Positions 1 through 64,000 are shown, counted from the first letter of the stretch. The stretch is 64,000 nt of DNA from Andalucia godoyi And28 (GCA_009859145.1 VRVR01000019.1:93073-157072), one strand, 5' to 3'. A program made the numbers and translations. The notes: generated by a model from the letters alone, not told the origin.

Positions 1-3000
1 GCAACGCAAGTCCGAAAAGAACAGCGAACCAACAGAGAAACTCGTCGTCAAGTGCAGATCAAGAGTTCCAGAGAATTGACTCGACAAGTAACTAGGCTGG
101 TTTGTAGATGAGAAATTTAGAGGTTTCATCACCGTAAAAGGAGCTTGTGGAATGTCAGAAAATGGAGACAATCGCAGAGATATTGAAGTCCCTTGAGGAG
201 AGGCGTCGGGAAGCATCAGCGACGTGGAAATAACAGGAGAAAATCCACGAATCGAAATCCACGTTGCACCAAAGACAATCCAGGCATCCAAAAACGTCGA
301 CGACAATACAATTCTTGACCCACCAGTCCATTCAGAAAAATCAGGAACCAAGGATATTTGTGGAGGGGAATCCAGCAATTGCAGGAGCGCGAGGGAGCTT
401 GTGGTTCTACGCGCATCAGCTGAAATTGTTCTGAGAAGCACAGCAGAAGTCCCAATGGGATGCTCGACGACGGAAAACGGCACAAGGCCCCAATCTCCAC
501 AAACAACCAGAGCAGAAGAAAGGAACTGAACACTACCTGTAGCCCACGCGCTTATGAAAGAAGACGGAGACGAAAGAGCACAAACCGCGGAAATAACGTG
601 CAGGTCTCGGCCTCGAACATAGAAAAACTGGCCATTGAGCTTTGAAAGAGTTTCTACAAAAACGAAATCAGGAAAAGTGGATTCCACTCGAGCTTCCACA
701 ATAGAACTTCGGAAGACAGCGAGCGTAAAGACGTTACTGTCGTGTACCAACTTCAGAGGTGCGGCAAACGAGGGAGAGATTGTCGAAACGTCACAGTATA
801 CCACCGAGTGGCTTACGTGCCAAAAAGCAGAAACAAGAACTGAGTCAATATCACAGAAGAATGAAAACCTACCAAATATGCTAGCGAATGGAAACAAGTT
901 TAGATCATGCAACACTCCAGAAGCATCAGCAGCTGTCACTGCAGAGGAGTTGAATGCAGGAAACATGTCGATCACCGAATCCAGGAATGGTGGAAGCGCC
1001 AAAATGGTCAGGAAGTCGATATGCTTCAATCGAGGTGCAAGGCAAAAGGAAGTCTCAATGCTGCCATCTCCAATTCGAGACTTTGGTGTCTCCAAAACGG
1101 TCCTTGTCTTTCCACCGAAAACACAGCGCAAGGTGTTGCGCAGAAACGATGGAAATACAATGTAAACGGATGAACCTCCGGAGTCCAGCAATAATTGTGA
1201 CGGCTTTGCAATTTGAGGTGTGACGTCACTCCTGAAGACGAGTAAAGTTGCATTGTTGTGCATTGACGTACATACTCCGTCCTGGATACAGATACTCAAT
1301 GAGACCACATAGGGGACCTCATGCCCTCGGTCGCTCGCAGGAAAGCGGCACAAAACAGAGGACGAAGAAACGAACAACGACGAAGTCGGTGGGAAATGAT
1401 TCAATGCCTCAGAAAACCAGTGGCATGATCGCTGAGGTTGGTCAGCGATCATGAAATTGCTTCCGATTACCGTCACTACTGCTTCGGATTTCCCAAGAAC
1501 AACAGAATTCATAACAGAATACAGCATCGGCTGCGAGGCTAGATAGAATGATTGCAGCCCAGAAGAAAACTCAAATTCAAAACCATCCATTGACAAGTAG
1601 ATCGCAGAAAAGCCAGAATCTAACGAAGATAATGGGATACTAACCACTCTTGACCAATCATCTGTTGTGGTTTGGGCTTCGACAAAATCAAAATGAAATC
1701 TTCCAACAGCAATAAACACAGTTCCCGATCGAAAACTCTGTGAGAAAGCATCAGAAGTACGGAGCACCAAACTCCTCTCCGAGGACACTGTAGCCGGAGT
1801 CTCGGTGCTCAGCTGAACAGACGAAACATTGGATAACGGAACGTAAAAGGAGACCAAAAAATGACTGCTCCAAAAACTCCGAACATCTGTGGAGAATTCC
1901 AGCAGCAAGATCCCGTCAAAATGGGTCGGAAACCCGGAGGAACAATTGAAAACAATCCTGCCTACCCGACAGCTTCCAGACACCTCCAAGCTTTCGCTGT
2001 TTCCAAACAAAGGGACAAACAGCGTCGTTTCACCATTGCTTGGAGTCCCGATGAACGACGGATGCGTCACAAATGGAGCAAATACGAAGTCCGACATTGA
2101 AAAGAGTTCCAAAGATGGAATACACTGCACATAATCAACCATGTTTGTCGACAGTAACACAACGATTGGATTATCGTAAAGATCTTGAGCAGACTGAGGT
2201 AACGGCGGAGACTCTGCCAACAGCAAAGAGGAACTCACATAGGTGCAAACGCTTACTGCCGAGGATCCTTCCGGCGCAACCAAAGCTTTCAGCACCGCTG
2301 TGTGATCAGGACCGGCAGATAGCATGCTACCAACAACTGTGAGAACTGTTCCACCAGACACAAGAACACGAGACGGAAGTAAGTAATTCACAATTGGTGG
2401 TTCCTTCGATTCGATGGAAACCCCATCGGAGGTGAATGTGCTCATGGAGTCGTATGATATCTCCACCGCGTGAAAACCAGCCTCTGTGACAACGTTGCCA
2501 CATTCAACAAAGGATCCGTCCAGCGGCTGTCGATCCAACAAAAACACAGTAACTCCTACACGACACACAAATCTTTGATCATTCCACGACAAGACTAAGG
2601 CTTGCACATCAGGAGTTGGGACGACTGAGAGTGAAGACGGGAAACCGGAATAAACGAACACCGACGTCCCAGTTAACAGAATGGAGTCAACTCTCGAAAC
2701 ATTGACAAGCGCACGATACAGGATATACAGTGGATCAACTGAAACAACAGAGGAACTCGGGACCGGCTTCGCGATGACTTTCTTCAACAATCCAGCAGAA
2801 TCGGAAATGTAAAGCGAAGGAGATATAAACGTCAACTGGGACGTCAACGCGATCACAATTTTCTCATCCAGGACGACAAATATCGGGTCAGAGTACAAAA
2901 ACTGTTCTCTGAAGGATAAGCCGATAAATTCGCCACCGTTTGCGAGCGTCTGAAAAGGAGAAACGGATCCAAGAACAGGATCTGGAAGTGCAGACAGGAC

Positions 3001-6000
3001 GGGAGGCGACGATAGCGTAATCAAATGCTGTTGGTGATAGAAAGCTAACCTGAATGACCGTGCAGGAAATGTCGGATGGATCGAACAAAGGACAGTCGAA
3101 GAGTCAACAAATTGCAGGATCCCAGGGAATACATCACCGGATACATGAGCAGCACAAGTAACGTACTCGATCGTAAACGAAGAGCCCACGACAGTAACAA
3201 CGTACGCGATATCGTGAACCCACAATGACGAAGGGAAGACAGATTCAACGACAGGTGCAGACAAAACTGCAATGGAGATGGAATCACTATCTGCATCATG
3301 GAAAACAGGGATGTTGACAGACCGAAAACCGGTTTCCAAAAGAGCAGGAACAGTAAACCAAAGGGAAGTCGGCGGATTACCAACGTTATTGTCGTAATTC
3401 ATAGCAGAAAATACAGACGCAACCGTGGATGATCGGCGATCGAACAGAACTTCAATAGAGCCAGAAAAGGAATCGAACGGAAAAGAGGATAGAAAAATGT
3501 GAACGATTTGATCTGCAAAAGCGGTACGACCAAAATTTGACGCAACGCTCGTGTTTGGAGACAAGTATACATTCACTGTCACGGAGCTTTCAAAACAACC
3601 AGAGGGGCTGCACAGTTGAACAGGACAACCCAAAAGAGCCGGCATCAGAAACAGCGAGCCAACAAGACTGGAATCTGAACTGCGATGAACAGTCATGGTG
3701 GTTTTTGAAAGAGCCACAGACAGTGGCAACAACTTGTATCCGTTAACATGAATGTGAAAACTGGAAGCCCCTGAATAGATGAACGGTGAAGCTGACAACA
3801 AAGAAGCTTGGGCAACCGTCACATTTCCTTTTCGATTTTCGAGCAAATCTAAATCGTCAGGCGAATAAAAGGCAGCAGAACACCGAATCAAGGAGCTCGA
3901 TACCCGACGAAACTCCAGTGGGGAGATCTGCGGATAAACAGCAGTGCCCAACATACAGATTTGATTCAGGTCCAATGCGTCCATGAAATCATGTGATGCA
4001 GCTATTTCCTTCAAAAAAGAGAATACTGTGCGCTTTGTTGGTGGAAACACAAATTCTTTTGGCAAAATCCGAACGACGACAGGGTCTTCAAGCAAGCGTA
4101 GCGATTGCCAGGAAGTCTGCAAATGTGATGAACCCAGTTCAAAGAGTCCCACAGAAACGAAACCTGAAAGCGACTGCGGGATAGGACAGGAAATCGAAGA
4201 AGAATCCTGAAACCCAAGCGTCCCAACAGAAAAACCTCTTACATTCCATTCGCATTCCCACAACCGGCTAACGGGGAAGGACACAATCCATTGTACATCT
4301 GCTCGGCTTGCAGACAATGCAACTGATAAATTCGAAATAACATGCGGAAGTAGCAGTAATCTAGAAGGAGACGCTAGAGGAGAAAAACTACTGCTTGACA
4401 TAAGAGGATCAAAAGAAACATCTACCGATACGACTACCGGGGAAACATCTATCGCTGGAAGCCACGGAATCACGCAACCGGGACCCATGGAGATGGTTTT
4501 TCCATTAAATCGGCAAAATAAAACATGAGATGGGGAAAACTGCAGAATCGAAAAAACTTCTGAGGGTCGATCAGCCATGGACAATACAGTGATGGGAGAC
4601 TCCACAGCACTCACCGAAGGAACGCTTGTGTGCTTTGGAGACGGGACAGACACTGTCCAATGATCCAAGGGAAGCCCTGGAAGCGAAAGAGAGATTGATC
4701 GGAATGCGGATGATAGGGATGCTCCTAGGGACGATAACTGACATGCAAGAAAAACGGTATCAGAGGAAAGCACAGGAAGTGCAGGAAGTGCCAACGACCG
4801 GTCAGAACACGAAAATCCATAGACAATTTCTCGACAGAGATTGTCGGTTGGAGAGCAAGACAATTGCATAGAAACCAAGCCCGTTAATGCATTCTTCGAA
4901 GACGGTAGCAATTCAAGAAACCCTTCCCAAGACACGTTGAAAATGTGGAACACAGGTGGAACAGGTACAAGAAAGGGGACCACGGTTCGAAAGGATGTAC
5001 GATGCAAGGAGTACATTGATTGACCATTTGGAGGGATAGTCATCCCTGGAAAAACATATTTGGGTAAAGGAAGGCCGGGATCGCTGAAAACAACATCAAA
5101 CTTGCGAGATTGCAGCACCTCCGGAAGGGGATCTATTTCACCAATGACAGATCCGGGTGAAATGCTCAAAAACAAACGAAATGATGGAGGACCGGTGGAA
5201 GAGCTGGGCAGGATACGAAACGGCACCGGACAAACATACAACAAAGACGAAATAGGAGAAGCTTCGGTGACAAACTCTGAGTCGGATACGTCGCTCGACA
5301 CTTGGGTACCGGAAATGTCCTTGAAGTTGTGTTGCAACAGCGATCGAAAAAGACACCAAGGCCTCCGTGGAGATAACGGATCCCAGAGGAGATGAAATCC
5401 TCTAACCACAATGACTGTCGGAATGATCTGCAAGATATCGTGCAAATGTGGCTCAACAGGATGATTCACAGACATATCCATGACAGCGGTTTCCAATCTT
5501 GTAACAACTCCCTCGGGATCGCCCAATTCCGAGGCAACAGAAGTTGAGATGGTTAACGACACATAACCGTACGGAATATTAGGCGGAATAAAGACTTCGA
5601 TCCAGCTACCTGAGGAATCGTCAAAATTCGACACTGGCAATGCAGTCTGTCCAAGTCTCAACACAGGCATTTCTCGGGAACGCAAAACAGAAACGCCTTG
5701 GAGAAAGTCTGAACGGAAAACGGAAGAAGCCTGGAAATGATCCAAAATAATGTACATGGAGGAGTGTGAAGGGGCAGAAGACGACATTGCATACTTGCAA
5801 TCAGAAAATATTTCCAAAGTGGAATTGCAGGAAACACAGCCGTATCCACTACCATCTGAATACGTCAGAGGAGGACACGCAACACACAGAAATCCCTCTA
5901 ATGGACTGTTCCCTTCAACCCTGTAGGTGAACGCAGGACACGAAGCAGAGGTGCGGCATGGAAGCCCTAACAACGACAACAGCAGCAGCAAAGCCACATA

Positions 6001-6060
6001 AAGCGGAAAGCGTGCAAGGATGTTTTGGTCGTTGAATGCACTTGCTTTTCGCTGAATCAT
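1..6060 (-). CDS. Giant secreted/surface IPT/TIG (Ig-like) repeat protein 2; 5' part only (at least 2020 aa), 3' end lies beyond the left edge
   Basis: Manual translation. The minus frame with plus-strand codons at positions 1 mod 3 has no stop from 6144 down to 1. The first ATG is at 6060 and gives MIQRKASAFNDQNILARFPLYVALLLLSLLGLPCRTSASC, which looks like a signal peptide. A Cys motif (CVACPPLTYSDGSGYGCVSC) follows, then S/V/F/L-rich beta-type sequence with CRFNGKT, SNFGRTAF and CVFGGKT motifs like those of the 32523 gene. Missing from the ORF track, presumably because no stop lies in the window. Confidence 0.88.
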   Translation of the reverse strand, partial: MIQRKASAFNDQNILARFPLYVALLLLLSLLGLPCRTSASCPAFTYRVEGNSPLEGFLCVACPPLTYSDGSGYGCVSCNSTLEIFSDCKYAMSSSAPSHSSMYIILDHFQASSVFRSDFLQGVSVLRSREMPVLRLGQTALPVSNFDDSSGSWIEVFIPPNIPYGYVSLTISTSVASELGDPEGVVTRLETAVMDMSVNHPVEPHLHDILQIIPTVIVVRGFHLLWDPLSPRRPWCLFRSLLQHNFKDISGTQVSSDVSDSEFVTEASPISSLLYVCPVPFRILPSSSTGPPSFRLFLSISPGSVIGEIDPLPEVLQSRKFDVVFSDPGLPLPKYVFPGMTIPPNGQSMYSLHRTSFRTVVPFLVPVPPVFHIFNVSWEGFLELLPSSKNALTGLVSMQLSCSPTDNLCREIVYGFSCSDRSLALPALPVLSSDTVFLACQLSSLGASLSSAFRSISLSLPGLPLDHWTVSVPSPKHTSVPSVSAVESPITVLSMADRPSEVFSILQFSPSHVLFCRFNGKTISMGPGCVIPWLPAIDVSPVVVSVDVSFDPLMSSSSFSPLASPSRLLLLPHVISNLSVALSASRADVQWIVSFPVSRLWECEWNVRGFSVGTLGFQDSSSISCPIPQSLSGFVSVGLFELGSSHLQTSWQSLRLLEDPVVVRILPKEFVFPPTKRTVFSFLKEIAASHDFMDALDLNQICMLGTAVYPQISPLEFRRVSSSLIRCSAAFYSPDDLDLLENRKGNVTVAQASLLSASPFIYSGASSFHIHVNGYKLLPLSVALSKTTMTVHRSSDSSLVGSLFLMPALLGCPVQLCSPSGCFESSVTVNVYLSPNTSVASNFGRTAFADQIVHIFLSSFPFDSFSGSIEVLFDRRSSTVASVFSAMNYDNNVGNPPTSLWFTVPALLETGFRSVNIPVFHDADSDSISIAVLSAPVVESVFPSSLWVHDIAYVVTVVGSSFTIEYVTCAAHVSGDVFPGILQFVDSSTVLCSIHPTFPARSFRLAFYHQQHLITLSSPPVLSALPDPVLGSVSPFQTLANGGEFIGLSFREQFLYSDPIFVVLDEKIVIALTSQLTFISPSLYISDSAGLLKKVIAKPVPSSSVVSVDPLYILYRALVNVSRVDSILLTGTSVFVYSGFPSSLSVVPTPDVQALVLSWNDQRFVCRVGVTVFLLDRQPLDGSFVECGNVVTEAGFHAVEISYDSMSTFTSDGVSIESKEPPIVNYLLPSRVLVSGGTVLTVVGSMLSAGPDHTAVLKALVAPEGSSAVSVCTYVSSSLLLAESPPLPQSAQDLYDNPIVVLLSTNMVDYVQCIPSLELFSMSDFVFAPFVTHPSFIGTPSNGETTLFVPLFGNSESLEVSGSCRVGRIVFNCSSGFPTHFDGILLLEFSTDVRSFWSSHFLVSFYVPLSNVSSVQLSTETPATVSSERSLVLRTSDAFSQSFRSGTVFIAVGRFHFDFVEAQTTTDDWSRVVSIPLSSLDSGFSAIYLSMDGFEFEFSSGLQSFYLASQPMLYSVMNSVVLGKSEAVVTVIGSNFMIADQPQRSCHWFSEALNHFPPTSSLFVSSSSVLCRFPASDRGHEVPYVVSLSICIQDGVCTSMHNNATLLVFRSDVTPQIAKPSQLLLDSGGSSVYIVFPSFLRNTLRCVFGGKTRTVLETPKSRIGDGSIETSFCLAPRLKHIDFLTILALPPFLDSVIDMFPAFNSSAVTAADASGVLHDLNLFPFASIFGRFSFFCDIDSVLVSAFWHVSHSVVYCDVSTISPSFAAPLKLVHDSNVFTLAVFRSSIVEARVESTFPDFVFVETLSKLNGQFFYVRGRDLHVISAVCALSSPSSFISAWATGSVQFLSSALVVCGDWGLVPFSVVEHPIGTSAVLLRTISADARRTTSSLALLQLLDSPPQISLVPDFSEWTGGSRIVLSSTFLDAWIVFGATWISIRGFSPVISTSLMLPDASPQGTSISLRLSPFSDIPQAPFTVMKPLNFSSTNQPSYLSSQFSGTLDLHLTTSFSVGSLFFSDLRC

Positions 6061-9000
6061 CCGGCGATACGAACCGCACAACTGGGAATCGTGAGAAACT
6101 GTCTTTGGAGAACGCACTGATCGATATCGGCAAATTGGATTTTTTTAAAATTCAAGCAAAGAAGAGAAAGCCCAGACAGAGACTGAGAAAGGGGAAGACT
6201 CATAGGACAGCGAGGACCCGTGGTTCCTCTTTTTTGCACGGAAATCCGCCTGCTGTAGTGTCATGAATGAGGTTCGTTGACGCTTTTGATGTCATTCGTG
6301 ACTCGGGTCGGGAATTCCGGATTTGGGGGGCTCAATGCCATTAACGTCATAAAGAGCGGGAGCAGAAGGAGACGAATACGTTCCGCAAATCCGTTTCTCG
6401 ACTTTTGCGTTCAGACGATGAAGGGCCATACCCCATTCCCTTTGCATGATGAGATTTCCTTTGCTGAAATCCGAAAACGACGGCTCCATGATGTAACAGA
6501 CGGACGGTATCGATTTTGAGGACAACAGAAAACACCACGCAAGAAACACAGGATATGGGCAAGTAACTGGAAGAAGGAGAAACAACAGAGAGAGTCTGCA
6601 GACTCTGAAGAACAACGAAAATGCAAATCCAGTTCGCTTCTGCAGCCATGCCGGTCGTCGGTATTAGGTCTGCATCTGCTTGCATATTCACTACAACTGG
6701 TGGAATTCTGCAATTAAAAAAAAAAGAGACGAACCACAGTTCGTGCACTATTAGACACCCGACGGGAATCCCGGGCTCGACTCCAGCGCCACAGCTGGAG
6801 GAAGCGCTCAACAGCTGGATCACTCGACGGTTCCAGGAAACATCGACTGCGTCAAACTCACGTCCATTGTGCTTCACAGCGTGCGTGAGTGAAAGGTGGA
6901 AGATGCAATCCAGCGAGCCAAGACAAAGCTTTCGAAGGCAGACGAAATGAAAAGAAGAAGAAAAGACCCAAAAACATTAAACACGGCACTAAAAAGAATG
7001 CCTATGAGATGCAGTATCCAAAAGGAACATTTTCATCAGATGCATATGAATTCAGACCTGCGGACTCGGAGAACGGAGGGATGCACTTTTTGGCTGAGAA
7101 GAAATAGTTCCAATATATTACAAGTTCGAACGATCTTCAGCAGTGGACAGATAAAGGTTCATGTTTCGAAATGCCAACAAACAGCAAAAAATACAGGAGA
7201 GCACAAGACGTCATGCCTGACAACAGAAAGGACGCCGAAGGTTTGGCGGGAAAAAATGCAACAGGGAACAGATGCAGAAAAACTCAGTAGACTTCGGGCT
7301 TTGCGACCTGCTGAGGGTGGTACTCGCAGCGGAAAGAGCAACCATGAGCATACGTTGAATGCCGACAAGCGTACAGTAATCAGCATTACAATTGCACAAC
7401 AAGCTGAACTGCAGGGGAAATAGCGGAATTCGAAGATTGTCAACAGCGACAAAAAAGCCGAATCGTCAAAAGAGGAATGCAAACGGTGCGTTTTTAACAG
7501 ATTGTGGAAGCAAGTCCTGAAACAGGCAGAGCAAATGCAGAAAAGCTACAAAACTGTATTCAAAATGCTGGCAATTTTGCCAACCCTTGTGCAGTTTGTT
7601 CTGAGAGGATTCGCTACCAGGCTTGAAACAGTGACAGAGAAAGCTTCTCGGTAGATGACCAGCAAACAAAGATAACAGTGCATCCAATTCACTTAGAAAC
7701 AGTTTGGAAGTGAGTGCTCGTTAGAAGCCCGGCGAGAACGAATACAAAGGCCAAAGCTCAACGAAACTCTGCATTAACCAAACGCCAACGACTGCAATGT
7801 AGTGGCGTCACCTGTGCAATCTGAAAAAACAGTATCGCATGCTTAATGCATCGTAGTAGAAACCACGGATATGCCTAGTTATCATGCAGAAAGCAGACGG
7901 TGTTCCCCCGCACTTTCTGGGATCGGATTGTAGTTTGCACAGATAGCAGATGAAGTGTAATCGAAATGTGATAGAAGCGACGAAAAACAAAAAAGTATGA
8001 CAAACGCCCCATTTTACAACAATGAGAGGCTGGTAATTGTCAAAAACATTTTGGGCCTGAATGGCAAAACGTCGTTACAACGTCCAAATCTGGAATCATT
8101 TTCCACAGCAAGGAATGACAGCGGCACCAACTGTTTCCAAGGATTCTCCGATGGAGCAACATGCACCACGTTTCAAACTAGACATCAAGCATTTCTAGAC
8201 CATTGTTCAGCTGCTTTTGCCTTTTTATGCGCTCAGTGGATTTTACAAGACCTTTTATACTATATAAATGATGTGAAGGACTCCGCGCATGTTGTTTCCA
8301 TAAAGTACTGCCGTTGAGTTTTTTCACGACTACTAAATCCAAGAGATGTCTGTACTAGATGCCGATGCTGTTTTCTGCCGGTTTGAATGAACACTTTTGC
8401 ATTCTTGACGAAGCTCATTGAGTGATGATTCTTCGTCTGTTTCGAAGACTTCGTTAAAATCGTTTAGATTTCTTTTCCATCTTTTGTGGCGACACTGATT
8501 TGCAGTGAACAGTCAGACTCCTCTCGTCTGGTTGACATCTGGTTTCCACGATATCAGTATCAAGAGTTGGTCTGATAAGTATATATACTGTCTCTTCCCG
8601 TCGTTGCTGATTTTTTCGGGTGATGGCATATGAACATGGTCTTTCTTTTTCCACTCAACGGGCTGGGCCTCTTGGATGTTGACTGCTGGATTGAGCGTTT
8701 TGCATTCCTATCCCAGGCAAATGACCTCTTTATTTTACAGGAGAGGGCGTTTCGAATGTTTTTTTCCAGTATCAGTATTTGGTTACTGACCAAGTGTATC
8801 CCAGTGTTGAATGAGAATGTGATATCTGGTCCCAGCTAGAACGCAGATGAGAATGAAGTGCGATATCCGACTGCCGGTTTCAAAAATTGTTTCGTTTCTT
8901 GCGATCTGTTTCTTCCGTACAAAGTCTGAAGTGGATGAACTTGCAATCCGGAATTATTTACAAATGATTATGTTAGTATATATATTACAGCCCAAGAACT

Positions 9001-9535
9001 GACATCTGTATTTTTGGAGAGGTTTTCACTGACGAATGCTGACCAGCAGCCTGTTTTGATCAATTCGGATCTCTTGAACGACACTTTTATTAAAAAAATT
9101 GTAAAATCCAATTATCGAGAACAACAAGCAAAAACCTCCAGTGGAAGGAGCATTCCGAGAAGCCACAGAGAGACGACAACGACCTGTTCTGCTCTGACAT
9201 TTTTCACCGTTTTCCCGTCCATTTTTCCTGACTTTTCCCGGTTCTCTCATTTTCGGGAGGATTTAATGGTAAATGCCGGAGAACTCCGCATAGAAGCTCA
9301 TGTTCCTCCTATGGGAATGAATATTACAAGTCTTTCGGGATGAATCGCAATGCAGCTGCATTTTCCCTTTTTTTTGTGGCACAATGTCCTTACCGACTGT
9401 ACCAGCGGCTGGTTTGGTGTTGGATCGACTTTTTATTTTTTCGATGCCTTTTTTCTTTTCCTAATTAGAGGCTTTTCCCGATATTCTTGTTTCCTTTCAC
9501 TTTTGAAGAATTTTTCATTAGCTTGAGTTATTGCA

Positions 9536-10447
9536 ATGGGTCAGAATTCAACGAGAGAGGCGAAGTTGCCAAGACGAGCATCTCCCCAGCAATCAGATCA
9601 GTCTGGGAAGAGAGTTAAGTTTCCTCCGTTCCCTCCAGCGCGCGCTGGAACGTCTCCGACACCAAATAATGCCCCACCTTCATTCGACGACGGTCATTCT
9701 AGCTCACCGTCATCAACTTCGCGAGGACCGTTGACGGCTGGGTCCCCGAGTAATGTAGCAGGTTCTCTTGGAGCGAGTCCCTCCCTCTCCCGTAACCCGG
9801 CAGCTCCTTCTGGGCCTCCGTCGCTGGTTCCAACCGTATTTCGTTGGACTCACGGAGGAAAGAGAGTTTATTTGACGGGAACATTCAATGGATGGGCTCA
9901 AAGAATTCCTTTGAGCAGATCAGGGGATGATTTCGTTGCCATCCTAACACTTGCCGAAGGCTATCATCATTACCGATACATCGTCGACGATGAGTGGAGG
10001 GTTGATCCTGATCAACCCACTGTGGTGGATGGGGGTGTTGTCAACAACTACGTTGATGTAGAAGAGATGTCAAAAGTTGAGAAAGGAAAGAATTCTTCGA
10101 AGTTGGGTTCCAATTCTGAGCCGGAGGTGTTTGAACAGCAGCATCATCGATTCGAAGTTTCGAAGAAGCACCCTCCTTTGCTTCCTCCCCATCTGCGTTA
10201 CACGCCGCTTAATTGTGAGCCTCATCCCGTGGATCCTGTCTTGCTTCCCATGCCGCAACATGTTACGCTCAACCATGCCTATTTTTCTGTGGTTGGAGAC
10301 TCCGCCGATGTTCTTGCTCTTGGAGTCACCCACCGGTATCGTCACAAATTTTCGACTGTTGTTTTATATAAGCCTCTGTCTAACGTCGCTGTATCAGCAC
10401 CGGGAGGAGAAGATATGATTTTGGATGATGAAAGTCTTGTGCTCTAA
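9536..10447 (+). CDS. PRKAB: AMP-activated protein kinase (SNF1/SnRK1) beta subunit, 303 aa
   Basis: N-terminal MG (possible myristoylation). Carbohydrate-binding module PTVFRWTHGGKRVYLTGTFNGW...YRYIVDDEWRVDPDQP. ASC domain PPLLPPHL...LPMPQHVTLNH...THRYRHKFSTVVLYKP. Confidence 0.95.
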   Translation: MGQNSTREAKLPRRASPQQSDQSGKRVKFPPFPPARAGTSPTPNNAPPSFDDGHSSSPSSTSRGPLTAGSPSNVAGSLGASPSLSRNPAAPSGPPSLVPTVFRWTHGGKRVYLTGTFNGWAQRIPLSRSGDDFVAILTLAEGYHHYRYIVDDEWRVDPDQPTVVDGGVVNNYVDVEEMSKVEKGKNSSKLGSNSEPEVFEQQHHRFEVSKKHPPLLPPHLRYTPLNCEPHPVDPVLLPMPQHVTLNHAYFSVVGDSADVLALGVTHRYRHKFSTVVLYKPLSNVAVSAPGGEDMILDDESLVL

Positions 10448-10484
10448 ATTCTGGTTCTATCGTGATGGTAAAACAAGAAATTAT

Positions 10485-13400
10485 TTACAAATATGGAGAA
10501 AAGTTTGCTGCTGTCGTTTCTGTCCGAACATTCGCTCGAATTAACCACAATCTGGCCAGTTGCTCTGTTCGTAAGGAAATAATTTCTCCCGAGGACGTTG
10601 TTACTTTGCTGATCTCGGGTCCATCTGATTCGAGAGACGGAATGTCTGGAACTTGACGATCCTCTAAGCCAATTTTCGATACCTGCAAATCATTTGAGAA
10701 ATTGCAAGGAGCCGTTGGACACGGGGGAAAATGGACTTGCAAGAATGCCGGATCCTCGCCTTTGCCAACCACGAGCAGGTGACCACACGTGTATAGTTGT
10801 CCGTCGTCATTACCTGCTTCGAAAGAGTCACTGGATGTCCGATCAAACTGCGAAACCATCTGCCTGATGCGTTCCACAAGCCAAGGACGATTCACTCCAA
10901 TAAACACATGGCGAAAGGTGTTTTGTGATACCTTATCAAAGACTGCTTCACCACTGTTCGAGTCATTAATCTCGCTTCCAGGCATATTCAACGCAGGTAC
11001 CAGAGCAGACCGACGTTTGTTTGAATCAGGGTCGTTATCTTTGGTAAACATTGACAATACGGTTTCCAACTGGGATAGCTCAAGATCACGCTCCTGTTTT
11101 GCAGAATCTGAGGCTTCCATTTCGTCCTTGCTGGTGCTTTCAATCTCCGGATCATCAAACTCCAGTGAAGGCAGTTTCCAGATTGGAGATAGCTGACCAA
11201 GATATCCAAACAACTTTTTCCAGAGCGTGCATCCTGCACAGGTCGCCATAACCAACAACAAAAACAAAGGATCTCCAAACATGACATAATTCGCTCGGAA
11301 CGTGATTTCTAAACCAAACACAATCAACAACATCGACGAAGCTTGAAGCGTCATCAAGAAAAAGTACTGAGGAGAGAACGCCATTGCATCGACAGGACGT
11401 AATTGTGGCTCCAACTCGTAATCATACTCCAAAGTGGACAACATCCATCGCGATTCTCTCGTGAGGTACATCTCTCGTTTCACCTCCATGTACTCTTGGA
11501 TTTTCCAACCTTTGTAGAGTTCCAGCAAGTGATCCAAGAATGCATCCATCACAGACTGTGAAAAGATGATAACAATACCAAATGCAAGGAAGAAAATGAA
11601 ATCAGAATCTCGAATTCCATAGAAGTTACCAATCATCGTCTCTTTTCTGAAAAGGTACAGAAATCCGATGACAACCGGAGCGAACATCATACTGAGATCG
11701 CCGATCGAGTACACAACCAAACTTTCAATGACAGGGACGATCGGATCCATTTCTACTTCATCCTGGGGATATTCCAATTCCTCTGACCCATCTTTCTGGA
11801 ACCACTTCCGAAGATAGTAGATTACTTTCCGCTTGTAGTCTGGGAGTTTCGCAGTTACGTGTGCAACCAAAGGACCAAGATAGATGCGCATGATAACTTC
11901 CATGACTAGATCGATCAAGTATCCAATCATAAAATCGATGAACGTATCCGCTCCCATTGTGATGACAAATTGCAAAAGAGAGAACACAACCAGATTCGGT
12001 ACAACAAGAACTGCATCTGTCAAAAATCCGAACATGAACCGTTCGTATAAAGGCTGGATGAACTTCAGACCGACGATGACCGCATAAATGTACACAGTGA
12101 ACTGCGGTGAAAAAGAGAATTCCAACATCAGCAAACCAGCAGCGCAATTGATGAGTGCCGCAATCACCACGTGATTTTTTTTTCCACATCGCCGGCATGA
12201 ATCCTTCGTATTCATCGGTCTCCAGATCTTCTGGATCAAAATCCTCTTTCACACGGTCTTCTGGAGCCAAATCGTTGTCGCCAATCAACAGCTGCGACCC
12301 CAGTTTGATGATGTAGAGACCGGCTATCACGAAAACTGTTCCAATACGGCCAGACCTCCAAGCAATCATCTGATCTTCGTCGTCAAGCGTCAACACGTCA
12401 TACTCTCCTGCCTGAGCTTGAAACCATAGCTTGGAGGACGGGAAGATCAACAAGAAATTGCCATCCATCAGGAATACGTAATATACGAAGCCACAGAACG
12501 AAGAGAAAGGCAGCATGTACGCACCGAAGCCTCCAAACAACGGCGGAGAAGCCAATTTGAGATACTCAATCGGATGAAAAGGAGGCGGATTTTTCATTCG
12601 AATAGCCAATCTGTTCGCTGCCCAGAACAAAGAAATTGAAACAATGGATGTGAATGCAACAGCAAGATAAATCACAACATAGATCTGCAAACCGAATCCA
12701 AAATGATTAAGAATGTCAAAGTACTGCAGAAGTTCAAGAGTGACAGTCAACGAATATTCACGTTCTCCTGCCGGCAGCTTTTCGGATCCGTAACTCACCA
12801 ATGCATACAAAATTCGTTTCTGTTTTGGATCCACTTGCATATACGAAAACGTAATACTAACCTTCTTTGGTACCCCACCACCGGTTCCGTCCAGCACGGA
12901 CACAGGTACCAAAAAATCCGAATCTTTCAGAGGAGCAAAGAATGTTTCTCCAGAAGAAAAGTCGGAATAATCAATCGGAAACTGTGTCACGTAGAAAAGA
13001 GTGATACCCTTCAGGCTTTCATAGAACCGAGGATTGGCATCCGTCTTCGTAAGATCCTCCTCAAAGTTGCAGAGAGTTTTGAGAGAACAAACATCTCCAG
13101 TTGCAGTAAGGAATGGATCCCATTCGTTAATCGGCACTGTGACGTCTGGAGGGACGAAAGTGCAATCTGGATTCGAAGCATTTTCAAAAACTCGGAAAGG
13201 GCGGAGATACGATCCAAATCCATAGCAACTGCTAAAGAACGGAATGTACTGAGTGGAGAACAGCTTACCTTGGGAAACCCAAAAGCTCTTGAAGTTCTTA
13301 GTCACAACTTGGGATGGATCCGGAACGATGGGGACACCGGACTGGGTCGGACTAAATGCAACCGTCATTTTCGCTTCATCCTTTGTAGGATTTGGATCTG

Positions 13401-16400
13401 TGTACAATGCATTTGACGGCACAGACAACTGTTGATTTGAGAAAATGACAAAAGAAAATTGCTTGGCAGTACCATATTGTGCTCGAGACGGAGAAGGGGC
13501 ATCCACTGTCATGGTTCCCGCAAACTGCAAGATTTCTTTTCTGTACAGTCCATAAATCAACTCAACTTCCCATCGGACATAAATGTCATCTCTGGGAGAA
13601 AGCTCAAAATCGAAAAGAATAGTCTTGTTGAAAGAAGGATCCACAAACCACGAGTCATCTGTGATCCGATATGGAAAAGAAACGGACTCCAGGACTCTTT
13701 TGGGACGAGAGATGGCGAACAAGTCCGATATCTCATATCCTGCATACAACGACAGGCGGAAATCTTCGTCGTAGACCAAAGGGGGGATTTGAGTCCAGTT
13801 AAAGCTGAAAACATACACTTTTCCTGCCTCAAGGGAAAATATGGATCGGCCCTTTGCTTGGCTGCCAGTGACAAGAATGTCTGTCCCCACATTCGATGCA
13901 GAAAGTACAGAGGAGGAGGAAGCGGTGGAAGTAGAAGCGAAAGCGTCGACTTGGAGAACGTAGCCGTTCACACGGAGATACTCAAGATCTTTGTAACAAT
14001 CCGATTCTGCTGATGATGCAATATTAGATGTGGTTCCTTCTGGACAAGATGTTGTTGGATTAGCTTCGGAAGTTCCTTCCGGGCAATAATACCCAGCCTC
14101 GCATTTGAATTGCTCACGTTGGGAAAATCCAGTTCCCTCCAAACAATAGTAGCCTGCTGGGCATGCATCGTCAAACCTTGACAGTGGTGTGGTTCCCACT
14201 CTGCAAAAGAAACCCGCAGGACATTTCTGATCGTCAAGATCAGCCAAAGTTGTTCCACTCCTGCAATAGTAGCCCTCATAGCATTGCTCTGCTTGGGATG
14301 TGTAGTTTGTCATTGCCTCAACTGCGCAGATATATCCGGCTGGGCATAAAGTACACTGTTCTATTGCCGACAACCCGTAGGAGTTCGAATACGTTCCTTG
14401 AGGACACGGTTGACAATATACTGTGTCATCTGAAGACCGATATGTTCCTGGGGGACATAACTGAGGGAGAACAGTGCCTTCAATTTCGCAAGAAAATCCA
14501 GGAGGACAAGGTTTGCAATTTTGCAAGCCTTCTTCGTTAGAAAAAGTGCCGATGAGACATTTGGATTGTTCAGGTCCACCTCCAATAGCGTAAAAACCGG
14601 CTGTCGCGTTCTTTGGGGCTTCTGAACCTGTAGGACAGAAGGTTCCAGGAGGGCAAAGGTTGTCAATGGAACCAGTTTTGCCAGGGCAGTAAGATCCAGC
14701 CAAGCAAACTTGCGGGGTGGTGAAATCTCCTGGAACCGTTTCATTTGTGCGAACTCCAAAAATGCAGTATACGGCAGAACCGCAAGGCCTAGGAATTCCT
14801 TCGGAGGTATTCAGTGCACGATTCACAACTGCCGTTTCTGTACCATTTGGACAATAGTGACCCGATGGGCACAGAGTCGGGGGCCGAGGAGATCGATATT
14901 GGTCACACACATACCCAGCAGGACACGATATCGGAGCAAGCATCCCATAGAAAGGACAAACGTGTCCTGGTGGACAGTCATCGCAATATGATCGTCCCGT
15001 CCGATTGTTGAAGGTTCCCGGGTCGCACACAAGTGGCACAATGTTTCCTACTCCCCGACAGTACGTTCCTGACGGACACGGAATCATGAACGTAACACTG
15101 CCGCCAACAGGACAGTAGTAGCCTGTAGGGCAGGAGTATGGCATTGGATTTGTGGAGCCGATGTCGCAAACGTATCCGGAAGCGCAAGGTTGTGGAGTCG
15201 AATAGTTTCCTATCTGTGACTCATTAACGGCTACTCCATGACTGCAGTACACTCCAAAGGGACACGGAATTGGAGCATATGCAGACATCGAGAGAGGATT
15301 ATACGTTTCAGTTCCAAAGCCGCAGAAATGTCCAGGTGGACAAAATCTTCCTGGCAAGTAGAGCCCGAAAACATCGCACACCTTTCCTGCCGGGCACGGT
15401 GTTGGAATACCACCACCGAACATAGGGCAGTTCGATCCAAGTGAACATGGATTACAAAACACAGAGGCAGTACTATTTGCAAATGAACCCGGTGTGCAAG
15501 GCAACGCTGTTTCTAGACCGTATTCGGGGCACTCGAACCCTTTAGGGCAGGCTTTTCGTATTCCTGTTGATGGTGAGCAAAACGATCCAGGAGGGCAAAG
15601 ATCGTAAACGAAAACCTTCCTGTCAGTTGAATACTCGACGCCGTTTGGAGAAACCTCGACATATGTAAGCAATCGCTCCGTAGTTGAGTTTTGCCTTGGT
15701 GTGATGCAACGGAGCAGCGAATCAGATATTCTAGAAGCATTGACAACAACCGACCCGAAGCTGCACGACCACGCAGTTCCCGAAGAAAAACCAGTTCCAG
15801 AGACGTTAACCAACGTCCCACCAGAAACCGGGCCGAATGCCGGACTCAAAGCAGTTACATTCCAAGAGTCAATGAAACTGAAGCTGACTGTTGACGCAGG
15901 GAAAAACTGCAGATTTGATGCGACCGACACTGGAACAGTTGTCGGAGATTGAGCTGGTGCAATGCACAGCACTTCACTCTCGGAGTTCCAAATTCCAAAC
16001 GAGGAAAATAGACCAAATGAGCAAAACAACCGAGATGACTTCTTAAAATGCGATCCAAAAACAGTCACAACACATCCACCGCCTCGACTTCCCACAGAAG
16101 GATACACCGAAAGAATCGTCGGAGAAGCAGCAACCTCAATGCTGTGCGTTGAGCGCGAAAAAACTTGTCTATCAGCCGAAATGGAAATGTCTTGTCTGGA
16201 TGACAGATGGTGCAAATCCACGGAAATAGAACAGTCGGTTGCTCGAGAGGAAACCCCGATTCCTTGAAGGACAATTGATCTTGTTTCCGAAGAGAATTTG
16301 CAAAAGATGCTTCCTCGTGGCAGATTTTGTCCTCTCAGTCTTATCTGGCCTATACCTTGCGTGTTGACTGGAGAGACTCGTTGAATGACTGGTTGTTCGT

Positions 16401-19400
16401 AATATGTGACAAAACGACGATCGGACGAATACTCGTCGTCCACACCAATCTCAACGATGTTGGGCCCTAGGTCAAAATGTGGCGCTGTACAGATCAGGGT
16501 TGTGGAAGACTCTTTCTCCGCAGTCACGACGGTTGAATTCCCAATTTTGCAACGAAAACGATTCACCAGCCCAGCTTCTGCAGGAAGATTGGGAGAAACA
16601 AAGGTCAGCTTAACTCCGCCCTTTTCGCTCACAAAAATCGGGTCAACACTTGAAACATTGTAATCGGAGATAAGATGAATGGTTCCAGTTGAGAAAGATC
16701 GGAGTCGACCGTCTGAAATAGTGAGAATTGCTCCCATGCTCTGTTTTGCTCGAGGCATCATGCAGGCTAACTCCGAGTTGTTGAAAATCCGGGTTCTCAC
16801 AAACGTCTTTCCATTGAAAAGACAAAAGAGAGGGATGTCTTCAGAAAACACTCCCAGCAATCGAACTTCTCCGCCACCTCGTGCCATCCGGAACTGCGTT
16901 GACAGCTGCCAGTTTTCTGGAAGATTAACTTGCACCACCCGAAGGTCATGCAGCATCGGTACTTGCTGGCCACGTGAGGAGTATATCATTGGAGACTGTG
17001 AGGCGTTCCACTTAGGAACTTCGATCCTTGAAATACGATCCGACGCATGTGAGAACATCAGATCAGAATCTTTTGATGAAAATTTCTCGATTCCGCGAAG
17101 GCCTGATCCACTTAATGACCACACAGTCGATCGCTGAGGATGAACTGTGAATGCAACGTGGACATCAATTACAGGAAGTGGAACAAAATGGGCCTCCAAA
17201 GTTCCCATAGGCATCAAAGTCTCCATCGAGTGAACCACAAACGATCTGAAGCCCACGCTTCCACCATACAACGAAAACTGCTTAATACCAGCAACTGCAG
17301 TTGTTGACACAACAGATGAGAATGCTGCACCATCCGACAGAAACAGATCACCGAAATCACCGGGGTAGGTCAGAGTGAGCACTCCTCCAGTGCGATACGA
17401 ATCTAGCACAGTCAACGAGATGTTGGCAGGCTGGAGAGCTGAAATGACGGATACAAGTACGTTCCAACTATCATAGAAACGAACCAACAGCGTGGTGTTC
17501 TCTTCGTGTTGCAACGGAACGGTACATGTTGCAACATCCATTGAAGTGCTTCCAACTACAGAAATAATCGAGCGCCTTTGTTGGAACAGACAAACCATAT
17601 CATAACGCTCTGTGCCTTCGACTGCAAGAGATAGCAGCATTCCCGAGGAAACCATACGTTCCTTCACCGTGATGGAAGGGGGGTACCAAATGTGCAGCAA
17701 GTGCGCAGATAGCGACAAATCTCGAACAGTGCTGTAGAGAGAACCTGAAGTACCTGATAAAATTACGAATGACGAAGAAACAAATTTGAATACACAAGAA
17801 CTGTAAACTTCGCCAACATTCACCAGATTCTCACCGTGCAACAACACTCTGCTGGAAACACTATTGACGACAGTATTCGGAAAGACGTTTAGGATCACGG
17901 GTCGTTCTTGATTGTTCACCGGCCACGAATGAATGTCCTCCATGATGCTGAAACCGAAAAGTCTGAGTGTGTGGAAACCGAATGCATGAACATCAGAAAA
18001 CGTGCAAGAGCACTTCAATGTAACAGTTGGAATGCAGGGGACAGCGAATCCGCCCATCTGACACTCCTGAAGTTTGCTCAACAGAGGAGAGACAAAATAG
18101 AACGATACAAAGTATCCTGGAAATGTCAATGCCGGCAACGTTGAGGCAGAAAATGATGTATTCCATATACGAATGGAATTCATGGTTACTGAAACATTCA
18201 TGTGAGCATAACTGATGACGGAGGACACATCGGAAAATGCAGATCCGCACAGAGGAACAACACGCAGAGCACCACCAGATTGGACGAGAGGCATGATCGC
18301 ACTCAAGATGCTTCCTTGAACCTGAGAAGCAGTAAGAACAGACGTTTTCCCAAAAATGCTGCGCAACCCCGCAAGAAGAGATGGATGAACAGGAGGATCA
18401 ATTGCGAATTTCACAGGCGAGCCGGCAGTAATATCCTTATTCGAAATAGTCTGGAGTACGGAAATCTGGACTGTCGAAACTGAACATCTCGTTTCACACG
18501 GAAGACGGCTTGACAAACTGAAAAATTCCAGATTGATGTCCTGCGAGCCATTTGCAAGCACGGAAACAACATGAAGAAAAGAGGATACTGGGTGAGTGTT
18601 AAACACAGACAACGGTCTTGTCTGAACAGAAAAGCTCTGGAGAAGATTTTCTCCAACCAACACAATACGGTTGTTTCGATATGCGATTCCAACTTCCGAA
18701 ATGAGCTTGGAAATTCGTGGCCGGGTCCACACTTGTATTTGCCAGTTTGCTGAGGCAAGTAGACGCCCTTCGGAATTCGTACTGAGCGATAAAGCATGGA
18801 AACCAGCTGGTAGTCTGCTAATTTCACACCCAGAACCACTGACATCTTGCAAAACAGGAAATGCATGATAGCCGTTAACCAAGCAAACTGTGCAAGAGAC
18901 GCACGGAAGTAACACAGGAAGAGAAACCGTCACCGCAGATCTCTCGATGGCATGAAACTGCGCAGAGGAGACGTTAATGGCCGCAAACAGTGAAAACTGA
19001 GAAGTCGTAGAAGAAACCACAGCCCAATTCTCAAGAAGAGAAGCAGTGTAATTTTCAGCCTTGAGTAACGGATACACGACGCTATACCGTGATGTACCAT
19101 CTTTCTTCGCTAATATAGAAATTCGACCAATCTGGACATGAAAAGTTCCATCAAGAGAAAACCGATGATCAACATCAAGCAACATCTTGGCTCCAGGCAT
19201 TGGCAACTCCGGCAAGTTGAATGAAAATTCTTGCGAGTGGACAGATAAAATACTACCGAGACCGGCAATCAGCCTGTCTCCGCTCTCGATCGATGCAAAC
19301 ACATCAAAAGCGCCATCCATGCCTTGCCTAGATAACGGCAAAATCTGAACAGTGCACCGACTAAGCCTTGAAGATACGAACTTCGCCGTAGTCGCGAATG

Positions 19401-22400
19401 ATGTGTTCTTGCCATACACAGTACAAGAGAGAAGATGGCTCTCAGCCACTTCCAATGTTTGCAGAATGATAGACGATTCGTTCTGAACGACGGAAGTTGA
19501 AAATGCAACAACGACTGGACGCTTTGCGAAATGAACATACACTCCGGTTTCCAGGAAATCTTTTGCGTTCTCGGAGATAAACAGCGGAGCATAGCCAGAA
19601 ATCCACACAGGGAGCTCACCGCGAAAATGAGGGACCGCTTCGACTACCGACAGTGGAAAAACTGCAGATCCAATTTGGGCGAAAAGAAAGGGCGTCGTAC
19701 TAGTTGGTGAGTAAACATCAATCAACAGTTCACCACAAAGTTGAAGCGAATTGGAGGTGACTGCAGAAACATTTCCGTTCAGGAGAGGATATTCGGTTGA
19801 AACAGACGGAAGCATAAAAGTAAACGAACGACCTACAGTGACATTGAAACCGAACAACAGAGGATGCGGACAAATAATGCACGACCGGCCACATGGGAGT
19901 GTTCTGACAAATGTTTTAGAGGAGAAAACGCAAAAATCGGATCCTTCAACGTCAGAGGTGGCATGGAAACGTAAATCTTGACCACCTGTTCTGGACAGTG
20001 CGAAATACTCAACATGTAGTCGCGTGACTGCAGAGGACGAAAACATGATATCAGCATCAACAGTCATAACCAGTTCACCGACTGTGATTGCCAATTGCCC
20101 AGCACCAGAGAATGTGGCACCAGATTGTACGGATAGCAACGAAACAACTGACGACGCGGACAGAAATCCAACCTCCGAGCCTCGAAGCAGGATTTTCGTT
20201 GTAGGAGCCTGGGGAAAGAAACCGAGTGTCTTGGCTACTAAAACACGAGGACGGTCTTCTTCCAAACTTTCGAAGAAAACTTCTTCAATTTGCGGTAGCT
20301 CATGAATCACAAAAGGCACATGATCCACGTTGGGGATCGCATCAATTGTAACAGATAAGGAATGGAAACCCGGACCCGTCAATGGCCCAATGCCGCAGGA
20401 ACACTTGGCGTCCGAAAACGTACCGATTTCCGCACGCAGATCTATTCGTACAATAAGGCGAGGGGCGTTCTCCGCAATGTAGTTGAACAACTGGTTGCTC
20501 AAAGAAGCAGTCAAGTTAAAGGTAACATAGTTCCACACATTGGAGCCTGCGGATGAAGCCAACTCAGGTCTCGAAGAAACATTCAGCTCGGGAATAACGA
20601 ACAGTAGCAATGAATTTGACGACAATAGTGACATGGACCAAGATTCAAAAACAGAGATATTGCGATTCTCTGGAAGACCCGGAGAAAGACATTGGAACGT
20701 GTTTGAAAAAACAGATGTCGCGCGAACAACAGTGGTGCCATCAAAGACACAGGATGCCTCACTCGTACGGTCCTCGAGATGCGACACCGAAAAGGATAAT
20801 AACGATCCACCACAAACGCCCAGCACACTTTGGTTCGACGAAATGAAAGATGAAAAAGGATCAAAGCTGAAACGAAAAGGAACGCACGAACAATCGTCGA
20901 ACGAAAAAATGTCAAAACAAGCACAGCCAAACTTGGACAAAGGCAAAACATTGGAAACACCAAAGGAAATAACTAGACGTGAAGAAACAACAAACTCAAA
21001 GGAAGAAAAAGACGTAAATGCATGAATGGCGAAGCTACTATTAAAATCACCGAATAAAGACGGGGTCAAAAGTTCTGAAGAAAACCCAACTGTCGACAGC
21101 TCCAGATTTGAACCTTGAAAAACGAAAAAAGAGGACTGTGATGTCAGTGCAAACACGGAAACAACATTACTCAGACGTGGGGAAATACCGACACACAACG
21201 AATTGGATGGAGCTAGGAACAAAGAAACACCATCTTGATGAAGCAATTCCACCGGCTGGAATCCAAAACTGCTCCTCTTTTGCACCGGAAAAACAACAGT
21301 CTGCGCTCCTCCATCCACACGCAAAGAACCCACCTCTTCGATACCACCAATCCTTGCAATCCACTGGTATTCATCAGCAACGGCGAACGTTCCAGACAGA
21401 ACAACACCTGCCCAGCTACCTCCGCTGGAAGAAATGCGAGAGCGGACTTGCAATGACCCGACATCTGCAGCACCTTGAATCACCGACCCGTTGACAGCGG
21501 AAGAGTAACGCAACACCGATACCCCTGCACTACCTGCGGTCAGCGATGCACACGCGCGCGGCTCAACACAGATGCCAACCGGGACGTGGCGGAAAGAAGT
21601 AAGGCCATCCACAAAAAGCGCAGGTGCAGCACAGCGCAAGCCCCCATGGGAGTCAATGACCGCTTCTACGACAACTCGACTGTCGAACAGGCAGCGCGCC
21701 AGCGCCATGTCCTGAAGAACGTGTTCTCCATCAAGAGCAAAACGCACATCCTGACCACCAGCTTGTTGCTGATCCCAAAGCGAAACATTGAGGACCATGG
21801 GCCGCGGCCGCGGTCGCACAGACAACGTGTCCTTGACCGCAAAATTGCGATCATTTGCAGAGACTACCAGTGCGAATCCCTCTGCAAAACTGGGGGCTTG
21901 CAGCATCGAGAGTGATATGTCCGCGAGCAGCACAGCAGACGACACCGCAGTACAGATACAATGCGACGTGATGTTAGGAGCCGGAATACCAGCGAGACAC
22001 ACCCGGGTGGTCATGTCGGCTCCTGCCACGTCAACTCGGCCCCGCAAGAAATGGCGTCCAGTGACTGTCAACCTCACGGCCTCCAGCACATATCCAATGG
22101 TAGGATACACGTCCGATACCACCGGTTCCCCGACGTATTCAAACTGAATTCCCGTATCTGGTAACGCAAACGTCGACGAAGTTTCGAGATCCCCGACTGC
22201 CAACCGGACAGCAACGTATCCTCCTCCAGCGCGCGTTGCCGGAGTTGTGCACACAGCTGTTGAATGCATACTACTGATCCGCGCGAGAATTACCGTGGAC
22301 TCCTCAAAAACACAAAGAAGCCTCGTGACAGCTGAAAGACCTAGGGTCCCGTCCAGAACACCTCCTAACCTCATGTCGAGGCCGATTGAAGTTCCACCAG

Positions 22401-25400
22401 CTGCAAAACCCCGAACTGCAGGAAGCAACAGATCATCGGTCCCTGTCGAAACAGCTAACTGGCTCGTCTTTGCAGCCGTTATGTTTGGAAGAATCGTCAG
22501 TTGCTGTGTTGCACCACGAATAAACAGATGAGAATCCACAGACGTAAACCCCACACTATAATTGCCAGCTGCCAACGCAGGGAGGACACAAACCATTGAC
22601 GACTGAAAGCGGCTTCGAACAAAGGTCTTGCCAATAGTGCAGTACCGATCATCAAGTCCTCGGACATCTTGGCCTTCCTTGTCCGTGACAACCAAAACAG
22701 GCATACCACCAATGACTGCACCAAAACCAGGAATCAATGTCTGTACATCCATTCTCCCCGAAACTGAGAATGCAAGCGACGAAGGAACGGACAAAAATGA
22801 CTTCTCCCCATCCACAGAAGTTTTCAGGGGCACAAGCTGCCCGTCGTACGTAGCAATAGTGTTCGATGAATTCAGGCCACCCAGAAGCAATACGGACGAC
22901 ACAAACACGTGGTCCGCACACTGCTCGTCCAGAAGCAGACATATGTCCTCTGCTCGCTCGCCTGATGCATGGCGTCCGCGGACCCAGAATGTGTACTCTG
23001 ACGAAGATATAATCGTTTTTGGATAGACATCTTCAACAGCAAATCCAGGCCGGACTTCGAACATTCCATCCACGAACAACAAATTATCTCGGACACTTGA
23101 TATGGCCACGGAAATCACGCAGAATCCTGAGGGAAAGCCATCAACGGCAACGGATACAGAGTCTCGAGCCACGGACAGCACGCCCACAAACATCTCGCCT
23201 CGCAGATACACACCGACATCGAGATGAAGAGACAGTGGGAGTGCAGACGTTAACGAAATCGTGAGCTGCGGTCCAGAAAGTGAGGACACAAGTTCAGAGC
23301 CACTGGCATTCACCGAACTGTACAGTGGAATCGAGAACACGGCTGTTTGCGTACTAGAAAAGAAGGAGACAATCTGGATGGAAATGGAGCTTCCAGAAGC
23401 CGATGTCAGCAACGGTTTCTTACATCCGATCAACCCATTCATTTCGCTTGGAAAATCTGGCTCCACAAACGTCTTTCCATTACCAAACACACAAAGAAGA
23501 CCCGCACTTTGCTCCACCGCGGACTGGCTGGCTACGTAGACCACTCCTGGTTGTTCGGATACCGGTGCATCATGGGAAAGTTCTGCATCCAACGCGGCGC
23601 TTGACTGGATGCCAATATGCCCAATTGTTCGCGCAAACATATGCAAACTGACGTTTCGGAAACCTAGAACCTGAAGCGAATAGGAAGAATGAGGATTCAG
23701 ACTCACATCAACTATCAATAGTTCAGAGGATACGCAGTAAGCAACGCAACTTCCATCAGCCACAATGCATTCTACGTTCTTCAAAAAACCGCTTCCTTTG
23801 ACCAGGAGAACAGACTCGCCGCCAGGTTGTGATACGGAGGTGCCAACAACAGACGCAAAAACAGGGCTCGCAACTATTTCCAAAGAATTAGACGTTGTCA
23901 TATGGACAGCGGAGTCACCAAGCACGACGGAAACAGGAGTGAATCCTGTGTGCAAAGAGGGCGGTACAGTAGCAACGAGGATGTCCGAAACAAAAGTTGA
24001 TGCACTGACTTCAAAGGACGAAACCAGCAGAGTGACCGGCTTTGTTAGCAACGACGCAGACAAAACGGGGGCGAATGACACATTAAATAGCCCCGTGTTC
24101 CAATCTGACGCTTGCATTGACGTCACTACATTTGACATCATTGTCTGCTGGCTAATTGTCGCATTACGAGACATTATCCAAGATGCCAATATAGGAGCGC
24201 CTGACAAAGGGGTTCGAACCCCAGGGACACAGCCATAAACAGAAACAGAAGAAGATTCAGAGAGTGACGGCAGAGTTGGAGACACACATCGCGCACGAAC
24301 ACCGTCAACAACTGTTGCACGCACAAAAACACCGTTTGACGAACTGGTAATGAACAAGCATCCCAAATTATCTGTTGTCAATGACGTTCCTCGCAGATCC
24401 ACAAGCGCACCTCCGCGTTCTGGAACCATCTGGACCGAGGATGAAAAGAAGGAGGGAGCATCGGCGATTCGGAGCTTTAGCGCATCATACGTTGCGTACA
24501 CATCAGTGTACGGCCCTGCAAATCGCAGCTGTAATTCTGCAATGGAAGATGTCGAAGGAACAGAAGAAGCGTCACACAGCAGCAGTCGAGACGAGATCCG
24601 CGTGACATCAGAAACCGACATCCCACCATTGAAATTGAATGAAAACACGCATTGGACGGCATCAACGACATGCTCAGTAATCAATACAATTCCCGATGTT
24701 CCTGGAACCGCAATTTGGGCCAGAATGGTTTTCAGCAATGAGGAGGCTCGAACTGAGAAAGACACAGGGTCGAGAGGCCTGACCAAGCTGTTATTGAAAG
24801 AACCACGAATCATTCCACCTTCGAAACCAACGTCAAGAGAAAAGAATCCCACGGAGGGAATCGCGGGAATGACGTCGTATGCCACAGACGTCGATCGCTT
24901 GTCCATTGCAATGCCATACGGACCTACATACATGTACATCACCTTGTTGCCGGTCATAGTGGGATTCGAAACCGAAAAGGTCACAGAAGCACCAGCATGT
25001 AAACACGATACGCGTCTATCAATTGACATTGACAGTGCGGTGTTCTGTACGCCAGTCAACAGTGCATGCTTCTCCCTGAATACCTCGACGGAACCAACAG
25101 CCATTTGATTCCGCAGATCGTAGCTAATGAAGACCTGCAAGGATGAAAGAGGCTTCAGCATGGGAGATACGGCAGCCATTCGGGCAGCGCCGTTCCAATT
25201 CAGGCGAATCACAGTGCGCAATAAGAAAGCCCAGACATGTTCAGCATCTCCTGCATATGGAGTGTCAATTTCGATTTGGAATCCACCAAGAGAAGATAAC
25301 AGTGTAGAAGCGAGACCGCCTGCCTCCTTCAAGTCTACAATCTTAATCTGCGCAAATTTTCTGCGAAAAGAAGTCCTAATAGTCATATACCGGTCCGTGT

Positions 25401-28400
25401 CCACGTCAGATGTTTCCGCAGACAGCAACGCAATACTGTCGGAAATGACTCGAATGGCAGTGATGTTTCCGTTGTCCACATAAAACTGCGAGGTTGCCAC
25501 AATAGATCCAAATTGAAAACTTGTTCCGCAGATGGTAATGACCGATTGAGCAGCAGAACCGATGGCCACACCCATAACCTCCGGGAAGGCCTTGACAATT
25601 TCTCCAGTAATTGGCACAGTGAATGAATAATGTACAAAGGCAGTCCACATGCCGCTACCAAACTGAATTCTCACAGGAACAAATCCCGACGCGATTCGCG
25701 GGACGTTGCATTCGAAAGTTAAACCAGACGCAACGGAAAATGCCCGGTATTCGTGGCCGTCACTTATCGTGCAAGATACAATGTCCACGAACGAAGGCAG
25801 TGCCGATTGCACAGAAAACGGCAAGGCGATATACTCATCCTGCTGGTTGCTCACAAATGTGGCAAGAAGGTTCGAAGGACTAGAGCTGATATTCAGTTCC
25901 ACAAGTCGAGGTACCAGAATAACACTAGCCGCCAACTGCTGCCGCATGTCAAGTGACCACGACACATTCATCACGTCCGCCGATGTCCGAACACCGGACG
26001 AAACAGGAAGCGGGCACGAAAATGTACCCGAAGGTTCCTCCGAAGCTGCAACAAACGTCTTTCCGTTCAAGAAGCAACCAGATCCTGGGTGTTGCCCGAC
26101 ATCACTTGCAAGCAATATTTTGTTTCCTGACGAGTACTCTGATCCAAGAGAACCAGCAAGCACTGTCACTATTGGACCAGAATGAACAGTAACAGCTGCA
26201 CCCCCCAAGCCTTCTGACAGCAGGATTGTCGTATCATTCTGAAATCCAACACTGCACCATACCAATCTGTCCTCCCCTGTAGGGACTGCAGCATTGACAA
26301 CAAAATACTTCGAGCTGACAAAAAATATGCTGGAGCTCGTTGCACCCGGAGCAACGCTGCCACTTTGGCCAACGATCTGAAGGCGGAGCGCGCTCGTGTG
26401 ATGTGCCATAACGCCAGTGCTCTCGAACATCAGCAGCGTTTCAAGTCCTGTCATGATGCTGTCAAAAACAGCACGCTTCACAATGATATCAGCAACGTAC
26501 TCAAATTTGAAAGACGGCATGTATTGCTCATTCGACTCCAGACCACTAATGGATACTGCAACGAACCCAGCAGCATGAGCAGGAGAGATGCAAGAACAGC
26601 GGATGCCAGTACATTCCGCAGCAACCATCGACAGCCCAAATGAGCAATGCGTGACAGCAACAGATCGATTGACAAGCAATGTAACCGATGTACCTCCTCC
26701 AACGCGTCCAAAGTAGGGATATGCATATGTTATGTTGCTTTCGATCTCCACAGCAAAGGTAACTGCGGATACCAAGGATCGTGAGGACTGGTGGGGATAA
26801 CTGTCTCCGACAGTCACCGCTGACAAGCCACCGGGGAACAACAATGGCAGTCGGCATACGCACGATGCTTCGGAAGCCCAGACTGACTGAATACGAGTCT
26901 TATCAAAGAAACAAGAAACGTCCGCATCTTGGAGGCCCGCAAATGCTTCTCCAACTACCGTCACCAAGGCACCGCTTCTGTATGTCCCGATTGTCGGTTC
27001 GACTCCAAAAACGGTTGGCTGACGGACAGCGAGTAATCGGTGGTCGTCGGATGGGAATGCAGCTGACATAGGATCAACATTGTTAATACCGTTACTGGAG
27101 ACGGACAACGACGACGGCCCAATGAACGCGGACGTGGTGTGCCTCGCAAGCAGGCACGTAGAAGACACGGCAAGAAGGCGAGACGAGTTCAACACCGTCG
27201 ACGCGAAAATGCTTCCATCACTCACCAAATGTACAGAAATTCCGCCCACTGCTGTCGGAGTCACAAAATTCGCACCAGAAATGGTCAGCAACAGAGAGCC
27301 CATGATACTGTATGTCCGTGGATACACTGTGAACACATGGGGAGAGGGGACTAATTCGAGGGACGCGCTCAGGAGACCCCGAACACCAGATCCATCTTGA
27401 TGAAGCAATTCCACCGGCTGGAATCCAAAACTGCTCCTCTTTTGCACCGGAAAAACAACAGTCTGCGCTCCTCCATCCACACGCAAAGAACCCACCTCTT
27501 CGATACCACCAATCCTTGCAATCCACTGGTATTCATCAGCAACGGCGAACGTTCCAGACAGAACAACACCTGCCCAGCTACCTCCGCTGGAAGAAATGCG
27601 AGAGCGGACTTGCAATGACCCGACATCTGCAGCACCTTGAATCACCGACCCGTTGACAGCGGAAGAGTAACGCAACACCGATACCCCTGCACTACCTGCG
27701 GTCAGCGATGCACACGCGCGCGGCTCAACACAGATGCCAACCGGGACGTGGCGGAAAGAAGTAAGGCCATCCACAAAAAGCGCAGGTGCAGCACAGCGCA
27801 AGCCCCCATGGGAGTCAATGACCGCTTCTACGACAACTCGACTGTCGAACAGGCAGCGCGCCAGCGCCATGTCCTGAAGAACGTGTTCTCCATCAAGAGC
27901 AAAACGCACATCCTGACCACCAGCTTGTTGCTGATCCCAAAGCGAAACATTGAGGACCATGGGCCGCGGCCGCGGTCGCACAGACAACGTGTCCTTGACC
28001 GCAAAATTGCGATCATTTGCAGAGACTACCAGTGCGAATCCCTCTGCAAAACTGGGGGCTTGCAGCATCGAGAGTGATATGTCCGCGAGCAGCACAGCAG
28101 ACGACACCGCAGTACAGATACAATGCGACGTGATGTTAGGAGCCGGAATACCAGCGAGACACACCCGGGTGGTCATGTCGGCTCCTGCCACGTCAACTCG
28201 GCCCCGCAAGAAATGGCGTCCAGTGACTGTCAACCTCACGGCCTCCAGCACATATCCAATGGTAGGATACACGTCCGATACCACCGGTTCCCCGACGTAT
28301 TCAAATGGTATATCCGTCGCCAGGATGTGGGATGATCCAGGATTTCCAGCGTCTATGGTTGCTATTTCGATTGTTACATATCCTTTGTTCGGAGGCGTCG

Positions 28401-31400
28401 TTCCGAAGACACAGTTGCCTACGAAGTTGCCTAATGTCGGTGTGCTTCCGAATGTCAAGATAAACTGCGTATATCTTGAAATGTTCAGAACTGGGTCCCA
28501 TGAGCTGACATTGAATGGCGTGAGTAAGATTTCTGAGCCACCTGCGGAGCTTCCAAACCGTACGTTCTGAGAAGCAGAATAATTACTAGAGATTTCAGTA
28601 ACATGCAACGTTGCTGCGAAGTCGTAATCGAGCAGACGCGGGCCTACGGACAGCGAGACTTCGTACGCACCTGGCAAGAGGAGAGGTGGCAAGCAAGAAA
28701 TATGGCCGGATGCGACGTCTGTTCTTGAAACAATTGTTTTCCCAAAGCGGCACTGAGCAAGATTGGTGGATCGTTCGTCTAGTGTAGACGGAAGAACGAC
28801 ATCAATGGGGGCATTAGTCCACAAAATGTACAAATTTGGGCTCACAAGAAGTGTGTTTGGCGTAATGAAGCTCGGGATGGAGCATGCCGACTCGTGTACT
28901 GAGGAGTTTCCAGATGCGTACAGCAATTTCGAATAATTCGTGATGAGCGCATCTGCCAGTGGTGGAAACTCGAGAATGATGACTGCTGAAGAAATTGCAG
29001 ACTTGCTAGCACAAGCCTCGCCGAAAGAAAAGCAAAGATCGGTGTTGTGAAGAGCAGATCCAGTTAAAACAAGGAAATGTGAAGAATTCGAAAAAAGAGG
29101 GCCACTAAAACAGTAAGCAATAGACGGATCTTCTTCTATGAACAGCCCGCCAGCGAGCACAACCGACTCCATGTTCAACGTGCTACTCGCCAAATGCAAA
29201 GAGTAAAAGCCTGGGCGAAGGTGATCAATGTAGAAAATCAGCCTCTCTGTTGATGATGCAAAATCTAAAAGAAACGATGCACTGCCTACATGCAAAATGT
29301 CATGGACTCGCCCACTGAGGTTCCCGATAACGCTGATTTCGTAAACATCCTGGATCTTTTGGACGCTCGACAACGAAAAATTGCCTGATGTACTTTGAAC
29401 GCCTATCGTCTGCGGTGTTGTCAATGGACCAAAGACAGTTCCGCATGCAGCCTCTATACCGTCAGAATCTGGAAGCAACGGAACAGTTGGAGAAACTGAC
29501 ACGTCAAATGAAGTTTTCCCAAGGAAAACCACGCTCGCACTGTCTGTATAGATAGAGAGTGCGCTGCCGGATAGCAGAGGATTTGTTTGAAGAGTTATCA
29601 GACATCTGCTTTCCTCCACATACAGGATATCCGATGACAGCTGAAGTTTCGCTCCAAAGGAAGCAACGGACACAAACGCGCTGGGGTGTTGGGTGAATTG
29701 TTGAAGAAGAGACGCTGTCAAGTGAATCGAAAAGAGGACCAGTGATGAGGAAACAACAGAAGTAGAATTTGCTGAAATACCTTCGGATCCTGCGAATACC
29801 AGCAAGTCTGCTGGAATGTCCTTCCCTGATATGATCATTCTTGTGCCTTTCGAGAACGACAACGCACCAATAGATGTTGGAGGTGTATTTGAACGATGCG
29901 GCACTTGTAGCGATGAAGAATTGGTCAGCCTGTCTGGAGAAATGAATACGTCAATGGTACGGAATCCTCTTTGGAGAAGGGGAAGCACGCAACTGAACTG
30001 TAAGCCGGAAGAAGCCTTCCCAAGAGATTCAATTAAAGCATCAAAAGAACAGACGACCAAATCAGAGTTTGAAATTGCAGAAGCAAAAGACAGCTCTAAC
30101 ATGTCTGAGCTTGCCGAAATAATGGAGAACTCCAATCGTGGATTCACAGATAGGAACTGTGGAGTGTGGGACCGATAGTTAGAAACTTGGAAAGCCATGA
30201 GTATGGATCCAGGTTTCATAACCGGGGTCTTGCACGCGATCGTTGTGAACGTTGACTCCGAGGGCGCCACAAACGTTTTGTTCCCAAAAATACAGAAATC
30301 GATCTCACTACATGGGGCCCCGGAGAATGAAAGGAGAGCTCCTCCTGCTTCTTGGAAGTCTGAAAACGATGAAGACAACATCGCAGGTTGTGAGACAGAA
30401 GACACTGAAGAGAGGGATGCCGGAAACGAAATTCCGTCCACTGAATAATCCAACACCAATGTCGTGCCATCTGCGTACTCCGAAGAGAACGGGCACAAAA
30501 CGAGCGACGAAGAAATGAAGCTCGATAAAACAGAAGAACGGAGTCCAAATCGGCAAACAGCTGTCGACACGCGAGAAAAAAACTGTCCTATGACTGTAAA
30601 TAACGTCGATATGGATTTCACAGCTTTGGCTGGGAACACCTGAATGACCGACGGAGTTTCCACAATGTGCAGAGCTACGTTTCCGAAAGAATAGTCAAAG
30701 TGATTGTTCGACACACTCAACTCGGCAAAACCAGGGCGGCGAGACGTGACATCAAACGTTAACCAACTCGTATTCTGAGCTTTCGCCAGATATTCGTCAA
30801 GATTCAGCCGTGCACTGATAAACCTTGGAAAATCAGAAGAAAAAGATGATCCTCCAATTCCCAGCAGGTACGAGGTGCCTGAAGTTAGCGTTCGACGTCC
30901 CAGAAAAGAAGTAGTTCCAACCGCCGCCACGAAAACAGAAGATAGAGATGGATTTGGAATGGAGAAAAACTGAGCCTTCGCAATGGAGAAGTCGTGATTG
31001 TTATTGGATACTGCAATCTGGCCCATTCCAATAATACTCGGAACAACGCAAGAAAGCTCATTTTCGCTCACGAACGTCGCAAGTACAACAACAGTTGACG
31101 AAAATTCGAAACGGCATCGGAGCAGAGTCGTATCGCGGAAGTTCTCGCCCACCACAGTAACAACAGTCCCTTCGGCTCGGGCTCGCGGAATTGTGTAATT
31201 CGCTCTCGGAAATTCGGTCCAAGGGTCTTGATACACAAAGGTGGCAAACGACTCAGACGGCTCATCATCGTTGTACATAACAGCCACTTCCAAAGAGCCG
31301 AAAATGGTTTGCGGTGGAGCAGCAAAGACAACCGTTGACGAGGTTGAACCGGAAAGCGGAGTGGCGAGTTCGCTTCCGACTTTCGTCTTTAGTGTTCCAT

Positions 31401-32523
31401 ACGACGTCTCAATAGGAAAATTTGCTCCTGAGATTGTTATAATCGTCGAGACAGTACCAATTGTTGGTGTGATTGAGGACACGATGATTTGCGGAAGGTA
31501 CAGGAAAGAGGTGGCATGCACAAAATTCTGCTTATCTGTGGACAGATCCACCTCCCGCACGGTTCCAAAAACTTTCTTCGGAGAGACACAAACTAACGTT
31601 GCTGCACCAAGGATTTCTGCAACAATGTACTCCACATTTGTGCTGCCTGCATCGGAAAATCTGCACCACGGAACTTTTGTGGAATCAAAGTTTGCACCAG
31701 AAACCGTGATTCTTGTTCCTCCAAGTTCGGAACCCCTTCTTGGAATTACGGACGATACAGTCATGACTGGCAAAGAAGTGAATGTGTGTCCGTTGCAACT
31801 GAATCCTATTTTTGCAATGTTCACTTCAAGACTAAAAACCGTCCGTTGTGAAGCGAAAACAGGGGCAACGCACACAATGTGGTCCCAGGATACATATGTC
31901 GGAATAACATCCGTGACAACGGCTTGATTCCCGTCACTGAACCGGCATATCCTGTCGTTCGTACTGGAAATGTTCAGAAAGCCTTTTCCGAATACTGTAA
32001 TGGCTGTTGCTCCGTTGTGGGGTCCAGAGGTTGGGAAAATCCCGTCGATTCGGAACGGCTGACGAGCGTGGATACTAAGAGAGGTTATTGCAAATGACCC
32101 CGCTGCCGAAAATCGGATTTGCTGATGTATTGTCGAATCTGCGAGATCGGGGCTGCTCCATTGTCGAGCCAGTGCTGATCTGTGAATTTGAAACTGCGTA
32201 AGGCCGTTGACCGCTGTCAACACTGCTGGCAGCCAGTCATTCGTAGCACAATCTGCGGCATCTGCCTTATTGCATGATTCAACTTGCGGCGCTGCACCTG
32301 AGGATGCAAAGGTCACGTTTCCACCAAACTGCAGATTGACGTTTCTGATGTATAATGGACCTGCAGAAGAAACCCCGAGGGATACGGAAGATCCTGCGCC
32401 ATTTGTTATTGTGTAGGCGGAAACGGGACAGAAACTTTCCTGGCTCAGCTGAACCTCAGAGAAGACAGTGCTCGAAACAGAGAGGAGAATCAACAACAAA
32501 ATGTCAATAAATATTTTCATCAT
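10485..32523 (-). CDS. Giant membrane protein (about 7345 aa if the frameshift is corrected): signal peptide, long IPT/TIG array, GCC2/GCC3-like Cys-rich repeats, about 11 TM helices
   Basis: The 6921-aa ORF 11758..32523 has a signal peptide (MMKIFIDILLLILLSVSSTVFS), many IPT motifs (e.g. VSSVIPRRGSELGGTRITVSGANF, LSPAFGPVSGGTLVNVSGTGF), CPxGxxC repeats and 3 TMs. It turns into non-homologous-looking sequence after MWKKK. The overlapping 584-aa ORF 10485..12239 continues with about 8 more TM segments from KNHVVIAAL. No clear introns seen. Confidence 0.85.
12175..12183 (-). other. A9 homopolymer at the frame junction of the giant gene
   Basis: Minus strand reads ATG TGG AAA AAA AAA TCA CGT. 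Removing one A gives ATG TGG AAA AAA AAT CAC GTG (MWKKNHVV), which joins the two ORFs. Confidence 0.8.
14000..15600 (-). repeat. Tandem Cys-rich GCC2/GCC3 (ephrin-receptor-like) repeat block of the giant protein; boundaries approximate
   Basis: Repeating CPPGSFC, CPKGFEC, CTPGSF, CPAGKVC, CPFGVYC, CPTGYYC, CPQGTYS, CPAGFFC, CEAGYYC, CPEGTTS pattern. Confidence 0.85.
21230..22143. repeat. 914-bp direct repeat, copy A (inside the giant CDS)
   Basis: Reads the same as 27392..28305 (offset 6162 = 3 x 2054). ORF-track translations in several frames are identical between the copies (e.g. 21475..21915 and 27637..28077). Confidence 0.93.
27392..28305. repeat. 914-bp direct repeat, copy B (inside the giant CDS)
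   Basis: Encodes FEYVGEPVVSDVYP...QPVELLHQDG, which appears twice verbatim in the 6921-aa translation. The flanks diverge abruptly. Confidence 0.93.
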
Positions 32524-32983
32524 GAATCGGGCTGAGAATATGCATTATGTTGTCAGAGAATAACAGTGATTAACAAAAGTGCAGATTCAACAAAACAAAA
32601 TCAAAAAACCAAAAAGGCGATGTGGGGTTTGGTGAATGGGGATTCCCAATGCCTGCACACAGCGCGCTCGCTTTCCGAATGGTTGAGAGAAAACCACACC
32701 TGTGGTAAAGTTCTCGAAAATGTCGCCGAAATGGTGTCTATGACGTCTCTTGACAGATGCTTCACCATGACAGCTGACGCTGCCGCGCGGCTGTAGTAGT
32801 ACGATTCCTGTCCTTCCTCCCTGACCCCTCTCCTCTTTCTGCTTTTTTGCTCCCCGCCCTTCTGGAGGGGCTGGCTTTCAGAAGCACATCCAACGCGAAA
32901 TTTCCCTGCGGCGATCGTGCAGCGTGATCTGTACAAGCCCAGCGTCTCCAGGAGATTAATCCAAAAAAGGAAGGGCAAGGAAA

Positions 32984-33409
32984 ATGTTTGGCATGAATAA
33001 CATGCTGATTCCGGCGCGTTTTTTGTTTACGATGGGAAACTTCTTGGTTCTTCTGATGATGTTGAACACTCGTGGTCCGAACGTCAAGGCCTCCGTTCCT
33101 ACTTCTTATTCCCAGAGTCAGTACGACACAGCGGATTCATCTCTCAAGAATGCCATTATCGTCAGCATAACATGCATGTGCGTCGATGTCATTGGCCTAT
33201 TCAGCTCATTTTCTATGTTTTCACCATTTATGAACAGTTTGCATGTTCTCTCCAAATTCATCGCGACTCTTGTCCTGTCACTGTTTATTTCCGAAAAGCT
33301 GAATTATGTTGTGGTTTGGTATGTCTGGGGGTTCATTACGTTTCCCGTTACATTTCTTGAGATTTGTCGAATAGCGCTTATTGCGTGGTCCAACAAGATG
33401 GAGTACTGA
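32984..33409 (+). CDS. TMEM107: Ciliary transition-zone membrane protein TMEM107, 141 aa
   Basis: LIPARFL start, NVKASVP...YDTADSSL loop, FSSFSMF and WYVWGF...FLEI, with 4 hydrophobic segments. Matches the TMEM107 pattern and size. Confidence 0.85.
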   Translation: MFGMNNMLIPARFLFTMGNFLVLLMMLNTRGPNVKASVPTSYSQSQYDTADSSLKNAIIVSITCMCVDVIGLFSSFSMFSPFMNSLHVLSKFIATLVLSLFISEKLNYVVVWYVWGFITFPVTFLEICRIALIAWSNKMEY

Positions 33410-33499
33410 TTTTTGAGGAGGGGTTTGCACGCAAGTTGCAAGTTGTACATAAGAGATGGTAAATACAAAACAAAACAGAACAACAGCAACAGCAACACA

Positions 33500-34309
33500 T
33501 CAGCTCTTTTCCGAGAGGGATTCGGACGGTGCAGCCATCAAATCTTTAGCCTCGACAAGATCCACGTACGCCGACGACGCCGGCTGGCTGAGTGGTTGAG
33601 ATCCCGCGGTTTCCAGTTCAAGCTCCGCAGTGGATGCACCACGAGCACTTTGAAGAGGCGTCTCGGCACCGGAGTCCTTGGTTGCCAGAGCCTGCTCTTC
33701 GTCACGTCGTTCCACTGCCACTGGGAGTGTGCTATCGTTGACGAGATTATTTTCCGGCGTCTCGGAAGGACCAGAGGTCTCAAGTTTCGACTTCTTCGCA
33801 GCCGGGCCAGAACCGTCTTCGGCTGTTTGCGGCGTGTGACGGTCCACAGCGTCCACACCCTGGGGTCCAATATGTGAGAGGCTCCGAGAAGGCGCCCCCT
33901 GTCCAGCCTCATTCATCACATCTGAGGGCATGGCGCCTACTTGCTGCGTGTGAAGGTTCTGCATTTGCAACCGAATCTTGTGCGAGATGTTCTCCACGGA
34001 AACCAGACGTGCGTTCGTAACCTCATGCTGCAGCCTCATTTTCTCTTCATCTGACAAAGCCATACCTAACAGAGCCTGCTCCAAGACAGATTCCAGGCGC
34101 CTTCCTAGTTCGGACTTCAAATGGAGTTCGCTATTTAGCATCAGCGCCAGGCGCAAATTTGAATCGGCGTAGGAGGACAGTGCCGTTTTCTCCGATTTGA
34201 AATCGTCAATCTCGTTTCGTAAAAGCTGCCGCTGCAGCTGCAGATTTGCATGTTCATCTACAAGTCTCTGACAAAACTGCGCTACTTTGGCGGTTGACGT
34301 GTGCGGCAT
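33500..34309 (-). CDS. Groucho/TLE N-terminal (Q) domain protein lacking WD40 (AES/GRG5-like architecture), 269 aa from the ATG at 34309
   Basis: FCQRLVDEHANLQLQRQLLRNEIDDFKSEKTALSSYADSNLRLALMLNSELHLKSELGRRLESVLEQ...EVTNARLVSVENI aligns by eye with the TLE Q domain (CDRIKEEF...LASEKTEMQRHY...GLNIEMHKQ..I.KRL...AVERAKQVTM.EL). It is followed by a disordered acidic tail with an NLS-like PAAKKSKL. The ORF-track upstream extension to 34426 is probably not real. Confidence 0.7.
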   Translation of the reverse strand: MPHTSTAKVAQFCQRLVDEHANLQLQRQLLRNEIDDFKSEKTALSSYADSNLRLALMLNSELHLKSELGRRLESVLEQALLGMALSDEEKMRLQHEVTNARLVSVENISHKIRLQMQNLHTQQVGAMPSDVMNEAGQGAPSRSLSHIGPQGVDAVDRHTPQTAEDGSGPAAKKSKLETSGPSETPENNLVNDSTLPVAVERRDEEQALATKDSGAETPLQSARGASTAELELETAGSQPLSQPASSAYVDLVEAKDLMAAPSESLSEKS

Positions 34310-34682
34310 GTTTTCAACGCTGAAAATTCCGAGAACGAGGAGCGAAAGGAATTGTAGAGGGGGTGCGCGGAGAGAAAGAAGAGCGTAGTGGAAGCGGAAG
34401 CGGGAAACCCACACACGTTCCAGCACCGCAAATGGGGACGAGTTTCGAAAAAATCAAATGGCTTTCTTTTTTACTTGGATTGATGCTGGAATCTAGAACA
34501 CTGGAATGTGCTGTTCTCGCTTGTTTTGTTTGCTCTGACTTCTGACTTCGTGCCTCTGACTCTGCTGCGTCTTGTATCTCTCTTCCTTTCTCTCTCCCCG
34601 TTCTCTCTTCAATTTTCCATCCTCTTTTCCCCCCTTCGTACTGTTTTTGTCCAGTGGAGCTGCAAACGCCCATATATACAGC

Positions 34683-36614
34683 ATGTCATCCTCTTCTGGC
34701 ACTGGACGTTCTGGACTGCGACCTGTAAGCTTGGATGGGTCACACATCTTGATTGCCCTTGCCGGCGATACTGGTGCGGGAAAAACGTCGTTCTGCCACG
34801 CCCTTGTTGATGAAACGCCGTTTTCTGGTGAGCACTTCAGCCAGCTTTCGGGACCTGTGGTGATTCCTGCGGCGTTGGCTGGTGGGTATGCGGATCTTGC
34901 GATCCTGGACTCCAATGCTGATCAAGCGGACCATTTCCAGACTATCTTGTCCAAGTCTCATGTTATTGTGCTCATGTTTGATGGATCGGATCCGACAGAT
35001 GACTATCTTGCAACTCGGAGGGTGTCATCTTATTGGCTGCCATTGTTCAAGAGCCTGAATTTGAAGGTTCCAGTTATCATTGCAAAGAACAAGAAAGATA
35101 TCCCTGCAGAAAACGCCGCGCTGGAGTCCGTGCATGCTGCGATGCGCAACGGAGAACTTTGTGCAAACGGACTTTACCTGTGCGAATTGTCGGTCAAGGA
35201 TCGGCAGGGAATCGGCTTGGTCGTTTCTTATGCCCAAAAAAGCGTGTTGTATCCCATCACCCCGATTTTCGATTTTGTGAATCAAACATTGACACCGCAC
35301 GCCGCACGGGCATTTTTGCGGATCTTTCGATGCATTAACCGGTCTTGCACAGGCTACTTGTCAGATGATGAATTAAGGCAGATGCAGCGCCGTGTATTTG
35401 GATCGGATTTTCAGCCTGCTGAACTGCAGTTGCTGAAGCAGTCGTTGAAGCGGGCCGTTGCACAAACAGCAGACAGCCAAGACAATGGCCCTTCAGATGA
35501 TGTCAGTGTTGCAGAAGACCAGTCCGGGGTGTCTTTTGAAGGTTTTTTGATCCTGATGCTGCGGTTTGTTACACAGGGTGCCTCAGAGGCAATCTGGGCA
35601 TTTTTGCGTTCCTTCCATTATGACGACAAGCTAGAGATTGAAATCAATCTTCCGTCTTTGCATCATGAGCCCGACCAGTGTGTCGAGCTTTCATCTGAGG
35701 CGGTGGCGTTTATGACCGAGGCGAACAAACAGCTTTTTGCCGTGTTGCTCAACACGGCCACAGGCGGCCTCTTGTTTCCTAGCATGGATCAGCCGAAGAC
35801 TCTTGAAGAAGAGGCTTCCTCTAGCAGCGGCCAGCGTGCTGTTCCTCTTGATTCAGTAATTGCTCAGTATCAAAGTCTTGCGCTATTTGATGTCGCCACG
35901 GTTGCGCGCTTGTTTGCGTTGTCCGGATACGACTCCGATGATTTTGGCAAGCTATTCAAAGTCTCCAAGCGTAGAGCACTGGAGCGTCGGACCAATCGTG
36001 TGCAGCGTTCCGTTTTGCAATTCTACGTGTTTGGATCTCCTAATTGTGGAAAGTCGACTTTGCTAAAGAATGGTAGTGCGGTGCGCTTGCAGTCCAAGCA
36101 CACTCTTGTGTTTCGAGAGATTCCAGAGTCCTACGTCGACAAGGTCCTTCAGAGCCGCGAAGCTTTAGATGTTCCCGACGTTTTTGTGTTGGCCTACGAT
36201 GGTGCAGATCCGTACTCATTTCAGTACATTTCTCAGGTATACCGAAAGCTGGTTGCGATTGTTCCGGAGACGCCGTGTGTGTTTGTGGTGACAAAGGCGG
36301 ATCAAGATATTGTTGTTCAGCAAAATGATGAGTCTCCGGAGGTGTTTTGCAAGTCTAGAGGGTTACCGTGGCCGCCAATTCTGACGTCTGCACTGAACGA
36401 TGATTTTGGGTCGTTTTTCGACAGTCTGCTGCAGGTTGCATTACGCCCACAGTTGTGTTTGCCTTCCGTGTCGCAGAATGCACCCGGCTCGGCCCCTTGC
36501 GTGTCTTGTCCACCATCAGCGTCCAATCTCCGCAAGATCGTCTTGATTGGAAGCTCAGTTGTCGTTGTCGTCGGTGTTGCTGCTTATCTGTATCGGCGAG
36601 CAAAATCAAACTAG
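34683..36614 (+). CDS. RHOT: Mitochondrial Rho GTPase Miro (Gem1), 643 aa from the ATG at 34683
   Basis: GDTGAGKTS P-loop, SYWLPL, NKKD, AQKSVLYPITP, EF-region FEGFL..WAFLRSFHYDDKL, second P-loop GSPNCGKSTLL, LAYD, TKAD and a C-terminal tail anchor (IVLIGSSVVVVVGVAAYLYRR). Confidence 0.93.
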   Translation: MSSSSGTGRSGLRPVSLDGSHILIALAGDTGAGKTSFCHALVDETPFSGEHFSQLSGPVVIPAALAGGYADLAILDSNADQADHFQTILSKSHVIVLMFDGSDPTDDYLATRRVSSYWLPLFKSLNLKVPVIIAKNKKDIPAENAALESVHAAMRNGELCANGLYLCELSVKDRQGIGLVVSYAQKSVLYPITPIFDFVNQTLTPHAARAFLRIFRCINRSCTGYLSDDELRQMQRRVFGSDFQPAELQLLKQSLKRAVAQTADSQDNGPSDDVSVAEDQSGVSFEGFLILMLRFVTQGASEAIWAFLRSFHYDDKLEIEINLPSLHHEPDQCVELSSEAVAFMTEANKQLFAVLLNTATGGLLFPSMDQPKTLEEEASSSSGQRAVPLDSVIAQYQSLALFDVATVARLFALSGYDSDDFGKLFKVSKRRALERRTNRVQRSVLQFYVFGSPNCGKSTLLKNGSAVRLQSKHTLVFREIPESYVDKVLQSREALDVPDVFVLAYDGADPYSFQYISQVYRKLVAIVPETPCVFVVTKADQDIVVQQNDESPEVFCKSRGLPWPPILTSALNDDFGSFFDSLLQVALRPQLCLPSVSQNAPGSAPCVSCPPSASNLRKIVLIGSSVVVVVGVAAYLYRRAKSN

Positions 36615-37421
36615 ATCTGTTCGCGAAGGACGCAGGTTTTTTCTCCCCTCCTTCAGCGGTGTTGTTCATTTTACCTTTTAGCTGATAATGAGAGCAGCAG
36701 AAACCTCTCCAACACCGTTCACGAACACCACATGGTGTTTTCTCATAATCGAAAGAATCTCCTAATAAAACAAGTGTTTTTTTAATTATTATTTATTTAT
36801 TTATTTGTTTTGTTGGCCGACTGCTGGTGTTACAAACTCATCGAACACACGAGAAGAGTTGGCGTCGGAGGGTAGTCGCCGGAAAGCAAAGAATCCCATT
36901 GAAGCGCGTCTTCAATAGAAGAGCCAGGAGAGAAGAAACACAAAAAAAACAACGACTGAATGGCTTCTTGGCGTGCATTGCACAATTGGCAATGTACCCG
37001 CGAGTGTCCGAGGAACGCGCTTTGGATTTTCTCATCAGGTCTATCCAGTCAAGCTGTCAGGCTGTGTCAGTCCAGCGGTCCTGTGACAAGGGAACAAACG
37101 TGTGACAATCCATTAAACAAAGCGCACGCCAAAAGATTCAGTCCACCACCAAAGTTTTCTTTTTTCCAACCATTCTTTCGTATTATGGATTATTGTTCGC
37201 ATCTATAACGCCATTTTCTTTTTGGTTCTTCTCTGTTTTCGAATCGTCGTGTTTTCTTTCTGCGGCCTTTCTTGAACGTCTCTTTTTCTGTTCTTTTTCT
37301 TCTTTTCCATTTTCAAGACTTGCATTACGGTTGCGTGGTTTGGGGGGCTGTTTTCCTGCTCAGATCGGGCATTCGCAACGAAGCTGAAGAATATCCGTTT
37401 GGCGTCGTCGTTTGTTGAACC

Positions 37422-39566
37422 ATGCATGCGCACGAGTGTGCAGCGTCCTCGTCGGAAGAAGGCGAAGGACCTGGCTGTAAAAAAGGAAGTATTACGCACG
37501 GGCCGGTTTGCTATTGTGGAATCGGCTGCGGGCCCGTGCGTACCCTAACATTCAATCATCCTGTCAAGGATACGCCGGTGGAGGTCTCCACAGCTGTCAA
37601 GACTGAGCATCGCGATGTGTGCGATGCCAGTCATGCGTCCAGCTCCTCTCCGGACAACGAAAAGAAGAGTGCTGTTCCATTTTTCGAGCAGCCGACCTCG
37701 GCAGTCCCCTCCTCTATTTCGGCTTGTATTTCTTCTTCTTCTTCTTCATCTTCATCTTCATCTTCATCTTCATCTTCATCCACTTCCTCTTTATCTTTCC
37801 ATGCCTCCAGCTCCAGCTCCCGCTGTGGCTCCTGCTGTGGCTCCACTTCCACGGACTGCTTGTCTGTGGCACAAGATGTGTGCAATTCGGAAATTGAAGA
37901 CAGGGATTTCGGTTGTGACAACAGTCGCGATGTCAACAGTGGTCCGCTCTCAATTCAGACCGACAACGAAGGGATTTCTTCTGGATTCGTCTCCACTTTC
38001 TCGTCTTCTACTTCCAGCACGTCTCCGAGGTCCTCAGTTACCTCTCGGCGATCAAGTACTGACGTGAATGTGTCAGATGCATTCTCTGAAGACGGTTTGC
38101 CACCACGCCTGATGGTTGATTCGGATCTATCCGATCGCTACTCCGTTTATCAGGATCAGCAGGAGCGCCGCCAGTTTCTCCACCAACTCTCGGCGTTGTT
38201 TCATGATCTCCCGCACGAGTGTCTGAACCACGTGGCCTTGGCTGGATTGGATCAGCTCATGAAAACTGCAGATTGCAAATATGTTTCCCTATCCGACGTT
38301 GAGAATGTGCTTTCCTCAGTCGTCGGAAGCTTGAAAATGGTGACTACCAAGAGCGAGACTTTGGATTCCTTGTCTTCTTCTCTTCCTGCTCATCGTCGCC
38401 GCGCAATGCTCAGGCGCCAGCAGTTGCAGATCGCTTCGCACCGTTCTCGCAGCCCTTCTCGTGAATTACGGATGCCGGTCCATCTGTCAAATTTCTTGGC
38501 AGAACGGATGCGCGCGTACCTTTTAGAGAAGCAGGTTTCCAGTGCCATCATTAGTAATCGGACTGTGCATGTGTACACTTCTCGCCATTCCGCAGATCCG
38601 TCCTTGTGCGATTTTCAGGCCAGCGAGTCAGTGTCCGTAACGAGTGCCGCGAGCGGTGCTTCCCTGTGCTTCATCATGAAGCGCGTCATCCTGGTCTCTG
38701 ATAAATCGGAATCAGGTGAGGACATGTTCTCGTTCGGCATGGTCTGCGAAGAACAGTACGGACGGGGACTCAATCGTGCAAATATTGCATATTTGGAAGC
38801 TGCACCGCATTCAAAGGTATTTCCTTCGTCAATCAAGCCTCTCATCCAGTCCTACGCGGAGTTTTTGGAACGCTTCACAGGCATTGAAAAACTGCACTTG
38901 TGGGCCGATCCTCCATCTGCGGATTTTCCATGTTTTTTGTTTCGTGTCAACTATACTGCCGACGAATGGGATGCGTTCGCGAAAACTCTCAAGTCTTCGG
39001 CTTCCTTGCACTGCATGTATCGCTCCTTTTTGGGTGTGTATGAGCCCGTTGTGTTGGCCTATCGTGTGAAGTTGGACCCGCTCCCGCAGTTTGGAGTTCT
39101 TGATGATCCTGATGACGCAGACGTGAAATCAAGCATGGAACTGAAGACTCTATTTCGTTTGACGCAGCAAGAGATCGACCGCCTCCTTGATGAGCTTAAT
39201 GAGCCGCTGAAAGAGACGCTGGCTGTTGATTTGAAGCAGACATGCCCGAACGACGTATTGAAACGGCTCGAATCCCATTCTCACCGACTGGGTCATGAAG
39301 GCATTCGTCTGCGTTGGTTCGATGCGGACGCTCAAATGGCTTGCGGAAGCGCTTCCTTTGTCCGTCGACAGTTTGTTGCTGATTATGACTTTTCTTCGGT
39401 GCAGTCTGCAGTTGCCTCCTGCAGACGAGCCATTCATGATTTGGAGTTGATGTTTGGATCAGGATGCGCTTCCGTCTCGTGCTTCTGGTCCTCTGGGCTG
39501 GCCATGGTGCAAGATCGGTTTGCTCCGAGTGTCTTGTACTCTGACGGAAACTCCCCAGTACCCTAG
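37422..39566 (+). CDS. Divergent p300/CBP-type (KAT11) histone acetyltransferase domain protein with Ser-rich N-terminus, 714 aa
   Basis: KRVILV..SGEDMFSFGMVCEEQYG..RANIAYLE..LIQSYAEFLE..LHLWADPP..FLF..MYRSFL..LPQF..DFSSVQSA parallels p300 (KALF..DGVDLCFFGMHVQEYG..RVYISYLD..ILIGYLEY..GHIWACPP..YIF..WYKKML..LPYF..EFSSLRRA). No bromo, TAZ or KIX domain recognised. Start and end are uncertain. Confidence 0.75.
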   Translation: MHAHECAASSSEEGEGPGCKKGSITHGPVCYCGIGCGPVRTLTFNHPVKDTPVEVSTAVKTEHRDVCDASHASSSSPDNEKKSAVPFFEQPTSAVPSSISACISSSSSSSSSSSSSSSSSTSSLSFHASSSSSRCGSCCGSTSTDCLSVAQDVCNSEIEDRDFGCDNSRDVNSGPLSIQTDNEGISSGFVSTFSSSTSSTSPRSSVTSRRSSTDVNVSDAFSEDGLPPRLMVDSDLSDRYSVYQDQQERRQFLHQLSALFHDLPHECLNHVALAGLDQLMKTADCKYVSLSDVENVLSSVVGSLKMVTTKSETLDSLSSSLPAHRRRAMLRRQQLQIASHRSRSPSRELRMPVHLSNFLAERMRAYLLEKQVSSAIISNRTVHVYTSRHSADPSLCDFQASESVSVTSAASGASLCFIMKRVILVSDKSESGEDMFSFGMVCEEQYGRGLNRANIAYLEAAPHSKVFPSSIKPLIQSYAEFLERFTGIEKLHLWADPPSADFPCFLFRVNYTADEWDAFAKTLKSSASLHCMYRSFLGVYEPVVLAYRVKLDPLPQFGVLDDPDDADVKSSMELKTLFRLTQQEIDRLLDELNEPLKETLAVDLKQTCPNDVLKRLESHSHRLGHEGIRLRWFDADAQMACGSASFVRRQFVADYDFSSVQSAVASCRRAIHDLELMFGSGCASVSCFWSSGLAMVQDRFAPSVLYSDGNSPVP
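37730..37780. repeat. (TCT/TCA)n poly-Ser tract in the KAT11-like gene
   Basis: Read directly: tcttcttcttcttcttcatcttcatcttcatcttcatc. Confidence 0.85.
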
Positions 39567-40343
39567 AATGGCCCATTATTTTGCAGGGAACTATGAGCGT
39601 GAGTACCTACCACGACAAATGTAAGTTTGTTGCAACGCTGATAGGAAGAAATGTGGTGGATGAAGACCGATGTGCGGCTGCTGATCTGTGGCAGAAAATG
39701 ATCATGTGTGTGCCGAACGACATTAGTGCTCTTTACTAATGGCAAGAAGAAGAAGAAAAAAAACCGATAAAAACATATTCTGGCCGTTTCGACTTATTTC
39801 GATATGATGAATCAATCTGAAGCGCACGCAAACAAAAACACTGGCACGCGCCATGCGCATGCGGTGGTTTTCTTCACAACTCCGTCACACGATGCCCGAT
39901 TCGTTTCGCCCCATTTTGATCATGAAGTCCCTATACACACGCCGCCGCGTTGCATTATGCATGTTGTTGGGTTGCAACATTGATTATGGGTGATCAGCGA
40001 TGATTATCCATAGTTAGTGTACAGCGTAGGCGTTCACAAAGTATTCCCAGCAAACCTCCATGCTCTGTACGAGATGACAGACGACATGCCACACAGGCTG
40101 CCCGTCGTAGTATCCGACGAACGAATCGACAACTCGAAAAGAAAATCAAAATTAAAAACAAGAACAAAGAACAAGAACAAGAACACGCATTCTGAGCAAG
40201 ACATCTGTGGGACCGACAGAAGTCTGGAGAGGTTTTTTGGGTCGGGAGGGTGCTAGTAACTCGCTGCTCTTCTCGTTTGCTGTTTATTGCTTATTTACAT
40301 ACTTTGAAGAATCGTCGATTGCCATGACGATACGCGCTACATT

Positions 40344-42845
40344 ATGAACAACCAAAGTGACATTGTGGATACCAATCAGTTTCGATTGCGGCTTGCCAGT
40401 CTGCGTCTGAGGGTTCTCCAGAGCAAGGTGCACGAAAGCTGCGCCTCATCAACTCGTCCTCAGGCTGTATCATTTCAGGCTGCTGGCACACAACAGAGGC
40501 CCTTTGAGGCCCGAATTTTCGGTCCACAGGGATCGATGCACGATGAGCAGCAACATTCCAGAAGAATTCAGACGCAGCAGTTAATGTCTGTCCTGCAATC
40601 TCAACACGAGGCGCTGAGATCGATGATGGCAGAGAGACAGAAGCTGCGGGAGACTCTGATTAAGATGGCAGAAGAAGAATTAGAAGAAGAGCCAGAATCG
40701 GAATCTCAGCTGCGTCAACAGGAAATGTTGCCTCAGCACCACACTCTGGGTGATGCGCGACAGGCTATTTTGTCAACGGCACGAAGGCGGAGTTCCAGTC
40801 GCGAACCTGATTTTGCCCCCGATTGGTTTGAAAACTTTGAAAGGAAGATCGACCGATTGCTGAGAGCCAAGGAACGCGAGAATAGTGTGCACAATGAGTC
40901 CACAAGAGAGCCAGCGAGAGGTGCAGCGAGTGGCTTGCGCCGTGTCCGCGGCTACGGTCCTGAGAATACCAGCGATGCTTTGGAAAATACGGATATCCAG
41001 AGCAAGTTACTGCAGGACTTGGTGCAGCAAAACATTGAAACACAGAAGTTCCTGATGGAACAGCAAAGATCTCTGATTGACGGCGGTTGTCGGGAGGCTC
41101 AGAAGAATAACAGGTTCACGAGACCAGGGAGTCCATCGGAATCGGAGAACGATATCCATACCGAGAATTACATGCCTCACAGGATCGGTGTTAACGAGAA
41201 GACCAGCAACAGCAACAGCAACAGCAACAACAGGGATGCAGACGAGAAGGGGCGAACGGAGACTTTGCAGGATCGAAGACAGTCCTTTGCGAAGCCGTCG
41301 AGCCGAATGCAAGCGTTGGAGCTGGATTCCAAGAAATCTGCTCCTGGCGACTTTTTAAATTCCAGTGACGACGACGAAGGCACAGATAGCTCAGACCGCG
41401 AGGAGGAAGATTCTGATCTCAAAGCGGCGCGAGAGCGTCTAAAGGCCAAATTGGCGGCACTCGAGGGATCCTCCACTGCGAAAGCTCACACACCACTGCG
41501 AAAGCTTCGCATCCGCGTCTGGTATGTGTTGTTTGCGTTTATTCTCCGAAAGCTGTTGAAACAGAGGAAAGAGGATGCAGGTCGGTCGAGCACCGAGATG
41601 ACTGCTTATCTGGATTCATTTCTTCGTGCCTCCGAGTTCCTGACACGACGTGCTGTCAAGATCCCATTTGTTTCTGTTATTCAAGAGTCGAAAATGGAAC
41701 TGGACATCATCAAGCCGGGAGAGAAGAGTGGAGAGGAATGGTCGTCAGTGCTGAAGAGCGAGAAAGAAACGCAAGTCCGCATCATGAAATTGAAAGTCAA
41801 AGCAAAAGGAATTCTCGATGCGTTGACAGAACATTGGATCCTTCCGTGGGTGTACCTCCGGTTTCATCCCGACAAGCGCCAGCCTGTCTTTTCGGATGAT
41901 GAGCAGGATGACGCTGCAGCTTCTGCAGCACCATCCGCTCGAAACTCGGTCAATCAGTCCGTTTATTCATTGAAGAAACAGGAGCAGGATGCTTCGTCTT
42001 TTGCATTGTTTCTGCAGAGTTCTCGTCGACATATGGATGACGAGAGTGTCAAATCCCATCTCGCGCTAATTCGGTTTTTCAGAGACTACCTTTCCCCCGG
42101 TAACTCCTTTCCGAAAGGATGGTATGCGCCTCAGGAGTCAAAGTTCATGTCCTTCAGTCCCGACGACAATGCAGCACCCCTTTCTATCTCTGTGGAGGGA
42201 GTATTCATTCAGGTGGCACACTTTATTTTCTTTCGAGTTTTGATTGCCCGTGTCTTGCTACCCTCTTCATCAGCGGTTGTTTCGGGGTCTTCTGCGTTCA
42301 ACTATTCTGGCAATAAGAAGGCCGCTCGGAATTTTTTGGTGATCTCTTCGCTCCTGTACGAAATTGTAATCCAAGCGCTTGTCAGGGGATGCCGAATTAT
42401 GCGGTCCGATGCTGTTTATGCGCCCGTTGAGAATCAGTTGTTGCCGGATGGAATCAGGAAAGCTCTTGCGAACGCAGTGTTTGGATCCTGGATGCAGGAC
42501 ACGTCCGCAAGTGTCTTTCGGTTCCTGTGCGACTTTGTGTTGTTGGTATTGTGCAAGAGGAAAGGAGAGGGTCTGTGGAGAAAGTTGAGTTTTCGATCCT
42601 CCGTGTTGGAAACATCTGCTTCTGGGCCGGCTTCCTCTGCTGAGGATCTGTCATGGTCGTCGTCTATCTGGTCCTTCTTTGTCGCGCTCATCGAAGATGG
42701 AACGTGGAAGAAGCATCGAAAGGAAAATAGAATGGACGCGCAGAGAAAGGCTTATCAATCTCAGGTTCAGGAAATCCGGAAGGTGCTGCAGGATTGGCTT
42801 GCAGTCCAGCATGCTACAGACGCGAGAGGCCCAATGCGAAGCTAA
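40344..42845 (+). CDS. Hypothetical protein, 833 aa: coiled-coil/disordered N-half and helical globular C-half
   Basis: Long ATG-initiated ORF with normal composition that fills the space between neighbours. No family recognised. Confidence 0.8.
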   Translation: MNNQSDIVDTNQFRLRLASLRLRVLQSKVHESCASSTRPQAVSFQAAGTQQRPFEARIFGPQGSMHDEQQHSRRIQTQQLMSVLQSQHEALRSMMAERQKLRETLIKMAEEELEEEPESESQLRQQEMLPQHHTLGDARQAILSTARRRSSSREPDFAPDWFENFERKIDRLLRAKERENSVHNESTREPARGAASGLRRVRGYGPENTSDALENTDIQSKLLQDLVQQNIETQKFLMEQQRSLIDGGCREAQKNNRFTRPGSPSESENDIHTENYMPHRIGVNEKTSNSNSNSNNRDADEKGRTETLQDRRQSFAKPSSRMQALELDSKKSAPGDFLNSSDDDEGTDSSDREEEDSDLKAARERLKAKLAALEGSSTAKAHTPLRKLRIRVWYVLFAFILRKLLKQRKEDAGRSSTEMTAYLDSFLRASEFLTRRAVKIPFVSVIQESKMELDIIKPGEKSGEEWSSVLKSEKETQVRIMKLKVKAKGILDALTEHWILPWVYLRFHPDKRQPVFSDDEQDDAAASAAPSARNSVNQSVYSLKKQEQDASSFALFLQSSRRHMDDESVKSHLALIRFFRDYLSPGNSFPKGWYAPQESKFMSFSPDDNAAPLSISVEGVFIQVAHFIFFRVLIARVLLPSSSAVVSGSSAFNYSGNKKAARNFLVISSLLYEIVIQALVRGCRIMRSDAVYAPVENQLLPDGIRKALANAVFGSWMQDTSASVFRFLCDFVLLVLCKRKGEGLWRKLSFRSSVLETSASGPASSAEDLSWSSSIWSFFVALIEDGTWKKHRKENRMDAQRKAYQSQVQEIRKVLQDWLAVQHATDARGPMRS

Positions 42846-43257
42846 CGATAGTTGGAAGAGAGGCGAAGATCATTTGCTTTCTTTCTGTTTGGTGTTGTTT
42901 CTGTTTCTGCTCCATATATAATGTATCGTGTCGCGCTAAAAGGTAAACCGAGTCGTCTTCTCTCCTATTGGAACGTTTCCGAAACTCTGGTGTTCCTGCG
43001 TGCTGACACACACTAATTGCTAGCAAGAATCAATGTCTGCTGTGCCATCTCCTCCATGTCCTCCGAAATGCGGCACCAAGAACGCAATCATGCGTACAGA
43101 CCCCAACGGCTTGCACTCGTTGACGAAGCAAGAAGCGCACAATAGAAAATAATAGCGGAGTGTCGATCACGGCTGGCACTCACGGTCTTGAGACTTTGCC
43201 CGGCTCGTCGGACTCGGCAAATGAAAGCCATATTGATCCCTGCAGTGGGGTGGGACA

Positions 43258-46200
43258 TTAAAAGCAAGACAGCTCATCTTGGATAAAAGAATCTACCGAG
43301 GTTCCCGCAAACAATTCGTCAACAGACAAATCATCATTCCGGAGCGAAGTAGAAAGTCCGGAAACCGGAATGCGATGTCTTCGGGAGAACTCTGCAATCC
43401 AGGTCACCAGTGCTGCTTTCAAGTGCTCCTCCTCTGCTGCCAAGTCCTTCTTGTCCTCAGCAGAAGTTCGCTCGGTATCCTCCTCCTTGGAGGAAAGCGA
43501 TCCCACAGACGAGGTCGACGAGGAAGAGGCACTATCGTCGGTAAGCCACATGTCTCCAATATCATTCTTCAGATTGTGGTAGATCAGTGAAACCAGCTTC
43601 AGATTCGCAGAAATGCCTCGGAACTTTCGGCCCAACAATGGTGCCATACTCTTGATGATCTTCAATGAATACAGATTGACCTCCGGCATGAAGAACGTCT
43701 GCTCATTTGAAACTAGAAGCATTCTCTTCATGCTCGAATGAGCTTTGAAGTGAACAAGGACCGACACACGAGAATTCACATGTTTTGTTAGCTTTTGCAG
43801 CACACGGAGGAATAGCACAGTAATGGACCACGCTCTGAAATTGATTTTTGTCGGATACTCGGAGATCGACCCAGAAAAAATCGGCCAGTCCAACATTTCA
43901 TGAATCATTTCACTTTGCCATTCCAGGGCAGTGAGAAACTTCAAAATAAGCAGCAGAACCTTTCCATCAACAAGGCGCATTGCAAAGTCCTCCGACGGCA
44001 ATCCATGAAGAACTCGCTTCCATTTCTTCAAGAGCAGCAATAAAATGTGTCCGACAGACCGCAGTACAATGGACTTGCACCGAGACTTTCCCATTGTAGC
44101 GACCAACTCGGGAAGTTTGGAAAGCGGAGACGGAGCGGTCGCATACGTAACGCCGGCTGGAAGATCATCCGGAGAGGAGAATCGTTCCAGATCGGCCAAA
44201 AAGAAAATGTGTCCCCGATAGAAGCTCTTCTTCGCCGACGGAAGCGATGCGTACATGATCTTCAGAAGAGCATTGACGAATTGGTCCATTTGAGGAACCA
44301 TTCGAGTGAAATAATCTTCGACAACCAGTGACGCGTTGTCCGCTGACGACACGGTACCCGCTGTGGAAAATGCCGGAAGATGGGAGGTTGAGATATGGTA
44401 CTCATCGGTCATTCGATTGACAAACTCTGTCACTCGTGAAACGCGGTCCTCCAACGCGTGCTTCGCTGTAACATCAACAGCTTCTTTGAGAGACTTTGGA
44501 ACAGAACCGAGAAAGCGTCGGCCCTCGAGCTTGGACTGCAGCTCATCCAAATAACGACGCCGAGACTTTTGACGAGACCCCCTAGCAGAATTTGTGTAAT
44601 GGCCCGAGGACGCCGCCCCTTCATCCGTTCCGTCTACGATCGGATCCACGCACGATCTCGCACGACAGGAGTCAATCGGGCCGCAAGTCGCGACCAAAAT
44701 CTTCTCAAACAACAGCACAAGGCGCTTCACAGGAAGCACTTGGTTGTGGTCTGTCGCCACAAGGATCAGCAGCTGGGAAACGTTTTCCAATGGAGACTGT
44801 CCATTCCAAAGAACTGTGCGAAGTTCGGCAGACAGATTCGCGGTCAGGTCAGAGTGATCGCTGCCGTCACCGTCACCGTCGACTAGAGACTTCTCCTGTC
44901 TGAGGATATGCTGTCGGCATCGTTCTGTAAGCAGTAATGCCAAGGACAGTGACCATCGACACAACGCACGAAGATACGTCAACGACGATGAGTTTGCTAC
45001 GGAACGCAGTGGGGAGTCCGCAGAAAACTCTCCAGCTGCCTCCTGTGCATTCGGTTCTGTACTCTGCATATGCGTCTGACTTGAGTCATTCAGTTTCGAC
45101 TGCGCATGTGGCGGCGGTTGTGAAGGAGACGACGCAGGGGAGCTTTTTGCAATGTCCTTGTCTGTTCTGACTCGGGTCATCGCCGAGCTGCAGACATTCA
45201 TTGCAAATTGAAGAACTGGAATCAAACAGCCTTCTGACAGCAGAAGATCACATCCGCGTTGAACACCATCCTTCTCGGGGGCGGTAGACTGTGAAGAGTC
45301 TGAAAATGAATCGCATCCGATCCGCACAGTTGCCGAACTGGCCGAACCACCTCCGATGAAAAAGACACTCGGGATTCCGAGGGCAATATCGTACAGCTTC
45401 CTCAGCGCACACAGCCTAACCTGTTCATCCAAGCTTTCTAGACGATCCACGACAAAAGACACCGAGGTCGTTGGTGCAAAAACAGACTGGATGCTTTGCG
45501 ATAGAACATTCTCTGGTAGCGAGAACGACCCCTTGTCCTCACGCAGACTCCATAACACATGGCGAGGAGGTTCGTGCACCGGATCGTCAATGTATGAAAA
45601 TATCTCCTCAAAATAATACCAATCCAGGCGGGGGTCAAGGTACACCCAGTCAAAATAGTATCTTTCCCTGGATGGCCCTCCGCTACTAGAATCCGTATCC
45701 TCTCCAGAGTATATGGATTCACCAGACACTGAGGAGGAGGAGGAGGAGGAGGAGGAGGACAACGTAGACGACGACGAAGAGATTAGCGAAGCAGAAGCAG
45801 TAGAAGGAGCATTACGAAGATCAAAGATCTGGCCATTCATTGATTGCAGATTAGCCTCATGTGCATGCTCCATATCATCTCCGGTTTCGCAAAGGGCATC
45901 TTCCACGCCGGCAGTCGACTGCGTTTCGACATACCGATGTCTTCCGTTCATTGGTTTCCGTTCATACATTGTGCTCATCTTTCCTTTCGCTGCGGACTGC
46001 CCAAGCCCGCTGCCTGCGCCGTCCTTCCCATTTGCGCGGCCACTGATCGGCGTCTCCATCCGACTCATCATCGAAATCGCTTCCTGCGACGAATCCAAGT
46101 TCAGCGAATCTTTAGGCAACGGTCTCCTTGACTTGCGAGACGATGCGGCACCAACTACACCACCTCCACCTCCCGCGTACGTTGCAGATGCATCGTCTGA

Positions 46201-46539
46201 AAACGAAGGCGCCAAAGCAGGTTCCGATGCAGACGAATTGCTCACTGGCGAATCCACCACACCCCGTTGCATAATTCGAATAGGTCGACTAGGCAACGGA
46301 CTTCCAACCCCCGTTGCCATCGTGGTGGCGGGTGACGTCGCAGTTGAGGTGGAAGCGTGTGTCGCTGTCGTTGCCATAGAAGAAGGCGTCGGAGAGTCCG
46401 GAGAACCAGGAATAGGCACTCGAGTCAGCAGATGACTGGGGTGATGGCTAGTAGTCCATGCTTCTGTGGCTGCTAAATCATCCGGAATAGGAAGCTCGTC
46501 ATTCCCAGATTCTGCAGTGCTCGGTGCAGAATTACTCAT
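43258..46539 (-). CDS. STRIP1: STRIPAK subunit STRIP/FAM40/Far11 (N1221 + DUF3402), 1093 aa from the ATG at 46539
   Basis: C-terminal RCKSIVLRSVGHILLLLLK..LLILKFL..LRVLQKLTK..SRVSVLVHFKA..MKRML..LYSLKIIK...LGRKFR..N.KLVSLIY..DMWL matches the FAM40/Far11 C-terminus. The ORF-track start at 46557 is TTG. Confidence 0.88.
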   Translation of the reverse strand: MSNSAPSTAESGNDELPIPDDLAATEAWTTSHHPSHLLTRVPIPGSPDSPTPSSMATTATHASTSTATSPATTMATGVGSPLPSRPIRIMQRGVVDSPVSNSSASEPALAPSFSDDASATYAGGGGGVVGAASSRKSRRPLPKDSLNLDSSQEAISMMSRMETPISGRANGKDGAGSGLGQSAAKGKMSTMYERKPMNGRHRYVETQSTAGVEDALCETGDDMEHAHEANLQSMNGQIFDLRNAPSTASASLISSSSSTLSSSSSSSSSSVSGESIYSGEDTDSSSGGPSRERYYFDWVYLDPRLDWYYFEEIFSYIDDPVHEPPRHVLWSLREDKGSFSLPENVLSQSIQSVFAPTTSVSFVVDRLESLDEQVRLCALRKLYDIALGIPSVFFIGGGSASSATVRIGCDSFSDSSQSTAPEKDGVQRGCDLLLSEGCLIPVLQFAMNVCSSAMTRVRTDKDIAKSSPASSPSQPPPHAQSKLNDSSQTHMQSTEPNAQEAAGEFSADSPLRSVANSSSLTYLRALCRWSLSLALLLTERCRQHILRQEKSLVDGDGDGSDHSDLTANLSAELRTVLWNGQSPLENVSQLLILVATDHNQVLPVKRLVLLFEKILVATCGPIDSCRARSCVDPIVDGTDEGAASSGHYTNSARGSRQKSRRRYLDELQSKLEGRRFLGSVPKSLKEAVDVTAKHALEDRVSRVTEFVNRMTDEYHISTSHLPAFSTAGTVSSADNASLVVEDYFTRMVPQMDQFVNALLKIMYASLPSAKKSFYRGHIFFLADLERFSSPDDLPAGVTYATAPSPLSKLPELVATMGKSRCKSIVLRSVGHILLLLLKKWKRVLHGLPSEDFAMRLVDGKVLLLILKFLTALEWQSEMIHEMLDWPIFSGSISEYPTKINFRAWSITVLFLRVLQKLTKHVNSRVSVLVHFKAHSSMKRMLLVSNEQTFFMPEVNLYSLKIIKSMAPLLGRKFRGISANLKLVSLIYHNLKNDIGDMWLTDDSASSSSTSSVGSLSSKEEDTERTSAEDKKDLAAEEEHLKAALVTWIAEFSRRHRIPVSGLSTSLRNDDLSVDELFAGTSVDSFIQDELSCF
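45730..45758. repeat. (GAG)n trinucleotide repeat, poly-Ser in STRIP (minus strand)
   Basis: Read directly. Confidence 0.85.
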
Positions 46540-47009
46540 GTACAACTTGCTGTACAAAAAGCAAGCAAACCCGTAAGTCTACGTCCTGCAGGATTGAGTT
46601 AAGGTGATGGATCTGCTCTTGCTTGTTTCCGTCCTCGCTGCTCCAGCAGTACTCTCGTATTCAAACAATTGTTATTATTTGTGCAAAATAAAAGGAATAA
46701 GAATGACAATTGGATGTGTATTCGAGCAGTGATTGACGACGAATAAAGTGTCTTCGGTCCAACAGCCGTCTTGTTCTGGGCTGTAGCATCGATTGTGCCC
46801 ATAGCATCAATTTCGGGACAAAAGATTCGATGAGAGATTCGACTTTTTCCGAGCACAGAAGCAGCAAGTGGCAAACTTTTGGTTTATGCAACACGCCTCT
46901 CCGACCATCTTGCTTGCCATATGGCTTAACCTAAGTGCAGAAGGGGAAAAAACGGACCCATCGACCAGGAATCCCCCCCTCTGTACAAACGAACGAACGA
47001 ACAAACGAA

Positions 47010-47889
<880 letters not shown>

Positions 47890-48278
47890 TCGCGGGCCTT
47901 GATTCCCAATTTCCAACACCAATCAACGATCAACAATCAAAAAAGTAGCAATAAACAAGGTAAACCATGGTTTTCCTTCTGGGGGAATTTGCGTTCGTTT
48001 CGACAACTGTCAACAGTCCAACTTGGAATAAAGAAAACCCGACAACGCGCGCGCCTGTCGTCCTCATTTCGACTTTAGAAGCCTTTTTTCCCGTCCTTTT
48101 CTTTTTCTCCTTCTTTTCCTCCTCCTCCTCCTTCTTCTCCTTCTTCTTCTTCTTCTTCTTCTTTTTCCAGTTGTTCGTTTTTCTTTTTGTATCAATTTTC
48201 CGTCCTGTTGGATATTCAGTTGTGGCTGATTCTGGGTCTTCTCTTTCTCTGCGCCGATTGCCATTTCATCGCATATAG

Positions 48279-50984
48279 ATGGGTCGTAAGCGTGCTGCGG
48301 GGTCTGGGTCGGCAAGTGGTGGGGTGTCTGCTGCAGGTTCCGCGATCGGACTTCCCCACGGACACCCACATGGGCATCCGTCGTCTGTGTCTGCTGCAGG
48401 TGGAGGCGGTCCATCAGCCGGGGCTGTCATCATGCCACAAATTTCATCTTCGCGCTTTGTTGCAGCCGAATACTGCGATTTTATCAAAATGGAATTTGAT
48501 CGATTAATGGCTGAAAACATGACTGCGCGCGCGGACCTCGAGCGGTCCCTTGCAGATCGAGAGGAAATGGATGCAACGGCTAAAAAGTTTTTTGAGACTG
48601 CATATTTTTTGAATGTGCAACTTCACAAGCAAAACATTGTGAACGAACGTCTATTTGCAATAGCGGAGAATCTTTTGCGTTCTCATGCCAATGAGCCTCT
48701 TGCTGCGATTTTGGACAAGCAGCTTTCTGCCGTGGAAGACGTGTCCGTGCAAGAAACGCAGAAGAGGATCGCGCAGAATATGCTTTCCTACCATCCATTT
48801 CCTATCGAGTTGTACATGGATGATGGACGGCAGTTCCACCACCATGTTTCTGCCGCACAAACACAAGCCCATGCCGTCGCAGCAGCCCATGCTGCTCATG
48901 CTCATGCACAAACACAGGCACAGGCACAGGCCGCTCATGCTGCTGCTGCTGCGGCGGCGGCGCAGGCGCATCATCAGCAGCATCTGCATGGAATGCAATT
49001 GGGCTTGCCAATGATGCCAATGGCTGTTGCGATGCCGCAAACACAACCGCAACCGCCCGGGCAGCCGTATCCGCATCCTTTGACACCAAACTCTGGAGGT
49101 CAGCACGGACATGCCATGTCAAGTCCACAGAGCATGTCCATGAACACTTCCTTTGAAAACAAGACTCTGGGTTCGCCAAGCACGGGAGTCATTCAAGGCG
49201 GCTCTCCTTTTAAGCAGTTGCCGCAGCAGCAGCAACAACAGTTCCTTCACCTGCACCATCAACAACAACAGCAGCAAATTCAGCACATGCAACAGCATCA
49301 CCATCAACAACAACACCAGCTTCATCATCATCAGCAGCAACAGCAGCAACAGCAACAACAACAGCTGCAGCTGCAGCATGTTGACAATGTGCCAAGCGTT
49401 TCTGTTTCATCTCCTCAAATGATGGACATCGAGACATCGGAGACAACGCGAAACCCGCCCGAGACTCTTGCATCGCCGCTGCTGCAGACGTCTGCAGACT
49501 TGGGATCGTCTTTGCATCCTTCGCATGTTCCCAGTTCTCCATCTGGTCAGCCATTAGGAAGCTCTTCAACAGCCGAGCCTTTGAAAACGGCGGATGAAAA
49601 ATCGACTCCGATTGTGTCGGATTCCACAATCGTTTCAGGTACTGGGTCTCTCTCTGGCCTCAGCCCAGGTTCTGGTTTCAGTTCCGGTTTCGGGGCTCAA
49701 TCTGGATCTGGATCCGGTTTGTCAGCTGCTACTGCAAAGCCGAGCCCGTCGTCCCCGTTACCCGTGCACGCGTCCTCCGAAGCGGGTCTTCACTCGCAAA
49801 TATCCGGAAGCGCTGTGATGCAATCTTCTTCCGATCACGCTGCTGACCTGTCGTTTTCCAGTAGTGGCGATGTGCGTAGCAGTGTCCCTGCACCGCAAGG
49901 GAGTTCTGAGGTTGCTTCATCAGGATCCTCTATTACGTCGAACACGGATTCGCTCGAACCGTTCGTGCGAAAAACCAACCTGAAGTTGTTGTACGCTTAC
50001 GAAACAACGTACCCAGTTTCTGCCATGACGATTGACGTTCAAAGAAACAGGCTGTACGTTGGACATCGCGGAGTGTTTGAAACATATGTTCTCGATTCCG
50101 GAAGATGTCTAGGCAGTGAAACCATCTTTGATCGATTTCATATTCGTGCTTCCGTACTTTCGCTGAGTGGTCGCCACTTGTATTTATGTGGAGAATCGCA
50201 GGTCGTAGTGGGCTGGGATCTTCAGACGCATCAGCGGTCATTCCATTTGGAAACTGGCGTGCATCAGTATGCATTGACCTTTTCGGACGAGAACACGCTG
50301 CTTTGCAGTCAGGCTGCTGGAGTCATTGCTGCGTGGGACGTGCGATCGAATGGCATGGCCCCTGTTGGAGTCTTCCCCCGACCAAACGCGCAGGCGTCTC
50401 GCATTTCCTCTTTGCAAATGCTCGGAGAAGGGTCGCCTTTCGTGATTGCTGCTGATGCCGGTGGCTTCATTCGTGTGTGGGATGTCCGCATGATGGTTTC
50501 CAATCTTTCCAATCCCTCCGTCATCAGCTGCAACGAAAGCAAGGGAGCATCTCTTCTGTCTGCAGAAGAGATGCGCGAGTGTGGATTGGTTGCAGTTCGC
50601 GGGTTTGGTCATGCAGTCAACTCAGTGTCGGTGCGCAATGGAACTGTCTTGGCTGGAAAAGCAGACGGCGAATTGCTTATTCTGTCTGCCGAGACGCTTG
50701 ACGTGTTGGGCGTCGAAAAGACAGACTCTCCGATCCTCGCTGTGAAGCACATGAAGTCTTCGCCCGGCCACACCGAAGAAGAGGCGGTTCCTGCGATTGT
50801 CTGTGGGCAAAACGGCAACCTGCAAGTTTGGGGTGGTCGACAGTCTCTTCTTGTGGACGACGCAGTCTTATGCATTGACACTACCGACCGGTTTGTCGCG
50901 TGTGGCTTGTGGAACCACTCGTTCAGCGTCTTTATCGACAGCTCCGTGGAGTCTGTCTCCCCGATCCACACAGTACATCGTTGA
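48279..50984 (+). CDS. Groucho/TLE-like transcriptional corepressor (Q domain, polyQ/Ser-rich linker, WD40 propeller), 901 aa
   Basis: N-terminal EYCDFIKMEF...EEM...FFETAYFLNVQLHKQ...RL is a TLE Q domain. WD segments VSAMTI..RLYVGHRG, HIRASVL..GRHLYLCGE..VGWDL and QYALT..AAGVIAAWDV resemble TLE (VCAVTI..HVYTGGKG, YIRSCKL..GRTLIVGGE..SIWDL, CYALA..SDGNIAVWDL). Confidence 0.82.
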   Translation: MGRKRAAGSGSASGGVSAAGSAIGLPHGHPHGHPSSVSAAGGGGPSAGAVIMPQISSSRFVAAEYCDFIKMEFDRLMAENMTARADLERSLADREEMDATAKKFFETAYFLNVQLHKQNIVNERLFAIAENLLRSHANEPLAAILDKQLSAVEDVSVQETQKRIAQNMLSYHPFPIELYMDDGRQFHHHVSAAQTQAHAVAAAHAAHAHAQTQAQAQAAHAAAAAAAAQAHHQQHLHGMQLGLPMMPMAVAMPQTQPQPPGQPYPHPLTPNSGGQHGHAMSSPQSMSMNTSFENKTLGSPSTGVIQGGSPFKQLPQQQQQQFLHLHHQQQQQQIQHMQQHHHQQQHQLHHHQQQQQQQQQQQLQLQHVDNVPSVSVSSPQMMDIETSETTRNPPETLASPLLQTSADLGSSLHPSHVPSSPSGQPLGSSSTAEPLKTADEKSTPIVSDSTIVSGTGSLSGLSPGSGFSSGFGAQSGSGSGLSAATAKPSPSSPLPVHASSEAGLHSQISGSAVMQSSSDHAADLSFSSSGDVRSSVPAPQGSSEVASSGSSITSNTDSLEPFVRKTNLKLLYAYETTYPVSAMTIDVQRNRLYVGHRGVFETYVLDSGRCLGSETIFDRFHIRASVLSLSGRHLYLCGESQVVVGWDLQTHQRSFHLETGVHQYALTFSDENTLLCSQAAGVIAAWDVRSNGMAPVGVFPRPNAQASRISSLQMLGEGSPFVIAADAGGFIRVWDVRMMVSNLSNPSVISCNESKGASLLSAEEMRECGLVAVRGFGHAVNSVSVRNGTVLAGKADGELLILSAETLDVLGVEKTDSPILAVKHMKSSPGHTEEEAVPAIVCGQNGNLQVWGGRQSLLVDDAVLCIDTTDRFVACGLWNHSFSVFIDSSVESVSPIHTVHR
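49224..49378 (+). repeat. CAG/CAA/CAT-rich polyQ/H tract in the Groucho-like gene
   Basis: Translates to QQQQQQFLHLHHQQQQQQIQHMQQHHHQQQHQLHHHQQQQQQQQQQQLQLQH. Confidence 0.9.
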
Positions 50985-52405
50985 AACAGTTTCATCCTCT
51001 TAATTGAAGGTAAGTAATTAAAATGATTTTTAAAAAGGATGGAATCCTGTTCTCTTCGCCACGCGAACTTCCTCTCCTTCTCCCCTGCGTGCGCGGAAAA
51101 TGCAGTCAACGGAAGATGCGAAATGACAGTGTTTGCTGATAATTTTGTGTCAACTATTGTTTTGACAGCGCAGACGTGCCATGCTCCCAAGGCAAAACTG
51201 CTCGTTGGACTAGTGCTGCTGCCGAATCGAAAGTGCCTTTTGGAAGGAGGAAAACACATTATGAACAATACAGTTATGAAAAACGACAGATTCTGGCGAG
51301 GTTTGTGCAGGGGGGTTGTATAGTAGTAGGTGTAGTACTATTGATGTTTACGGCGACACATCCAAAAAAACAAACTTATCACAGCAAATTTTCTCAGCAT
51401 AGATGCATGGTCGTCAAAACATCAACCTCATGACTGCAGCCAGCAACGACCGCGAATTATCATTATTGCATCACAGAAGAAACGGTTGACCGTTTTGTGC
51501 ATCAACATTGAACATTAAACAATATTATGCCGGAAGTTTGTTTATCTGCAGGGACGCGATGTTCATACCGCGGTCAAGTCCAGAATTTCTTCATTCTGCA
51601 CTTTTTATTCTTCTATTTATTTCTGTTATTTTACATTTTTAATCGAACCCTCAAGCACCTTTCATCAGAGACAAACCACGTCTCATGGCTCCAAAGAGAG
51701 ATCTTCCCGACAAACTCACACCGGTCCTGCCCGAAGATACCGAGAACCAAGAAACCCGTTGACCCCCCTCTCGTCGGAGGCCGAGAGCAAGAGGAAGCGA
51801 TGATCCTTTGATACAGAGCAATCTGCATTGAAGAGTTGGTGCTCGCCCCAAACTGGATCTGTCTTTGGTGACAGCTTAGCCGACAATCGGTATCGATTTG
51901 TGTTTTGGCCAGCGGATCCCGACCAGCATACCGCATCTACTGTATGCGTTCATAGAAAGTATTTCCCTCCAACCCAAATCCTCTCCAAGCATTTGGCTCG
52001 CATGCTGCGCCTCAAACTGATTTTGATTATTTTTTTTGGCGTAAAGGGACTCTATAAGCCAGCATCAGCGCTCATCATCGATTACAAAGGAATCGGTAGT
52101 CAATATTCGACAGTGTCTCTCAGCGGGCCCTCGACCTGCACACGTTCAACCGTACTATCCGATGATGCCGCAATCGTCAACCAGACCTTTGGGGTTGCCA
52201 GTTTTATTTGCCTGCATCACGTGATCCTTGCTCGACCTTGACAAACGATGGATAAAAGTGATCACTTATGAGTTATCAACTTGGCGAGTTTAATGTTCGT
52301 CTCGGAAGGTTTTCAGCATTGAAATTTTTTTAAATTAAAAAATAATAATAATAGAAGTGATAGAAAAAGAAGTACTGGTAGAAAAGGTAGGTAAAGAAGG
52401 AGGAG

Positions 52406-53455
52406 ATGAAGTGGACGCTGTTGGCGGCCGATTCGGCGTGTGTTTGTCCTGCGGCGCGAGCTGGTCACTGCGTCGTGTGTGTATCATCAAGTGCATGCAG
52501 TCCTTCCTCTGATGTGATCTTGGTGTGTGGCGGAGCGAATCGATCGGGTGTCGTGTTCAACGATGCATTTCTGTACCACTCTTTGGAAAATCGGTATACT
52601 GCATTGCCGTTCTGGACCGATGCGATTCCAGCACGGACGTCGCACTCTGTCGTCGTTGCAGCGTCTCGGCGCCGTCATCACACGGACACTGGGAAGGACG
52701 ACGACGATGATGATGGTGCAGCGATGGTGGTGTTTGTGTTTGGAGGCCACGACGTCAATGGCGCTCCTCTGTGCGATCTGTACGCGGTGAACCTGGCGAC
52801 GAGCACCGTCACACGGCTCAAAGATGCACCGCAGGGCAGACACTCTCATGCAATGTGCCTGGCCTCGAGAGGCAATGAGCTTATCATCGTGGGGGGAGCG
52901 TGTTCTACGGACGGTACTTTGGCTACGGACATTCTGTCGTATGACATTCGAGCGAACGAATGGGCCGTGGTCGCGACGAGGAACACCCCGCGAGATGCCG
53001 ACGTGCGAAAGGAGATGCTGCACATCGGCGCTTTTGCAGCCGGGGCAGACGCGAAAGACAGGGACGACACAAAACGAGTCATTGTTTATGGCGGTCGGGC
53101 ACAAACAACAATCTTTGGAGACGTTCGCGTTCTGGATTTCACCGGGCACGTGTCGTATTCCAATGAATATTTATTGGAGGATGGCCGATGTGCGGCAGCA
53201 TACTGCGTTCGAGGCAATGAATTGGTGGTGATAGGAGGGTTTGACGGGTCCAGCATGCGCAACGATGTCGCAGCAATCGATTCGTCCACCTTGCAATGGA
53301 CATACTGGACAGACGTTCGTGGACCGCCCATTCCTGGGCGATTTGCCGCCGCCGCCACATACTGCAAAGGATCGGACTGCATCTACGTTTTTGGAGGCAG
53401 CTCGCTTGAATCAGAACTGGCAGACTTGTGGAGGCTGCATTGTTCGGCCAAGTAG
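52406..53455 (+). CDS. Kelch-repeat beta-propeller protein (RABEPK/p40-like), 349 aa
   Basis: About six repeats of R.GH/RxSH...lxvFGG...DL..W (ARAGH..VCGG, ARTSH..VFGG, GRHSH..IVGG, VYGG, GRCA..VIGG, GRFA..VFGG). Confidence 0.88.
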   Translation: MKWTLLAADSACVCPAARAGHCVVCVSSSACSPSSDVILVCGGANRSGVVFNDAFLYHSLENRYTALPFWTDAIPARTSHSVVVAASRRRHHTDTGKDDDDDDGAAMVVFVFGGHDVNGAPLCDLYAVNLATSTVTRLKDAPQGRHSHAMCLASRGNELIIVGGACSTDGTLATDILSYDIRANEWAVVATRNTPRDADVRKEMLHIGAFAAGADAKDRDDTKRVIVYGGRAQTTIFGDVRVLDFTGHVSYSNEYLLEDGRCAAAYCVRGNELVVIGGFDGSSMRNDVAAIDSSTLQWTYWTDVRGPPIPGRFAAAATYCKGSDCIYVFGGSSLESELADLWRLHCSAK

Positions 53456-54287
53456 ATTTTTTTTTTTTCTTCTTCTTCCGCAGAACGCACGTGCGGCCAT
53501 TCAGAAAGTACACGCCGCAGGCCGCTTTGTATTGTACACTAGCCAGGCATGCCCTGTCATATTAAAACAACATTGCCTATCTACCAAGTTACACTGCCTG
53601 GGAGAATACCCCCAAAATGACTCGCTCCTTAGCGTTCTTAACGATTAATTAAAAAAAAAACAGCATTACGTCATGCCAGGTTTCCATTTTCGCGTCTCTC
53701 TCCATTCCGACATCCACCCGCACCCTCCCCTCCTCTCCATCCATCTCACTCGCATCTGACACACGTAATGCATTTCTGTTGCACAAAGGGCACTGCTCGA
53801 AAAGGAGATTCTCAAAGAAATGTTGGACTTCCGAGGCTCCCAAAACCTGTCTGCTTCGCATGGAACTTGTTAACATCTCCCACAACACAACAGGCAATTA
53901 ATCTTGCTTGCTCAACGTGTCCGGTGCGCGTGACAATGTGGAGAAGTTGCTTGAGAAGCAAGTCGACGATTCTTCAGGGATTCGTTAGGGACTTGCATTC
54001 GTTATCTGCAACGCGTGCTTGATTCGTGTGTTCCTTTTGGTTTTCTTTTTTTGAAGTCACAGTGTGCACGCTCACTGTTGAGCGAGTGCCAGGGACAGAG
54101 AACACATAAACACGAGGAGACCCATCGAAAATAATCAGAAAATGATTCCGAGTGTTTAATTGATTGACAACATGCAAACGTTCCGAGGTCTTTCTTGCTG
54201 AGAGGACAATAGAGGGAGGATTTATTTTTGCAGCAACATGTTCCGAGGCGACTTTTTGTTTGTAATATTATCGTTGATCTCAATTTC

Positions 54288-57200
54288 TTAAGCAATCGCA
54301 GCGAGCAACAGATCAGTGACATCACGTCGCGGTGAACGAATACTAATGTCAAGAACCGGGACGTTGGATGACTGGTCAAGAACCAACACAGCGGTCACGT
54401 CGATTGGAACGTGAGCCAGGAAAAACCCGGTCATTCTAAACTCATGTTTCTTCGTCGCAGTCTGAATGGAGGTGATCGCGTTTGCCGGAACAACACACAG
54501 ACCAGCATACAGATCCCGGATTCCACGAGCAGCCTCGGCAACCGATCGCATGGACGACAGCTCCAAAGAAGCTCGTTCTTCAACCCACCCTTCCGTGTTC
54601 TTAGCGGCCTGTGCTGCAGAAGAAACGGAAGAAAACGGCGTCAAAAAGTCCCCCACAGACACCTCTAAAGCGTTTAGTGGATACTCATCGTCATCACCGT
54701 CATCATCCTCGGACGCATCTGCGTCTTTCACTCGGAATTGCAAAGTACAAGCAATGTTCATGCTGTACGATTCGATGTCTTCGTCGACCATAGGAGAGCC
54801 AGAACCACCCGCCGCCTTGCGCAATACCACAAATGCGGAGGATCCTACAATTTGTGGATCTTCCAACAATCTTTGCTGTAATTGCACAAGAGTGCTAACC
54901 GCATGACCGTCCGCAGGAACCACGGCAGTAGACAGGAATGACGCAATTGGACTTTCATCTCCACGAAACGGCAATTGCGGAACCCGAACAAGAGACTCGA
55001 CTTGCCACTTGCCATTTCCACTCGTAAAAGACGTTTGGACAGCAACATGAGCAAGCAGCAAAACATCCACAGTGTTTCGGCACACAAACTGCAAAACCAG
55101 ATGTGTTCCTGAGGCTAGGACATGCTTGACAACGGCAACCTGATATTCAGTGCCCGATTCGGTGAGCAGCGACATCGCCGACGTGCACGCAACGAGCCCA
55201 AGAGAAGATAAAGCACCCGGCAGCTGGCGTTTCGCCACAAGAGCAGCAGCAACCGAAGCTGCGCCGGACGTCTGTGTCTGCGATTTCGAGCCCGCCACAC
55301 CAGATCCCGCGGAGACCTGCGGGCCATTCTGAAAGCCTGCGTTCGATGCCGGACCAACTGCCACCATCTCCATGGTGACATGATCATGGAGCAAACTTCG
55401 CACATCCGTGCCATCCAAGACAGTGGCGCTCTTCTGCTCCTCCGAGAAATCCTCACCTTCTGCAAGACGCTTGCGCTGATCCAAGAGCGCCTTCTCCAAA
55501 ACCCCAAGGGGAACGCGGAAGTCCTTGGTCATGGCATCTCGAAGCGCTTTACCGCTGGTGTCGTCAACAGGAATCTCATTTTCCTTTTCGGATTCCAGTT
55601 CGTTGCGCTCCCGCTGCAAGGAGCGCACTGCCTCAAGAAGCACAACTGCACGATCACGGACTTCGTCATCCGCATCAGAAAGCGCGCGCGAAAGCATGTG
55701 CACGATAGAACGTCGAAGGACAGCATCGTCGGTGGCGAGTGCAAACTTCCCAAGAGCAGACATTGCGGCTGCTCGAACTGAGGCATTTTCGAGGATCAGT
55801 CTGTTGTACATGTATCGGACAAAACGGGACGGCTGAGGAGCGTGTGGCGCTTCGCGACCCAAGACATGCAGCACTTGTTGCGACAGGAGAGGATACTCGC
55901 AATCTTCTATGAATTCACAAAGAACCAGCAGTGCTCTTTCTAGAAGACTGTTCGAATCCGTTTGCGGTGACTGACCGCCGTTGTTTTGTAACGCATCCTG
56001 CTGCGCCTGTATTTGTGCAGCAGATTCTCTCTCAAGAACATCCAAAATCGTATCGACGATCGCTCTCTTGTATTCGAAGCCGCCTTCATCGTGCAGAAAG
56101 CCAGCGAGGAAAGAGATGACAGCACGAGCACGGGCAGGCTGTCTGGAAACAAGTTCCCGCAATGCATGCACAACGACAAGTCGGAACTCGTCAGACAAAT
56201 CGCCAATGAGATGGGCCATTTGAGCCAACAGACGATCAAGTTGACCCTCTGACGCTCCAGCCCCGCCACCAATCTTCAACAGCGTGGTAACTGCGAAAGT
56301 GGCGATAGAACGGTTCGGATCGTGAACGAGCTGCTCCATGTCCGAAGCACACGATGCTTGTACTGCAGACGGATATCGAAGCGCTGCCGCTTCGAGGGTG
56401 CGAATAGCCGCAAAACGAAGCACTGGCCGGCCAGATGACAGAAACAGCTGTAGCACGGTTAGTGCAGCGGTCAGTTCACGGGGAGACACATTTGGCAGAG
56501 TTGTGATCGCCCGTGCGGCCTCCAGAGACACCATTTCGCTCTTTGACCTGAGGGACGAGTCCAGATAGGTCATGAGCTCACGGATTGTCGCGTTGTTCGA
56601 CGACATCGACAGAACTTCAGATGCAGTATTGCCTACACTGAACACTGGTGCAAATGAAGGGGAAGACGACGACGATGACAGAATATGCAGAGGTGGGATT
56701 GAAGGATTTTGAGAAGCGGCAAGGATCCACTGTCCCGAGCCAGACGACGTAGCCAACGCAGACGAACCAGACGCAAGAATGTGCAACTGCTGCGCAACAT
56801 ACCTAATGAGAATGATATGCGCAACCGGAGAGCGCACAGTGCGAACAGCTTGCGAGACCATCTTTTGCACTCCCATTCGATCTGGAGACTTGATGGACTG
56901 CAGCAATGCGAGTGCATGGTACTGCACCATTTGGCCTGAGCGGGCTGTTGAACTCGAGGAAGATGACGAAGAGCCGGATGCAGAAGAGGAGGAAACGGAC
57001 GACGAAGACGACGGGAGAGCAGCTTCTTGGACTTCTCCGATCCATCGCCGAACAATATCGGGACCACCTGACGCAGACGCCATGAGCTTCATGCCTGAAA
57101 CAAGTGCGGCAGACGCAACAAGTGCGGATCGATCCACAACAGCCTGTTTCATGTACCGTTCTATGGGACCGAGCATGGACGGGTCAGCAATCTGCATCAA

Positions 57201-57638
57201 AGTTCGAATAGCAGCAGCACGATAAATTTCGTTCTTCCCGTTGACATCTTTTGCCAAAGAGTTGACCGAGATGAGGATGTCCTCTGCAAACGGTGCAAGT
57301 TCCTTGAGAATGATGTATAAAAGACGCCTGAGGACAATATCGTGTGACTGGAACAGCTTCACAGCGTTGAAGAACACCTGCGTCGCTTCAGAGCGAGTAA
57401 TATGCTGGTCGCCTTGCGCAAAGAGATAGAGCAATTTGGACAGAACTTCGCGGCACGTTGACGTTGACAGCGGCGTGTCATTGAAATGACGGGACTGTTG
57501 AATCACTGCAGATTTGTCCAAATTGGTGAACGGCAACGGCTCATTATCGCCATCATCGTCTCGATCACGGTCTCGATCGCGCTCACGGTCGCGCTCCCGG
57601 TCACGCTTGGACCCAGCACCCGTATGTGATGACGACAT
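54288..57638 (-). CDS. COPG1: Coatomer subunit gamma (gamma-COP), 1116 aa from the ATG at 57638
   Basis: DKSAVIQQSRHFNDTP, VKLFQSHD..LRRLLYI, YRAAAIRTL, RFAAIRTL, DEGGFEYKRAIVD, EFIEDCEY, YNRLILENASVRAAA, DADDEVRDRA, TESGTEYQV..VKH. The ORF-track extension to 57890 is T-rich leader sequence. Confidence 0.95.
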   Translation of the reverse strand: MSSSHTGAGSKRDRERDRERDRDRDRDDDGDNEPLPFTNLDKSAVIQQSRHFNDTPLSTSTCREVLSKLLYLFAQGDQHITRSEATQVFFNAVKLFQSHDIVLRRLLYIILKELAPFAEDILISVNSLAKDVNGKNEIYRAAAIRTLMQIADPSMLGPIERYMKQAVVDRSALVASAALVSGMKLMASASGGPDIVRRWIGEVQEAALPSSSSSVSSSSASGSSSSSSSSTARSGQMVQYHALALLQSIKSPDRMGVQKMVSQAVRTVRSPVAHIILIRYVAQQLHILASGSSALATSSGSGQWILAASQNPSIPPLHILSSSSSSPSFAPVFSVGNTASEVLSMSSNNATIRELMTYLDSSLRSKSEMVSLEAARAITTLPNVSPRELTAALTVLQLFLSSGRPVLRFAAIRTLEAAALRYPSAVQASCASDMEQLVHDPNRSIATFAVTTLLKIGGGAGASEGQLDRLLAQMAHLIGDLSDEFRLVVVHALRELVSRQPARARAVISFLAGFLHDEGGFEYKRAIVDTILDVLERESAAQIQAQQDALQNNGGQSPQTDSNSLLERALLVLCEFIEDCEYPLLSQQVLHVLGREAPHAPQPSRFVRYMYNRLILENASVRAAAMSALGKFALATDDAVLRRSIVHMLSRALSDADDEVRDRAVVLLEAVRSLQRERNELESEKENEIPVDDTSGKALRDAMTKDFRVPLGVLEKALLDQRKRLAEGEDFSEEQKSATVLDGTDVRSLLHDHVTMEMVAVGPASNAGFQNGPQVSAGSGVAGSKSQTQTSGAASVAAALVAKRQLPGALSSLGLVACTSAMSLLTESGTEYQVAVVKHVLASGTHLVLQFVCRNTVDVLLLAHVAVQTSFTSGNGKWQVESLVRVPQLPFRGDESPIASFLSTAVVPADGHAVSTLVQLQQRLLEDPQIVGSSAFVVLRKAAGGSGSPMVDEDIESYSMNIACTLQFRVKDADASEDDDGDDDEYPLNALEVSVGDFLTPFSSVSSAAQAAKNTEGWVEERASLELSSMRSVAEAARGIRDLYAGLCVVPANAITSIQTATKKHEFRMTGFFLAHVPIDVTAVLVLDQSSNVPVLDISIRSPRRDVTDLLLAAIA

Positions 57639-58254
57639 GGAACTCTGAGGAAGCGCAGGAAGAACGATAAGCAGCAAGAAACACAACCAGAAGCAAGGAG
57701 AAGAATGAAGGAATGAAGCAAAGAGGGAATGAAGCAAAAAGAGGGAAAATAAAAGAAAACAAATCCCATATAAAATATATAAAAGAAAAATGCACACTTT
57801 GCTAATCGAGTAAATGGAGGCTACGCAGGAAAAGGGAAATGGTACAGTATTTCCCTCGTCATTTTGTGTGTCATTGCCCAACAGAGTCAAATGCGTTGTG
57901 CTGACAAATTCAAGTGTCAGCCTTTTTTGAATTTTATTTGAGCCTTCAGAAAAAGTCAGCCGGGGGGGGGGGGTTCACTCGAGGGGTGTCTTCTTTGTGC
58001 CTTCAAGCTGTAGATGCCGCTGTCGATCGCGTGTCTGCTGCCTGTTTCTCCCCACCCCTTTGCGCGCAAGCCCTCAAGCAAGCAGAAATCCGTGGGCCAG
58101 CGATAAAAAAAATATAATAAAATAGAGTCTCAAAGAAAACAACAAAACATCAATTTAAAAAAAAGGGGGGAAAAAAGGAAACAGATTTACAAGGGAAGAA
58201 GGAAGGAGGACCACACCGCATCAAACCCAGATCAATAAGAAAAGGGCAAATCGA

Positions 58255-58743
58255 TCAAGACTGGAAAGCCCATCGATACTCTTCGCGCAGCCGGGCTTCT
58301 TCTTCCGGGGAGAAATCATTCTCAATGTTGAATCGTTGTCTGATTTCCTCTGGAGTCTTGTTTTTGAGAAGAGTCGCGATCTTGGCGCAGGTGAGATCCA
58401 GAAGAGGATCAATCGTCAAATAGTTGGCACCGAGGACAGTCCGGAACAGGGTTTCATCATCCACATTCACAAATTCGCGATCAAAGTCGCCAACGACATC
58501 GTCCACGGTCGTCCGCAACGGCTTCTCAATTTCAGGCATGGGGTTGTCTGCATGATACTCCATGAAACTGATGATTCGCGGAAGAACAGAAGAAGCAACT
58601 TCCGTCACCGGAATCGGCTCCACTTCTCCATCTTCCGGCAGCTCCTCCAGCAGTCCTCGAAGAAGCTCCGACATCAAGCATGCTTTGCGCGTTGTTTCAA
58701 AAGACTTTCCATCAGAAGTCGTCAGCACAATTTTTTGCGACAT
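58255..58743 (-). CDS. SKP1: Skp1 (SCF E3 ligase adaptor), 162 aa
   Basis: IVLTTSDGKSFE, LPRIISFMEYH, ANYLTIDPLLDLTCAKIATLLKNKTPEEIRQRFNIENDFSPEEE...EYRWAF. ATG at 58743. Confidence 0.96.
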   Translation of the reverse strand: MSQKIVLTTSDGKSFETTRKACLMSELLRGLLEELPEDGEVEPIPVTEVASSVLPRIISFMEYHADNPMPEIEKPLRTTVDDVVGDFDREFVNVDDETLFRTVLGANYLTIDPLLDLTCAKIATLLKNKTPEEIRQRFNIENDFSPEEEARLREEYRWAFQS

Positions 58744-59258
58744 TTCAAAGGGTGATTCACTTGCAAGTTGAGAAGCGTGAGAATAATAATGATAATAAGA
58801 AGCGCAGGCAGTAGCACTTGTAGTAGTAGCAACAACAACGGCAACAACGGCAACAACGGCAGCAGTTATAATAAATGGAATAAATATAGCCAATGATGGT
58901 GGTTTGAAAAATACAAAACCAAAAGGCAAAGGTCAAGCATCCAGAGCAGATCAAGGCAGGAATTGACAACGTGGGACAACAAGAGACTTGAGACTTGAGA
59001 CGCGCAGCAAACAAATAATAATAAAAATAAAGGAAAAGACAGAATAATGATTTTTGTGTATTTTTTTTTCTCTTGAATTCATCCACAGGCAAAGCCCGCT
59101 CGTCAGCACAAGAAAGAAGAAGGAAACCATGATACAGAAAGACAAAACAAACGCAAAAGAAAAATGAAGCTCTAGAACCAATGCATGCCAAAGCAACACT
59201 CTCACATAGACCGCCACAGAAGGAGAGCCTCCGATGCGTCCACATGTAAGCAGATGCT

Positions 59259-60062
59259 TTACTTCTTGGACTGCTTCGCAGCATCGACGGCCTTGGCAAG
59301 GTCGTCTGACTGTTTCTTGGCGCGGCGCTCGTTGCGGGCGGTACGCTTGCTGCGTTCCTGGAGCTTCTTTGCCTGGATGGCGTCTGCTTCCTCCTGGAGC
59401 TGGCGAACCTTGGCGTTCTCGGCCTTCTCCTTGAAGATGTGCTCCATCAAGTTACGCTTGTTCTTGAAGACGTTACCCTTGGACTTCATGTACAGGTCGT
59501 GGTACATGTGCTTGTCGATCTTACCGGAGGCACGGTACTTCTTCAACAAGCGGCGGAGAACACGAAGGCGGCGCATCCAGAGAACCTTCTCGGGCATACG
59601 AGCGTTGGCAGTACCATGGCGCTTTCCGGCACCAGTGTGACGACCCTTCTGCTTGGCAAGGAGGCGCAGGCGCGTGCGGGCACGGGAGTGCATTTCAACC
59701 GGACGACGGATGATCAGGTTGGACTTGATCAGCTTGCGAACACCGGAGCCTGGGAAGCGACGACAACAGAAAAGAAAAATAAGAAAGGCGGAGTGAGCAC
59801 ATCATCTGACAATCCATAAACAACGCAAGGGAAAAAAAAGACAGTTGCTGCAATCGATAGACGAGCATTGGCAAACGTGCTTTTGCCATCCATCATCTCA
59901 ATCTGGCCAACGCATAACAAGCAGTCACAATGAAAAACAAGGATACATACGAGAGTTGACAGTTCCAATCTCTGCAATCTCTGTCGGGTCCATCCAAACA
60001 CGGCGCTGTCCGCATCCGAGGACTGCGGCGGCCAATCTCTTCTGAAGGGCGAGCGACACCAT
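59259..60062 (-). CDS. RPL19: 60S ribosomal protein L19 (eL19), 200 aa, two exons: 60062..59951 and 59749..59259
   Basis: Exon 1 encodes [37 protein letters not shown]. Exon 2 encodes [25 protein letters not shown]...[20 protein letters not shown]...[25 protein letters not shown]. Strong C/G-ending codon bias. Confidence 0.97.
59750..59950 (-). other. Spliceosomal intron of RPL19 (201 nt, phase 1)
   Basis: GTATGT donor at 59950, branch-like TGCTCAC, pyrimidine tract and CCCAG acceptor at 59750. Splicing restores the eL19 frame. Confidence 0.93.
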
Positions 60063-60753
60063 TTTTTCCTAGCAAGCAAAAGTAAGTTACTGCACCAACA
60101 ACACTACAAACCTGGAAGCAAGAACACAGAATAAACACATACCGATCTATTGGATATAAGCACGCGAAGAAGTGAAAAGAACGAAAAAAGAAAACCAAAA
60201 ACAATTCTCCAATGTCGAAATGACGCAAATGAACTCGGTCGAAGGAACGGAAGAAAGCCTTTTGGACGTGCTAGGGTTTTGCCAACCTGCAAAAGATGAG
60301 ATCCTCTGCCGGATCTAGGGCTTTTTTTATTACTCTAATCACTTTTTATGTTTTTTTTTTGTTATCGGCTAAATAAAAAAAATTAGTTGATTCCCCATCT
60401 CTCTCTCGCCAGAGGAGGGGCTTGCATCAACCTCCCCTGCGGTTTGTAGCAAAGTGATGCTTCTCAGACTTTGTTCGGGTCCTCAAGAAAGCTTTTGGAT
60501 TTGTGCAGCGATCAATCACGTGACACAAACAGACTGGCAGACACGTGTGACGGCGGATTCATGAGAAATCGTTTTTGCAAAAGAAGGCTTTTCCCTCTTG
60601 GCTCCTTTCTTTCTTCCGTCACTTCTTCGTCCTTTATATTTTCTCTTTCATATTTTCTCCAGTCTCGTCTTTTTAAAAATTCTTTTGACATTTTTTTGAT
60701 ACTTTTGATATCTCCGTCTTTTTTCTTTTCACTTCAGCTTTTGATTCATCATC

Positions 60754-60969
60754 ATGTCGCACGGAGCAGCGATTGCGCGTAAGCGGAACACCAAGTTCAA
60801 TGTCTACAAGGGGAAGAAGCCGTCCTCCGAGGTTGAGACCAAGAAGAAGAGCGTGTCGTACGGACCGTGGGTCATCGGCCTGATTGTGTTCTTGGTGTTT
60901 GGCTCAGCCGTTGTGCAGATCCTCCGCACAGCGTCCATCGGATCGCAATCGCAAGCCGCTGAAGAGTAA
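60754..60969 (+). CDS. SERP1: SERP1/RAMP4 translocon-associated peptide, 71 aa
   Basis: RKRNTKF..KGK..KKKS.SYGPWVIGLIVFLVFGSAVVQILR matches the RAMP4 pattern. Confidence 0.9.
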   Translation: MSHGAAIARKRNTKFNVYKGKKPSSEVETKKKSVSYGPWVIGLIVFLVFGSAVVQILRTASIGSQSQAAEE

Positions 60970-61342
60970 AGGTGGTTTCCTCCTTCCCCGCCCACCGTTC
61001 CACCTAGGAGTTAGACCGTAGAGCGTGGGATGCATCCGTCTGTTTTTCACGTGCATGTCTGCAATTCGGATTCCCACCTTCCTGTCAATGCCCCCCGTTT
61101 ATTATCATTATTTCTCCAGTCTGTTTTGTTTGCTTGGTTTTTTGTTTTGTTGAACTACCACGATCGCAGCGTGGCCTCGATCTCTCTTTCAGTCTTTTTG
61201 TTGTGTTTTTTTGCGTTCATGTACACAGGTAGTAAAAAGAAAGGAATGTTTGCATCCCCCCGTCTTCGCGAAGAACCGCACTGACTCCCGCCGCGTGTTC
61301 CCATCCCCTCTTCTTTGTTGGCAGACTTGGAAGTCGGAGGGA

Positions 61343-61852
61343 TCATTGGCGTGTGGACGGGGCGAGGAACAGCAGAGCCGCAACTGCGCGGTCTTCCTGA
61401 TTGAGTATGTTGAAAGTGGCGCAAGCGGCAGTGATTTCCTGGATCTCGACTGCGATACCGGCGTGCTTCATCTGATCCAAAAACGGCACCAACTGTGACT
61501 GAATGGTCGCCGGCACGTCTTTCCCGATGCCGCACGGACCCGCGGATGTGGTTTGCACAGACACAGATGACGGATGGTTGTGCAAGCCCACGAGAAGGAT
61601 TTCCGGACGTGGATCCAAATTCAAGATGGGAACTGCGATTTGCAAAGCAGTCGATTCCGAATTCACAACATGTGCATGGCGTGGAAGACAAAGCACGCGC
61701 TTCTCGAGAATCAGAAAGTCGTTCACAAGCAACCCGGTGGACGTAAGACCTGCAATCTGGATCTTTGCAGTCTCGTTTGCTATCAAATTCAGATCGTCGA
61801 AATACCGGCTTGAAGACCGCAGCATCCCGTGCAACACGCGTCGACTCAGCAT
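61343..61852 (-). CDS. NDUFAF3: Mth938-domain protein, probable complex I assembly factor NDUFAF3, 169 aa
   Basis: Basic, Ser-rich presequence (MLSRRVLHGMLRSSSRYF), DPRPEILLVG, and GIAVEIQEITAACATFNILNQEDRAVAALL. Confidence 0.87.
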   Translation of the reverse strand: MLSRRVLHGMLRSSSRYFDDLNLIANETAKIQIAGLTSTGLLVNDFLILEKRVLCLPRHAHVVNSESTALQIAVPILNLDPRPEILLVGLHNHPSSVSVQTTSAGPCGIGKDVPATIQSQLVPFLDQMKHAGIAVEIQEITAACATFNILNQEDRAVAALLFLAPSTRQ

Positions 61853-62320
61853 TTCCCGGCCTCCTTTCCCCCCGTTTTTTTCCTTTTTCTTTTTCTTTTC
61901 CCCTCTTATTCTTTTCCCCTTCTTCCTTGCTCCTCGCCACCCATGAAGAATCTCTAGGGGTTTTATTCAAAACACTCACGACACTCACAGCACTCAGAGA
62001 GAGCACTCAGAGAGAGCACTCAAAACACTCTCAACAACTCCAAAACATAAAGCAGCAGAAAACCCAGGCCCGCCGGACCTTCCCTCCAATGACGACCGCC
62101 AACACATTCCTCTCTCTTCTTCTGTGTGTGCGGTGGTGCGTACCATTTTATAATCCAGATTCATTGATGCTTTCCTCTCCTGGAAAAGGACCTCGCAATC
62201 TTTGTACGTTATGTGACTGCAGCAACGGCGACCAATCAAGCAGTCAACCAGTCAAGAAAGACGCGGATCAAAGAAAAGAAAAGGAACAACAGCAGCAACA
62301 ACTGCTGGTAAAGAAGAAGC

Positions 62321-64000
62321 ATGTCTCGAGCAGTGCTGTCGGATACATCTCGTCAGATTCTGTCTTCTGTGGTTGTGGAAGAAAGTCGACGGATTGCGAG
62401 TTATTGCTCGACCTTGTCGTTCGGAAGGTACCTTCGCTATCGACCTCGGACGGCATGGTGGCGACTGGGTGCCGTGGTGTTTACGCTTGTGTTGATGCTG
62501 ATTGTCATTGTGCTGGAGTCGCTGGATGGAGTTGTCGACCGCAGGAATTCGACGATTTCTGAATTTGCAGTGCTGGTCTTTCTTGTTCTGTTGGGACTCG
62601 TAATTGATTTTCGCGAATGGTACCTGCAGAACTCAGAAATGCTAACAAAGTATCGGTCTCATCTTTCACTTTTCGGATCACGGGTGTCTGCGGAGGAGAA
62701 ACCCTTTTCTGATGAGGTTGCGTATTTCTTGTCGTTCTTATGCGAACGGGGGTACTTCGAGCATCTGAATGCGTACCAGTCACTGATTCGAGAGGTTCTG
62801 TGGCCAGTACTGCAGGAAGACGGGTCGTTTGCGCTGCAGCATGCGTTGCTCTGTGTGAAGGGAGACGTCATTCACGGCTCAGTAGCAACATGGATGCCGG
62901 ATTACTTGCGCTGTCATTCTGGCATATACAATGCACACTCGCGGAACATCGTCTCGGAATCCGAGGCAAATCCAATCACTTCAAGTATCCACCAGCGCTC
63001 TCAGCGATTTTCAGTGAACGCCGCTTCCTTTGCCACCACGTCTAGCATGGATCGTGTGTCGTCATTCTTGCTCGGCGACGCTTGCCCAACCTGCGTTGCA
63101 ACAAAGTGCATCGTCCTTGACGAGACTCCACTCTTTACAGTGTCTGAAATCATATTGACGACAGTTCGTGAAGAGAACGAGAGACGAGCAGATCGCCCCA
63201 TGTCAACATTGGTGTCGCAGTTTCGAAAGGTAGTGTATCCACTGACTGTTCTCATGTTTGCAGGAATGTGGATCGTTTACGGATCCCTGTTTGGGCCGGA
63301 CTCAATCATTTTTGTTGTGTCGTTCCTGTACATGGTTATGGCTTTGGAGTATCCAGTCATTCTCCACGCACTCTACTGGATCGGAAATGCATTCTTAGTT
63401 GCACAGTGGCATCCTAGTTTTTGGTCCAGAGGAGTTTCAAAAGATTCCGGGTTTCCCGGTCAGCAAAAGACTGAAGGACCGCCCGTCCAGGACGAGGATG
63501 CTTTTCGAGTTCCTGTACGAGGCGAGAAACTCGACAAGGTTCGAAGACGTATTGCAGAAGAGATCCTGCATCCATCTCCAGTGTCAAGCCCTTTGCCAGT
63601 TGGCGAAACACGACCGAGGAGGGCGATGGGCAGCGAATTTGGCCTCTTTCAGGAGGACGTAGTTGTGCGAGAAGGTGACCACGGAAGAATGGAAACCGGG
63701 GACTGGAGCGAAGACGATGACTCGGACATCAGCACGGATTCAGACGGAAGTTCGTCGGATGCTGGTGTTCCTCCGGAGGGCATCTGTGCACACTATCACG
63801 GAAAATCCGGTACAGAGCACGATACGCTTCCCGAGATGCAGGACTTTCGCAAACTTCCTCTTCCCATTCAGAAGACACCGGGAGTCGCGCTCATATTGAA
63901 ATCACTGTGGAATGTCATCAGCGCTAGTCCCACTTGTCTCGTCCGCAGCCGGAATCCGGTGGAGAATCTGGGGTGTGCAACAATATTTTCGTTTGTCCAC
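62321..64000 (+). CDS. TMEM94: TMEM94 (KIAA0195)-like degenerate P-type ATPase membrane protein; 5' part (560 codons), continues beyond the right edge
   Basis: Manual translation shows an open frame from the ATG at 62321 to the window end. It has two N-terminal TMs, DGSFALQHALLCVKGDVI, IVLDETPL..RPMSTL, a TM pair ending EYPVILHALYWIGNAFLVAQ, and LWNVISASP..RNPVENLGCATIFSFV. These parallel TMEM94 motifs (DGHLVNLPVSLLVEGDII, VLETPV..RPVTAL, FPVLW..GEARVLAQ, LHSLGSVTVLCCVD). Absent from the ORF track; the true start could be upstream. Confidence 0.72.
   Translation, partial: MSRAVLSDTSRQILSSVVVEESRRIASYCSTLSFGRYLRYRPRTAWWRLGAVVFTLVLMLIVIVLESLDGVVDRRNSTISEFAVLVFLVLLGLVIDFREWYLQNSEMLTKYRSHLSLFGSRVSAEEKPFSDEVAYFLSFLCERGYFEHLNAYQSLIREVLWPVLQEDGSFALQHALLCVKGDVIHGSVATWMPDYLRCHSGIYNAHSRNIVSESEANPITSSIHQRSQRFSVNAASFATTSSMDRVSSFLLGDACPTCVATKCIVLDETPLFTVSEIILTTVREENERRADRPMSTLVSQFRKVVYPLTVLMFAGMWIVYGSLFGPDSIIFVVSFLYMVMALEYPVILHALYWIGNAFLVAQWHPSFWSRGVSKDSGFPGQQKTEGPPVQDEDAFRVPVRGEKLDKVRRRIAEEILHPSPVSSPLPVGETRPRRAMGSEFGLFQEDVVVREGDHGRMETGDWSEDDDSDISTDSDGSSSDAGVPPEGICAHYHGKSGTEHDTLPEMQDFRKLPLPIQKTPGVALILKSLWNVISASPTCLVRSRNPVENLGCATIFSFVH

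Follow-up and report, generated by a model that had tools for sequence, protein, structure and literature searches.

Does the jakobid Andalucia godoyi possess a short, propeller-less Groucho protein alongside a long one, and might the two forms act on one another? The question is raised by a 64,000-nucleotide stretch of the genome of strain And28 (the window in what follows). A first-pass annotation had proposed that the window encodes a 269-residue protein made of a TLE-type Q (oligomerisation) domain and a disordered tail, that a complete gene with both a Q domain and a WD40 propeller lies 14 kb away, and that the pair constitutes a dominant-negative module which arose by partial duplication and independently of animal AES.

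Groucho/TLE co-repression was long seen as specific to animals and is now known back to unicellular eukaryotes. Copley 2016 (PMC4943189) described orthologs combining a TLE_N domain with a propeller in Ichthyosporea and Corallochytrium, together with one in Trimastix. In the same work the Naegleria propeller falls in the Groucho clade, and the residue pair F661/E677 separates Groucho from Tup1; short forms are not mentioned there. A literature search found no report of a short Groucho form in a protist. The existence of Groucho outside animals is already published, and what is new here is the short form in a jakobid, its altered core motif and its different tail.

Results

A short gene encodes a Groucho Q domain

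The 269-codon reading frame was recovered as annotated (Table 1). Residues 9-123 of its product match Pfam TLE_N (PF03920) over profile positions 5-117 of 118, with a score of 34.9 bits (E 2.2e-8) against a curated cut-off of 32 bits. At a threshold of E<=10, no Pfam family besides TLE_N was matched by the short form and there was no WD40 signal. Tup_N, the second profile named in the annotation, was matched at this threshold by neither the short nor the long protein. A phmmer search of the entire PDB returned the Q domain of TLE1 (4om2/4om3; E 4e-5) as the sole sequence match of the short form, and the exact 269-residue product is present in a public protein collection.

The margin over the Pfam cut-off is small, amounting to 1-3 bits for the two Andalucia proteins, and the ortholog described below (P0002) falls under it at 29.4 bits (E 1.1e-6). 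Such scores might be produced by a generic coiled coil that resembles TLE_N only in composition. A Foldseek search of the PDB with the monomer model likewise gave no match below E 3, a result which is expected for bare helices and is uninformative. We built a family HMM from 90 Q domains with the Andalucia clade left out and used it for a shuffle control. The short-form Q domain scored 53.3 bits against this model, compared with maxima of 9.0 bits among 1000 plain shuffles and 15.1 bits among 1000 shuffles that preserved the heptad pattern, and the match therefore reflects homology rather than coiled-coil composition. The short form is colinear with the Groucho Q-domain family across ~110 residues, family-specific motifs included. 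When 1.84 billion representative proteins were searched exhaustively by HMM, 152 matched, and all of those that were named or sequence-checked belong to the Groucho family; only the two window proteins and the metagenomic P0002 exceeded 187 bits, with every other match at or below 73 bits. The generic coiled coil is refuted by the shuffle test and its probability is negligible, which leaves the annotated TLE-type Q domain standing.

In a single-sequence AlphaFold2 model, the short-form monomer is predicted to form helices at residues 4-82 and 87-125 (pLDDT ~85-98), with pLDDT below 50 after residue 130. The remainder is an acidic tail (net charge -13) containing 17% D+E and 15% G+P. A disordered tail without WD40 repeats had been claimed, and the low pLDDT and missing WD40 signal bear this out, as do the position of the neighbouring gene and the same architecture in the ortholog. 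The motif that had been called NLS-like does exist within the tail, as KKSK, but it is short and is not shared by the ortholog.

Table 1. Positions, in window coordinates, of the two Groucho-family genes, their parts and the genes adjoining the short form.
Feature	Position	Strand	Details
TMEM107 gene, convergent with the short Groucho gene and closing its 3' side	32984..33409	+	Pfam TMEM107, 97 bits
Short Groucho gene, complete CDS including stop	33500..34309	-	269 aa (P0001); ATG at 34309, stop at 33500
Acidic low-complexity tail, predicted disordered	33503..33934	-	Residues 126-269; pLDDT <50, pI 4.4
KKSK, 'NLS-like' motif	33785..33796	-	Residues 172-175; absent from ortholog P0002
Q (TLE_N) oligomerisation domain, short form	33935..34309	-	Residues 1-125; Pfam, PDB match, shuffles, AlphaFold2
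Asn51, short form	34157..34159	-	Replaces a 97%-conserved aromatic; probable heptad core; kept in ortholog
Gem1/Miro GTPase gene, divergent neighbour of the short Groucho gene	34683..36614	+	643 aa
Long Groucho-like gene, complete CDS	48279..50984	+	901 aa (P0003)
Q (TLE_N) domain, long form	48432..48806	+	Residues 52-176; keeps F-F-E..Y
Gln/His/Ala/Ser/Pro-rich low-complexity linker	48807..49958	+	Residues 177-560, ~380 aa; absent from L002 ortholog
C-terminal 7-bladed WD40 propeller, very derived Groucho type	49959..50981	+	AlphaFold2, Foldseek

The short gene is intact, conserved and propeller-less

A metagenomic protein of 363 residues (P0002, JGI sample 3300042934) was identified as the ortholog of the short form. 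Its Q domain is 62% identical and it also lacks a propeller. Conservation begins at the same Met in both proteins, and the in-frame translation upstream of it is not conserved. Comparison over 110 gap-free codons gave pN 0.24 and pS 0.93, with synonymous sites saturated. The P0002 contig (L001) preserves the gene order of the window, in which the short gene is followed by a convergent TMEM107 gene and then by the N-terminus of a giant secreted protein. The identity of the Q domains is matched by that of TMEM107 (61.6%), while the N-terminus of the giant protein is 37% identical. The P0002 tail is more strongly charged (pI 4.05, net charge -33) and cannot be aligned with that of the short form; no conserved or alignable motif was found between the two. 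The tail has thus diverged in sequence between the orthologs while staying acidic in composition. When JGI metagenome contigs were scanned with a pattern drawn from the short-form alignment, 600 stretches were picked up, none of which was confirmed.

The absence of several near-invariant family residues (described below) might mark the short form as a functionless relic of Groucho duplication, or as an over-called reading frame. This explanation is largely refuted and we hold it to be very improbable: all 269 codons form an intact frame, the ortholog is itself intact with the same start, its 62% identity is limited to the Q domain, pN is low against saturated pS, and gene order is conserved.

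The genomic setting bears on where the short gene ends. The A. godoyi genome comprises ~20 Mb, 88% of its checked genes are intronless and 12% have introns, and its spacers measure 44-691 nt and lie mostly between oppositely oriented genes (PMC7050145). In the window, genes alternate between strands with spacers of ~90-400 bases and no apparent introns, and Rfam and tRNA scans of it found nothing. The divergent neighbour of the short gene is a Gem1/Miro reading frame identical to A. godoyi _00736.mRNA.1 (Table S1, PMC7050145) over the ~450 of 643 residues compared, and of the same 643-residue length; Table S1 lists Gem1/Miro as an ERMES protein with 0 introns (PMC7050145). This agreement places the window in the nuclear genome of A. 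godoyi and sets aside Corallochytrium, a compact holozoan known to have a Groucho, as its source. Nine of the ten window proteins that were looked up occur in a EukProt-derived public collection, and the Miro-like GTPase alone is also in NCBI.

Given the intron-bearing minority of genes, the short reading frame might be only an initial exon, joined by splicing to WD40 exons at another site, an outcome that the annotation had itself named as fatal to its proposal. A look-alike exists in contig L003, where a TLE_N reading frame (P0005) is directly followed by a WD40 reading frame. In the window, however, TMEM107 starts on the opposite strand 90 bases past the short-gene stop, and the next gene encodes a 6921-residue secreted protein with its own signal peptide, so that WD40 exons could not be hidden there. 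The full 64-kb window, scanned in six frames, holds two TLE_N reading frames, one Groucho-like propeller and no others, and the ortholog ends in the same way; the chance that the gene continues into a propeller is very small.

As judged from these comparisons, the short gene is a genuine, selectively maintained and intact protein-coding gene, and the long gene with Q domain and propeller is its paralogue.

The long gene is a divergent member of the Groucho family

The long protein opens with a 51-residue Gly/Ser/His-rich stretch. Its TLE_N match (residues 59-144) scores 33.4 bits against the cut-off of 32, and it matches the TLE1 Q domain with E 1.1e-6. Against the family HMM, the long-form Q domain scored 70.2 bits, compared with a shuffle maximum of 12.9. 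An ortholog of 491 residues was found in a Logan assembly (L002), with almost no linker, a propeller 37% identical to that of Andalucia (E 6e-75) and the MGRKR start conserved as MGRRK. In L002 the surroundings of the long gene are arranged differently, with no SWEET gene upstream.

The C-terminal region was modelled by AlphaFold2 as a propeller of seven blades (pLDDT 80, pTM 0.82). A Foldseek search of the PDB with this model placed TLE1 (1gxr_A) second of ~2000 matches, and no listed match has a lower rmsd than the TLE1 entries (2.2-2.6 A). The top 25 matches include TLE6-containing complexes and Tup1, with G-beta subunits filling the rest at similar E-values. In pairwise BLAST, the blades align in register with ichthyosporean (E 5e-6) and animal (E 8e-8) Groucho proteins, and the best match outside the Andalucia clade is the Naegleria Groucho. 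A phmmer search of the PDB with the propeller alone listed generic WD40 proteins only, without TLE1, so that the assignment of the propeller rests on structure together with the in-register BLAST alignments.

This propeller is highly derived. A holozoan Groucho propeller HMM gave 26 bits for the Andalucia long form and 26-37 bits for its clade, compared with 298 for Pharyngomonas and 150 for Naegleria. The F661/E677 pocket pair aligns to N/A in a long-form ortholog (P0051), in an HMM alignment that is weak in this blade; the HMM alignment of the Andalucia protein itself ends earlier, and N/A was read across to it (P0003) and to P0163 through the conserved AVNS..AGKA. Canonical binding of EH1/WRPW motifs by the long-form propeller is doubtful. 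The annotated complete gene with a Q domain and WD40 propeller is thus present in so far as both domains are found, but it is not a canonical Groucho. On the basis of its TLE_N domain and architecture, we file it as a divergent Groucho-family member.

A word-index homolog search with the whole 901-residue protein returned the query alone, since polyQ words swamp it. With the linker removed, one further homolog was recovered, the P0163 just mentioned (JGI sample 3300042922), whose long-type propeller is 45% identical to that of Andalucia. This sample belongs to the same project as the one that holds the short-form ortholog P0002 and is its sister. From the sample numbering and the similar divergence, we infer that the P0002 and P0163 contigs come from one organism and, if so, that this relative keeps both forms.

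A second long and short pair in Discoba

The heterolobosean Pharyngomonas kirbyi also has both forms. Its long form (P0106) has 521 residues, a TLE_N score of 47.8 bits and strong WD40 matches. A separate transcript, labelled as a complete reading frame, encodes a TLE_N-only protein of 126 residues (EP00761_P014722, P0103) that scores 45.2 bits; the two are 27% identical. As in Andalucia, the Pharyngomonas short form has lost the motif aromatic and the Glu of Y-Y-E, and it is one half of a long and short pair within Discoba. It differs in having almost no tail and is only 21% identical to the Andalucia short form, which is compatible with either a common or a separate origin. The long partners differ too, in that the Pharyngomonas propeller is well conserved (298 bits against 26 for Andalucia). 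We know of no literature description of the Pharyngomonas short form, and the recurrence of long and short forms in Discoba was not previously noted.

A further candidate short form, the 194-residue, TLE_N-only P0005, was rejected: a WD40 reading frame in its contig starts inside its end, which identifies it as part of a split long gene.

The short gene is a diverged paralogue with an apparent origin independent of AES

The start codons of the short and long genes are 13,970 bases apart, in agreement with the claimed distance. Their Q domains are 20-21% identical. With its low pN at saturated synonymous sites, the short gene is no fresh or decaying copy.

In a neighbour-joining tree of Q domains, AES lies among the animal TLEs and the Ichthyosporea form a group of their own (90% bootstrap). 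The two Andalucia proteins join Heterolobosea in a non-holozoan group with a weak bootstrap of 62%. A tandem duplication of chordate TLE2 is the proposed source of vertebrate AES (PMC2997355). Given this chordate origin and the non-holozoan placement of the Andalucia sequences, the short form appears independent of AES, and the comparisons support the annotation in this respect.

Partial duplication of the long gene did not fare as well. The tree gives it no support, since the short form does not group next to the long one, and the 14-kb proximity of the two in a ~20-Mb genome is the only hint of a local duplication. By our estimate, the chance of two paralogues lying this close in such a genome is ~0.1%.

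Core residues of the short-form Q domain are altered

Of the 35 positions at which at least 90% of the family carry a hydrophobic residue, 27 are preserved in the short form and 26 in the long form. The short form also retains the L-N-x-E-x-H...E..R-L segment (residues L, N, E, H, E, R and L). The Y-Y-E..Y cluster, conserved in at least 96% of the family, is missing: its residues read N, L, R and L in the short form and N-L/M-R..L/A across both orthologs. Andalucia, L002, Pharyngomonas and Naegleria all retain the pattern aromatic-aromatic-E..Y in their long forms. At column 53 of the family alignment, Asn is found in both short-form orthologs, compared with F/L/F/Y in the Discoba long forms.

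A heptad register read from the 3-4 spacing of hydrophobic columns probably places this residue (Asn51) at the coiled-coil core, where it would face a long-form Phe. Asn pairs buried within a coiled coil are a well-known determinant of self-pairing. An Asn at this probable core position opposite the long-form Phe would disfavour an in-register heterodimer and could favour self-pairing. Asn51 does not weigh against a tetramer composed of one short dimer and one long dimer.

Discussion

In animal TLE1, the Q domain folds into a long coiled coil and assembles as a dimer of dimers. The short form would act through this kind of Q-domain oligomerisation and would join the oligomers of the long form, for instance with a short dimer docking head-to-head on a long one. 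Propellers would then be scarcer in the mixed complexes, as would the sites that they offer to transcription-factor motifs and chromatin, and acidic tails would be added. Fewer propellers per complex would weaken repression by the long form, making the short form an anti-repressor or tuner. That the short form co-assembles with the long form, lowers the number of propellers and attenuates repression is the reading that we favour, tentatively and with less than even confidence.

Several observations speak for co-assembly with attenuation. In animals, the Q domain mediates binding between short and long forms (PMC2997355; bioRxiv 2022.01.10.475695), and both forms occur in related lineages, with P0163 found in the sister sample of the one holding P0002 and a further pair in Pharyngomonas kirbyi. 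The hydrophobic core is retained to nearly the same extent in the short and long forms, and the short form is a constrained Q-domain gene with an ortholog and a long paralogue 14 kb away. Against it count the low identity of the two Q domains, the lost Y-Y-E..Y cluster, the Asn opposite Phe at the probable core, and the failure of the short form to branch with the long form. The NLS-like motif is not conserved, which leaves nuclear localisation presumptive, and the C. elegans short form, being a co-repressor partner (bioRxiv 2022.01.10.475695), counts against an antagonist. Moreover, the long propeller lacks the canonical pocket pair, so that the repressor role of the long form is itself presumptive.

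The changes in the Q domain would also suit a protein that no longer has any business with the long form. After an old duplication, the short form may have changed its pairing specificity and become a stand-alone homo-oligomer, perhaps a scaffold that presents its acidic tails to, for instance, basic chromatin proteins. The near-invariant Y, Y, E and Y that it has lost, the conservation of Asn51 at the probable core in both orthologs and the low identity to the long form all point in this direction, and LSY-22 of C. elegans has been proposed to form homocomplexes of its own (bioRxiv 2022.01.10.475695). Independence from the long form is harder to square with the co-occurrence of long and short types in two related sources and in Pharyngomonas, and with retention of both the hydrophobic core and the L-N-x-E-x-H...E..R-L segment; in addition, tetramers may still form from unlike dimers. 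We regard a stand-alone role as somewhat unlikely.

Co-assembly could also have the opposite outcome, with the short form serving as a cooperative partner that is needed for repression, in the manner of LSY-22. Loss of LSY-22/AES in C. elegans gives the same phenotypes as loss of UNC-37/Groucho (bioRxiv 2022.01.10.475695), AES can act positively or negatively (PMC2997355), and the evidence for co-retention of the two forms applies here just as it does to attenuation. However, the acidic tail has no conserved motif with which to recruit a repressive enzyme, and the exchange of propeller-bearing subunits for propeller-less ones should lower valency. A cooperative role is, in our judgement, distinctly unlikely.

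Comparison with known systems places the Andalucia short form apart from each of them. Like vertebrate AES/TLE5 (GRG5), it has a Q domain without a WD40 propeller, coexists with a long form and is expected to oligomerise. Whereas the Q domain of AES hardly differs from those of the long TLEs, that of the Andalucia short form is 27% identical to AES, has no Y-Y-E..Y and groups with non-holozoan sequences. The regions that follow differ as well: by composition there is no Gly/Pro-rich GP domain after the Andalucia Q domain, the tail having 15% G+P, 17% D+E and a pI of 4.4, compared with 23% G+P and 7% D+E in the GP region of AES. LSY-22 is a co-repressor that works with UNC-37 and TCF, at the side of Groucho and not solely as its opponent (bioRxiv 2022.01.10.475695). 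Like the Andalucia short form, LSY-22 is a divergent, propeller-less Q-domain protein encoded apart from the long form, which in C. elegans is the single UNC-37. To our knowledge, a TCF-type partner is not to be expected in a jakobid.

The unicellular Grouchos of Copley 2016, from Ichthyosporea, Corallochytrium, Trimastix and Naegleria, combine TLE_N with a C-terminal propeller. The Andalucia long gene brings jakobids into this set, but the propeller of the Andalucia clade has diverged much further and does not have the F/E pocket pair. Fungal Tup1 and plant TOPLESS share the co-repressor design of an oligomerising N-terminus with WD40 repeats, built on different N-terminal domains. We know of no propeller-less paralogue that acts as a regulator in either of these systems.

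The architecture of the short protein, its pairing with a long gene and its AES-independent origin stand, whereas a dominant-negative function and partial duplication are conjecture. TLE_N-bearing genes in a jakobid, in Heterolobosea and in Trimastix push the Q domain close to the base of the eukaryotes. A design of long plus short forms, viewed until now as a vertebrate and nematode refinement, is also found in a jakobid, by independent origin. A bolder extension, which we put forward as speculation and consider rather improbable, is that the pairing of long and short Groucho forms was not an animal invention and is either old or repeatedly evolved. It would then occur in at least two lineages of Discoba (Andalucia-like jakobids and Pharyngomonas), with three to four separate origins across eukaryotes, and the acidic-tailed short form of jakobids would be a scaffold turned anti-repressor, by which a Groucho that recognises a motif other than EH1 is simply switched on or off.

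Should the long and short forms interact, A. godoyi would offer a minimal system in which to relate Q-oligomer stoichiometry to the strength of repression, a use to which it is suited by its nearly intron-free genome of ~20 Mb and by a 64-kb window that carries one gene for each form. The same system would then reveal what is bound by a Groucho propeller that lacks the canonical peptide pocket.

The long-form linker and its closest relatives

The Q domain and C-terminal propeller of the Andalucia long form are separated by an extended low-complexity linker, which contains a CAG/CAA tract (see table). This linker is wholly missing from the ortholog on assembly contig L002 (1281..2756), in which the propeller is joined almost directly to the Q domain. 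After this ortholog and the protein P0004, the outside sequence most closely related to the Andalucia long form is the Q domain encoded on a second contig (L003), where a protist 194-aa TLE_N ORF overlaps at its end with the start of a 315-aa WD40 ORF; the two ORFs are a single long Groucho gene split by a frameshift or small intron.

Coordinates of the features discussed (window positions, except for the L003 row)
Feature	Position	Strand	Description
Multi-pass membrane ORF	10485..12239	-	584 aa
Giant ORF	11758..32523	-	6921 aa
Direct repeat copies in giant ORF	21230..22143; 27392..28305		914 nt each
Asn51 codon at Y-Y-E motif site in short form	34157..34159		family alignment column 53 (motif site: columns 53-58)
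714-aa ORF	37422..39566	+	between short and long form
833-aa ORF	40344..42845	+	between short and long form
DUF3402 gene	43258..46539	-	striatin-interacting-protein-like; between short and long form
(CA)n microsatellite	47014..47125		long
SWEET-like transporter gene	47125..47889
Long-form linker	48807..49958	+	~380 residues; Gln/His/Ala/Ser/Pro-rich
CAG/CAA tract	49332..49364		inside linker
Split Groucho region	L003 35..1547		JGI sample 3300002378

Genes surrounding the pair

Neither the 714-aa nor the 833-aa ORF has a Pfam match, and the sequence of the former is absent as such from the public protein collection, so that its gene model is probably different. The start codon of the SWEET-like transporter gene is directly preceded by the microsatellite.

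In addition to a signal peptide and a membrane region, the product of the giant ORF has Cys-rich repeats and numerous IPT/TIG-like repeats. The two direct repeat copies are 100% identical, in frame and spaced by 6162 nt, so that ~300 aa are present twice in the product; either the segment was duplicated within the gene very recently, or the repeat is an artefact of assembly. Because the 3' terminus of this ORF is non-coding in appearance, and its final ~480 nt are shared in a different frame with the 584-aa membrane ORF, the data suggest that a frameshift or short intron lies at about 12.1-12.2 kb and that the true product is ~7,400 aa long.

A second long/short pair and the Y-Y-E motif

The heterolobosean Pharyngomonas kirbyi encodes both a TLE_N-only transcript of 126 aa, with an ORF labelled complete (P0103; EP00761_P014722), and a 521-aa long Groucho with a well conserved propeller (P0106; EP00761_P008145). 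Together these are a second protist long/short Groucho pair, of which we found no description in the literature. Within the Y-Y-E motif of the family alignment, every long form retains the aromatic residue and the Glu, both of which are lost from the short forms of both Andalucia-like organisms and of Pharyngomonas. Vertebrate AES keeps both residues.
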